In this document: positions 1 to 64,000 of the stretch, piece by piece
Numbering within the stretch: position 1 is the first letter of the stretch
Layout: every line of letters starts with the position of its first letter
Origin: Nemertoderma westbladi
Lineage: Eukaryota > Animalia > Xenacoelomorpha
NCBI GenBank assembly: GCA_032718475.1
Contig: JAUCBJ010007200.1
Span: forward strand, 62,001-126,000
DNA: 64,000 nucleotides
Reading direction: 5' to 3'
The notes under the pieces: model-generated
Databases searched by the model: none
The model's input: only the letters and a program-made list of their open reading frames with translations
Told to the model about the DNA's origin: nothing
Position numbers and translations under genes: made by a program

Positions 1-589
1 ATTCCCGCTACCCTATCGCCTAGTAGTGCGTTATATAGTGCAGTATATGTGCAGTAAGGCCTACAGTATGTCATGCAGTGTCCTGTGTCCTTCCGGATCG
101 AAGTTTAATCTTCTCGAGTATTCCGAGAAGTCCTCCCCGCGACTACCATATTCTCGGCTGGCAGCTATGTTCCGATGGGAAGATTCTCTCCGATCCCCTC
201 TTCCTTGTACCGGTATACTCTGTACCCCTCTCCTGGTGTGTGGTATATTTCGCCAGGTTGTGTTTCTCCACGGCGTCGGCAATCTCCCGGGTTACAACCC
301 CACCGGCTCTCCTTCTCCATCTCGACTATCGACGGTTCACTGTCCGTCCTTCCCCTCTGGTTGCCCACAGCAACACTTCCTCGTCCCTCCTCGCTTCTTT
401 TGACTCCAGCGTAATGTCCTCCCTCATGAGATCTCATTTCGACCTCCCGGATGAACTCTACTGTTCTTTTTCCATCTTCCGAGTGTGATCAACGTTTCCT
501 CGTTTGGCCGCTTATGGCACCAATGTCCCTCCCCCTGCCTAGTTGGATGGCCCCGGGGATATTCGCAGTCCCCCTACTATCCTCTGTTG

Positions 590-870
590 TCGGGTGCCAC
601 GGTTCACTTAACTCACCGCATGCATTATCTGCCGACACTCGTGGGGCATTCTCTGCACCCCCCCCCCCCGTCTCGTCTGCCGTCGGGTGCCATGGTTCAC
701 TTAAGTCACCGCGCGCATTATCTGCCGACGCTCGTGGGGCATTCTCTGCACCCCCCCCCCCCCCCCCGTCTCGTCTGCCATCGGGTGCCACGGTTCACTT
801 AACTCACCGCGTGCATTATCTGCCGACGCTCGTGGGGCATTCTCTGACCACCCACCCCCCCCCCCCCCCT
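590..870. repeat. Tandem repeat, 3 copies of a ~93-98 bp GC-rich unit ending in a poly-C run
   Basis: Unit TCGGGTGCCA(C/T)GGTTCACTTAA..CACCGC..GCATTATCTGCCGAC.CTCGTGGGGCATTCTCTG + C-run starts at ~590, ~683 and ~781. Confidence 0.9.
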
Positions 871-1459
871 CGTCATTAATTGGTTGTGGTGGGGCGCCGG
901 TAATCCCCCCAAACCCGTCACCTCTTTTTTCGCCCCCATGTTCCCTTCCAGTCGACGTGTTAGTTCTACCCTCACTGGGTTTATTCACCCTCGCTCCTCC
1001 CTGCGCAACTGCGTGGCCTTGTAGGCTCTCACTAGACAAATTGCCTGTTTCCCCTACGTTTATATTAATTGCACCGCTAATAGTCTCACCCTGTTGATTT
1101 GTTATGTTACTATTTAAATTATTTTGATAAAATTCCGCCGGGGTTATTTATTATATTGTTACCTGGATTATACGGATTATCATTTAAATTATTTAAATTA
1201 TTTTGTCACCAATATTTATATTATTTGAATTATTTTATTCACCGCTATTTATATTATTACTTAAATTATTTTGTGCACCAATATTAGAATTATTACCGAG
1301 TAAAATATTATCTCCCGCAAGAAAAGTTTCATTAGTAATAGGGTTATCTATTACGGTACTATTAATATTAATTTCATTAAACGTATTGTTATTACCCCCC
1401 AGACAAGTCCTAGGTCTGCCGTCCGGTACCTGTAAGTGGGGTAATAACAAAGGTTTCCA

Positions 1460-2541
1460 TCACCCCCGGTTCCTCATAAATACTTCCCGAACCAGCCTCC
1501 CCGAACCAGCCTCGCTCTCGGATAAACCCATTTTTGCCACTTCCAATTGGCATTTCTGTTTCGCCTGGTATTGCATTAACCCCCTTAACCGGGTATGCAT
1601 GTCATCCCGCAAACGTTTGCCCACCCTCTCTCTTTCTCTATCCTCTCTAATACGCTGGTTGGCTAACTCTGCCTCTCTCACCTCCCGGTCTCTGCGCTCG
1701 TTTGCTTTTCTCTCGATTCTCTCAGCCTTCTGCCTTTTGCGTTCGTTTTCCACTCTCGCCTCCCGCTCCTCATGCTCTCTACGCTCGTTTGTTTCTCTCT
1801 CAATCCTCTCAACCTCCCGCTTCTTGCGCTCATTTTCCACTCTCGCCTCCCACTCCTCACATTCCTTGTGCTCGTTTGTTTCTCTCCTACTACTCTCAGC
1901 CTCCCACTCCTTGCACTCATTTTCCACTCTCGCCCCCCACTCCTCACGCTCCTTGCACTCATTCATTTCTCTCTCCCCCCACTGTCTATAGTTTCTCGCC
2001 ACCCTTTCGGCCCTCTCTTTACACTCTCTCACTAATTTCCTCTCCCTCTCTAGTAACGCGGTCCCCTCAGAAGGTGTCTCTCTAGTTCCTTTTGATCCAG
2101 CGCTACGATGTCGAATTGACACGCCAGATCTATCTCTAACACCCTTCTTGCTTTCGTGGAGGATGTAGCGGACTTTTCGGTTGCGATGGACTCCCGTCGC
2201 CTGCCTGTCCAACTAATTTTTCCATGCCTACTGGGATTCCTACTAACCGACGACACCAAATCTTCGGGGTTAACCTCGGATTCGCTGTCGTGCGGGTCTG
2301 CCCATCCTACTAACTTAATCCCCCTCGCATCTACTAGATAAGGCCCTACGTACACTATGCTGGCCTCCACCACCTCAGATCGCCACAATTGGAACAGTTC
2401 TGTGGTGACCCCCCTTGCCCTCTCGCTTGCCAGTTCCCCCTGCCAAAATCGGACTAGATAGTGAAAATGTTTGTTGCATTCACCTAGTCTTTGGTTCAAC
2501 TTGGGCTGGTCAACCTTTCTCCCCTCCCTAGCATCCTTCAA
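1460..2541 (-). pseudogene. Fragmented ORF(s) of an unidentified repeat element; Arg/Glu-rich coiled coil with 29-aa repeats
   Basis: Overlapping minus-strand ORFs 2050-2541 and 1460-2212. An 87-bp period (CACTCTCGCC at ~1751, 1838, 1925) encodes units like REARVENERKKREVERIERETNERREHEE. No recognisable catalytic domain. Confidence 0.4.
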
Positions 2542-4280
2542 CAGCCTCTTGGTGGCGTTGTATCCTCGTCACAGGAGATCACTCGTCCCGACGTCTTCCT
2601 CCCTCCCTCCTCGTCCGGCGACGTACCGTCGGCCCCACCGTCGCCATTCCGGTGGGCCATTCGCCGCCCTCGGCCAGTGATGGCCCTGGTCCATAGTCTT
2701 CCATTTAATCAGGTAAATACAGAAAATAATCAGTACTAAAATCCTCACAGACAGACTCAGATCAGAAGTACACAGAACTGTAGTGCAGTACAACTGTTGT
2801 ATATCAATCTACCTAAACCAGTAAAGAATCTACTAATTATAATACTATAAAATAACAGATATTGCAACCATCACCAATTAAAAGTAAAATGCAAAAAGCA
2901 ATAATTTAAGCAAAATTGTGTAACCTTGGTTAAAGATGTCGTAGTAAATTGAAACCAAATGTGAGCTAAATATTTGGCACAGTAGTAACTAGAAAAAAAG
3001 TAATTTGTAGTATAACAGTTAAAGGTAATTAGATTCTTTTTATTAGATTATTTTTAATTCACCCTTTATCCTTTTTGTGACAGTTTTTTTTATATGTGTT
3101 TTTAAATGTATTTTATGGTGATTTCGAATCTGAAATCAATTTTTCGATAAGTTGATTTGTTCTCGAGTTATGGCAACGTTTATAATTTTCCTCCAAAATT
3201 TGAAAATTTGTAAATTTGATGCAGCACCACATTTAACACCAAAAAAGACTATCAAACAACCAAAATTAATTTCAAAATATTTTGCTATTTCTTGAATCAA
3301 AACAATAAAAGAAGATCATTTTTGAAAATTTTTTTAAAGCTGCTCACTTTTGGAGCATGTTCGGAGAGTTGTAATCAATAGAAAATTTTAATTTTTCTCG
3401 TGTTGGCTTTTTTAGGATACTTTATTTACTTTTTAAACTACTCAACCGATTTTCGTTCTGTAAGAATTATAATTATGTTGAGGAATATTCTTAATAATTT
3501 TTAATAATAAATAGTCATATGAATGAAAGAATAATTTTGAATTGACAGAATTTAAAATTACTCAAAAATAGAATTAATTGAAAATTTCGCGATTTTTTAC
3601 AAAAAAAATGCCATAACTTTTTCAAAACAAAATTTCAAAATTCTATCAACACAATTTTTGCGCAATTAGTGCTGGAAAATATAGACATCTAGACAGATGG
3701 TGTCGCGATGTCGGTAGAGTAAGTGCGAATCTCCTGTTGAGAGATTCAGTGCCGAACAGAGGTTGCCGTCTTTCAATATATAATTTTAACTGCCGACACC
3801 CCCTCATATGTTAACCCGGTCTCTGGACTTAAAGTCCTGGAGCAGTGAGTCTGAACTAAGAAGGTGCACAACAGTGTGATGTGCGGGATTGTATAATATC
3901 CTTCACCCCTAGTCGGTTCATCTGCTCTGGCGGTGTATTTCCAGAAATCCTAACCCTATTAGTACCAGGCTATAAAATGTTGTACAAATACCGAGAGGGG
4001 GGGGGGGGGGGGTTGCTCATATTGACCCCACCCCGGGTTTAATAGGGCGGGTTAATCTTGTTGGTCACATCGCTGGGTGGATGTTACTCCCACTCTTCCA
4101 CCACCATCCGTGAGGAGATGTGCCAGATTACAGGGTCTCTTAACCCTTTGCGGCCCAGTCTTTAGAAAAATGTGGTTTCTAATGCTCCGGAAAAAAAATT
4201 GTTATGCAAATTTTTTTTTCACCATTTTTGAAGAGAATTTAATGTAGAATCAACTTGTACAAATCTTATATCGCTACCAT

Positions 4281-5479
4281 TGTTCGCGCTTTTAAGACCT
4301 TTGGCAGTTTAACCCGCCAAATCTACATGTCTTCTAGGTTATAAATCGACTTTAGCCTATGACAACTATTTGACACAAATAAATCCAACATTAGCCGAAG
4401 CCAGTCTATGCGCGACCATTCACCCGCTGGATATACCCGGGAGACTGGATTCGGATGCTTTAATTTGATTGCGGTGCAGGCCTACCGTACTATTCGATTG
4501 ATCGTTAATATATAATCTCTGACAAATATTATTCACTTTCGGGAAATATTAGCAGTTCCTTTAGGACGTGGCGCTCTATCTATATAAACAGAGCTATGGC
4601 TTACACTAAACACAACGGAATGGATTATAAGCTACACATAAGGCGCATTCTTTAGGAGATGCTTTGTTACGCGGACAAGCACATACAGACTATTGCACAC
4701 CGCTGCACACTGAATTGCCGATAGTCACTGATTTTAATCTTATATAAAGAGAATAGCAACCGACATTTGTAGGGCCTATAAAATAGCATTCAATTCACTA
4801 CAAACCACGATAATATAAGTCGCAATTGCTATATGTAGCCGGTCTCTCTAACCTTAGTGTATCAAGAAGATCGGGGTTTCTGATCGTTTTATAGTTATTC
4901 TCCAAATAACAATATGCAAACGAATGATACATTTAATAACAAACAGCAAATAGCAGTAAATAATGTGCAATACGTACCGTACCGTTATGTGTTCTTAGTG
5001 TCTCGTACCGTGCCGTGCCGGTAACAGTTATGTGTTCTTATAATTAAAGTCGTTCTAATGTTGGAATAATTCAGAAATATTCCACGGCCGATGTTTCTAG
5101 GCTCTGGAAAAACCAACACACTGAACCCTGTGAGCTGCTGCAGGTAGATTTCAACACAGAAAGGAAAAGCTCTCATTGGCAGAGCATCAGATTCCACAGG
5201 TTCCACGAATGTCTAAATGCCTAACTATCAGGGTTTTTGCAGCCCTTGGCCAGCACACAAAATGAGTCACTCCGCTCGGTTGCTCTGGTTGCATACTCTG
5301 TTGTTATAGCTCTGGTTGGCCGATCGAACGTAACAAAGAGGCCGTCGCTAGGCAAATCAGCCAATCAGCCGGTAGCTTTCATCCTTTGAGTTAGGGAGCT
5401 TTTTAGAGTATTCCAGCGCCTTGGGGGGGAACTGGATTGCGGAGCAAAGGGCCAGTTATATCCCACAAAAGCTTTTACA
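4281..5479 (-). repeat. 3' LTR of BEL copy A
   Basis: Direct repeat of 14340-15538. Preceded on the element strand by purine-rich TGGGAGCGG (PPT), identical to copy B. Confidence 0.95.
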
Positions 5480-5995
5480 CCGCTCCCAGAAAATGGGATT
5501 TAAGTCTATAAAATATACAAAATCACAGTTTCTAAAATATAAAAATACTCTAAACAGTTAGTCTTTCTTACACGGACGGCGTTTACGCAGTTTTTTGAGG
5601 CTAGTAAGAGTCCTTTTCTCTTTGGGGGGAGCCACTTTACGAGGAGGGCTATATAACTCCTGGATGAAGGGTGCAATATGATTGCATCAGAAGGTGTAGG
5701 ATTATAGTCGGGGTATCCGCCGTTTCGATATGCTTCTCCTCGAGCTGATTTTCCTCCGCTCATCGTTGGTCCAAAACTCTCGCCGAGAATAGGGTCATCC
5801 AAGCTCAATATCGTCTTAGAGATTCTGGATTTCCCAATCGAATTGAGATAAAGCCAATTCGTTTATCGCTTGGACTTGCTGTTACAACTTACGTTTATCT
5901 GAACAAACGCAGGTTTCCTTTCTGATCTTTGTAGAATAGCGTTTAACTCGTTTCGTACAACGCTCTCCTCCACCTTGATGCAGGGTTGTATCGCG

Positions 5996-6240
5996 TTAGA
6001 CTGGGACGACTATACGGTTGAATGGCGATATTAGGTGTCCGCGTCCCAATACGGCTAAGTAAGATGGGCTAATATCTAGGAAGCCCACAACCGGGGTGCC
6101 ACCGACTAATTGTTCAGGTAACACTAGATCTTTGAACAGTGAGTACAGCTCGGGAGGATCCGTCATACTAATAGGATCAAGAGTCTGAGGTCTCACTAGG
6201 GAATGAGGAGGTCTGATCGAGTATTCCGGAACTCTGATCA
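5996..6240 (-). CDS. Small accessory ORF3 of copy A (MIRVPEYS..., ~81 aa), hypothetical
   Basis: Open and nearly identical to 35497-35741 in copy B. Confidence 0.35.
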
Positions 6241-6249
6241 TTGGTTTAT

Positions 6250-7072
6250 TTAAGGATCGTCTGAGTCGAACGAGCGTAGGTGATACGTCAAACAAATTTC
6301 GCTCGAAACTCCCGTAAGTATAGCGAGTAAAACCGTGTTTAATACAACGTCTCCACGGATGTTTAGGTCTTTCCGTTTGTTGGTTGGGTCTAGGGCATCC
6401 ATCGCAACAACACCAAAGACGCACGTCTTGTAGGGGAAACTCGAGTGATCTTTCTCCAGTTCACAATACTCCTCCATCCGTTCGAAGCTATCCGGTGCAA
6501 CAGGCTGCGGTCGATCAGCGGTAAGATACATCATAGTCGAATAGAGCCGTTTGAGTTCTACCATGCGGTCATGATGTATACTTGGAGGATATCGAGTTTC
6601 TAGATTCTGTTGACTGGTAATATTGAGATATGTTTCTCTCAAGAATTCCAGATATTTTGGTGAAGTCGCTGCGTTTATCCGGCTCTTCAACATCTTCACT
6701 TTCGAGTCGGTTTCGAATAGAATTTTCGTGTTCGAGTCTCAGTTTATCGTTCCGCTTCCGCTGGGTATGATATTTAAATAAAACCATTTCCCTTTTGGTG
6801 TCTATATCGTTCGTATCGTGTAGGTCGATAGGATGACCAGTAGTTAAGAAGTCCATATACATACCATTACAATGCGTATAGCGAGCGGTGAATTTTCTAC
6901 AGTCCAACCCACGCGCAAGTTGCTTCCGGGACATTGGCGGTTAGATATAACGACCATCGTCCTCCGTAGTAGTTGGACCAACGTCGCCGCGTATCAAGCT
7001 ATCAACAAACGCTTGTAAAGGTAGAGTATATCGCTCCCTGATACCAAGATCATCTTCTATCAACTCAATCAT
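6250..7072 (-). pseudogene. Accessory ORF2 of copy A (one stop, one frameshift)
   Basis: Homologous to 34666-35487. ATG at 7072, GAA>TAA early in the ORF, and a +1 A in an A-run near 6655. Confidence 0.85.
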
Positions 7073-8730
7073 ATCTGCTATATAAGTTTATCCATATTAT
7101 AATGAGTTTATATTTAGGCGAGCGGGCGTCGCTGCCTACCCCTCTCTGCCCCCGGACAGTGCGAGATCCTCAGCGCTGGTGTACTTTCGTCGAGGTGCCT
7201 ATCGCCAACGTCGTAGCTGCACAACGACTACAACAACCAGCACAAGTCACTCCACCGTCCGTCCCAAAGGCTTAGATATACTTCAGGTTCTTACTGGAGA
7301 GTTAGGGCTACTTTCACAATTGCGACTCGCTACTGTAAACACACCTTAGTAGTAACATTCACCTACAAACGCACAAATTCCACGTAACTGTCACAAATTG
7401 TACACATTCTATCACACATTCGGGTCATTTGTCCGTTAGTCAAGTGCCTTCCTGAATGTCACGTTGTTATTATGTATCCTTGGATACTAGCGGTGTGCTA
7501 TTTATTCCGTATGCTATTCAATGAGCAAGCTTTTTATTGTTCTGTTAACTCGCTTCTAATTCTAGCGTGGTTGTTGCTATGGTGACATTATGGAAAGCTA
7601 GCGGTAGAATTAGGGTAATTCTCATGCATACAGATCTGGGATGCTATTTAATAGTAAGTCTTTGATGGTCAATATCATCTTTATATATGATTTTATGAAT
7701 TTTATCGGCTATTGACTCTATATTGGAGATTCTCACACTCTAACACACTTAATAGGATGAATCTCCGCTCCCGTGATCTATTAATTAATGGGATTTTGGG
7801 AATGTTATAAATTGCATAAAATTGCAATTTATTAAATTCATTAAAGTATGAATTTAAATTTATTCCCTGAAATTTTATTATTTGATAGTTAAATTGACAC
7901 AATTTGATTCCAGAGCATATCTGGGGACATATGATCCTTGATTCTATGAATTTGTCTTTTTAAGAGTATCGGTAAATGCTACGATATCTTAATCGACTAG
8001 AATTGTTAAAGGATCTGAATTTTACAGATTTTGATTTATAGATTTATAAATATTAAATAATTAATATTTGAGATGGGCACCAATTTATTCCAGAACATGT
8101 CTGGGGACCTTAACCACTGATTCTAGAATTTTGTCTTTTAAGTATATCGGTGGGTGCCACGATATCTTAGTCGACTAGAATTACAGATGGTCAAAGGGTT
8201 TAACAGATTTATTTTGCGTTATACGCTACTGTTAAAAGGACATCACGCTACTATATGTATTATTTAATATACGGTATGAGAGCAATATCGCACGAAGCAA
8301 TGTCAGTGAGAAGAGGCAAGTCGTTTCCAAGGTCTACCCAGAGCTTGGTTTAGCCGAGACACGAGGATCTGAACTTTGCATTCCTAATACTCTACTTACC
8401 AATAATACTTAAATATAGTAGTGGCTTTATTGTACTTTAACAAGTACGGATATTTCATCTTACTGTAGTCACGTATTTATAATATGATACGGACAGTAAG
8501 GAAAGAGAAAAAGAATTATTTCTCGCCGTCGCACTAAATATAATATATAAGTAATTAAGTAATAAACACTAATATATTGCACTAATCTACTAAATAATCA
8601 CTAAATAACATTCTACTAAATAAAATAGTAGAATAAAACGATTATAATAAAATTACATAATAATACATACATAAATATAAAATAAAAACAAATATAAAAT
8701 GATATAGTCACACGCCCACTCCGTATGTTG

Positions 8731-11700
8731 TTACGTTATGGAGTCCCTAGATATTTGTTGGATTAGGGAGGTGGTCGTGGGAAGAGTATCTTGCCTTCCA
8801 TAGTTTCCGGACAGTTTTCGGTCTCTTTCCAGTAAACATAAACGACCAGCTGGGCGATTGAGTGGTTGTGTTACTTTCTCCGCTCCCTTGGCCTGTCTAA
8901 TCTTCACCGGAGTAAGATGAGGAGGCCATTCATCTTCTTTACTTAGGAAGTCGGGTTCACCTAACCAGTCTGTAGTATCTGTCAGTTCTTAAGGAGTTGC
9001 TCCTCTGGAGGCGATGTCGGCTAGATTGATCGTCTCGGGGCAATGTCTCCATTGATCTACATTGGAGTTGATGTCGTCATTATCTGAGGAGTATGGTGTT
9101 CCCTCAGTTGGGTCGTCAACTTCACTGCTCTCCACTTCCCGTTCACTTAATTGATATACCTGTTCTTTTGGTAATCTTTCTATAAGAGTTCTACGAGAAG
9201 GGCCAGTAAAGTACCAACCTACTCTAGTTCTTCCCGCATAGACTTGTAGTGGTTGCGGTTGAGCAGGCCGTTTCTCCAATGTCTCGAGCGCTTCATGCGC
9301 ATTTTGACCGATGAGTATTTGGACTCCAGGGTAATCGGTGTTGAATCTAGGTATTTCAAGCTGCTGGGTGAAATCGTCCTCATCCCAGTTATAAGGTTCC
9401 ACTTGGCTGGTCGCGAAGTTCTTTATCGCTACCATTTTTACTGACCTTATGCTGTGTTCTCCTAGTTCATCCTGGGGGGTGGACAATGCGCCTATATAGT
9501 AATCTGTAGTTACTGTAGATTTCCAAACCTGCATAATTCCTGACATGTTTAGCTTAGTTCGGAACTTGGGTTGTCCAGCAAAGATGTCTTCGGCTAGTTC
9601 TTTGTCGATGAATGTTCCTGTACTACCGGAGTCAAGGAGGGCGTTCACTACATAACTCCTTTTAGGTCCGTGGACCCTTACCTGGACTACAGGAAATTCT
9701 CGGATTCCTACATTGGAAGGTGGCGCTTTCCAAGATGGTTGTCTGTCAGAAGTAGTTAGGGGGAGCTCACTGTCGGTTTCCTTCTCATGCGTAAGTGCTC
9801 GATACACTGCGGTATTTATTAAGTAACAGGATTCGTTTTCGTCTGAGAATTCGTCCGTATAGAATCCTTCCATTTCAGAAATTTGGTCGGAGAATTCGTC
9901 CGTATAGAATCCTTCCATCTCAGAACTTTGGTCAGTGTCGTTCACATCACTGAATTGGACATGTAGTTTGGACTCACTTACCTGACTCGGGCTGTTTCTT
10001 TCGAATTCGGTGTGCAACAAAATATGATGTTTCGCGCCGCACTTCGCACACCTTGCGTCGGAGTAACAGGTTCGCCGTTGGTGTCCTCATCTGAGGCAAT
10101 TATAACACAACCGCTTATCCCACATGACTTCACGTGTATCCTTTAATGATTTCTTTAGGAATTTATCACACATATTCAAACGGTGGGGCCCGTCGCACAA
10201 CACACATTTGGGCTTGATGTTACTTACTTTAACATGTGCTGTGTGGTGCACGCTCGTTCTTTCCTCGGGCTTTCTCACCTGAATTCTCTTGGGAGACGTA
10301 GGAGGAGTTTTTCTTACCTGTTCTCTCCTGTCATTGGTTCGAGACTTGAATTTACTTACCTGTTCTTTAGGCGTTTTATTGACATAATAAGATCTTTCAG
10401 TGTCTTTCCCGCTATCCTCTCCTTGAGAAGTCTGGCTTTCGCTGTCGTCTGTATAACACACTGGTATTACCTTTCTCCTAGAGACGGGTTTCTCACTTAC
10501 CTTGCTTTCCGGTGTCTTCTCTCTGGACTGCTTTATGAGCTGTAATTTCACTTCGCCATCCAAGAATGACATGAGATCAGCCATGGTAGGGTCTCGTTGT
10601 TGTTGTTCCATCATATATAACACTGTCTTGTCCCAGCGTGTACCTAATCCACCCTTTGGCAGAGTTGATGCTAAGGCTCCTACAACCATAGAATTCTGGT
10701 ATTCATGAGACTTACCTAACCAATCTAGCTGTCTACAGATCTCCTGAATTTCGTCGGAAAACTCTATAATCCCGCTGCTAAGAAACTTTCAGGGCGCCAT
10801 TAATTTTGCATACAAATACCTAGCTATGTTAGTCCTATTACCATACCTGATGTTTATTGTATCCCAAACTTGTCTTAATCCATCTGGATGTCCAATAAAC
10901 TTTAACGCCATTAACTTGGGAGATCCCTCCAAGCACTCGATGAGGAATCTAAGCTTTTCTCCGTTAGATAACACGGAGTTCTGTATGTTATCTTTGTAAT
11001 ATTCATTAAAAGGTAACCATTTCATCTCATCTCCATTGAACTTGACGATCTCTCCCATCTTTACCGCTTGACGGGCTTCGGTTCTAGCCATTTGACGCGT
11101 AAAACTTTCTTGGGCCATCGTATTATTTAATATCGAGTTATTGGTATATAAATTTCTCGGATTATTATCAAGTCTATAGGGAATATCACTGTCAACAGGT
11201 TTATAATTACCCTTAATAGGGTTTACTATAGGAGTTTCTACTTCACTAACACTAACAGTATAGATGCGTGTAGGCTCCACACCTTGCGCATGAAATACTT
11301 CAGACCTAACAGGTTGACACATTGTTACAGAGGGTGGTGGTATACCCTTTTGTAAATTTACTAACTTATCGCATTCTAACGCGATACTTTGCTGCACTTC
11401 TTGCAACGCTAACCTACCCTCTCTTACTGCTCCCTTTAACTGCTGAACAGTCCCTTCCAACTCCCGGACCTGCTGGGAGGAACATTTACAATGTTCCCTC
11501 AGCTGCCCGAGCAGGAGACCCATCTCCCGTCGTCCCTCAGCTACCCACTCGACCGCCGAAGCGGGAGTCGCCAACGTAGTAGCGGACAAGCGAGAGACGA
11601 CGGGCGATAAATTCTTAATATCTCGCTCGGCGTCCAGGATGGGTTCGGACTCGGGAACAGTCCTACTGGGCACAGGTAGTTTCGTGCTGTGCAAAGGGAA

Positions 11701-12198
11701 TTTAGAGGTAGGTTCTGGGAGTACAGGTGTCTCTATCACCGCAGGGGTGGCTTTGAGAACAGGCCTAATTATTTCAGGCTCATCTACTATAGTAGGGAGT
11801 CTTTCTACTGTAATAATTTGGTCTGTGGGTTCTGTACTACCTAAGTCTGTGCTAGCTAGTCTCACCGCAGGAGGCAAATTAGGTAACTTCGGACAGTGTG
11901 GCATTCTTCTACGCCTGCTTGAACGAGATTTATTACCTCTACTTTCGGGATCTCTTATATCACCTTCATCGGAGGAGGCAAATAACTGTCTTCTGGTTTG
12001 TCTCCTCAAATCTGCTTCTGCCACTGCCTCTGCCGCTTTTCTTTCCGCTTCTGCTGCTGCTACTTTTCTTTCCGCTTCTGCAGCTGCCGCTGCTGCTGCT
12101 TTTCTGTCTTCTATCCTTTCAAGACACTGTCCAAGTCGAAGACTCATTCTAACACCTTTCAAAAGACTATCTGACAGTGCCCGTTTTGTGTCAGATAT
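8731..12198 (-). pseudogene. Shortened gag-protease polyprotein of copy A (one frame, 1156 codons, ATG mutated to ATA, 3 internal stops)
   Basis: ORFs 10789-12162, 10087-10689 and 8989-10020 share one frame. DUF1759-type IVKFNGDEMKWLPF, BEL triple knuckles (CVLCDGPHRLNMC, CYNCLR*GHQRRTC, CAKCGAKHHILLH), protease ALLDSGST, then short post-RNase H and C-terminal integrase remnants. Confidence 0.9.
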
Positions 12199-14328
12199 GT
12201 TTGATTGTACAGTTGAATGCCTACTGCTATATTACAGTTAAAGCAAGTCTAGTAATTCAGTATCACTGTTAGCCTAGTAATTAATTACCGATATCGTTAC
12301 TCTATGTAACGTGATATATATACAATATATTAGAATACCGGTATGCTTATAGTATATATAAGTATTATTACAGACTAGGTTTGTCACAGAATACCGGTAT
12401 GCAGCTTACACTTATAATATATATATATATAAGTATAATTACAGACTAGAATCAATTACCGAATACCGGTATAATTTCAGCCTAAAATTTATAGAAATAA
12501 ATATAATAAGCCTATTGTAAATACCGGTATGTCAATTATTTTAGAATAATTGAATTTCTGAAATTTTAGGGGTTACTTGGTTACTTTAACTTACTTTATT
12601 ACCGTTATTTGAGCAGTAGTCCAACTGATATTGAGACCTAGTTGTTGTATGGCAGGCCTACTATTTATAAATCGTTTGAGTTGATTTATAATATATATAC
12701 CCGTTAAAATGGGTTTTTGTCAATATTTGAAATAAATGTTATTATTTCTGGGGGAGTCACTACACAGAAGCTGTGTGCTCTCAGTGGAGTGCTACTTGTT
12801 GGACACTAAAACAAATAATTCTAATTTACCTAAGTTACTTAATACTACAAATTACGTACAATTCGGGTTGAGATTACAATCTCTAAATAAACTCAAAAAT
12901 TTACAAGTACGAATTTTTAGGGTGATTTTACAAGAATTCTACAAACCAGCCTAACAAAGGGTTAGAATACCTGGTTATTACAACGGACAGGGTACTACGG
13001 TATTTGAAAATAATAAGTAGTAGTAAATATACTGCGTTGTCCAGATAGGAAAATACCACCGTCTGACGACCTATAGCCGTATCGCTATAGGTACTACGTT
13101 ATGTATCACGGAGTGTTCCTACCCAGAAGTTAATTACCACGGTCTACCAGAACCAACGTGCCTATTAACCACTTTACAACACAAATATACTGCCTACACA
13201 CTAATTACCTTCGGAAAGCACTGTACACTAAACCCTAAATTAGGTACAAGTACTTGTACAACAAATAATCAGTAGTTAAAAATACTTGAACAGCTAAAAG
13301 AACCACGGTATCTGCCAGAGTGACCAAAGCATAAAATCTCCAGTCTTTACCTACGCCAAGCAGCCCTGATGTAGTACCGGGGTTAGTTTAACTATAACGG
13401 TATGTATAACAAGCACAATTACTGTAGGGATAAATTTGGGGATATGAATGTTGCGAATAATCGCATAAACTCTGAATAATAAATATTACGCTACGCGTAC
13501 AGACTACTCAAACAAAATGCAGACCAAATACTGACAGACTACTATCAAGCCTAAACAAACTACGGTATATGCAGACTCCGAAATGGTTAGTTAGTATGCG
13601 TTCTAACCGAGTAGTACGACTTATTCTTTCAAAAGGGGGTTTACCTCACAGCACTGGAAGCCCCTACATTCCCAACTGGCACTTTATCGGACATATACTC
13701 TACACACGCCGAAATCTCCTCAGACCTAATAACAGCTAGGCAAAATCCAGCCTACAAATTATCTAAGTAAGAAATATTACGCTACCCGTACAAACTACAC
13801 AAACAAAATACAGACCAAACGCTGGCAGACTACTATTAAGCCTAAATAAACTACAGGACATGCAGACTCCGAAATGGTTAGTTAGTATGCGTTCTAACCT
13901 AGTAGTACGACTTATTCTTTCGGTGGGGGATTTACCTTACAGCTCTGGCTGCCCCTACATTTCTAACCGGCACTTTATCGGACATACACTCTACATGCAC
14001 TGCAATCCGTTCAGACCTATCAACAGTCAGACAACAGTCCAGCCTACAAATTATATGTACAATCTGAGCAGGTTTACACGTCTTTTGCTCAATATTAGCC
14101 TACTAGTAAATAAAACTGACAGAAATAAGTAAACCATGCAAAGGAATAAGGGGTGATCAATCCCTAATCCCCTAACAGCCTACAATATACAATATATCAC
14201 AATCGAAATAATACTGCTGTACCTGTACTGTAAGTAAGTACCGGTCCGGATGATCAGGCAGTCAGGCCTACTGGTTACCGGTCGACCGGTACTATCAACT
14301 TGATTGCTTACGCCGCAATCAAGAAGCT

Positions 14329-14339
14329 ATAACTGTTAC
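14329..14339 (-). promoter_or_regulatory. Primer-binding-site position of copy A (GTAACAGTTAT), complementary to its own LTR at 15080-15090
   Basis: Abuts the LTR terminal CA and lacks TGG. Plus-strand ATAACTGTTAC (14329-14339) and GTAACAGTTAT (15080-15090; 5021-5031 in the 3' LTR) are exact inverted repeats. Confidence 0.8.
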
Positions 14340-15538
14340 TGTTCGCGCTTTTAAGACCTTTGGCAGTTTAACCCGCCAAATCTATATGTCTTCTTGGTTA
14401 TAAATCGACTTTAGCCTATGACAAGTATTTGACACAAATAAATCCAACATTAGCCGAAGCCAGTCTATGCGCGACCATTCACCCGCTGGATATACCCGGG
14501 AGACTGGATTCGGATGCTTTAATTTGATTGCGGTGCAGGCCTACCGTACTATTCGATTGATCGTTAATATATAATCTCTGACAAATATTATTCACTTTCG
14601 GGAAATATTAGCAGTTCCTTTAGGACGTGGCGCTCTATCTATATAAACAGAGCTATGGCTTACACTAAACACAACGGAATGGATTATAAGTTACACATAA
14701 GGCGCATTCTTTAGGAGATGCTTTGTTACGCGGACAAGCACATACAGACTATTGCACACCGCTGCACACTGAATTGCCGATAGTCACTGATTTTAATCTT
14801 ATATAAAGAGAATAGCAACCGACATTTGTAGGGCCTATAAAATAGCATTCAATTCACTACAAACCACGATAATATAAGTCGCAATTGCTATATGTAGCCG
14901 GTCTCTCTAACCTTAGTGTATCAAGAAGATCGGGGTTTCTGATCGTTTTATAGTTATTCTCCAAATAACAATATGCAAACGAATGATACATTTAATAACA
15001 AACAGCAAATAGCAGTAAATAATGTGCAATACGTACCGTACCGTTATGTGTTCTTAGTGTCTCGTACCGTGCCGTGCCGGTAACAGTTATGTGTTCTTAT
15101 AATTAAAGATGTTCTAATGTTGGAATAATTCAGAAATATTCCACGGCCGATGTTTCTAGGCTCTGGAAAAACCAACACACTGAACCCTGTGAGCTGCTGC
15201 AGGTAGATTTCAACACAGAAAGGAAAAGCTCTCATTGGCAGAGCATCAGATTCCACAGGTTCCACGAATGTCTAAATGCCTAACTATCAGGGTTTTTGCA
15301 GCCCTTGGCCAGCACACAAAATGAGTCACTCCGCTCGGTTGCTCTGGTTGCATACTCTGTTGTTATAGCTCTGGTTGGCCGATCGAACGTAACAAAGAGG
15401 CCGTCGCTAGGCAAATCAGCCAATCAGCCGGTAGCTTTCATCCTTTGAGTTAGGGAGCTTTTTAGAGTATTCCAGCGCCTTGGGGGGGAACTGGATTGCG
15501 GAGCAAAGGGCCAGTTATATCCCACAAAAGCTTTTACA
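14340..15538 (-). repeat. 5' LTR of BEL copy A
   Basis: Direct repeat of 4281-5479. Element strand starts TGTAAAAGC and ends GCGCGAACA. Confidence 0.95.
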
Positions 15539-15924
15539 ACCATGACGTATAATTTTAGAGTTATACCTTCATATGTCAGGGTTGCTCCGGCTAAAAAGAT
15601 AGTAAATATGAATATTGAATGATTATTTTCTGAAAAAATGAATATTCTCTAAGTTTTTTAATATTAGAAAAATATAAATTTAAAATACTTTCGCCAAAGA
15701 AATATATTGAAAAAAACGTCAGAATTACACACAAACCTGGTACTCGACCTACATTTTACAATTCACACGCCTTTGACCACTAGGCTATTGCGTCACGAGA
15801 TGTTTAATCCAACATATTCTTATAAGATTGTTATAAGAAAAATCAAATACATTTTCATAATAATATTGTTATTGACTGTACACAAAATACATACTCAGAG
15901 ACAAAATGAAAGAAACAATATGCA

Positions 15925-16230
15925 CTAATGATGAGGCGGATAGTCCGTGAAGCACGAAACACAAAGCCCAGGTTTATCAGGGCATACAGCACAAACATAT
16001 TGGGATTTTTTAACCTTTTTGTTTCTCCAGCATACTCGACACCGCTTTTGCTTTTACTTTTTAGTTTTACTTTTTGAGTTGGTTCAATATTGACGGAAAT
16101 ATAACCTCCCTTTATGCAGAAGCAAAGACTCATCAAGTGAGAGCTCCTTTGAGCTGATGAAGACTGCGACAGCCTTATGAATTTCATCCATAAAGTCTTT
16201 CAATCGTGTAGTCTTATCATCCTTATCAAA
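15925..16230 (-). pseudogene. piggyBac transposase fragments (first catalytic-D region joined to the C-terminal Cys-rich domain)
   Basis: Manual minus-strand translation gives ...KELSLDESLLLHKGRLYFRQY* (piggyBac DDD-core motif) and KRCRVCWRNKKVKKSQYVCAVCPDKPGLCVSCFTDYPPHH* (16047-15925, piggyBac C-terminal zinc finger). Confidence 0.8.
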
Positions 16231-16255
16231 ATCATTTGGGGAATCACAACAGGTG

Positions 16256-17519
16256 TGTAAAAGCTTCTGTGGGATAGAACTGGCCCCTTTTGCTTCGCAA
16301 TCCAGTTTCCCCCCAGGCGCTGGAATACTCTAAAAAGGTTCTCTAACTGTACATATATTCCCCTCGCCCGCAAGGTACCGTTACAGGTGTTTTAACGGAC
16401 ATAAAAGTCATTCTGCTATATACGTGTTTTAGCGGACATAGTAAGGCAAAAAACCTGCAATGCACCAAATGCCTTTCACAGCTTGGCCGTGATGATTCAT
16501 ATTACGACATCTAACAGCCGGTTGCTGACATGGAAACAGCCATTGGACGCATGGTTCTTTGTTTGGCTTGAGCCAATCAGAGCGATTTTTCCTGTCGACG
16601 TGTAGCTTTTCGGCCGATCATAAGGAGAGTGTTCAGTCTTACTGTTTTTACTTGATACTTTGTGTTATTGCTATCTAGGCCAGGAACAACGGCTCTAGAG
16701 TCAATTCGTTTTCATACTTTAGAAGAAACATTAGTAGGCTTAAATTATAGAGCGTATGACTGTTATCAATTCATATCAATGCATAACAATACTTTGTTCA
16801 CATCTTGTCATATCATATCTTAACTTACCGTCTTAATGCTGTTTACTGTTGTGTTTTGGTTGAATATTATTTGGAGAACATATATAAAGAACCCAAATTT
16901 CCCAATTTTCTTGATACACTACAGGTTAGAGAGGCGGGTTATATATAGCGATTGCGACTTATAATGTTGTGGTTTGTAGTGAATTTACTGCTATTTGATA
17001 AGCACTACATTGGTCCGTTGCTGTTCTCTTTATATATGATAAAAATCATTGACGGTCGGCAAATTAGTGGGCAGTATTGTGTGTTACCGGTAGTGTGCAT
17101 GATTGTGATGGATAACTAAGCATTTCCTAAAGAATGCGCCTCATACGTGAATCATAAGCCTTACCGACTTAACGTTGTGATTAGTATAAGTCATATCTCT
17201 GTTTACCTAGATAGAGCGCCACGTCCTAAAGGAACTGTTAATATTTCCCGAAAGTGAATAATATTAGTCAGAAATTATTTATTAACGATCAATCGAATAA
17301 TACAGTACAGTAAGCTTACACTGCAATAATAATCTAAGCCCTCAGAATCCAGTCTCCCGGGAATATCCAGCGGGTGAATGGACGCGCACTAGGCTGGCTT
17401 CTGCTAATGTTGTGTTTATTGGTATTAAATATTTGTCATCTTCTAAAGTATATTTATAAACCAAAAGACATATAAATTTTGGCAGGTTAAACTGCTAAAG
17501 GTCTTCAAAAGCGCGTACA
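16256..17519 (+). mobile_element. Solo LTR of the same BEL/Pao family (third LTR variant)
   Basis: TGTAAAAGC...GCGCGTACA flanked by TSD AGGTG (16251-16255, 17520-17524). 5' end resembles LTR A; the 3' block ATAGAGCGCCACGTCCTAAAGGAACTG is shared with A and B. Confidence 0.93.
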
Positions 17520-19129
17520 AGGTGAAACCATCCGCCACCTTTTACAACGTCTGATTGTCTCCATGTGGAATTCTGGCATATGGCTACGCCTAATCTCCAC
17601 TGTACATACCCATGTGGATGGTGTCCTCTAAGGGATATCTTAGCGTAAGATTAATAAATAATATGTTCCTTTCTTTACAATACTGTCTAATTCTCAATTA
17701 TAACACTATTAAAATCGGGTTATAAAATTTCTACAAATAAAGCGAAGTATTTGTACAAACCCTCTCCTCTCTAAAATCTAAAATTTTTAGCGAAAACTAT
17801 TGATTTTGGCACTTCACTCTGGGGGTGCTACGACTGCTGCCTAGGCTGAGACGACTGAAGAGTGTTCTCAGCCTAGGCTGAGATGACTGGGGAGTCATTT
17901 CAAGAAGGAGTTATCTCAGCCTTGTACACTGGCCCCCCAAACTATCAGAGCCAACAAAGGAGGGTGGTAATTTCTGTCGTCTTAAGGCTGATAGCTAAAG
18001 CGGTCGGTGATATATTGGTATCTGGGTTAGCGAAGTGCATTCGCATATAGGGATAATCCCGTAACAATCGCTCAGTTATGAAATGAGGGATTTGGTTGAA
18101 TTTCAGGGTCGATGGCTCGGAGATGAAAATCTGTAATTTTGCATGATTTATCCCCCTTGTGTAACGTCCACAGTGTGGACGTTACACAAGGGGGCTCCAC
18201 ACCACACTCCATCACCCACAGGGCTTTCAGACTTCTTCCCGAATTAGCTAAGAAACAAGGTGGGCTGAAAGCGTAAAGGCCTGTATAGGTCGGTTCCGTA
18301 ATAGTTGAAAGTTACAGATAACTAATATATAGCAAATTCTAAATAAATTTATATTTCTGATAAATTATATTCATTTAAATATTGAAGTATATATATTACT
18401 ACTACACAGTTATTATCAAGTCAAACATTGTCGATAAATTTAAGTTACTGATAAATAATAGCCCGTCATATGAGTATATTGATAAACGATTTCGAAAAAT
18501 ATGTTACTTACTGATATTTAATATTCTGTTAATTCTTGATAAATTAAAGTTTCTTATAAATATTATCTAGTTGCTTATAAATAAATATAACATACTGATA
18601 AATAATACGCACTTATTTATTGAAGTATATAAATTTTATTCTTTTGTAATATCAATATTGTAATATTGTAATTACATACAATTAATATTGTAAATACAAT
18701 AATTGTAATATCAATATTAAATTTTGCATTTCTTGATGAAATTAAGTTACTAATAAATATTATCTAGTAACTTATTAATAAATAGCATGTGCTGATAAAT
18801 AATATATAATATTTACTAAAGAAATGAAAATTATGAATAAATAATATACAGTTAAATGTTGAAGTGTATAATATATATTATATATATATATATTACTCAT
18901 ATATCATTCCTTTCATTTTGAAACCACCTTATGCCATTTATGCAATTTTAGCCTAAATGGAGATTTCTGCATTTCTTTATGTTAAAATGTATTCTGAATC
19001 CGATTAACACACATATAAGGCCAAACTCCCACTTATAACAATTGTTTCAAAACCACCTATATGCCAGTTTTGCGTAAACCGCTTGATAAATAATTTTTTT
19101 TAAACAACCTATATACGGCCTACCGCAGC

Positions 19130-20990
19130 CCATTGATTATAACCACTTCTATCAATCTGGACGGAGACGCAATACAAGTGTTGCTTAGAAAGCGTTCAAA
19201 GCAACTCAAACATGTGCCCAAGGCATCCAGAGCCAACTTTGCAGATCTACTATCTAAGGCACTTACATCCATTGCCTCAGATACATCGTTGGTTGAAAAC
19301 TGGATGGAGCGTTTTGTTATAGGCTACCGCTGCATTGCAGCCCCTAAGTGAGGAGGAAAGCGGCAACAGCACTCACTCACTGGCATCCCAAGTGATGGGA
19401 ACATCTCCGACTTCCGCACACACCATTTCTGCCCATCTGCCACGGATGATAACAGTAGACCTACTCGACGTAAACCAGATCAGGATAACTTACGTATCAC
19501 CACAGCAGTGTCTGAGAAAATCGAGGATGGGGATGTAAAGGGGGCCATTCTGCAAGCCCTGAGGACGAAGCATCCATCAGGTCCCTCATATAGAAGAGAT
19601 TCCCCATCTCCAGTAGAGGAGACTACAATACCCTGTTCACCACAAGTACTTCGAAAGCTAATTGGCTCATTCCCAAGTGGCAGTGCAGGAGGGCCAGATG
19701 GAATAAGACCCCAAATTCTGAAGGACCAAATCGCACAAAACAATGGAGAGTCATCGACGCAGCTACTCACTTCTCTTAATAAGTTCGTAGATACGGTGGT
19801 CGCCGGAAAAATACCAGGATAAATTCATCCGATATTCTTCGGAGCCAATCTGTGTGCATTTACAAAGAGTTCTGGGGAATAAGACCAATCGCCGTGGGAA
19901 TGACTCTGCTCCAAATATACAGGTTCATTAGTTAAAGAGCAACGATCAGCATCGTATGGAACCATTCAGCTTGGAATAGGGACCAAGAATGGTGGTGAAG
20001 CAGTGGCTCATGCCACCAGGACTTTTGTCCCAACACACCATGACAGTAGTTCAGTGCTGCTAAAAGTTGATTTCAGTAATGCTTTTAACACCCTCCTTCT
20101 CGAGATGATCCACGAGAACTACCCAAATATCTACAACTATACCAGGGCAGCTTATGGCGACTAAAGTTTCCTCATCCATGGAGAGACACTGCTTCGCTCC
20201 AAAGAAGGGAGATACCGAAGGCCCTGCCATTTTTGGGGACACCACAAACAAGCTAAACCACTCCATGGAATCAGAATTCAATATCTGGTAACTCGATGAC
20301 GGTAATGTGGTGGACAGTTACAAGGTTGTCGGACAACACTTTCGCACAATCATCATGGAGGGGAAGAAGTGCGGGCTCATGCTAAACACGAGGAAGTATG
20401 AGCTGTTTTTCCTTGGGAATCTATCCACAGAAGAGCGCAGTTCACACCATCTGCCTATCTGGCTACAGCGGCTGCTTGCAGGCCTTTATCCAGTCTCCTC
20501 TACAACCCAGAGAGTTCCCACACTGCCCTTACAGACACCACCTCCACCACTCCCTCACTCAGACCTCCCTCACTGTAGCGATCTTATCTCGCTCAACGCC
20601 CTGAGTCTCTGGGACTCCTCCATTGCCCCAGATACCGCCTGACCAACCAATGGGAAGCTTCCTGGACGATGCCAATCCACCAGAGGAACCTTGCTTCTCT
20701 CCAGGAAATCGCATCCCAAACTGACCTCGCCTGGTTGAATGTCCTGGAGGATCCGATCCCTGGCTGCTGGATTGACGCGGTCCCAATATAATCCATGGGG
20801 CTTAAAATCACCGATGCCCAGCTTTGCATTTCCGTGGCAACCTGGGATGCAAGGTGACGGAGCAGCACAGCTGCGTCTGCTGCAGTAAACTAGTGAAACC
20901 CGAATCCTCGAGCTGATCCTCATCGCGATCTTAATTGGAAACACTGCAAACATACTGGGATCCGAAGAACTATACGACATCCTGGAGGGG
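19130..20990 (+). pseudogene. Degraded CRE-clade non-LTR retrotransposon (RT region)
   Basis: Fragments GSAGGPDGIRPQILK, FFGANL, IRPIAVG, LKVDFSNAFN, W*LDDG with many stops and frameshifts. The 3' part is homologous to 39780-39910. Confidence 0.75.
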
Positions 20991-21123
20991 TAGAGTCTCT
21001 GTAACTTACTTCTTCGCTATGAAGATTGTTTATTCATTAATATGGAGGCTTTAGATGAATTAGTGGCGAATGTTGTTGCAGCGAGGCAAAGATATGAGGA
21101 CACGTTGGTAATTCAATAATACA

Positions 21124-21424
21124 CTACTACTAGGATCGGCATGCTGCATTGCAGCTGCATTTTTAAGAATGCTGTGTCGGCTTGTCGACAAAATTGCGCT
21201 GTCACAACTCCCTATCACCCATGACATTTGCTAGATCATCCGCATCTCCTAAGCCAGTGTCCTATAAGATGCGTCTCAAGAAAGTCATGGGCTGTCTACC
21301 ATGCTTATTCACTCCATGAGGCTGCCAAAGTACAAGATTATGCACTGGCTAGTCCTCACGGCGAATGCAATGTCCTGAAAGCGGAGGCGACTTTGTTCTA
21401 GAGTCAAGCTTGGGGGAACCAATG
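21124..21424 (-). mobile_element. 3' end of RTE-type LINE copy 1 (left part, split by BEL copy B)
   Basis: Reverse complement of ~44846-45146, including the (TAG)n tail. Joins 37513 seamlessly across TSD CAATG. Confidence 0.9.
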
Positions 21425-22672
21425 TGTAAAAGCCTTTGCTGAATTGCCCCGTTATTTTATTATCTTTTACATTAAAATACTCTGTAGTTGATTTAATAGG
21501 TGTAAGAGACCGTATTATTGCTGTATCGGTGTTTTTTAGAGGATCTAAGAGCTATTTCCTCCGTATGTGTACTGTGAAAGGCATAGTTGATGATTCTATG
21601 GCAATTCCGTGACGCAAAAGGTGATAGCTACTCTTGAACAGTAGTTACTATGACGACGGTTAACAGCTGATATTCATACGTGTTGATTTTCTTTGTTCTA
21701 CGGCGTCTCTCAGTTCAGTCAGCCAATCAGAGCATTTTTATGGCTCTTGTACAGAAATTTCCTAGAAATCACGCAATGCGTTATGGGCAGTGTTTACATT
21801 CTGTCCTGAGCCAGGAGAGAGCGGCTTGGGAATATTTTGTGCTTTTCTGTTTTAGCCTAACACTAGTAGGCTTAATTATAAGGACATATATCCGTTATCA
21901 AAACAAACTAAACAAACCACGGCACACTGGCCACTGGTTAATTGGCCCATACTCAATCAACGCAACATACCTAATCTAATATACCTGTGCATACTTTTAT
22001 ATTGTTATACTGCTATTTACTGTCGGTTCTTCATAATATGGTTGATGACTTATTATATTTGGAATAACGATAAATAACCCCGAAACCCAATATTCTTGAT
22101 ATACCAAAGGTAAGAGAGAAAGGTTACATATAACGATTGTGACTTATGTTAAAGTGGTTTGAAGTGAATCTAATGTTATTTGATAGACCCTACATGATTC
22201 GGTCTGTGTTCCTTTTATATGTGACTAAAATCAGTGAAGATCGGCAGATCAGTGTGCAGTATTGTGCAGCGTTGTGTATGAGTGAGACTGATAACGAAGC
22301 ATTTCCTAAAGAATGCGCCATATATGTGAATTATAACTAAGCCATATCGTTGTGAGTAGTTTAAGTCATAACTCTGTTTTTATAGATAGAGCGCCACGTC
22401 CTAAAGGAACTGTTAATATTCCCCGAAGGTGAATAATATTGTCAGAGATTATATAATACTGTCAGTCGAATAATACATTAGGCTTACATAGCAATAAGAT
22501 TAAGCCGTCGAACCCAATCTCCCGGGTATATCCAGCGGGTGAATGATCGCGCACAGATTGGTTTCGACTAGTGTAGTGAATCAAATACTTGTCAGAGGCT
22601 AAAAGTGATTTATTATCTAAAAGACATCCTAATTTGGCGGGTTAAACTGCCAAAGGTCTGAAAGCGCGAACA
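21425..22672 (+). repeat. 5' LTR of BEL copy B
   Basis: TGTAAAAGCC...GCGCGAACA; repeat of 36265-37512. CCAAT-like AGCCAATCAG at 21721 is conserved in all three LTR variants. Confidence 0.97.
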
Positions 22673-22683
22673 ATAACGGATAT
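22673..22683 (+). promoter_or_regulatory. Primer-binding-site position of copy B (ATAACGGATAT), complementary to its own LTR at 21888-21898
   Basis: Abuts the LTR terminal CA and lacks TGG. Exact reverse complement of ATATCCGTTAT at 21888-21898 (36728-36738 in the 3' LTR). Confidence 0.8.
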
Positions 22684-23041
22684 CGCTTCTTTATTGCAGT
22701 AAGCAATAAAGTTGAAAGTACCGGTCAACCGGTAAACCTGAACGGTACATCTGTGGGTCAGTAGGCCCAACTGCCAGAACCGGTACTGCTGTAGGCCCGT
22801 AGGTCCAACTGCCAGAATCGGTACTTCAGTAGGTCTGTAGGCCCAACTGTCCTAACCGGTACTTCTAGTATAAGTACATTAGTATTATTCGATTTGATTA
22901 TTGCATACCGGTAGGCTGTTTAAGAGATTAGGGACTGTACACCCCTTGTTTCTTTTGGAGCTTACTTATTTCTGTCAGTTTTATTTATTTGTAGGCCAGT
23001 ATTGAACAGAAGGCGTGTAAGCCTGATCATATTGTACAGAC

Positions 23042-23610
23042 AATTTGTAGGCTGAGCTGTTGTCTGATTGCTGTTAAGTCTGAATGGATTGCAGTGTGTG
23101 TAGATCACCTGTCCGATAAAGAACGGTTAGGAAGTAGGGGCAGCCAAAGCTGTAAGGTAAACCCCCATCTAAAGAATAAGTCGTACTACTGGGTTAGAAC
23201 GCATACTACCTAATCATTTCGGAGTCTGCATGTCCTGTAGTTTATTTAGGCTTGAGAGTAGTCTGCCATCGTTTAGTCTGTACTTTGTTTGTGTAGTCTG
23301 TACAGGTAGCGTATAATATTTATTTAGATAATTTGTAGGCTGGATAGTTGTCTGGCTGTTGTTAGGTCTGAACGGATTGCAGTGTGTGTAGAGCCTCTGT
23401 CCGATAAAGAACGGTTAGGAAGTAGGGGCAGCCAAAGCTGTAAGGTAAACCCCCATCTAAAGAATAAGTCGTACTACTGGGTTAGAACGCATACTACCTA
23501 ACTATTTCGGAGTCTGCATGTCCTGTAGTTTATTTAGGCTTGATAGTAGTCTGTCAGTATTTGGTCTGCATTTTGTTTGAGTGGTTTGTACGCGTAGCGT
23601 AATATTTATT
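23042..23610 (+). repeat. Two ~290-bp tandem units in the BEL 5' leader
   Basis: AATTTGTAGGCTG at ~23042 and ~23330. The same duplication is present in copy A (~13470-14055). Confidence 0.85.
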
Positions 23611-24930
23611 ATTCAGAGTTTATGCGATTATTCGCAACATTCATTCCCCAAGTTTGTTCCTACAATAATTGTGTTTGTTATACATACCGCTATAGTTAAA
23701 TTAACCCCGGTACTACACGGGCTGCTTGGCGTAGGTAAAGACTAGTGATTTTGTGCACTGGTCACTCCAGCAGATGCCGTGGTTCTTTTAGCTGTTCAAG
23801 TATATTTAACTACTGATTATATGTTGTACAAGTACTCGTACCTAATTTAGGGTTTAGTGTACAGTGCTTTCCGAAAGTAATTAGTGTAGACATTATATTT
23901 GTGTTGTAAAGTGGTTGATAGGCACGTTCGATTAGCTCTATTAACTTCTAGGTAGGAACACTCCGTGATACATAACGTAGTACCTATAGCGATACGGCTA
24001 TAGGTCGTCAGGCGGTGGTATTTTCCTATCTGGACAACGCAGTGTATTTACTACTACGTATTATTTTCAAATACCGCAGTACCCTGTCCGTTGTAATAAC
24101 CAGAATTCTAACCCTTTGTTAGGCTGGTTTGTAGACTTCTTGTAAAATTACCCTGAAAATTCGTATTTTGTGTTTTTTGTAAATTTTTGTGTTTATTTAG
24201 AGATTGTAATCTCACCCGAATTGTACGTAATTTGTAGTATTAAGTAACTTAGGTAAATTAGCATTATTTGTTTTAGTGTCCTATAAGTAACACTTCACTG
24301 AAAGCGCACCGCTTTGTGTAGTGATTACTCCCCAGAAATAATAACATTTATTTCAAACATTGACAAAACCCATTAAAACGGGTATATATATATTATAAAT
24401 CAAATCTAACGATTTATAAATAGTAGGCCTACCATACAACCATTAGGTCTCAATATCAGTTGGACTACTGCTCAAATAACGGTAACAAAGTAAGTAAAGT
24501 AACCAAGTAACCCTAAAATTCAGAAATTCAATTATTTAAAATAATTGATATACCGGTATTTACGATAGGCCTATTATCTTTATTTCTATAAGTTTCGACT
24601 GAAATTATACCGGTACTTGTAATTAATTCTAGTCCAGAATTATATATACTACAAACTGTAAGCTGTATACCGGTATTCCCGATAGGCCTATTATATATTT
24701 ATATATTTGTGCTAAAATTATACCGGTATTCTGTGATAAACCTAGTCTGTAATAATACTTATATAGTTATATATACTATAAAAGCATACCGGTATTCTAA
24801 TATAATATATATATCATGCTACACTGAGTAGCAGTATAGGTAATTAATTACTAGGCTAGCAGTTAATACTGAATTACTAGACTTGCTCAGACTGTAATAC
24901 AGCAGTAGACATTCAACTGTACACATAAAC

Positions 24931-27429
24931 ATGTCTGATACTAAGCAGAACCTGTCAGACAGTTTATTAGATGTAACTATCTGCGACTCAGATAGAGGCG
25001 TAGAACCGTCTAGTCGTAAGTTCAGTTCACCTCCCACTGTGAGGAAGGTCATCCCTCCTGTAGTAATAACAGAACCTAGGCTGGTCCAACATCGTAGGTC
25101 TATCATAGGCACTCGAGCTCAGGTCAAGCGGGACCAAGAAGCAGCAGAACAGCAACAACCCGCGAGCCAAGAACTTATTTCTCAACGGCCCAACAGCTCC
25201 AGTAGTGAAGACACTGTAGAACTGACACCCGAGCGCGGAGCAAGGATGACGGATGCGGTTTATTCGGATCCCCTTCTCATCCTTCCTGCAGCCGTACTCA
25301 CTAGGTTATTGATCGCTGTGGAAGAACACCAGATCGATTGGGCGAGAAGTAAGCGCTCAACTAAAGATAGTTATGCGGGATACACAAGGGAAGAACTGAA
25401 GTCTATGGTCGAGTCGCAATGGAACTTCCCCGGACCCGGACTCCCGTTTGATTTATCAGAAGCTGCCTGGGAAGACATACACCAGATGGGAGTAGCCAAG
25501 GAAACCATCGATCCAGCTGTGTGGAAGAGGTCCGCAGCCGGATACGCACAGGGATTCTTCAGCTCTATGGAGCGAGTAGAAAAACAACTGTTACAACAAC
25601 TTCAAGGACCTCAAGAGCAGGGACAACTGCTTTATCAAGTTAGAGAAAGAATTCTGCGAATCAGGCTAATATTATCAGCCTTTGAAGAGGCTTCTAAAAG
25701 AAGACAAGACACGTCGTTGCAAGTTGCCGTAAAGACTTGGTTTCAACGGGTGAGTCGCCAGGTTCAAGGAACAGCTCAGTGGAAAGCTCAGCTGGAGGAG
25801 CGCTCAACCCATGGAGAATCAACAGACGCTACTTTTTCCCAAGTGGAAAGTGAAGCGACGGCAGAGAAACCGCATAAGAGAGATGCCATCGACATCTATC
25901 TGTCAGACTATCAACGTTTTTTAGGTGATGACGAGTTGAGGAGAAGGTTAGATGGACTTAGCCCTAATAGCGAAGGAACTCAGCGTGTGTTGGATGCCAT
26001 CGATGTGGAAATGAGGGCTGCGAATCAGGCTAAATTTGATGAACAACTCCGCCTGACACGAGTCCAAGAAGAACAAGTAAAGAAAAAACGTATAGAAGAC
26101 AGAAAGAAAGCAGCAGTGGTAGCTGCAGAAGCAGAAAGAAAAGCGGCAGCGGCAGAAGCAGCGGCAGAGGCAAAAGCGGCAGCGGCAGCGGCAGAAGCAA
26201 AAGCGGCCGAAGCTGAAAGAAAGGCGGCAGAGGCAGTGGCAGAAGCAGAACGGAGAGCGACTGAAGAAACCACCCAATTAGAATTGGAAAACATTCAGGA
26301 GAATCAAGACTGCATAAATAAACAGTTAACAGCTAGTAATATGCAGATGATGAATCGATCTACTCCCAAAAGACAGGGATATACATCATCTGAGGAAGGC
26401 GATACCACCGATACTGAAGGCAAAGGAAATAGATCTCGTCTAAGCAGACGTAAAAGAACATTCCACTGTCAGAAATTGCCTGATTTGCCTCCAGCTGTTA
26501 GAAGGCAACTAAATAACACCAACTTAGGTAGTACAGAGCCCACAGACCAAATAATTAAAATAGAAAGACTCCCTACTATAGTAGATGAGCCTGAAATAAT
26601 TAGGCCTGTTTTTGAAATCACCCCTTCGGTGATAGACACACCTGTGCTCCCTGAAGCTACCTCTAAATTCCCTCTGCATAGCACTAAGCTACCTGTGCCC
26701 AGTAGAACTGCCCAGGAGACAGTTCAGGTCCTGGACCCCGAGCGAAATATTCATGATTTGTCGCCCGTTGTCCCTCGTCCGCCCGCTACAACGTTGGCGA
26801 CTCCCGCTTCGGCGGTCGAATGGGTGGACGAGAGACGGCGGGGGATGGATCTCCTGCTCGGGCAGATGCAGGAGACTGTTCAGCAATTCAAGGGCACAGT
26901 AAGGGAAAGTAGGCTAGAGTTGCAAGAAGTGCAGCAAAGTATCGCGCTAGAACGCGATAAATTAGTAAATACACAAAGGGGTATACCACCACCCTCGGTA
27001 ACAATGTGTCAACCTGTTAGGTCTGAAGTATCTCATGCGCAAGGTGTGGAGCCTACACGCATATATACTGCTAGCGAAGTAGAAACTCCTATAGTGAACC
27101 CTATTAAGGGTAATTATAGACCTGTTGATAATGACATTCCCTATAGACCTGATCATAATCCGATAAATTTATATACCGATAACTCGATATTAAATAACAC
27201 GATGGCCCAAGAAAGTTTTACGCGTCAAATGGCTAGAACCGAAGCCCGGCAAGCGGTGAAGGTGGGAGAGATCGTCAAGTTCAATGGAGATGAGATGAAA
27301 TGGTTACCTTTTAATGAATATTACAAAGATAACATACAGAACTCTGTACTATCTAATGGAGAGAAACTTAGATTCCTCATCGAGTGCTTGGAAGGATCTC
27401 CCAAGTTAATGGCGTTAAAGTTTATTTGA
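24931..27429 (+). CDS. BEL gag-pol part 1: long N-terminal coiled-coil/Ala-rich region and start of the Gag DUF1759-type domain (ends at a GGA>TGA nonsense)
   Basis: 832-aa ORF. Copies A and C read ...LKFIGHPDG through this codon. The downstream ORF at 27505 is in the same frame. Confidence 0.9.
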   Translation: MSDTKQNLSDSLLDVTICDSDRGVEPSSRKFSSPPTVRKVIPPVVITEPRLVQHRRSIIGTRAQVKRDQEAAEQQQPASQELISQRPNSSSSEDTVELTPERGARMTDAVYSDPLLILPAAVLTRLLIAVEEHQIDWARSKRSTKDSYAGYTREELKSMVESQWNFPGPGLPFDLSEAAWEDIHQMGVAKETIDPAVWKRSAAGYAQGFFSSMERVEKQLLQQLQGPQEQGQLLYQVRERILRIRLILSAFEEASKRRQDTSLQVAVKTWFQRVSRQVQGTAQWKAQLEERSTHGESTDATFSQVESEATAEKPHKRDAIDIYLSDYQRFLGDDELRRRLDGLSPNSEGTQRVLDAIDVEMRAANQAKFDEQLRLTRVQEEQVKKKRIEDRKKAAVVAAEAERKAAAAEAAAEAKAAAAAAEAKAAEAERKAAEAVAEAERRATEETTQLELENIQENQDCINKQLTASNMQMMNRSTPKRQGYTSSEEGDTTDTEGKGNRSRLSRRKRTFHCQKLPDLPPAVRRQLNNTNLGSTEPTDQIIKIERLPTIVDEPEIIRPVFEITPSVIDTPVLPEATSKFPLHSTKLPVPSRTAQETVQVLDPERNIHDLSPVVPRPPATTLATPASAVEWVDERRRGMDLLLGQMQETVQQFKGTVRESRLELQEVQQSIALERDKLVNTQRGIPPPSVTMCQPVRSEVSHAQGVEPTRIYTASEVETPIVNPIKGNYRPVDNDIPYRPDHNPINLYTDNSILNNTMAQESFTRQMARTEARQAVKVGEIVKFNGDEMKWLPFNEYYKDNIQNSVLSNGEKLRFLIECLEGSPKLMALKFI

Positions 27430-27504
27430 CATCCAGACGGATTAAGACAAGTTTGGGATACACTAAACATCAGGTATGGTAATAGGAATAACATAGCTGG
27501 GTAT

Positions 27505-30500
27505 TTGTATGCAAAGTTGGTAGCGCCCCGAAAGTTTATTAGCAACGGGATTATAGAGTTTTCCGATGAAATTCAGGAGATCTGCAGACAATTAGATTGG
27601 CTAGGTAAGTCTCATGAGTATCAGAGTGCTATGGTTATTAGAGCAGTGGCTTCTACTTTACCGAAGGGTGGAGTAGGTACACGCTGGGACAAGAAAGTGT
27701 TATACATGATGGAACAACAACAACGAGACCCTACCATGACTGATCTCATGACATTCTTGGATGGCGAAGTGAAATTACAGCTCATAAAGCAGTCCAGAGA
27801 GAAGACATCGGAAAACAAGGTAAGTGAGAAACCTGTCTCCAGAAGAAAGGTGACACCAGTGTGTTATACCGACGACGGCGAAAGCCAAGCTTCCCAAGGG
27901 GAGGATAGCGGGAAAGACACTGAAAGATCTTATTATGTCAATAAAACACCTAACGAACAGGGAAGTAAATTTAAGTCTCGATCCAATGACAAGAGAGAAC
28001 AGGTAAGAAAAACTCCTCCTACGTCTCCCAAGAGAATTCAGGTAAGAAAGCCCGAAGAAAGAACGAGAGTGCACACTGTCACCCAAAATAAGGTAAGTAA
28101 CATCAAACCGAAATGTGCGCTGTGTTACGGGACCCACCGTTTGAATATGTGTGATGAATTCCTGAAGAAGTCATTAACGGAGAGACGCGAAGTCATGTGG
28201 GATAAGCGGTTATGTTATAATTGCCTCAGACAAGGACACCAACGGCGAACCTGTTACTCTGACATAAGGTGTGCAAAGTGTGGTGCGAAACATCATATCT
28301 TGTTGCACGATGAATTCGATCGAAATAGTCCTAATCAGGTAAGTGATTCCGAACTACATGTCCAATTCAGTGATGTGAACGACACTGATCAATCTGAGAT
28401 GGAAGGATTCTATACGGACGAGTTCTCCGACGAAAACGAATCCTGTTACATGATAAATACCGCAGTGTATCGAGCACTCACATATGAAAAAGATACAGAC
28501 AGCGACTTCACTCTAACTACTTCTGATCGACAACCATCGTGGAAAGCACCAATTTCCGATGTAGGAATCCGAGAATTTCCTGTAGTCCAGTTACGGGTCC
28601 ATGGACCTCAGAAGAGCTATATAGTGAACGCCCTCCTGGACTCCGGCAGCACAGGAACATTCATTGATAAAGAACTAGCCGAAGACATCTTCGCTGGACA
28701 ACCCAAGTTCCGAACCAAGCTAAATATGTCAGGAATTATGCAAGTTTGGAAATCTACAATAACAGCGGATTATTATGTAGGAGCGTTGTCCACCCCCCAG
28801 GACGAACTAGGAGAACATAGCATAAGGTCAGTGAAAATGGTGGCTATAAAGAACTTCGCTACTACTCAAGCAGACCTTTATAATTGGGACGAGGATGAGA
28901 GCATCCAACATCTTAAGATACCTCGATTCCAGACTGATTATCCTGGAGTGCAAATACTCATCGGCCAAAACGCGCATGAGGCGCTGGAGACATTAGAGAA
29001 ACGGCCTGCTCAACCACAGCCACTACAGACCTATGCGGTAAGAACTAGAGTAGGTTGGTACTTTACTGGCCCTTCCCGTAGAACACTCAGAGAAAGACTA
29101 CCGCAAGACCGCGTCTGCCAGGTGAGTGAATGGGAAGATGATACTAGTGAGGGAGACGATTTAACTGAGGGAACCCCATACTCCTCAGATAACGACGACG
29201 TTCACCAGCTTTTTGATGAGGAGAATACCATCGATCTCCTTAAGGAAAACGAGGCTTGGCAAAACCAAGTGAACTTATGTCAACTTCTTTATCCATCTGA
29301 ACAAGAAGCTTATAACGACGAGTTAAATGATGTCATTGAGCGTTGTAATGCCAAGACTCGAGATGAACATGCCGTACGATTCTTTACGCAAGAGGCGGTA
29401 GAGCCCAATTCCTACGATAAAGCTTTGTCGGTGGAAGAGGAAAGGGCCAAGCAGATCCAAGAGACAACTACACGTTTCCTCAAAGATCAAGGTAGGTATG
29501 AAGTCGGTCTACCTTTCCGCAAGAGAGAACCGAAGTTCATCAATAACAGACCCTTGGCGGAAAAAAGAATCGCGCAACTCCAACGACGCCTTACGGCTAA
29601 TTCTTCAGCTAAAGAAATGTATCAAACACAGCTGGAGAAATTTATTAGTAAGGGATACGCGGAGAGAGTACCGGAAGAAACACCTGTGACTGAAAGAACG
29701 TATTACTTAACTCACCATTACGTTCCAAAGCCCGGTAAACCACATGAAGTGAGAGTAGTGTTTGATGGCTCCGCTCTTTACATGGGTCAATCCCTTAACT
29801 CTGAATTGTTACCCGGACCCAACTTACTTCAATCTTTGTTGGGAATTCTTTTAAGATTGAGACAATATTCGATTGCTTTCGCCTCCGATATAGAAGGCAT
29901 GTTCTTACAAGTCAAAGTGTTAGATAGGGATCGATATAGTCTACGATTTCTGTGGTGGCCCGAAGGAGACCTCAACCAGAAACCGGTGGAGTACTGGATG
30001 ACCATCCAGGCCTTTGGGATAATCTCAAGCCCTTCCAACGCCTGTTCGGTAGTGCGTACCACTGCAGAGGACAACCGAGAGGCATTCTCTAAGGAAGTGA
30101 TCGACAACATCAAGCGGGACATATACATGGACGACAATCTGAAGTCCCTCCCATCAGTTGAGGAAGCCATTGAGGTCGCTAAAGGAACGGTAGAGTGCTT
30201 AAAAAGAGGTGGGTTTCGATTAACGAAATTCACCAGCAACTCCCGTGAGTTTCTGGAGTCGATCCCTGCGGAAGATCGAGGGGCGAAAGATCTAGATTTG
30301 ATCAAAGATGATCTGCCAGAAACCAAGACACTCGGCTTGAAATGGGACACAGAGCGAGATATCCTGTTTTTCCAGCTAAAACAGCGAGATAATCCAGTTC
30401 GAACCAAACGGATTTGCTTAAGTATACTGAGCACTTATTTCGATCCATTGGGATTTATTAGCCCAGTTATATTGATTGCTCGTAGTTTGGTACAACAAAT

Positions 30501-30879
30501 GTGGCTTGAAAACCACTCATGGGACGATCCACTTAAGGGAGAATTATTAAAGAAGTGGATGAAATGGGAAGATTCTCTGCCGGCTATCGAGGATTTTATA
30601 ATTTCCCGTTCATATTTTGGTCATGTTCTCCCTACGTATTCTTATCAACTCCATGTGTTTGGAGACGCCAGCGATATGGCAATAGGTATAGTAGCCTATC
30701 TAAGAGTGGAAACTCCGGATGGAATCAAAGTCGCCTTGGTTACTTCTAAGGCATTAATCAACAACAAGTTGAAAGTTCCTCGAGCGGAGTTAAAAGCGGC
30801 TCTATACGCTACAGCCATCGGCCGGAATGTAACAGAACAGATTGACTATCCATTAGAGAAAACTGTCTATTGGCTATAA
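27505..30879 (+). CDS. BEL gag-pol part 2: zinc knuckles, aspartic protease, reverse transcriptase, RNase H
   Basis: CALCYGTHRLNMC / CYNCLRQGHQRRTC / CAKCGAKHHILLH; ALLDSGST; RVVFDGS, GPNLL, SDIEGMFLQV, YMDD; HVFGDAS, PRAELKAA. Confidence 0.95.
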   Translation: MYAKLVAPRKFISNGIIEFSDEIQEICRQLDWLGKSHEYQSAMVIRAVASTLPKGGVGTRWDKKVLYMMEQQQRDPTMTDLMTFLDGEVKLQLIKQSREKTSENKVSEKPVSRRKVTPVCYTDDGESQASQGEDSGKDTERSYYVNKTPNEQGSKFKSRSNDKREQVRKTPPTSPKRIQVRKPEERTRVHTVTQNKVSNIKPKCALCYGTHRLNMCDEFLKKSLTERREVMWDKRLCYNCLRQGHQRRTCYSDIRCAKCGAKHHILLHDEFDRNSPNQVSDSELHVQFSDVNDTDQSEMEGFYTDEFSDENESCYMINTAVYRALTYEKDTDSDFTLTTSDRQPSWKAPISDVGIREFPVVQLRVHGPQKSYIVNALLDSGSTGTFIDKELAEDIFAGQPKFRTKLNMSGIMQVWKSTITADYYVGALSTPQDELGEHSIRSVKMVAIKNFATTQADLYNWDEDESIQHLKIPRFQTDYPGVQILIGQNAHEALETLEKRPAQPQPLQTYAVRTRVGWYFTGPSRRTLRERLPQDRVCQVSEWEDDTSEGDDLTEGTPYSSDNDDVHQLFDEENTIDLLKENEAWQNQVNLCQLLYPSEQEAYNDELNDVIERCNAKTRDEHAVRFFTQEAVEPNSYDKALSVEEERAKQIQETTTRFLKDQGRYEVGLPFRKREPKFINNRPLAEKRIAQLQRRLTANSSAKEMYQTQLEKFISKGYAERVPEETPVTERTYYLTHHYVPKPGKPHEVRVVFDGSALYMGQSLNSELLPGPNLLQSLLGILLRLRQYSIAFASDIEGMFLQVKVLDRDRYSLRFLWWPEGDLNQKPVEYWMTIQAFGIISSPSNACSVVRTTAEDNREAFSKEVIDNIKRDIYMDDNLKSLPSVEEAIEVAKGTVECLKRGGFRLTKFTSNSREFLESIPAEDRGAKDLDLIKDDLPETKTLGLKWDTERDILFFQLKQRDNPVRTKRICLSILSTYFDPLGFISPVILIARSLVQQMWLENHSWDDPLKGELLKKWMKWEDSLPAIEDFIISRSYFGHVLPTYSYQLHVFGDASDMAIGIVAYLRVETPDGIKVALVTSKALINNKLKVPRAELKAALYATAIGRNVTEQIDYPLEKTVYWL

Positions 30880-30895
30880 AACTGTCTATTTACTC

Positions 30896-33016
30896 GTGTT
30901 AGAGTATATAACCAATGAAGTCTGTCAGTTCAGCATCTTCGTTACCAACAGAGTAGCCATCATACTTAGTCGCACGACGATGGACCAATGGAGACATTGC
31001 CCCGGAACGATTAATCCAGCAGACATCGCTTCCCGAGGAGCGACTCCAAAGGAATTGGTAAATACTCCCGAATGGTTAGGTGGAGCCGACTTTCTCTACA
31101 GAGAAGAAGAAGAATGGCCTCCCCATCTCACAACAGCAGAGATCAGACAGGCCAAGGGAGCGGAGAAAGTTAAACCCAAAACTCGAGCGAGTAAATCGAA
31201 GTTGTTTAAACCTGCGGTTGATCTATCTGTATTATTTACTTCCGGAGAGGATGCTTTGGATCAGAAACCCACCACCACGACTAAAGAAGTCTTGGAAATC
31301 TGTGACAAGGATTGGAAATCTGGTATACCAGATATCGCGCAAGGACTCTCACCCCTCTTGCAGAGAGCGATACGTCACTACAGCTCCTGGAATCGGCTCT
31401 GTAAAGCCGTCACCTATTTAAAACGATGTTTTCATCATCGTTACTCCGGGACAAAGACCACTAGTGATGATGCTCCATCAACATCTGCACGAGTCCATGT
31501 TGTTAAAGATCTTCCCAAATACAAGATATCCGACAGGTTTCTAAAGGAGAAGATCAGTTACCAGGAGCATGATGAAACCAACAAACAGATGCTGAGACTC
31601 CTACAATGCTATGAGGATCCCGATAAGTATTTCCTGTTGTTAAGAAATCCGCAGATGCGCTTAAGGGATCGCTTCTCTAGTACCATGATAGATGGGTTAA
31701 TACGTGTTGGAGGCAGGCTTACCAACGCCCCATTATCCTTTGACACTAAATTTCCCATACTCATTAGAAATCTTGACATACAAATCAAGATGATTGTAGA
31801 TGTTCATAGCAAACTGTATCATGCTGGAAGAGAACGAGTTCTGAGCGAAATTCGAACTCGCTTCTATTTTTATAAACCCCGTAGGGCTCTGAACCAAGTC
31901 CTTAGGAACTGCATACCCTGTAGGAAAGCATTCAGTAGGCCTTTGACACAGCGAGAGGCAGAATTACCTAGGGAAAGAGTAAGCTTCTATGAACCCCCCT
32001 TTACCAATACCGGTGTGGATTTATTTGGCCCTATTGAAGTATATCGTGCCCGGACTATAGTCAAGAGATGGTGTGTCATCTTCGTTTGTATGACTTGTAG
32101 AGCTATCCATCTCGATATGGTAAACGATCTATCCACCAACAGCTTCGTGTTGAGTTTACGACGACAGATCGCTCGTTTCGGAACCAGTAACATGATGAGA
32201 TCGGATAAGGGAACGAACTTCATTGGCGCCAACAACGAAATTCAAGCTTACGTAAAGGACTGGAACAAAAGACAGGTGGACGATCAGCTAAAGATAACAG
32301 CGTCTAGCTGGACCTTCAACGCCGCCGACGCCCCTTGGTGGGGAGGAAGTTGGGAGAGATTGATTAGGAGCATGAAGACTGCGTTCCACTTTATTGTACC
32401 TTGTCGCGCTTATCTCACCGACGAACTATTGCGGACGTTAATGGAGGAAATCGCCGCCTATCTCAACGAAAGACCGCTTATGCCAGTCTCTTCAAGTCCT
32501 GATTCCCTGGAAGCGCTAACACCCGCGCACTTTCTACTGAAGAAACCCGTAGCCATGCTCCCACAATCGGAGATCACAGACGGAGACGAGTACTGCCGTC
32601 GAACCTGGCAACTTATGCAGTTGCTATCCCGTCGTTTCGCTGACCATTTCGAGAAACATTACCTGCCCACTCTACAACTTCGAACTAAGTGGTTTGCGCA
32701 GCAAGAAAACGTCAGCGCTGGAGACATGGTGCTTATTGTGGACCCCGACCTCCCACGTAAGCGATGGCAAACAGGATGTATCATCGAGACTTATATCTCG
32801 AGCGATGGTTTGGTGCGATCAGTAGAACTCGTCGTCATGCGGCGTAACTTTAAGAAACCAGGGATAGTCTTTGAGACTCAACAGCTCAACCGCCCAGTGG
32901 GTCGTTTATGTTTACTGGAAAGAGACAGAGAGCTCTCCGGAAACTATGGAAGGCAAGAAACTCTTCCCACGACCACTTCCCTAATCCAACCGACATCTAG
33001 GGACTCCCCAACTTAA
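30896..33016 (+). CDS. BEL gag-pol part 3: end of RNase H, integrase (HHCC, DDE), DUF5641-type C-terminus
   Basis: WRHCPGTINPADIASRG; H-x3-YH...CIPC; GVDLFGP, RSDKGTNF, GGSWERLIRSMK; GDMVLI...DGLVRSV. Frameshifted from part 2 by a lesion at ~30870-30890. Confidence 0.95.
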   Translation: MLEYITNEVCQFSIFVTNRVAIILSRTTMDQWRHCPGTINPADIASRGATPKELVNTPEWLGGADFLYREEEEWPPHLTTAEIRQAKGAEKVKPKTRASKSKLFKPAVDLSVLFTSGEDALDQKPTTTTKEVLEICDKDWKSGIPDIAQGLSPLLQRAIRHYSSWNRLCKAVTYLKRCFHHRYSGTKTTSDDAPSTSARVHVVKDLPKYKISDRFLKEKISYQEHDETNKQMLRLLQCYEDPDKYFLLLRNPQMRLRDRFSSTMIDGLIRVGGRLTNAPLSFDTKFPILIRNLDIQIKMIVDVHSKLYHAGRERVLSEIRTRFYFYKPRRALNQVLRNCIPCRKAFSRPLTQREAELPRERVSFYEPPFTNTGVDLFGPIEVYRARTIVKRWCVIFVCMTCRAIHLDMVNDLSTNSFVLSLRRQIARFGTSNMMRSDKGTNFIGANNEIQAYVKDWNKRQVDDQLKITASSWTFNAADAPWWGGSWERLIRSMKTAFHFIVPCRAYLTDELLRTLMEEIAAYLNERPLMPVSSSPDSLEALTPAHFLLKKPVAMLPQSEITDGDEYCRRTWQLMQLLSRRFADHFEKHYLPTLQLRTKWFAQQENVSAGDMVLIVDPDLPRKRWQTGCIIETYISSDGLVRSVELVVMRRNFKKPGIVFETQQLNRPVGRLCLLERDRELSGNYGRQETLPTTTSLIQPTSRDSPT

Positions 33017-33560
33017 TATCGTTCGGAGTGGGCGTGTGACTCTATTATTTTATATTATTTTATTATTTTTATATTTATGTATGTATTACTATGTAATTTT
33101 ATTATAATCGTTTTATTTAATTTAGTAGAATATTATTTAGCGATTATTTAGTAGAATAGTGCAATATATTCGTGTTTATTGCGTACGTAATTACTTATAT
33201 TATATTTAGTGTGACGGTGAGAAACAAGTGTTTTTCTCTTTCCTTACTGTCCGTATTATATTATAAATACGTAACTACAGTAAGATGAAATGTCCGTACT
33301 TATTAAAGTACAATAAAGCCACTACTATATTCAAGTATTATTGGTAGGCAGAGTATTAGGAATGCAAAGTTCAGATCCTCGTGTCTCGGCTAAACCAAGC
33401 TCTGGGTAGACCTTGGAAACGACTTGCCTCTTCACACTAACATTGCTTCGTGCGATATTGCTCTCATACCTTATATTAAATAATACATATAGTAGCGTGA
33501 TGTCCCTTTAACAGTAGCGTATAACGCAAAATAAATCTGTTAAACCCTTTGACCATCTGT

Positions 33561-33850
33561 AATTCTAGTCGATTAAGATATCGCGGCACCCACCGATATA
33601 CTTGAAAGACAAATTCTAGAATCAGTGGTTAACGTCCCCAGACAAGTTCTGGAATAAATTGGTGCCCATCTCAAATATTAATTATTTAATATTTGCAAAT
33701 CTAATAAATCAAATCTGTAAAATTCAGATCCTTCAACAATTCTAGTCAATTAAGATATCGTAGCATTTACCGATATTCTTAAAAAGACAATTTTCATAGA
33801 ATTAAGGATCTTGTGTCCCCAGACATGTTCTAGAATCAAAATATGTCCAT
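33561..33850 (+). repeat. Duplicated module (period ~177 bp) in the non-coding region after pol
   Basis: AATTCTAGTC(G/A)ATTAAGATATCG...GTCCCCAGACA.GTTCT.GAAT at ~33561 and ~33738. Also present in copy A (~7895-8180). Confidence 0.8.
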
Positions 33851-34665
33851 TTAATTATCAAATAATAAAATTTCAGGGAATAAATTTAAATTCATGCCTT
33901 TTAATGAATTTAATAAATTGCCATTTTTACGCAATTTACAACATTCCCAAAATTCCATTAATTAATAGATCAAGGGAGCGGAGATTTATCTATTATGCGT
34001 ATGAGTGTGCGAAAGTCTCCCAAACATAGTCAATAGCCGATAAAATTCATAAAGTCATGTATCAAACAGGACATTGACTATTAAAGAATTACTATTAAAT
34101 AACATCCCAGATCTGTATGCATGGGAATTACCCTAATTCTACCGCTAGCTTTACATAATGTCACCATAGCAACAACCACGCTAGAATTAGAATTGAGTTA
34201 AAAGAACAATAGAAAGCTTGTCCCATTGAATAGCATAGGGAATAAATAGCGCACTGCTAGTATCCAAGGATACATAATAATACAGTGACATTCTGGAAGG
34301 CATTGACTAACTGACAAATGGCCCGAATGTGCGTAGTTGTGACCAGTTGTGTGGTATTTGTGAGTTTATAGGTGAATGTTACTGCTAAAGTGTGTTTACA
34401 GTAGCTAGTCGCAATCGTGAAAGTAACCTAACTCTCCAAGGAAAACCTGAAGTACATCTAAGCCTTTGGGACGGACAGTGGAGTGACTTGTGCCGGTTAT
34501 CGTTGTCGTTGTACGGCTACGTCGTTGGCGAAAGTACAGCGACAGCGGTACATCGGCGCTGAGAATCTCACACTGTCCGGGGGCAAGGGAGAAGTAGGCA
34601 GCGACGCCCGCTCGCCTAATAAATATATAAACTCATTATAATATTGGTGAACTCGTATAGCAGAT

Positions 34666-35487
34666 ATGACGGAATTAATAGAAGATGATCTTGGTATCAG
34701 GGAGAGATATACTCTACCTTTACAAGCGTTTGTCGATAGCTTGATACGCGGCGACACTGATCCAACTACTACGGAGGACGATGGTCGTTACATCGAACCG
34801 CCAATGTCCCAGGAGCAACTTACGCGTGAATTGGACTATAGAAAATTCACTGCTCGCTATACGCATCGTAATGGTACGTATATGGACTTCCTGACTACTG
34901 GTCATCCTATTGATTTACACGGCACCGACGATGTAGACACCGAAAGGGAAATGGTTTTATTTAAATATCATACCCAGCGGAAGCGGAACGATAAACTGAG
35001 ACTCGAACACGAAAATTCTATTCGAAACCGACTCGAAAGTGCAGATGTCGAAGAGCCGGATAAACGCAGCGACTCCACCAAATACCTGGAATGCTTGAGA
35101 GAAACCTATCTCGATATTACCAGTCAACAGAATCTAGAAACTCGATATCCTCAAGGTATACATCATGACCGCATGGTAGAACTCAAACGGCTCTGTTCCA
35201 CTATGATGTATCTTACCGCTGATCGACCGCTGCCTGTTGCACCGGATAGCTTCGAACGGATGGAGGAGTATTGTGAACTGGAGAAAGATCACTCGAGTTT
35301 CCCCTACAAGACGTACGTCTTTGGTGTTGTTGCGATGGATGCCCTAGACCCAACCAACAAACGGAAAGACCTAAACATCCGTGGAGACGTTGTATTAAAC
35401 ACGGTTTTACTCGCTATATTTACGGGAGTTTCGAGCGAAATTTGTTTGACGTATCACCTACGCTCGTTCGACTCAGACGATCCTTAA
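34666..35487 (+). CDS. Accessory ORF2 of BEL element, 273 aa, unknown function, not env-like
   Basis: ATG-initiated ORF between pol and the 3' LTR, preceded by TATATAAA at 34624-34631. Homolog in copy A. No signal peptide or clear C-terminal membrane anchor. Confidence 0.65.
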   Translation: MTELIEDDLGIRERYTLPLQAFVDSLIRGDTDPTTTEDDGRYIEPPMSQEQLTRELDYRKFTARYTHRNGTYMDFLTTGHPIDLHGTDDVDTEREMVLFKYHTQRKRNDKLRLEHENSIRNRLESADVEEPDKRSDSTKYLECLRETYLDITSQQNLETRYPQGIHHDRMVELKRLCSTMMYLTADRPLPVAPDSFERMEEYCELEKDHSSFPYKTYVFGVVAMDALDPTNKRKDLNIRGDVVLNTVLLAIFTGVSSEICLTYHLRSFDSDDP

Positions 35488-35496
35488 ATAAACCAA

Positions 35497-35741
35497 TGAT
35501 CAGAGTTCCGGAATACTCGATCAGACCTCCTCATTCCCTAGTGAGACCTCAGACTCTTGATCCTATTAGTATGACGGATTCTCCCGAGCTGTACTCACTG
35601 TTCAAAGATCTAGTGTTACCTGAACAATTAGTCAGTGGCACCCCGGTTGTGGGCTTCCTAGATATTAGCCCATCTTACTTAGCCGTATTGGGACGCGGAC
35701 ACCTAATATCGCCATTCAACCGTATAGTCGTCCCAGTTTAA
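35497..35741 (+). CDS. Small accessory ORF3 (~81 aa), hypothetical
   Basis: ATG about 10 nt after the ORF2 stop; open in both copies. Confidence 0.35.
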
Positions 35742-36255
35742 CGCGATACAACCCTTCATCAAGGTGGAGGAGAGCGTTGTACGAAACGAGTTAAACGCTA
35801 TTCTACAAAGATCAGAAAGGAAACCTGCGTTTGTTCAGATAAACGTAAGTTGTAACAGCAAGTCCAAGTGATAAACGAATTGGCTTTATCTCAGTTCGAT
35901 TGGGAAATCCAGAATCTCTAAGAAGATATCGAACTTAGACAACCCTATTCTCTGCGAGAGTTTTGGACGAACGTATCCAACGACAAGCGGAGGAAAATCA
36001 GCTCGAGGAGAAGCATATCGAAATGGACGAGACACCGACCGTAACCTTAAACCTTCTGATGCAATTGTATTGCACCCTTCACCCAGGAGTTATAGCCCTC
36101 CTAGTAAAGTGGCTCGCCCCAAAGAGAAAAGGACTCTTGCTAGCCTCAAGAAACTGCGTAAACGCCGTCCGCGTAAGAAAGACTAACTGTTTAGAGTATC
36201 TTTAGGTTTTAGAAACTGTGATTTTTATATTTTATAGACTGAAAATCCCATTTTC

Positions 36256-36264
36256 TGGGAGCGG
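36256..36264 (+). promoter_or_regulatory. Polypurine-tract position (TGGGAGCGG) abutting the 3' LTR
   Basis: Identical in copy A (5480-5488, minus). Overlaps a small TCCCA...TGGGA hairpin in both copies. Confidence 0.7.
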
Positions 36265-37512
36265 TGTAAAAGCCTTTGCTGAATTGCCCCGTTATTTTAT
36301 TATCTTTTACATTAAAATACTCTGTAGTTGATTTAATAGGTGTAAGAGACCGTATTATTGCTGTATCGGTGTTTTTTAGAGGATCTAAGAGCTATTTCCT
36401 CCGTATGTGTACTGTGAAAGGCATAGTTGATGATTCTATGGCAATTCCGTGACGCAAAAGGTGATAGCTACTCTTGAACAGTAGTTACTATGACGACGGT
36501 TAACAGCTGATATTCATACGTGTTGATTTTCTTTGTTCTACGGCGTCTCTCAGTTCAGTCAGCCAATCAGAGCATTTTTATGGCTCTTGTACAGAAATTT
36601 CCTAGAAATCACGCAATGCGTTATGGGCAGTGTTTACATTCTGTCCTGAGCCAGGAGAGAGCGGCTTGGGAATATTTTGTGCTTTTCTGTTTTAGCCTAA
36701 CACTAGTAGGCTTAATTATAAGGACATATATCCGTTATCAAAACAAACTAAACAAACCACGGCACACTGGCCACTGGTTAATTGGCCCATACTCAATCAA
36801 CGCAACATACCTAATCGAATATACCTGTGCATACTTTTATATTGTTATACTGCTATTTACTGTCGGTTCTTCATAATATGGTTGATGAATTATTATATTT
36901 GGAATAACGATAAATAACCCCGAAACCCAATATTCTTGATATACCGAAGGTAAGAGAGAAAGGTTACATATAACGATTGTGACTTATGTTAAAGTGGTTT
37001 GAAGTGAATCTAATGTTATTTGATAGACCCTACATGATTCGGTCTGTGTTCCTTTTATATGTGACTAAAATCAGTGAAGATCGGCAGATCAGTGTGCAGT
37101 ATTGTGCAGCGTTGTGTATGAGTGAGACTGATAACGAAGCATTTCCTAAAGAATGCGCCATATATGTGAATTATAACTAAGCCATATCGTTGTGAGTAGT
37201 TTAAGTCATAACTCTGTTTTTATAGATAGAGCGCCACGTCCTAAAGGAACTGTTAATATTCCCCGAAGGTGAATAATATTGTCAGAGATTATATAATACT
37301 GTCAGTCGAATAATACATTAGGCTTACATAGCAATAAGATTAAGCCGTCGAACCCAATCTCCCGGGTATATCCAGCGGGTGAATGATCGCGCACAGATTG
37401 GTTTCGACTAGTGTAGTGAATCAAATACTTGTCAGAGGCTAAAAGTGATTTATTATCTAAAAGACATCCTAATTTGGCGGGTTAAACTGCCAAAGGTCTG
37501 AAAGCGCGAACA
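36265..37512 (+). repeat. 3' LTR of BEL copy B
   Basis: Direct repeat of 21425-22672. Confidence 0.97.
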
Positions 37513-39135
37513 CAATGAGACACCTCCAATGTTATATAGTGTCTGGTTGGAGATGTGTGTATTGTACTTGACACAATGAACCCAGTGTAGCATTCTTGTG
37601 AATGTGCCATCCAGAGATTTGGTGTCCTCAACAGTTAAAGCCAAGCATGGACTCCCATAGAGGAGTACTAGAACTACTGCTGCTCTAAATAATCGGACGT
37701 TAAGTTTCCGATTAATTCTCGGTGACTTCCAAGTCTTGGAAAGCCTATTCAAGGCTGCCCATGCCTTTCCCTTACGTATTCGAAGGTCCTCACCTGACTT
37801 CCGGATCCATGATCCCTGGTAACAGAAGTTGTCCACATGCTCAAGCATACCATCCTTTGAGCTTATGCTCATCCGATCAGAGACTTGCTGAGGACTTTCA
37901 AAGTTAACTGTCAAAATTTTGGGCTTTCTGGAGTTAATAAAAAGACCAACACTAGAAGCAGCATGTTCTAATGAGCTGAGCAGCCGTTGGGCTCCCTCTA
38001 GTGATTCTGAGAGTAGTCCTAAGTCATCAGCAAAGTCTAGATCAGTTAGATACTTGGCAGGATGTCCTCGACTTCTGGAGCCAGTAGGTGGAGTTATCAT
38101 CACCCCATCATCATTATGATGATCTAAGGACATGCGTAGAACATAGTCAACCACAATTATGAACAAGAATGGTGCAAGTGTGTCTCCCTGGAGGAAGCCC
38201 CATAACACTTCAAATGGTTCTGTGTCACCGTCAACAGTAGACACAAATGTGGTCAAACCATCGTATACTGATCTGATTGCTGCAATAATTTCATCACGAA
38301 TCCCATATAATGAAAGTATGCTGAACATACGTGAGCGAGAGACTGAATCAAAGGCCTTGGAAGTCAACAAAGATAACAGCCAGATGCCTGTCTTTCTTTT
38401 TTGATAACTCTTCAATTATCCTTCTAAGTGCCAAAATGGGCTCCATGGTCCCACGACCTATATGGAACCCATTCTGATTTCCACGGAGCAGTCTCTCAAT
38501 GGGATCCCTGATGCGATTTAATAGAATTATATTGTATAGCTTTGCAGCAATCGAGATCAATGAGATTCCCCAAAAAGAACCATAGAGTGTTAGGTTGACC
38601 TTCTTGGGAACTGGCACCAACTTATTTGTTTTCATTTCTTGTGGTACTCTTGTTGTTCGGTACATGTCTACTATGATGGGATAAATGATCTTCAAATACT
38701 CAAGTATTTTAAAGACCTCAGGGGGGACACCATCTCTGCACTGACACGATTGGTCTTAATGCTCTTTGCAGTAGCCTTCATTTCAGCAAAGGAGATATCG
38801 CCAAAGGGAATATCTGGGAGTACAGACTCAGACACTTTTACTTCTATAAAGTTATCAGGCAATACCCTGTCATTATTGATGAACTTTTCAAAGTGGGCCT
38901 TCCAACCATTGAGGCGATCGGCTGGTAATTCAGCCTTAACCTTGGTGGTTGGTTGGCTTTTCCGCCCAGTAAGCAAGTTGATCGATTTCCATGCCTGGGA
39001 TGATTGCCTGGTGTCGTCAGCATCATTGATGGCATCAACCTGTTTATTAGCTCCTATACATTAACAGAGTACTGCCTGTACAGGGACCTAGATGCGGCCT
39101 TAACTGCATTCTTGGCCGCTGTAGTCTGTTTGAGT
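37513..39135 (-). mobile_element. RTE-type LINE copy 1 (right part; frameshifted RT, 5'-truncated)
   Basis: VPVPKK, QNGF, FVDF/KAFDSV, QGDTLAPFLF, LDFADD; highly similar to 43400-44850. Confidence 0.9.
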
Positions 39136-39589
39136 CGGGATACAATACAACAAGAATCTATTAAAGGAATTCGGGTTGAATCCATTGGGTATATTAGCAG
39201 CGAATACATTCACTTCACATGAGTAGTGAACACATTCACTTTATATGAATAGCGTATATAATATAATAATAATTAATATCCTTCAGATTAATTAATTTTA
39301 TGTATATATTTAATTTATGTTTAAATCTAATTAAACTTGCATATCAAATATAATAAAAAAATGAAATTATATACATAATTATATAACACATTTTACTATT
39401 ATCAATTGGGATAGCCTTGGAAACGTTTCATAAGATTCGAAACAACGAATCAGGAGTTAGAATTGTTGTTTATTATGAAAGAGGGAGATTTGATTTATAT
39501 TTTTAAAACATAATATTCGAATTTCTCTAAGGATCTTAATGCTTTTTGAGTAATAATTATAAAAAATGTAACTCTCTAGCCGACTCTTC

Positions 39590-40486
39590 ACCGCTTCTCA
39601 GCTCAGCCCAGACCAAACATTGGAAATCGCAATGGATCTATGGAAATCCTCAGTCACACCGGAATCAGTGCCACCAACTAGCACCAACCAGAAATCTTGG
39701 ACAACACCAATCCACGAAGTCAACCTTGCTTCGCTTCACACCTCCGCCTCACCCGACGATATTGCCCGGCTTAACTCGGTGGAAGACCCAACCGCAGGTT
39801 GGTGGCTCGATGCTATTCCAAGTTCTGCTTTGGGCCTCAAGTTAACGGATGCTCAGTACAGGATCTCCATCGCGACCCGCCTCGGATGCCGGGTTACCGA
39901 GCCCCATGAGTGTACCAGGTGTGGCACTGCTGTTGAAGCTGACGGCCTACACGGACTCTCGTGCCAATGAAGCGCTGGCCGGTTGCCTCGCCACACAATG
40001 ATCAATGAGATCGTAAAGCGGGCACTGGCCAGCTGTGACGTACCATCCATCCTAGAACCACCGGGTCTATGCCGTGGGGATGGCAAACGAGTAGACGGGA
40101 TGTCCCTAGTTCCCTGGTCCAGGGGCAAAACGCTGACATGGGACGCCACGGTTGTACACCCACTCGCCAAAAGCCACCTGGCAACAAGCATACATACCGG
40201 CGGACGTGCTGCTGAAAACCAGGAAACCCTCAAGATCAGGAAATATCAGGAGCTTATTGACCAGGGTTTCCTGTTCATGCCAGTCGCCTTTGAAACGTTT
40301 GGTCGCCCCGGTCCGGCAACGGAAGTTTTCCTGAAGGAGGTCGGTAGGTGGATACATTTATCGACACAGGATCCTCGCTCCCATCGTTTCCTGCTTCAGC
40401 GCATCGCGGTCGCAATACTCGTTGGGAACTCGGCCGCAGTCCTCGGTACAGTTGAATCTCCGTCAGATAGTCCGTCGATATCCTAG
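39590..40486 (+). pseudogene. 3' fragment of CRE-clade non-LTR retrotransposon: CCHC finger and restriction-like endonuclease
   Basis: AGWWLDAIPSSALGL, CTRCG...HGLSC, RHTMIN, DGKRVDG, WDATV, AFETFG. One in-frame TGA at 39968-39970. Confidence 0.85.
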
Positions 40487-41032
40487 GCAGTTAGATAGCA
40501 CCTCTTCCGGCACCTGGACTATATATATTTAATATACATTTTATTGTGATTTATGAACACTGAAAGTATTACTTTTATTATATTTACCCACTGATTAAAT
40601 TATATTATAGGTGGTTGATTGGATGTAATAAAAAACAATTATTAATTAATATTAATTAATCAATATAAATTATTACATTAATTACCACGCAAATGTATTC
40701 TAAAAATGTAATAAAATTTTTTGAAACAACCTATATCCCCATACATAGTTTCCTACCTAAATATGTGACATGATTCAATTATTTTAAAACACAATGTGTT
40801 TTTTTTTCATTTCAAATTACATAAGATTACCAATATGTCAAAACCCATAATTTACTCAAAACAAAATTTTAATCAAAAATGCCGTTTTACAGGAAAAATC
40901 AATTTTGTCATTTAGGTTGTTTGAAAATTAAAGGGAAGATATAATATCAAGTCATTTCTCGGTAAATGTAAGTTACTGATATAGTTTTATATCATAATTC
41001 ATATAATAACTCTAAATATGTAATAAACTGAG

Positions 41033-41460
41033 TAAATAATAACCAGTCAAGTAGTGTAGCTAAATATATGTGAAAGATAAATAATAACCAGTCAAGTGTA
41101 GCTAAATATATGTGAAAGATAAATAATAACCAGTCAAGTGTAGCTAAATATATGTGAAAGATAAATAATAACCAGTCAAGTGTAGCTAAATATATGTGAA
41201 AGATAAATAATAACCAGTCAAGTGTAGCTAAATATATGTGAAAGATAAATAATAACCAGTCATGTGTAGCTAAATATATGTGAAAGATAAATAATAACCA
41301 GTCAAGTGTAGCTAAATATATGTGAAAGATAAATAATAACCAGTCAAGTGTAGCTAAATATATGTGAAAGATAAATAATAACCAGTCAAGTGTAGCTAAA
41401 TATATGTGAAAGATAAATAATAACCAGTCAAGTGTAGCTAAATATATGTGAAAGATAAAT
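41033..41460. repeat. Minisatellite, ~10 x 42 bp
   Basis: Unit TAAATAATAACCAGTCAAGTGTAGCTAAATATATGTGAAAGA; GCTAAATATA recurs every 42 nt from 41059 to 41437; no spacers. Confidence 0.95.
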
Positions 41461-41646
41461 ATACGTGAGAACTATTATTTTTTCTTATTGATAGTAAGAA
41501 TGTGTTGGATGTGAATGAATTATTTTTTCTGTTGCATACTTTCTGATAAATAGTTATGTAGTCATAGTAGATTTGGGTGATTGTTTTCCCTAATTATGTT
41601 ACGGGAAACAAATTTATGAGCAGTTTAATTGGGTTAATATCTGGCT

Positions 41647-42395
41647 TTATTTCCATAGGAAGGAGACAAATAGTAAGGCGACGAGAATAATATACTTTGA
41701 AACATCAACTGCTACAGCTGTGGCTGTAGTGGTTGTTGGTACTGTTGTGGTTTCCATCAACGTTGTCGTCTCAGTAGTGGTCTTTGCAACTGTTACCGGG
41801 GTTGTAATGGGTTGAAGTGATATCCTTATGAGAGAATTACCAACATATTCCTCGAATCCCTCTTCTATGCCTCTTACGATAATGGCCTTCATGTCTTCAT
41901 AAACATAAATGGTTAAAGAAATCGTACCATAAATATCTCTCTTACCGAAACAAACAAGTTTCCCAACGAGGTAATTCATTTTTCCTACAACTGGTGCAAA
42001 TTTTGTTGTCATCGCTAAAATAATATCACTAATTGTGAAATCCGAACATGGAGAATATGTGATGTTATAGTGTGTCCCCTCTTGATAGATAAATTCTCCG
42101 ATAGTGTGACTTTTTTCATCCAATTGAATAATTCCTCTTTTATAATATACTTCGTACAGATCTGATATATCCTTGTTTAACTCATCGATAGATGTTATAT
42201 TCGGAGATATTCCTACAAACTCGATTTCAACAATAATAGAACCGCATGTGATATTCATACTTGATACAATTGCTGTTTTCCTCACAACATATGATATATC
42301 ATTCCTGAGTTTTTCAACTGCGGTTTTTTTACTTATGAAGTTGTAACATTCTTCTGTAGTAGCTTCAATCACTATTTTCACATAAGTTGTTATTT
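41647..42395 (-). CDS. Probable host terminal exon: SEA-like domain, Thr-rich stalk, hydrophobic C-terminus (GPI signal or TM)
   Basis: Open frame of ~248 codons with CGSIIVEIEF (SEA-type GSxxV motif), TTPVTVAKTTTETTT... stalk and YIILVALLFVSFLWK end. Preceded by TTTTTTTAG acceptor (AG at 42397-42396, phase 1). Confidence 0.6.
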
Positions 42396-42839
42396 CTAAA
42401 AAAATACAACAATATTATAGAATACAAGTTTTCGGATGACCTTGTTGTTGGGTGATGGTTAATAAATTGACCACCCCCCCCCCCCCCACAGGTTTAACCC
42501 TATTACCACTGGGGGGGGGGGGGGGGGGGGGGGGGGGCGAATCGGTCCCTACCTCTTTATCTCTGCAAATCTATTATGTATCAATAACCTTTGTCAATTA
42601 AATACAAGATAGTAAGAACGAACACTGTTAATGTTTCGTACAATATTGAAGACAACTACATGGAAAAACTCCGATGGGACATTAATGAATGCAGAAGACA
42701 TTACTTAGGCAGAGACGAATATGTTTATCACGAACTGTGGACTAGCTACACTAGATCTACTGTCGGATATACTATTTCCTACAGATATTTCTGAAGAACC
42801 ATTTCTGCGATTAGAAAATGCATTGACAATGTAAAAGAG

Positions 42840-43065
42840 GAAAGTCTATCGAGGTGGAACGAAAAACGTTTATACAATGTGTACAAAGAAACTCCGAAAT
42901 ATTGCTCAGGTTTGTCGATTTGAAGATTCCCTAGATCAAAGATTACGGGAAAAATTAATTGCTGGTGTTAAACAAGAACATGTAGCAGCGGAATTAATTC
43001 ACAAGAAAGATGAAACATTTGCAGAAGCTCTTATTACAGTAAAAAATTACGAACAAGCATTTAAA
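42840..43065 (+). pseudogene. Ty3/Gypsy gag-like fragment
   Basis: LRNIAQVCRFEDSLDQRLREKLIAGV resembles the Mag-type gag motif, also seen as LRDIASKCRF...LLDQFIAG in ORF 60467-63769. Confidence 0.55.
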
Positions 43066-43399
43066 GGTAGCCCAAGCAGGATTGTGACGGGATTGAGTTC
43101 TATAATCCCGACCGGATAAGGTTGTACGCGTCACTTCGCTGCTGGGCTGCTGAACTAATATCTTTGGCCGAAGGCTGTTCGGGAAAATAACAAAGTTTGT
43201 GTTTCTCGGTGTTAATAAATATTTCCAGTGATAATAGCACAGTATGTATGACAAACAATAATAGAAATTGCAACACAGATTAATGACAGCAGTATATGAA
43301 ATGACGGTCGAAACTATTGCCGGTCTGCAACTGTGTGATTAATGAACTGTCCGGTAAACCAGAAATCAGAGTAACTATATGATTGATACACTGATACAA

Positions 43400-45157
43400 T
43401 TTGCTTACTGGGCGGAAAAGCCAACCAACCACCAAGGTTAAGGCTGAATCACCAGCCGATCGCCTCAATGGTTGGAAAGCCCACTTTGAAAAGCTCCTCA
43501 ATAATGACAGGGTATTGCCTGATAGAAGTAAAAGTGTCTGAGTCTGTACTCCCAGATATTCCCATTGGCGATATCTCCTTTGCAGAAGTGAAGGCTGCTG
43601 CAAAGAGCATTAAGACCAATCGTGCCAGTGGAGTAGATGGTGTTCCCCCTGAGGTCTTTAAAATACCTGAGTGTTTAAAGCTCATCTATCCCATCATAGT
43701 AGACATGTACCGAACAACAAGAGTCCCACAAGAAATGAAAACAAATAAGTTGGTGCCAGTTCCCAAGAAGGGCAACCTAACACTCTATGGTTCTTTTCGG
43801 GGAATCTCATTGATCTCGATTGCTGCAAAGCTATAAAATAGGATTCTATTAAATCGCATCAGGGATCCCATTGAGAGACTGCTCCGTGCTCCGTTCCGTA
43901 AAGGTCGTGGGACCATGGAGCCCATTTTGGCACTTAGAAGGATAATTGAAGAATTATCAAAAAAGAAAGACAGGCATCTGGCTGTTATCTTTGTTGACTT
44001 CTTCAAGGCCTTTGATTCAGTCTCTCGCTCACGTATGTTCAGCATACTTTCATTATATGGGATTCTTGATGAAATTATTGCAGCAATCAGATCAGTATAC
44101 GATGGTTCGACAACATTTGTGTCTACTGTTGACGGTGACACAGAACCATTTGAAGTGTTATGGGGCGTCCTCCAAGGAGACACACTAGCACCATTCTTGT
44201 TCATTATTGTGGTTGACTATGTTCTACGCATGTCCTTAGATCATCATAATGATGATGGGGTGATGATAACTCCACCTACTGGGTCCAGAAGTCGAGGAAA
44301 TCCTGCCAAGTACCTAACTGATCTAGACTTCGCTGATGACTTAGGAGTACTCTCAGAATCATTAGAGGGAGCCCAACGGCTCCTCAGCTCATTAGAACAT
44401 GCTGCTTCTAGTGTTGGTCTTTTTATTAACTCCAGAAAGACCAAAATTTTGACAGTTAACTTTGAAAGTCCTCAGCAAGTCTCTGATCGGATGAGAATAA
44501 GCTCAAAGGATGGTATGCTTGAGCATGTGAACGACTTCTGTTACCTGGGATCATGGATCCGGAAGTCAGGTGAGGACCTTCGAATACGTAAGGGAATGGC
44601 ATGGGCAGCCTTGAATAGGCTTTCCAGGATTTGGAAGTCACCGAGAATTAATCGGAAACTTAAGGTCCGATTATTTAGAGCAGCAGTAGTTCCAGTACTC
44701 CTCTACGGTAGTCCATGCTGGGCTCTAACTGCTGAGGACACCAAATCTCTGGATGGCACATTCACAAGAATGCTACGCCGGGTTCATTGTGTCAAGTACA
44801 ATGCACACATCTCCAACCAGACACTATATAACATTGGAGGTGTCTCATTGGTTCCCCCAAGCTTGACACTAGAACAAAATCGTCTCCGCTTTGCAGGACA
44901 TTGCTTTCGCCGTGAGGACCAGCCAGTGCATAATCTTGTACTTTGGCAGCCTCATGGAGTGAATAAGCATGGTGGACAGCCCATGACTTTCTTGAGACGC
45001 ATCTTAAAGGACACTGGCCTTGAAGATGCGGATGATCTAGCAAATGTCATGGGTGATAGGGAGTTGTGGCGGTGCAATTTTGTTGACAAGCCGGCACAGC
45101 ATTCTTAAAAATGCAGCTGCAATGCAGCATGCCGATCCTAGTAGTAGTAGTAGTAGT
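43400..45157 (+). mobile_element. RTE-type LINE copy 2, 5'-truncated, with (TAG)n tail
   Basis: RT ORF pieces 43468-43836 and 43915-45108; short 3' UTR followed by TAGTAGTAGTAGTAGTAGTA. Confidence 0.92.
43915..45108 (+). CDS. RTE-type reverse transcriptase C-terminal part
   Basis: FVDFFKAFDSV, GVLQGDTLAPFLF, LDFADD, FCYLGSWI, LLYGSPCW, RLRFAGHC. Confidence 0.9.
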   Translation: MEPILALRRIIEELSKKKDRHLAVIFVDFFKAFDSVSRSRMFSILSLYGILDEIIAAIRSVYDGSTTFVSTVDGDTEPFEVLWGVLQGDTLAPFLFIIVVDYVLRMSLDHHNDDGVMITPPTGSRSRGNPAKYLTDLDFADDLGVLSESLEGAQRLLSSLEHAASSVGLFINSRKTKILTVNFESPQQVSDRMRISSKDGMLEHVNDFCYLGSWIRKSGEDLRIRKGMAWAALNRLSRIWKSPRINRKLKVRLFRAAVVPVLLYGSPCWALTAEDTKSLDGTFTRMLRRVHCVKYNAHISNQTLYNIGGVSLVPPSLTLEQNRLRFAGHCFRREDQPVHNLVLWQPHGVNKHGGQPMTFLRRILKDTGLEDADDLANVMGDRELWRCNFVDKPAQHS

Positions 45158-45164
45158 AAACATA

Positions 45165-46200
45165 CATATTGATTTCACCTCTACACTACTCTGGCCTTTG
45201 CTACCCAATGGATGCTTTCCTATCTTTCCCCACGTGCTCCCCTGCCTGCTATTGGCTTATATACTAATTGTCACTTTGGCACTCCCTGTAGGTGTTACCC
45301 CATGCTGCTACCCTCGACTAGCTGGGTTCTCCCTCTGAGGTGGTTTGACCTCTCACCTCTCTCTGTGGCTTAGGGCTCAGGGCTTAGGTCTTTGTTTCGC
45401 CCCCGCCCCCCCCCCCCCCGAGTTGGTTATGAGGCGAGATTATTATTGGTAATCTCGCATCGCCAACTATATTTGTAAAATGCCACTGGTCCCATTTTCG
45501 GGTGGGTAATGTAAGAGAATTGAATCCGCTTACACTCCCCCCATGCTATCTTCCCGGTGAGAAGATTTGATGCTATCTTCTTCTATTCTTCTCAAGAGCG
45601 CTTCAATTCCGCTGGAACCCAATCTAATATTGGATGTGGGGTGGAGTTTTCTTCTCGGGATCGGCTTTCCAGACCGGCCCCCATGGGTCTGTTGTTATTA
45701 CCCAACCCATCCCTGGTGCAATCGCGTGCTATGTTGCACCAAGGTATCTGGTGTCTCTGTTTGAGACCATTGTGCTCACTCTCCACACAATTTTCCTCTA
45801 ACCTTCCTCTAATCTTCCTCACGGACCTCGCTGTCCCTTCCTCGCTCACCAGTCCCTTGGGACTCATTCTCCTCCGTGCTCGCTCCCCACACTTGAATTG
45901 CACTCCTTTCACTCCCTCACATGTCAACACCTCCTTCCCATACTTCCCCCCATTTCCCCATTTTCGTCTCCTCCACTTCTTCCCCCCCCCCTTCTCGGAG
46001 GTGATATGACCCGTCACTCCCAGGCCCACCCGTTTCATGCTCTCTCCACCTCTCTCTTCCTTACTAACCTCTCTGCCATCACGAACTTTCCCGCGCTCAC
46101 CCAATTGGTGGGGCCTTACAAAGGCTCAATTTAAGTGAGTGCCATTAAACAAGATGTTACAAGTTTCGTTCAGTAATGGCCTACGTCCTAGGTTATACTT
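45165..46200 (-). repeat. Short internally deleted relative of the element at 47480-49840
   Basis: Shares the upstream block (GTAATGGCCTA, AAGGCTCAA), the ORF start MAERLVRKR (ATG 46079 vs 49719) and downstream blocks (CTCGCTCCCCACA.TTGAATTGCAC; GGTGGTTTGACCTCT). Confidence 0.7.
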
Positions 46201-46519
46201 TCTTGGTATATTTTGCAAATATCCCCCCCCCCCCCCCCCCCCTCAAAGTGCCAATTTTCTCTAATTTTGATATTATTTTATATTTCCCCTTCCTGTGCTA
46301 TTAACAACTGTCGCCGGATTACTTACTCAAGGATACACCTTCTACTATGTATACAGGGATGACTAGCTATAACTTTACTGCGCTAGCTTCTTACCAGGCA
46401 GATTTCTGACCCTGTAACAAATAGCCTATACTTACACTACGGGCTGTGCGTTACAGTAGTCTGTTTCGTGCGGCCGACACGTTCTGTCCTGCTGCACCCA
46501 CGTGCTCCCCTCTTCCCTT

Positions 46520-46760
46520 CGTGGCGCTCTCAGTGCCCACAAGTCCTATGGTACTATGTACCCTACTACAACTACTATGGTATGTCTACATACCCTTTAC
46601 TTCCTTACGTGGCGCCCTCAGTGCCCACAACTTCTATGGTACTCGCTATGTACCCTACTACTATGGTATGCCTACATACCCTTCAGTTCCACTCACTACG
46701 TGGTGCCCTCAGTGCCCACAGGTTCTATGGTACTCGCTATGTACCTTACTGCTATGTACG
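46520..46760. repeat. Tandem repeat, ~3 x 90 bp
   Basis: CGTGG(C/T)GC(T/C)CTCAGTGCCCACA...CTATGGTACT at ~46520, 46608 and 46699. Confidence 0.85.
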
Positions 46761-46889
46761 TACAACCTACTACTAATATTACTACTTGTTTTATTATTTT
46801 GCTTGTTTATTTTTTTGTTTTTATATATGGTAAGGGCATCTCGCCCTTATTCCCACCCCCCTCAGTCCAATATATTGGACGACTAAACT

Positions 46890-47125
46890 TTAAGGCGACC
46901 CTTCCAATAGGCAACACTTTCCTACCACCCTCCTGTAGGTCTTCCTATCTTTGGCCCCTATCTTTCCTCCAATTCTCACTTCCACCGACCTAACCCTTCC
47001 GTCCTCGTTGGGGTAGGTATCTACTACTCTGGCTAGTCTCCACTGGTTATTGATAATTGTGTCATCTGTGACGATTACCTAGTCACCCTTCTTCAGCTCT
47101 CTGCTAGTATTCCTCCATTTGCTCC
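46890..47125 (-). pseudogene. DUF5641-type integrase C-terminal remnant of a different BEL/Pao family
   Basis: Manual translation RSKWRNTSRELKKGD*VIVTDDTIINNQWRLARVVDTYPNEDGRVRSVEVRIG...RRVVGKCCLLE, followed by purine-rich GAGGGGGGTGGGAA (~46850-46863). Confidence 0.75.
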
Positions 47126-48059
47126 TTGTGATGGGATCAGAGATCCTGACCGGGTAGGTTGTTTCGTACGCGTCACCGCAGGCTGGGGTGGTGTCACTGA
47201 TTGCTTTCCCGAGGCCATCGGAAAAGAGCGTTCAGTGTTAATGTTGTTGCTCGGCGGTCTAATATAATAGTGATAGCACAGTTAATATGATGTTAATATG
47301 ATAGTGGATGACAATATTGCAATATTACTTGGTACCGGTAATAGTAAACTGAATACAGCCAATGTTGTTGACGGTGACGGTAAAACAATATTACCCATCT
47401 GCACTGAAACTGGTAACTAACTAAACTGAATTACAAACCGGTAGCAGGAGATAATATATGATTGATATACCAATATTACTTCACTCCTACGCTACCTTGG
47501 CCTGCTACCTAGTGGATGCTCTCCTTTGCCCTTATTGACTAATAACCTACTTCTCACCCTTTCACTCTCTGGGAGTGTTTCCCCTTTGCTGCTAGCCTCT
47601 ACTAGCTGTGTCCCTTCTGTGGTGGTTTGACCTCTAACCTTCCTTTCAACTCTGAACTCTGAACTCTGAACGCTCAACTCTGAACTCACTCTAACTCCAC
47701 TCTGCTCGCTCCCCACATTTGAATTGCACCCATCTAAATTCTACGCACGTCAACACCTCCTCTCCATTCCTCCCCCATGTTCCTATACTCAACCCACATT
47801 TATTCCACTCACTCCCGACGAGCCTCACCCTCCCCTTTTGTGCCATTGCACTCAGAAAGTGTGATTCGTCTACTGTCCCGTGCTCCTATTATAGTCGGTT
47901 GGTCCCCAGTCCCACTAGCTAGTTGGAAAAGGTCACATGACTATAGTACTTACTTTGATTATATTGATTCTAATTATATTCTACTGATTATTACATAAAT
48001 GTACATACTAATTGCACTTTATTAAATTTGCACTTATGAGTTCGTATTACCTCACATGT

Positions 48060-49719
48060 GGTGCCTTCCAGGCATCCCCACATCCCCCCATCTCCAGTCT
48101 TAATTCGCTTCTCCCATCTTCAGGAACCATCTCAGTTCCTTCCCTCTATCGTCGTCCTGTCTGGGTCGCTTCCTTCCCTCTGGCTTGTCTTCTTTGAGAT
48201 TCCTCATTCTCGCCGTTACCGCCTTACTAATTCCCGTGGTCGATTCTTTGGGCGCTGGTGTAATTAGCTCCCGGTAACGCTTCGCAGGAGGCCCTTCCGA
48301 ATGCCCCTCCTGCTTCCCCCTAGTAGCGTCCCACAAGATCATCTTCATGGTTCGCGGCACATGTTCCGCCAGGAAATCTCTGAACTCTCCTCAGTTCTCC
48401 GGCACCCATCTATCCAAATACCTCTGCATATTGATGACCCCACCATACGATGCCACCGTTGCTACTTCTTGGTAAGTAAACGGAAGTCTCCTCTTAATAA
48501 TTTCCAGATGGGCCTCCTGGTTGATATTGAAGAAACCCCACCGGAACTCCTGGGCCTTCATTCTCTGTCACGTCATGACGCCGACGTCGGCCCACTCCTC
48601 GAAGATCTTGAACTTCTCCTCGTCGTCCATCCAGTCACACTGGCGCCCATAGTGCCCTCGGAAGTTACACTTAGAACACCGGTTGTGCAACCTCAGACAC
48701 GCCCCATCCTGTGACTCAACTCGCGGCAGTAGAGGCAACTCGTCCCCTTCTGGAATCGATACAAACAGCTCTTTTCCTGGTGAGTAAGCCTCCCGCAGTA
48801 GTCGCAGCCCTGTATCAACACATCCTGCCCCAAGTCGTATTTTGCCCCAAGTGGTCTCCTAGTTCTATGGGGCCATTGGGAAGCAAACTTCTGGACATTA
48901 ATGTCTCTGTCCATCTCTTGCCTCGGCATCGTCTCTCCAAACACTACCCATGGTGCTGTTCCCGGTTGTTTGCCCAACCTGATGGTGCTCCCCACGAAAT
49001 CCATCGTCGGCTCCTCGTGCACCCAGGCCCGCTTGTCGGGTTTATCCCAGAAGGCCCTCGCCCCGCTGGCCGTCACCACTCTCCCGCCAACCCAGTCCGT
49101 GTCTGAGTGGCCGATCCTCTCGATGGGTGGCATCTCCCTGAACTCGTCGTCATCCTCATCCCCCGCTGGGAGTTGATCCAAACCCGGTATCCTGGCAGAC
49201 CCACTGTGACCCTTCCCACCTTGGCTCTTGCCCGTAACTTTCCATCCTTCCACTTCCCTCAGTCTCTTCGGCCGACCCCGCCAACCCTCTTCTCGAACCC
49301 TCGTCGTCTTACACAGTCCCTTCGTCATCTAGGACCATGTATCCTCCTCTGTTTACGGACTCTACGAACCTCTTCCAGTCCTTTCTCGGTGGTTCCCTCG
49401 GATACTTCAGTATCCCGAACTTCGCCTCGTCTCCCTTTACTACGTAGTGGAAATGTTCGAGGATCGTGTTGTCTTGGGACACCGTCGCTAGACAACACGA
49501 TCCTCGAACATTCACGACGAGGTTCACGAACGAGGTCCCGACCATTCACCTCTCGTGCATCTCCCTGAAATGGTCCTGCAGCGCTCGCACCTTGTGACCC
49601 TTCGCTAATGGCTCGTAGTATCCCCTCGTCTTCTCCTCCGGATGCCTTTGGGTGATATCTACTAGTACCTCCTTTCCACCTCTTTCTGCCTTTCTCTTCC
49701 TGACAAGTCTCTCCGCCAT
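48060..49719 (-). pseudogene. Degraded Gag/ORF1-like gene with three zinc knuckles; no pol nearby
   Basis: ATG 49719 (MAERLVRKRK...). CDYCGRLTHQEKSC, CLYCRELSH.. (frameshifted) and CSKCNFRGHYGRQC at 48806-48637. The 3' end is approximate. Confidence 0.6.
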
Positions 49720-49879
49720 TTCGAACACTCCCGATCGCTCACCCACTTGGTGGTGCCTTGCCAAGGCTCAAAATAGATGATTGACGTTGTTAAGATGGTC
49801 TGTGTGGTTCGGTAATGGCCTATCTCTATCAGAACACTAGGTTTTACACTATATTTTGAGCTATGTACCCCCCAAATTG

Positions 49880-51012
49880 CTACTACTACTAGGTCGAGCG
49901 AACTCGGACAGTGGAAATGAGATCCTTCCAGGCTTCCCGATTCTCCATAGTTGTCGCAATTTCGTTTCTCCTAAGTTCAGTATCCCTTTCAAGTTGATCT
50001 ATATATGTTATGGCCGGTCGTCCACGACTATGCTTCCATGAGTTGGTTGCCAGAAAAGTAGATCTGAAATGACCTCGTCTTTACTTCACCAGCAGTGCCC
50101 ACTGAATCTTAATCTGCGTTCACGGAGGGTGGTTGATACAGGTGGTATTGTACCATAAAGCTCGGCGTTTGTCATGTGTTGTCTCCAGCTGATGTTTAGG
50201 GCTGCCCTTAGTAGTCTTGTGTAGCAACCATCAATTCGTTGTTCAAGTGATTTAGTCAGTGTCCAGGTCTCACCCCCATATAAAAATACACTTTCCACTG
50301 TGGCTCGAAAGAACTTAGTCTTCAGGTGCCTGGAGAGATCTGATTTCCAGATGGCATCCATTTTTGATAGAGCTACCCAAGCCTTTGCTTTCCTAACTCC
50401 TATGTCCTTTTTGCTACTCTCTATCCATGATCCAATGTACTGGAAGTCATTGACCTTCCTTAGTTGATTATTATCAATGGTTGTCAAGTTTCCATCAACA
50501 TTAAAGGTCATGAATTCGGTCTTTGTAGCATTTATATGCAATCCAACCTCCTTAGCAGCCCTCTCCACTTTATTTAGTAGAAGCTGTGCATCTGCTAGTG
50601 TATTAGAGAGCAGGGCGATGTCATCCGCAAAGTCGGTGTCTGTGACTGTAGTTGCCGGATATCTACTACTTCTGCGTTCTTGAAGTGTGAATCCCAGGTC
50701 TTCACCCTTAGTGGCCATCCTCATTGCATAATCCAGCACAATTACAAATAGTAATGGTGCTAATGTGTCACCTTGCAGTACACCAGCCAGGATTGAGAAA
50801 AACTCAGTTTCACCATCTGGTGAGAGTACCTGCGCTTCTGTGTCACAATATAACAATCCAATGCCAGCAACAATTACTTCTGGTATTCCATAACCTCTTA
50901 GGATTTCAAGCATTTTACCTCTATGGATGGAGTCGAATGCCTTCTTGAAGTCCACAAAAGTCATGACAGCAGGGAGATTCTTTGACTTAATTCCTTCAAT
51001 CAGTCCCCGTAG
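49880..51012 (-). mobile_element. RTE-type LINE of a second family (RT fragment, (TAG)n tail)
   Basis: ORF 50086-50964: FVDFKKAFDSI, GVLQGDTLAPLLF, DFADD, RLRFSGHCW. Tail CTACTACTACTA at 49880-49891. Confidence 0.9.
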
Positions 51013-54000
51013 TTATAGTTTAAGACTATAAGTCGTCAGATGGTGGTATTTCCTTATCTGGACAACGCAACTTACTTACTACTACTTTATTGGTTTCAAC
51101 TACCGTATTTTCATCTCAGTTTATAAGAACCAGAAATTCTAACTCCTTGTTAGGCTGGTTTGTAGATTTCTTGTAAAATTACCCTAAAAAATTGTACGTA
51201 TAACTTGTTTATTGTTTATTTAGAGATTGTAATCTCAACCGATTCGTAAGTAACTTGTAGTGATAAGTAACTTAGTTTAGTAGAATTATCAGTATTAGTG
51301 TCTAAAAAGTAGCACTCCACTGAGAGTGTTTAACTTCTGTGTAGTGACTTCTTATCCAGAAATAATAACATTTATTTCAAATATTGTCAAAACCCATTGT
51401 ACGGGTATATATATATTTATAAATCAACTCAATCAGATTTATAAAATAGTAGGCCTGTTATACATTAATTAGGTCTTAATATCAGTTGAACTACTGCTTA
51501 ATATCAGTAATAAAGTAAAAGGAAGTAACCCTAAATTTCAGAAAATCAGTTATTATTAAATAATTGACATTATGGTATTTGTGGTAAGCTTATTATATTT
51601 ATAAATTTAGGATGAACTTGTATACCGGTATTCTGTGACTGTTCCTACCTAGTCTGTAATAATACTTATATATATACTATAAGTGTATACCAGTATTTTA
51701 ATATTAAATATATATCACGGTACATTGAGTAACGGTATCGGTAACTAACTACTAGGCTGACAGTTGATACTGATTCCTCTGGGCTTGTTTTAACTGTCAT
51801 TATAGTGGTAGGCATTCAACTGTAAAATAAATTATGTCTGACACAAAGAACCGCTGTCAGATAGTCTCCTAGAAAGAACGATCTGTGACCCAGATCAAAG
51901 TATAGAACATCTTAGACCGAAGTCTAAATCCCCTCCTACTGTAAGAAAGGTCATCCCTACAGTAGTGGTATCGGACCCTAGGCTAGTAAAGCACCATAGG
52001 TCTATTATAGGCATTAGGGCGCAAGTTAAGTGAGACCAGGAGATGGCTGCTAAACAACAACAGCACCCGAACCGAGAACTTATTTCTCAGCGGCAGAATA
52101 ACTGTAGTTCCGACACTGAAGAGTTAATGCCCGAGATCGAAGCAAGGATGGCAGAAGCGGTTTATCCAGATCCACTTCTAATTCTTCCTGGGGCAGTACT
52201 CACTGGAGTATTGATAGTTGTGGAGGAACATCAAACTCATTGGATGAGAAATAAGAGATCGATCAGGGACAGTTATGCGGGATACACGATGGAAGAACTA
52301 AGGTCTATTGTAGAGACGCAATGGAACTTCCCCGGGCTCGGACTCCCGTTTAACTTATCGGAAGCTGCGTGGGAAGACTTATACCGAATGGAGATAGTAA
52401 GGGACACTCGAGATCCAGCTGTATGGAAGAGGTCAGCAGCAGGATATGTCTAGGGATTCTTCAACACCTTGGAACAATTAGAATAACATTTATTTCAACA
52501 ATGTCAAGGACCTCAAGAGCAGGGAGAGCTGCTTTATCAAGAGCGAGAACGTATCTTGCGGATCAGATTAATCCTTTCAGCCTTTGAGGAAGCCTCGAAG
52601 AGAAGCCAAGACACGTCGTTGCAAGTGGCTGTAAAGACTTGGTTCCAATGAGTGAATGTTAAGGTCCAGGGAACGAAACAATGGAAGGTTAAGCTAACTG
52701 AGTGCATAACCCATGGAGAATCAACAGATGCCACCTTTTCTCATGTGGAAGGCGAAGCGATATCCGAAAACCCTCAGAAGAAGGATGCTATTGACATCTA
52801 TCTGTCGAATTATCAATGATTTATAGGTGACAAAGAGCTAAGGAGACGGCTAGCTGGACTTCACCCCAATAGTGAGGGAGCCAAATTCGTGTTAGATTCT
52901 TCAGATGCGGAAATATTAGCTGCAGAGCAGGCTAAATTTGATGAAAGCATCCCCATCGCTATGGACCAAGAAGAACAAATAAAGAAAAGGCAAATAGAAG
53001 ACCGAAGGTTAGCAGCAGCGGCAGAAGCTGAAATAAAGGCAGCAGCGGCAACGGCAGAATCTGAAAAGAAGGCGGCAGCGGCAGAATCTGAAAGAAAAGC
53101 GGCAGCGGCAGCGGCAGTGGCAGAAGCAGAACGAAGAGCATCTGAAGCGACAACCCAACTAGAGTTGGAAAATCTTCAAGCGAAGCAAGATTACTTAAAT
53201 ATACAGAGAGCAGCTACTCAGATGCAACTGCTGAGTCGATCTACTCCCAGAAGACAGGGATTTACCTCCTCTGATGAAGGTGATACAACGGATCCCGAGG
53301 GTACAGGTAATAAATCTCATTCAAGCGGACGTAGAAGAGCGCCACACCGGCAGAAGTTACCTAACTTGCCTCCTGTGGTGAGAAGGCAACTAGCTAATGT
53401 AGAATTAAGTAATCAAGTACCTACAGACCGAATTATTAGAGTAGAAAGACTCCCTACTATAGTAGATGAGCCCGAAATAATTACGCCTGTTAGTGAAGCC
53501 ACTCCCTTGTTAGAGACCACTTTGCTTCAAGAACCTAAAAGTTCTAGAACTCAAAATTCCCTTTGCACAGTACAAAACTACCTATGCCCAGTAGACAGTT
53601 GCCTGAATCCCAAACAGTCCTGGACGCCGAGCAAGACATTATAAATAAAATGTCTCCCATCGTCCCGATGTGCCATCCAGCTACTATGTTGGCGACTCCC
53701 GCCTCCGCGGTTGAGTGGATGGATGAAGGACGGCGGGGGATGGAGCAGCTGCTCGGACAGCTGGAAGCTCATAAAAACAAATCTTCCCAGCAAGTCCGAG
53801 AATTGGAAGGGACTGTTCAACTGTTAAAGGGAACAGTAAGAGAGAGTAGGTTAGAGCTGCAAGAAGTACAACAAAGTATCGCTTTAGAGCGCGATAAATT
53901 AGTAAATATATAAATGGGTATACCACCACCCCCTGTAACAATGTGTCAGCCCGTTAGGTCTGAAGTATTTCATGTGCAAGGTGTGGAGCCTACACGCATC

Positions 54001-57000
54001 TATACTGCTAGCGAAGTAGAAACTCCTATAGTAAACCCTGTTAAGGGTATTTATAAGCCTGTTGATAATGATATCCCATACAGATCTGATCATAATCCGA
54101 GAAATTTATATACTGATAATTCGATATTAAATAATATGATGGCTCAAGAAAGTTTTACACGTCAGATGGCTAGAACGGAAGCCCGTCAAGCGGTAAAAGT
54201 AGGAGAGGTCGTCAAGTTCAATGGAGATGAGATGAAATGGTTACCTTTTAATGAATATTATAAAGATAACATACAGAACTCTGTATTATCTAACGGAGAG
54301 AAACTTCTATTCCTCATCGAGTGCTTGGAAGGACCTCCCAAGTTAATGGCGTTAAAGTTTATTGGACATCCAGACGGATTGAGACAAGTTTGGGATACAC
54401 TAAACATCTGGTATGGTAATAGGACTAACATAGCTAGGTATCTGTATGCGAAATTAGTAGCGCCCCGAAAGTTTCTTAGCAGCGGGATTATAGAGTTTTC
54501 CGATGAGATTCAGGAGATCTGTAGACAGCTAGATTGGTTAGGTAAGTCTCAGGAATACCAGAGTTCTATGGTTGTTGGAGCTGTAGCATCAACTTTGCCA
54601 AAAGGTGGAGTAGGTACTCGTTGGGACAAAAGGGTTCTCTATATGATGGACCAGCAACAAAGAGACCCTACCATGGCTGATCTCATGTCATTCTTAAACG
54701 GAGAGGTAAGATTACAGCTCCTAAAGCAGTCCAGGGAGAAGACACCGGAAAGTAAGGTAAGTGAAAAACCCGTTACTAGGAGAAAGGTAACACCAGTGTG
54801 TTATACGGACAATGGCGAAAGCCAAACTTCTTATGATGAGAACAGCGGCAAGGACACCGAAAGATCTTATTATGTCAATAAAACGAGGAAACACGTAAGT
54901 AAATCTAAGTCTCTAACCAGTGACAGGAGAGAACAGGTAACAACTCCTCCTACGTCTCCTAAGAGAATTCATGGAAGAAACCCCGAAGAAAGAGCAAGTA
55001 TGCACAACATGACGCAGGTTAAAGTAAGTAACATCAAACCTAAATGGGTATTGTGCGACGGGCCACATCTCTTGAGTGGGTGCGATGAATTCTTAAAGAA
55101 ATCCCTGAAGGATAGACATCCCTGAAGGATGTCATGTGGGATAAGCGGTTGTGTTATAATTGCCTCAGACGAGGACATCAACGACGGACCTGTTACTCAG
55201 ACGCGAGGTGTGCTAAGTGCGGCGCGAAACATCATATCTTGCTGCACACAGAATTTGACAGAACCCGTACGAGTCAGGTAAGTGAGCCCGAACTACATGT
55301 CCAATTCAGTGATGTGAATGACACTGACCACAGTTCGGAGATGGAAGGATTCTACACGGATGAATTTTCCGACGAAAATGAATCCAGTTATATGATCAAC
55401 ACAGCTGTGTATCGAGCACTTACGTACGAGACAGAAACAGATGGAGAAGATCTTCGACTGCCTATTCCAGAAAGTCAGCTCTCTGGAAAGCCAACTTCAT
55501 CTGTAGGGATCCGAGAATTCCCGGTGGTGCAACTGAGGATCCATGGGATAGGGAAGAGCTTGATAGTAAACGCCCTCCTTGACTCCGGCATTACAGGCAC
55601 CTTTATCGACAAAGACCTAGCTGAAGATATCTTTGATGGTCAACCAAAGTTCCGAACCAAATTTAACCTTTCCAGAATTATGCAGGTTTGGAAATCCGCA
55701 GTAGCCACAGATTACTACGTGGGTGCGTTGTCCACTCCCCAGGATGAACTAGGAGAAAATAGTGTAAGGTCGGTCAAGATGGTGGCGATAAAGAACTTTG
55801 CTACTAGTCAAGTGGAGCCTTACAACTGGGATGAAGATCATTTTATCCAGCAACACAACATACCTAGATTCAGGACTGATTATCCAGGGGTGCAGATTTT
55901 ACTCGGCCAAAATGCGCACGAGGCGCTTGAGACATTAGAAAAACGGCCTGCTCGACCGCAACCACTCCAGACGTATGCAGGAAGAACGAGAGTAGGTTGG
56001 TACTTCACTGGACCTTCCCATAGAACCTTACTGGAAAGACTCCCAAGTGAACGAATCCACCAGGTGAGTGAATGGGAAGAAGAAATCAGTGAAGAAGAAA
56101 TTCCAGTTGAGGAAACTCTATACTCAGACAATGACATCATAAGCAACCTCTACAACGAGGAAAATACCATCAATCTCCTCACTGAGAACCAAACTTGGTT
56201 AAACCAAGTCAACCTATGTCATCTTATCCACCAACCGAGCGAATCATTGAAGTACAATGATGAATTAAACGCAGTAGTAGACCGTTATAATAACAAATTA
56301 CGCGATGAACACACCGTACGATTCTTTACTCAAGAAGCCGTAGAGCCTAATTCCTACAACAAAGCTTTATCTGTTGAAGAAGAGAGAGCCAAGCAGATTC
56401 AGGAAACGACTACACGTTATCTGAAGGATGAAGGTCGCTATAAGATAGGTCTTCCATTCCCATGGCGAGAACCCAGCTTCGTAAATAACCGACCTTTAGC
56501 GGAAAATAGAATCGCACAACAACATCGGCGTCTGACAGCTAACGTTCAAGCCAGGGAAATGTATAAAACCCAACTGAAGAAATTTATAGATAAGGGATAC
56601 GCGGAGCGAGTTCCGGAAGAAACACCCATAACGGAGAGAACATATTATCTGACACATCATTACGTTCCCAAGCCCGGTAAACCAAATGAATTCCGGGTAG
56701 TGTTTGATGGCTCCGCCCTTTACATGGGTCAATCCCTGAATTCAGAACTGTTGTCGGGACCCAACTTACTCCAATCTTTGTTGGGAATATTACTAAGACT
56801 GCGGCAATATTCGATCGCACTCGCTTCGGACATCGAAGGCATGTTCCTACAAGTCAAGGCGCTGGATAGGGATCGAGACAGCCTACGATTTCTGTGGTGG
56901 CCTGAAGGAGACCTCAACCGAAAATCGGTGGACTACTGGATGACGATCCAGGCTTTCGGAATCATCTCGAGCCCCTCGAACGCTTGTTCGGTAGTGCATA

Positions 57001-59146
57001 CCACTGGCGAAGACAACCGATATGCCTTCTCTAAAGCGGTTATCTACAACATCAAATGGGATATATACATGGACGACAATTTAAAGTCCCTCCCATCGGT
57101 GGAAGAAGCCATTGATGTTGCCAATGGAATGGTAGAGTGCTTGCAACGCGGTGGATTTCGGCTAACCAAATTCACTAGTAACTCCCGTGAGTTTCTGGAA
57201 TCTATCCCGGTAGAAGACCGAGGTGTTAAAGATCTAGACCTCATTAAGGACGATCTTCCGGAAAACCAAGACTCTTGAATTAAAATGGGACACGGAGAGA
57301 GATATCTTATTCTTTCAGTTAAGACAACGAGATAATCCAGTTAGAACTAAACGGATTTGTTTAAGTATCCTGAGCACTTATTTCGATCCATTGGGATTTA
57401 TTAGCCCAGTCATATTAGTTGCTCGGAGCTTAGTACAACAAATGTGGCTCAAAAACCACTCGTGGGATGATCCACTCCAGGGAGAACTGCTAAATAAGTG
57501 GATGAAATGGGAAGATTCTCTACCATCCATCGAGAACTTTAAGATCTCCCGTTCATATTTTGGTCACGTTCTCCCCACGTATTCCTATCAACTCCATGTG
57601 TTTAGAGACGCCAGCGATATGGGAATAGGTATAGTAGCCTACCTGAGGGTTGAAACTCCGGATGGAATTAAGGTTTCATTGGTCGCCTCTAAGGCCCTAA
57701 TAAACAACAAACTACGAGTTCCTAGAGCGGAGTTAAAGGCGGCTCTATATGCTACAGCCATCGGCTGGAATGTAACAGAACAGATCGACTATCCACTGGA
57801 GAAAATTGTCTATTGGACTGATGCTTTACTCGTTTTGGAGTATATAACAAATGAAGTCTGTCAGTTCAGCGTCTTCATTACCAACAGAGTAGCCATTATA
57901 CTCAGTCGCTCTAATATAGATCAATGGAGACATTCCCCTGGGACGATTAATCCAGCTAACATCGCTTCCAGAGGAGCAACTCCTCAAGAATTGATAGATA
58001 CTCCAGACTGGTTGGGTGGACCCGACTTCCTGAGTAAATAAGAGGAGGAATGGCCCCCTCATCTCACCACGGCGGAAATTAGACGAGCCAAGGGAGCGGA
58101 GAAAATCAAACCTAAAACCCGGACGAGTAAATCAAAGTTAATTAAACCCGTGATAGATCTGTCTGTACTACACACCTCCGGTGACGACGCTGTGGATCTA
58201 AACTCACCCATGGATGTTACGAGAAATACAAATAAATCCGTTATAGAAATCAGGGGAAGAGACTGGAAATCTGGAACACCAGATGTCTCGCAAGGACTCT
58301 CCCCTCTCCTACAAAGAGCAATAGATCAGTATAGCTCCTGGAATCGGCTTTGCAAGACCGTTGTGTATCTGAAAAGATGTTTCCATCATCACTATTCCAT
58401 GATGAAGATCGCTAGTGATACCGCTCCAATAATATCCAAAAATGTCCATGCTATTAAAGACCTTCCCATTTATAGAGTGTCGGATAGGTTTCTGACTGAG
58501 AAGATCAGTTACCAAGAACATGAGGATACCAATAAGCAGATACTGAGACTCCTGCAATGCTACGAAGACTCCGATAAGTATTTCCTGTTGTTGAGAAATC
58601 CACAAATGTGCCTAAGGGATCGTTTCTCTAGTACAATGATAGATGGGTTAATACATGTCGGAGGGAGATTAAACAATGCTCCATTGTCCTTTGACACTAA
58701 GTTTATACCATACTCATTAGAAATCTTGAAATACAAATCAAGATGATTGTAGATGTTCACAGTAGACTTTACCATGCTGGTAGAGAACGAGTTCTTAGTG
58801 AAATTCGAACTCTCTATTATTTCCACAAGCCCCATAGAGCTCTGAACCAAGTTCTTAGGAACTGTATACCCTGTAGGAAAGCATTTAGTAGGCCTTTAAC
58901 ACAGCGAGAGGCAGAATTACCTAGGGAACGAGTAAGCTTCTATTAACCACCCTTTACTAATACTGGTGTGGATTTATTTGGCCCTATTGAAGTATATCGT
59001 GCTAGGACTATAGTCAAGCGATGGTGTGTCATCCTTGTCTGTATGACTTGTAGAGCGATCCAACTAGATATGGTGAACAATCTATCTACCAACAGCTTCA
59101 TACTGAGTTTACGCCGACAGATCGCTCGTTTTGGGACTAGCAACTA
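51012..59146 (+). mobile_element. BEL/Pao copy C: degraded, 5' LTR lost, interrupted within integrase by a Gypsy insertion
   Basis: Leader homologous to copy B from ~23980. ATG at 51834. Gag-pol split into many ORFs (52043-59146) with YMDD, PRAELKAA, GVDLFGP. Confidence 0.92.
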
Positions 59147-59255
59147 TGTAATGATGGAACGGTTCTGCCAGTCCAATCTAACCAGACTGCCGTCAAACCG
59201 GTAGCCGGCCTATATATTCAAATCAGTCTAATATACGCTACGCGTATATCACACA
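59147..59255 (-). repeat. 3' LTR of the Gypsy element (~109 bp)
   Basis: Element strand TGTGTGAT...ATCATTACA preceded by purine-rich AAGGGGTA. The outer boundary is inferred because the second LTR is incomplete. Confidence 0.7.
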
Positions 59256-59358
59256 TACCCCTTAATAGTGGGGGGTTGATTGTGTGAGTGTACATTATAT
59301 TACTATTTATAACATGTTACTAGTTAAATGTTAATAGTAAATGTCCCATTGTGTAGGG

Positions 59359-60500
59359 CTAATTGGATTGTTTACTATAGTCACTATTCGCATAGCGCGA
59401 TGGGGGCCTGACTGCCCTCCCAGACCTGGAGGTGTAGGGTGCTTCTGGCATCGAGACCGAGCCGTCTGGTGTTGGTTGGCTGTGGTCTGCGACTGGCGGG
59501 GTGGTGGTTGGGTGCCCCGCAATGTGTGCCCAAGTTGGTCGCGGCAGGGCTGGTGAGGTCGGTGTCGTGCGTACGGGTAACGGTGGCTGTGGCATCGGAG
59601 TGGGTTGTTGCGGTGGTTGGCCGCTGGGGGGCGCTGCAAAATTCCGGACCCGGAGGAGGACGCGGTTGCGCCGGACGGTACGACCGCTTTCTTGGCGCAC
59701 GAGATAATCGTGGTTGGGGAGGACCTCCACCACGGTGCCATAGCCTGTCCAACGCTTGGTCGCTGGGTCCTGAATGAGGGCTGGTTGGCCAATGGAGAGC
59801 GCGCGTAGGGGGCGTGTGTGGCAGTCGTAAGTGGCGCGAAGCTCGGCTGAGTTTTCGGCGGCGATTTCGTCGAGCTCCCGAAAAGTGCGGCGCCATTTTG
59901 GGTCGAACGATGAGAAGTGGGCGGGGAGGGCCTCGCGGATGTTCCTCCCGTACAGGAGTTCCGCTGGGGACCGGCCGCCGTAACGTGGTGTATTCCGGAA
60001 TGCGAGGACGCCCTGTGTGATGCCGTCAGAGTCGTGGTTAGCGCCCCAGATAATTTTCTTCATGGCCTTCACGGCCGCCTCCGCTCGTCCGTTTGTACGA
60101 GGTAGGTGGGGGCTGGATGGCTCCAGACGTACTCCCCAGCGCTGGAGGAACTGGCGCACCGCGTCCGACACGAGTTGCGGGCCGCCATCTGGGTGTAGGA
60201 TGGTCGGAACGGCGGTGGCGAGGAAGAGACGTCGGAGGCAGGGAATAATCGCCCCCGATGTGGTGTCCGCGCCGAGGCGAAATAGTGTGGGCCAGCCCGT
60301 GTACTCGTCCGTGCAGACGAGGTAGTTCACGGCGGTCACTACGCAGAGGTCCACGTGGATGCGCTGGAACGGTCGGGTGGCGTCTGGGTTGTGTTGCAGT
60401 GGCTCGGGGGCGTGGGATGGGAGGACTGTCTGACACGACTGGCAGCGTTCGACAGCCTGTTTCACATCATTCGCGATGGTGGGCCACCAGACTGCCCGGT
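59359..60500 (-). CDS. Gypsy integrase (continuation after a 1-nt frameshift)
   Basis: VWWPTI, CQSCQ, IHVDL, PDGGPQ, TNGRAEAAVK, SPAELLYGR. The frameshift maps to the C5 run at 60503-60507. Confidence 0.9.
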
Positions 60501-63500
60501 TGCCCCCGTTCCCGAGTTTTGTTAAGGCCCTGGTGCGAGGCATGGAGTTGGCTGAGTGTATTGGCCCGCATCTCAGTTGGTATGTATAGTTGGGGACCAC
60601 GTAGTATGAGCCCGTCTTGGGCCATCAGGTCACACCTGAACTGGTAATAGGGGCGGACCCAGTCGTTGGTGACGTCGTGTTTTGACGTGGGCCAGCCCTC
60701 GGTGATAGTGGCGAGGAGGGCGCGGTATGTCGGGTCGCATTGTCCCGCCTCACGAATTTCCTGGAGACGGGCGTCCCGGGAGTCGAGGGTTGGGATCGCG
60801 CCGATGGCCGCATTTATTATGTATTCGCGGTCCGTCTCGTCTTCCTGGGTCAGGATTAAGTCGGTGGGGACCGGGGGGTGGATTGCGGCCCGGGAGAAGG
60901 CATCAGCAACCACGTGTTTAGCCCCCCTCTGGTGTCGGGCGGTGAAGGAGAACCGTGATAAAGCCGTTTTGAGTTTTAATAACCGGTCATTCGTGACTTG
61001 ATCCAACCGTCGCTCGTTTAGAATCGGTATCAGGGGGCTGCAGTCGGTTACGAGATCGAAATGACGGAGGCCGTCGAGAAAGTAGCGGCACTTGTGGGCC
61101 GCCCATGTCGCCCCGAGGGCCTCCAGCTCGGCCATCCCGGACCAGTTGGCCTCGTGTTTGGCGAGGGTCCGGGAGCCGCACTGGACCGTTAGCCAGCGGT
61201 TCATGGCCGAATCCCACTGCCGGAGGAGGAAACCGAGTCCGTTGAGACGGGAGGCGTCGGTGAGCAGCTCGGTTCTGCGGTCCGGCTGGAAACCGGACAA
61301 GTAGTGAGGGGCAGACAGCGCGGACCGGGTGGCCTCGAACGCCGCCTGGTGTTCGGGGAGCCACAACCAAGCTGTGCGGCTTGAGTTCAACCCACGTAGT
61401 GGTTCCACGAGGCGGGTGATCTCGGCCGTGGAGTTGCCCAACTGTTGGGCTAGGCCGAGGAACGACCGGAGTTGGTGTCGGTTCGTGGGGACCGGGAATT
61501 GGCGGAGGTCCTCGGTGAGGTCTGGGTCGATGCGGTATTGCCCTTTGGAGACGATATATCCACCGAATTTAACCTCTGGAAGGCAGAACTGCACCTTCTT
61601 CGGGTTTATGGATATATCGGCCTCGTCGCAGGCAGTCAGGACTTTGGCTACTGCCTCGTTGTGTTCCTCCGCTGTTTCCGTGTAAATTATAATGTCCTCC
61701 ACGATGCGGCCGATGTTGGGGATCCCCCGGAGTGCATGGGCCATGCGGGCATTAAAGACATCCGAGCTGCCGTGCCAGCCCATGGGCATGCGGCAGTAGC
61801 GGTAGCGGCCTCGTGGTGTGACGAATGTTGTAAGACCCCGACTCCGGGGGTCCAAGTTGACCTGGTGGAACCCCTTTAATCCGTCTATAACGGTGAATAC
61901 ACCGGCGGTGGGCGGGATCCGCGAAACGACGTGGAACGGGGATGGGGAGAAGTAGGTTGGGCGGACGGTGTTCAGGTTGAGTTCCCGGAGGTCGACGGTA
62001 ATTCGGACCGATTCACCATCTTTTTTACGGGTAATAACCATGGGGCTCAGCCAGTCGCTGGGGCAGTTTTCGTCGTTGGCTGGTTCTAGAATCCCCATGG
62101 CCACCTGTTCATCCAGTTCCCTGTTGAAGGCCTCCTCTAGGTTCGCTGGGATGGCCCTATTGGCGTATGAGTTTTTAGGTTTCGCGCCCGGAGTGAGTTT
62201 GATAGTAATATCCCCACCCTTCATCACCCTGCAGACACCCGATAGGGGGCGCGGGAACCGGGTTTCCAGGACCCGCCAAGCTATATCACGGTCTACGGTG
62301 GGTGTGGATGGGGTAGTAAGCTCTGTCGGTGGCGGTGTGGTGGGGCCTGTGGAGGACGCCACGACAGGGGGTGCCGGCGACCCGCCTCTAAGGATTGGGC
62401 TGCTGAGAATCCTTAGGGTAAAGCAGGACTTGCGGGACAGGAGTGGCTGCTGGAGTCCTTCCAGCACCCAGATGTCGGTTGTACAGGCGGTGTGGAGGTC
62501 GTGGCACTGGATCGTAGCGGTGAACAGTCCCTTGAATTCCCATCCAGTCCGGCTGCCGTTGGCGAGTTTCGGGGCTTGTGGATTGGGGAAGGGTTTGCGG
62601 AGATTTCCGATCTGGCCACCAAACGCGGTGAATATCCGGAACGGAATAGCCGAGATGTTGGCCCCAGAGTCCGGAAGAAACTGGAGTTCCGGAATTCCAA
62701 ATGCCGGGTTCTTGTAGACTTGGAAGCCCAGGGTGATGGTCTCTAGTGACTCGAGTTGTTCGGTTGATGAAACAACCGGGGCGTTCTCGAGTTCGGTTCC
62801 AACCAGGACCGACCAGACTTCGGCATTGTTGGTTGCGGTGTGGTCCTCCATGTAGCATGGTGCCAGGGGTGCGGCCGCTGCGTGGGCCTGTGGGGGGCGG
62901 GGTCTGGGACACATCCTGTCGTAGTGTCCGACCAGTTTACAGTGGCGGCACCGCGCGTCCGTACCGGGGCAACGTTGGCCCAGTCCGTGTGGGGGATAGC
63001 CGCATTTGGTGCAGGTCAGGCCCGTTGGGATAGCGTTGGAGCGAGGGCTCCGGTTCCCTTTCCGTCGTTTATCCGACCTTGCCTCCGCTTTAGCTGCCGT
63101 AGGTGCCGGTGTGGAGGAGAAGGAGAGTGAGGCTGCATCCTTCCGCGCGGTCCACACGGTTTGGGCGAGGTTGAGGGCGTCGGTGATCGAACTTCCTGCG
63201 GGGAGCCGGAGTAGGTGCTCAGTAACCTCTTTATCGCCGAAGCCGGCGATAAATTGGTCGAGCAGTCTGTCGTTGCGATGGGCATCCGGAGTCGGGAGTG
63301 CCTCGAATCTGCATTTTGAAGCGATATCCCGGAGGTTAACTAGGAATGTCTCAGGAGTTTCCTCAAGTAGGCGGGATCGGCGCGACAGTTCCTGCCGGTG
63401 GACGCGTTTATTGGTCCCGCCGTCGATATGGACGCCGAGATGTTGGATGATAACATCGGTGTCTGCGTTGTCGATGGCGGACAGGCCCAAACCCTTGACG

Positions 63501-63769
63501 ACTGCGTTCGTTGCGCGGGAGAAGGCGGTGGTCAGAGTTGCCCGCCGTATGCGGTTTGTTGCCGCTAGAAGAGCTGCCGATACGGTTGGGTCAGGTGGAT
63601 CGGCTGAGTCAGTGACGCGCAAGTTTCCAAGTCCAGAGGTGACGAGGAAAGCGTCCCACTCGTCTCGCCACAGCTCCCAGGTGGAGCATTCCGATTCCAG
63701 GTCGAATGGGGGTGGCGAGTTTCGTAGAATGAAGGAGAATGGGTCGCGGTTGTCGTTTGCTCTTGCCAT
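60467..63769 (-). CDS. Gypsy gag-pol: two zinc knuckles, protease, RT, RNase H, start of integrase
   Basis: CTKCGYPPH...C, CRHCKLVGHYDRMC; LPDSGA; VDLRELN, DGLKGFHQV, RMPMG, IVEDI; TDASRLNGLG, ELEALG, VADAFSR; HASHQG. Confidence 0.93.
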   Translation of the reverse strand: MARANDNRDPFSFILRNSPPPFDLESECSTWELWRDEWDAFLVTSGLGNLRVTDSADPPDPTVSAALLAATNRIRRATLTTAFSRATNAVVKGLGLSAIDNADTDVIIQHLGVHIDGGTNKRVHRQELSRRSRLLEETPETFLVNLRDIASKCRFEALPTPDAHRNDRLLDQFIAGFGDKEVTEHLLRLPAGSSITDALNLAQTVWTARKDAASLSFSSTPAPTAAKAEARSDKRRKGNRSPRSNAIPTGLTCTKCGYPPHGLGQRCPGTDARCRHCKLVGHYDRMCPRPRPPQAHAAAAPLAPCYMEDHTATNNAEVWSVLVGTELENAPVVSSTEQLESLETITLGFQVYKNPAFGIPELQFLPDSGANISAIPFRIFTAFGGQIGNLRKPFPNPQAPKLANGSRTGWEFKGLFTATIQCHDLHTACTTDIWVLEGLQQPLLSRKSCFTLRILSSPILRGGSPAPPVVASSTGPTTPPPTELTTPSTPTVDRDIAWRVLETRFPRPLSGVCRVMKGGDITIKLTPGAKPKNSYANRAIPANLEEAFNRELDEQVAMGILEPANDENCPSDWLSPMVITRKKDGESVRITVDLRELNLNTVRPTYFSPSPFHVVSRIPPTAGVFTVIDGLKGFHQVNLDPRSRGLTTFVTPRGRYRYCRMPMGWHGSSDVFNARMAHALRGIPNIGRIVEDIIIYTETAEEHNEAVAKVLTACDEADISINPKKVQFCLPEVKFGGYIVSKGQYRIDPDLTEDLRQFPVPTNRHQLRSFLGLAQQLGNSTAEITRLVEPLRGLNSSRTAWLWLPEHQAAFEATRSALSAPHYLSGFQPDRRTELLTDASRLNGLGFLLRQWDSAMNRWLTVQCGSRTLAKHEANWSGMAELEALGATWAAHKCRYFLDGLRHFDLVTDCSPLIPILNERRLDQVTNDRLLKLKTALSRFSFTARHQRGAKHVVADAFSRAAIHPPVPTDLILTQEDETDREYIINAAIGAIPTLDSRDARLQEIREAGQCDPTYRALLATITEGWPTSKHDVTNDWVRPYYQFRCDLMAQDGLILRGPQLYIPTEMRANTLSQLHASHQGLNKTRERGQPGSLVAHHRE

Positions 63770-63952
63770 AGCCTATCCATTATCAAATATCCGTATCACG
63801 GTATCAGCAAATACAGAAATAGTTTATTACGAAATTAATTGCCGATATTATTTATTAAGGTAATATGAATAAAGTGCGGTAGCAATTGCAGAGTTGTGAG
63901 TTAGGCCGAGTACAAAGTGCAGTACTGCAGTGGCAAGTAGGTAAGTACTGAA

Positions 63953-63961
63953 ACTGCGCCA
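63953..63961 (-). promoter_or_regulatory. Canonical tRNA-type PBS of the Gypsy element (TGGCGCAGT), probably tRNA-Ser
   Basis: Element strand ...TTACA-TA-TGGCGCAGT. TGG pairs with the tRNA CCA end, and TGGCGCAGT matches invertebrate tRNA-Ser 3' ends (from recall, not searched). Confidence 0.7.
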
Positions 63962-64000
63962 TATGTAATGATGGAACGGTTCTGCTAGTCCAATCTAACC

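Follow-up and report, generated by a model that had tools for sequence, protein, structure and literature searches.

Tf1/sushi LTR retrotransposons prime reverse transcription with their own RNA. In Tf1, the primer is cut from the element's RNA by RNase H and extended by reverse transcriptase, according to the available parts of PMC7175516 and PMC10085805; the latter also defines the three-duplex fold around the Tf1 PBS. The accessible text of PMC6317226, PMC4600332, PMC10085805, PMC5341516 and PMC6934838 treats Tf1/sushi as self-priming and predicts the same mode for the Tcn1 clade and the Copia TAR lineage (Houba, Osr-1), these predictions being made in PMC6317226. BEL/Pao elements are normally described as tRNA-primed, as a first-pass annotation of the present DNA had stated: the ICTV profile of the Belpaoviridae gives host-tRNA priming, an 18-nt PBS for tRNA-Arg or tRNA-Gly and genomes of 4.2-10 kb (PMC8742986). 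The terms PBS, tRNA and priming are absent from the main text of two BEL/Pao papers (PMC554778, PMC3118150), and the available portions of PMC3601003, PMC2774666, PMC12440569 and PMC13524379 contain nothing on BEL/Pao self-priming. Our literature search on BEL/Pao priming or a spliced primer, which covered openly accessible papers, found no report of self-priming. The named BEL/Pao clades are BEL, Pao, Tas, Suzu, Sinbad, Dan, Flow and Sailor.

A BEL/Pao family in the window

The window (the whole 64-kb stretch of DNA analysed here) contains elements A, B and C of one BEL/Pao family and a solo LTR, D, that was absent from the first-pass annotation:

21425-37512 (+), element B, a BEL/Pao LTR retrotransposon of 16.1 kb with target duplication CAATG
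21425-22672 (+), 5' LTR of B, TG...CA, 1248 nt
36265-37512 (+), 3' LTR of B, with a short purine tract directly before it
24898-33016 (+), gag-pol of B, in three ORF pieces
15538-4281 (-), element A, an internally deleted BEL/Pao relative with target duplication ATGGT
16256-17519 (+), solo LTR D, same family as A and B and its third LTR copy, target duplication AGGTG
51026-59144 (+), element C, an internal region of the same BEL/Pao family, interrupted by a Gypsy insertion

The LTR ends of A and B are fixed by the paired LTR copies and the target duplications, which are 5 bp long in A, B and D. The 5' and 3' LTRs of B differ at 3 positions and those of A (15538-14340 and 5479-4281, minus strand, 1199 nt) at 6. 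Both pairs are thus close to identical, and A and B are young elements. The gag-pol of B is broken by an in-frame stop (27427-27429) and a frame break near 30857-30879, A is without most of the RT-RNase H-integrase region, and no family LTR of element C was found within the window. Where A is internally deleted it carries 190 nt from the RNase H region (8875-9067) that are 84% identical to C versus 80% to B, which suggests template switching among family members. B is inserted in a LINE-like RT fragment that flanks it at 21123-21424 and 37508-38980; a second copy of the fragment lies inverted at 43397-45148.

Pfam assigns the proteins of the family to BEL/Pao (PF05380, E 4e-35; PF18701, E 2e-18). 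In B, gag-pol carries DUF1759 (weak), the Pao peptidase A17, an integrase zinc finger and DUF5641; DUF1759 scores under the cut-off in B and over it in A and C, and PF05380 is present in all homologues among those listed. The Pao-type pol and gag domains that identify BEL/Pao (Peptidase_A17, DUF1759, DUF5641) are thus in place, as are the protease-RT-RNase H-integrase order, the TG...CA LTRs and the short target duplication. The 18-nt PBS for tRNA-Arg or tRNA-Gly, a descriptive trait of the group, is absent from A and B; we filed the family by its proteins and treat the missing tRNA-type PBS as its departure. No chromodomain was matched by Pfam in the family, which sets it outside the Ty3/gypsy chromoviruses that include Tf1/sushi. 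The A/B family is not a Tf1/sushi member; it may work like one.

Further features of the window include a 278-aa ORF (34651-35487, plus strand) between the integrase and the 3' LTR of B, without a Pfam match and in a region 91% identical in A; env-like genes usually sit between integrase and 3' LTR. The 2.2-kb leaders of B and A each contain a tandem duplication of ~290 nt (23038-23610 and 13471-14054), and a 42-nt tandem array, whose copies reach 99% identity, occupies 40970-41545.

The PBS is complementary to a site in the element's own LTR

The following sites were compared:

22673-22683 (+), PBS of B, exact complement of 21888-21898, without TGG
21888-21898 (+), candidate self-primer of B, at the end of a conserved island beyond which the sequence is hypervariable
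14329-14339 (-), PBS of A, exact complement of 15080-15090
15080-15090 (-), candidate self-primer of A, the site in A's LTR
16756-16766 (+), 11-mer variant at the aligned site of solo LTR D, with 2 differences from A and 3 from B
63959-63963 (-), start of the PBS of the Gypsy element, tRNA-type: a 2-nt spacer, then TGG, with the LTR end at 63964

The four 11-mers of A and B lie where the first-pass annotation had placed them, and in both elements the PBS is the exact reverse complement of the element's own LTR site. The match abuts the LTR end without a spacer in A as in B, and in both it extends over 11 nt and no further. The two LTR sites fall in the same alignment columns and are homologous; the differences between the two PBSs are compensated in 3 of 3 cases, always by Watson-Crick pairs. 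No alternative TGG site follows the LTR of A or B, and the Gypsy element, which had been named as an internal contrast, indeed carries a tRNA-type TGG 2 nt past its LTR end. All 11 PBS-LTR pairs are Watson-Crick in both elements and none is G-U, unlike in the U5 hairpin close by, where G-U pairs do occur. When the pairs are swapped, so that one element's PBS is set against the other's LTR, matches reach 5-6 nt at most, and the duplex energy is -2.7 and -5.0 kcal/mol versus -12.0 and -11.7 kcal/mol for the own pairs. A and B therefore share with Tf1/sushi a PBS whose 11-nt complement lies within the LTR of the same element.

An 11-nt match was retained in 19 of 20,000 dinucleotide shuffles of the LTR for B and in 7 of 20,000 for A; the chance estimate of 3e-4 made earlier is about right for A and ~3-fold low for B. 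Exact LTR complements were found for 1 of 13,571 interior 11-mers in B and 3 of 8,839 in A. The match holds in 2 of 2 full elements, the only two full copies that represent the family here. Since A and B are related and are not independent draws, the covariation is the telling evidence. Element A retains the match despite its missing RT, as expected of a cis signal. Splice-junction partners were also sought for the PBSs of A and B; the best reached 6-7 nt under loose rules and none passed strict rules. Neither a tRNA gene nor an Rfam match was found within the 64-kb window. An unrestricted inverted-repeat scan was too noisy and was not used. Overall, the signature of tRNA-independent priming in this BEL/Pao sequence is real and statistically strong, and the mechanism that it points to is inferred.

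The 11-mer lies at a probable U3/R border

Columns identical in all three LTRs make up 19% of 21501-21820, 67% of 21888-21899, 9% of the 91 nt after that and, from 22110 onwards, 67-78%. In run X1, contig depth falls from 376,020 to 1,772 in the bin next to the 11-mer. Divergence upstream and conservation downstream of the 11-mer, together with this drop in contig cover, fit a U3/R border. In 3 of 3 LTRs the 11-mer begins with an A that is preceded by a pyrimidine.

The first-pass annotation had pointed to a TATA-like element close upstream of the 11-mer. It is present in A and B (TATAAG, at -11) but has a divergent form in D that the TATA pattern does not match; an AATTATA-type block upstream of the 11-mer is conserved in all three LTRs. 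The spacing between TATA and the transcription start in animals is about 30 nt. With such spacing TATAAG at -11 would place the start past the 11-mer, which counts against a start at 21888. No AATAAA was found anywhere in the three LTRs, and no U/GU-rich tract directly after the 11-mer. Further downstream lies a candidate intron:

22110-22385 (+), candidate LTR intron with GT-AG borders, lying downstream of the primer, its donor present in all three LTRs

No splice joint for this intron was seen in the contigs of the public runs; it may serve a spliced mRNA. Nowhere is the LTR better conserved than just past the acceptor of this candidate intron.

Contigs from part of the stretch are present in six public runs, four of which were compared; none of the runs is recorded as RNA, although X5 may be. 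The LTR-PBS junction is covered by these contigs. Population records carry 2-7 differences each, with at least two in the PBS among those listed. These are 22673 A>T and 22677 C>A; X1 and X3 show either one at roughly half of their depth, and in X5 a single contig carries both, at equal depth. The double variant matches neither the PBS of A or B nor the one predicted from D, which counts against self-priming; compensation of it would fall at LTR positions 21898 and 21894. The differences listed also include an LTR variant one position off the 11-mer of B.

Predicted RNA folds around the PBS

Conserved helices surround the PBS:

22544-22552 (+), 5' arm of the U5 helix, predicted to pair with the last 9 LTR nt, 22664-22672
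22633-22654 (+), 8-bp inverted-repeat hairpin of U5, conserved among A, B and D with two one-sided G-U changes
22689-22711 (+), leader hairpin just 3' of the PBS, with one compensated pair between A and B

The predicted 9-nt U5 helix stops at the final base of the LTR, beside the predicted primer helix; 8 of its 9 pairs are kept in A, B and D, and one is compensated in D. Folding B from 21888 gives a minimum-energy and a centroid structure that agree in pairing the first 11 nt with the PBS. For long-range folds of this kind, which are weak evidence, the predicted probability of the primer helix in B RNA starting at the 11-mer is 0.94-0.95 at all four 3' ends tried and at most 0.01 with 30 extra upstream nt. 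In A RNA starting at the 11-mer it is 0.97-0.98 at two of four 3' ends and drops to 0.00 and 0.41 at the two longer ones because of a competing site ~50 nt past the PBS. Two parts of the three-duplex ('pretzel') fold, the central and 5'-side duplexes, are predicted and conserved. The third, 3'-side duplex with the LTR was not found in the fold predictions, where that flank of the PBS folds locally.

Self-complementary PBSs in distant BEL/Pao relatives

We searched for relatives with an RT-RNase H alignment of 51 proteins and took 80 metagenome loci of the 489 that passed (34-45% identity; about 40% in the RT); 55 of the 80 have no readable LTR end. The RT query found no relative among viral contigs, and the exact LTR-end pattern had 0 matches in metagenome contigs. 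Contiguous and exon-junction complements were both scored. In the ten scored loci the LTR end was set by two copies, except for one set by a family twin and one set only approximately. A self-complementary PBS is present in 8 of the 10. Seven of these, from six families (L007, L015, L016, L028, L034, L055, L060), pair over 10-15 nt across a GT-AG splice junction inside the LTR, and L023 has a contiguous 11-mer match; L021 and L068 have tRNA-type TGG sites and no self-match. Per positive locus, no more than 3 of 1,500 interior control sites pair over as great a length. The paired stretch starts within 0-4 nt of the LTR end, both in the eight positive loci and in A and B.

Weaker cases, in which the site was chosen by the match, are the seven loci passing the strict junction rule (L002, L010, L014, L019, L025, L050, L070) and L043, whose match is contiguous. 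L047 is junction-type under the loose rule only. Junctions were read by eye in L004 and L022, which failed the strict rule; for L008, L053 and L071 (junction), as for L037 (tRNA-type), the type comes from reading by eye alone. A blind scan gave matches in 10 of 26 other loci, 7 of which (L011, L027, L031, L037, L038, L054, L061) were judged background, being off the LTR end or in coding or low-complexity sequence. L038 had been dropped before scoring, with no match and a repeat that probably stops short of the LTR end.

In an unrooted tree of 24 sequences, L043 is sister to L047 (UFBoot 100), followed by L008 (98) and L053 (93). The contiguous L043 is thus nested among junction-type families, and the simplest way for its primer to have become contiguous is intron loss. 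A long branch made up of B and C lies on the same side of this unrooted tree as the tRNA-type loci and L050. Among the relatives, pairing covers between 10 and about 16 nt and the primer often begins on a pyrimidine, so that an internal primer fits as well as a 5'-terminal one.

By eye, nearly all self-complementary PBSs begin with purine-T. The base after the predicted primer is mostly C in relatives, as in A, B and D (also by eye), and could be a cleavage-site preference. The LTRs of L007, L023 and L055 apparently end in TA, not CA, and are separated from the PBS by a spacer of 2-4 nt.

Proposed mechanism and alternatives

The best reading is that the A/B family uses a segment of the LTR in its own RNA as primer, a Tf1-like self-priming that we regard as likely. 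Transcription would start at or close to the 11-mer, at the U3/R border, and the 5' segment of the RNA would fold back ~785 nt onto the PBS, beside the U5 helix. By analogy with Tf1, the element's RNase H would cut after nt 11 and leave a 3'-OH, from which RT would synthesize a strong-stop cDNA of ~774 nt. It is established for retroelements that plus-strand synthesis makes the new PBS by copying the primer; this copying would explain the strict Watson-Crick match, its sharp end and the way in which the PBS tracks changes of the LTR.

In relatives whose primer is split by an LTR intron, splicing would assemble it. As the junction-type intron lies upstream of the primer 3' end, it would be inheritable only from the unspliced 3' LTR, and a fully spliced RNA, once copied, would lose the LTR intron exactly. 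The contiguous primer of the A/B family may have arisen by such a loss, on a tree that is unrooted. On balance we lean towards a broader picture, in which a large animal branch of BEL/Pao self-primes, mostly with a spliced primer, contiguous families result from precise intron loss, and lineages switch between tRNA, spliced and contiguous priming.

Four other explanations of the match were weighed. Self-priming could draw on the 3'-LTR copy, with transcription starting just past the 11-mer and the primer lying near the RNA 3' end, where it is cut or sits at the polyadenylation site, or coming from a second packaged RNA. TATAAG at -11 in A and B, the AATTATA-type block of all three LTRs and the lack of AATAAA in each of them speak for this arrangement. 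We nevertheless think it improbable: the TATA-like word is short of the full consensus and divergent in D, the 11-mer lacks a U/GU-rich tract right after it, and a cut at that position would part the strand-transfer acceptor from the RNA, so that a second RNA would be needed. A regulatory RNA helix acting in packaging, dimerisation or a splicing or translation switch, with priming by something else, is somewhat less probable again. The region is rich in conserved helices and priming itself is inferred, but the pairing is strictly Watson-Crick, keeps within 0-4 nt of the LTR end in the 8 positive relatives and in A and B, and is missing from the two scored TGG loci, while A and B are without an alternative TGG.

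Much less can be said for a host tRNA fragment or small RNA as primer with an incidental LTR match. Half-tRNA primers do exist in Copia lineages, according to the available text of PMC6317226, yet every family would need its own host RNA plus a chance LTR match, at rates of at most 1e-3 per element, and we consider this very unlikely. Chance or an assembly artefact is scarcely credible. The homology of A and B and the background level of the blind scan (7 of the 10 matches among 26 loci) do lend it something; against it stand the three compensated changes, the presence of the site in both LTR copies, the contigs over the junction and the 8 of 10 scored relatives. We therefore retain priming from the LTR segment of the element's own RNA as the preferred reading.

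Significance and comparison with known systems

Should many BEL/Pao elements self-prime, each of the three major LTR superfamilies would have known or predicted cases of tRNA-independent priming, which would no longer be confined to one fungal and vertebrate Gypsy group. Annotation tools based on the PBS would then miss such elements. Silencing of LTR elements by tRNA fragments that target the PBS is known, and it too would miss elements that self-prime. The intron-split form, if true, would couple the start of reverse transcription to host splicing. The A/B family, very abundant in host reads and with a contiguous primer, offers the simplest place to test the mechanism.

With the Belpaoviridae the family shares Pao peptidase, DUF1759, DUF5641 and integrase, the PR-RT-RH-IN order, TG...CA LTRs and the purine tract; it differs in that A and B are without a tRNA-type PBS and B is 16 kb long (PMC8742986). 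Like the present case, self-priming in Copia TAR and Tcn1 was inferred from sequence alone, and TAR lies outside the chromoviruses; those are plant Copia and Gypsy elements, and neither a covariation test nor an intron-split primer is mentioned in the available text (PMC6317226). Given the TAR prediction made there, BEL/Pao would not stand alone outside the chromoviruses. An independent origin of self-priming in BEL/Pao is plausible, on an unrooted tree.

The closest likeness is to Tf1/Tf2 of Schizosaccharomyces pombe, Tj1 and Tf1/sushi, which have an 11-nt PBS right after the 5' LTR, complementary to a site within the LTR, and a U5 helix next to the PBS. Element B and Tf1 agree in their first five PBS bases, as far as the accessible part of PMC11042837 goes, possibly through convergence or chance. 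The family differs from Tf1/sushi in its BEL/Pao proteins, in giving no chromodomain match, in the ~785-nt loop within a 1.2-kb LTR and in the 3'-side duplex, which was not found here. Priming has been shown experimentally for Tf1 only, and here it is proposed from sequence. The proposal of Tf1-like self-priming in BEL/Pao is partly supported, by complementarity, covariation and 8 of 10 scored relatives, with the qualification that the primer of relatives is usually intron-split, unlike that of Tf1. Self-priming itself was already known (Tf1/sushi) or predicted (Copia); its putative occurrence in BEL/Pao and the predicted intron-split variant are what this family and its relatives add.
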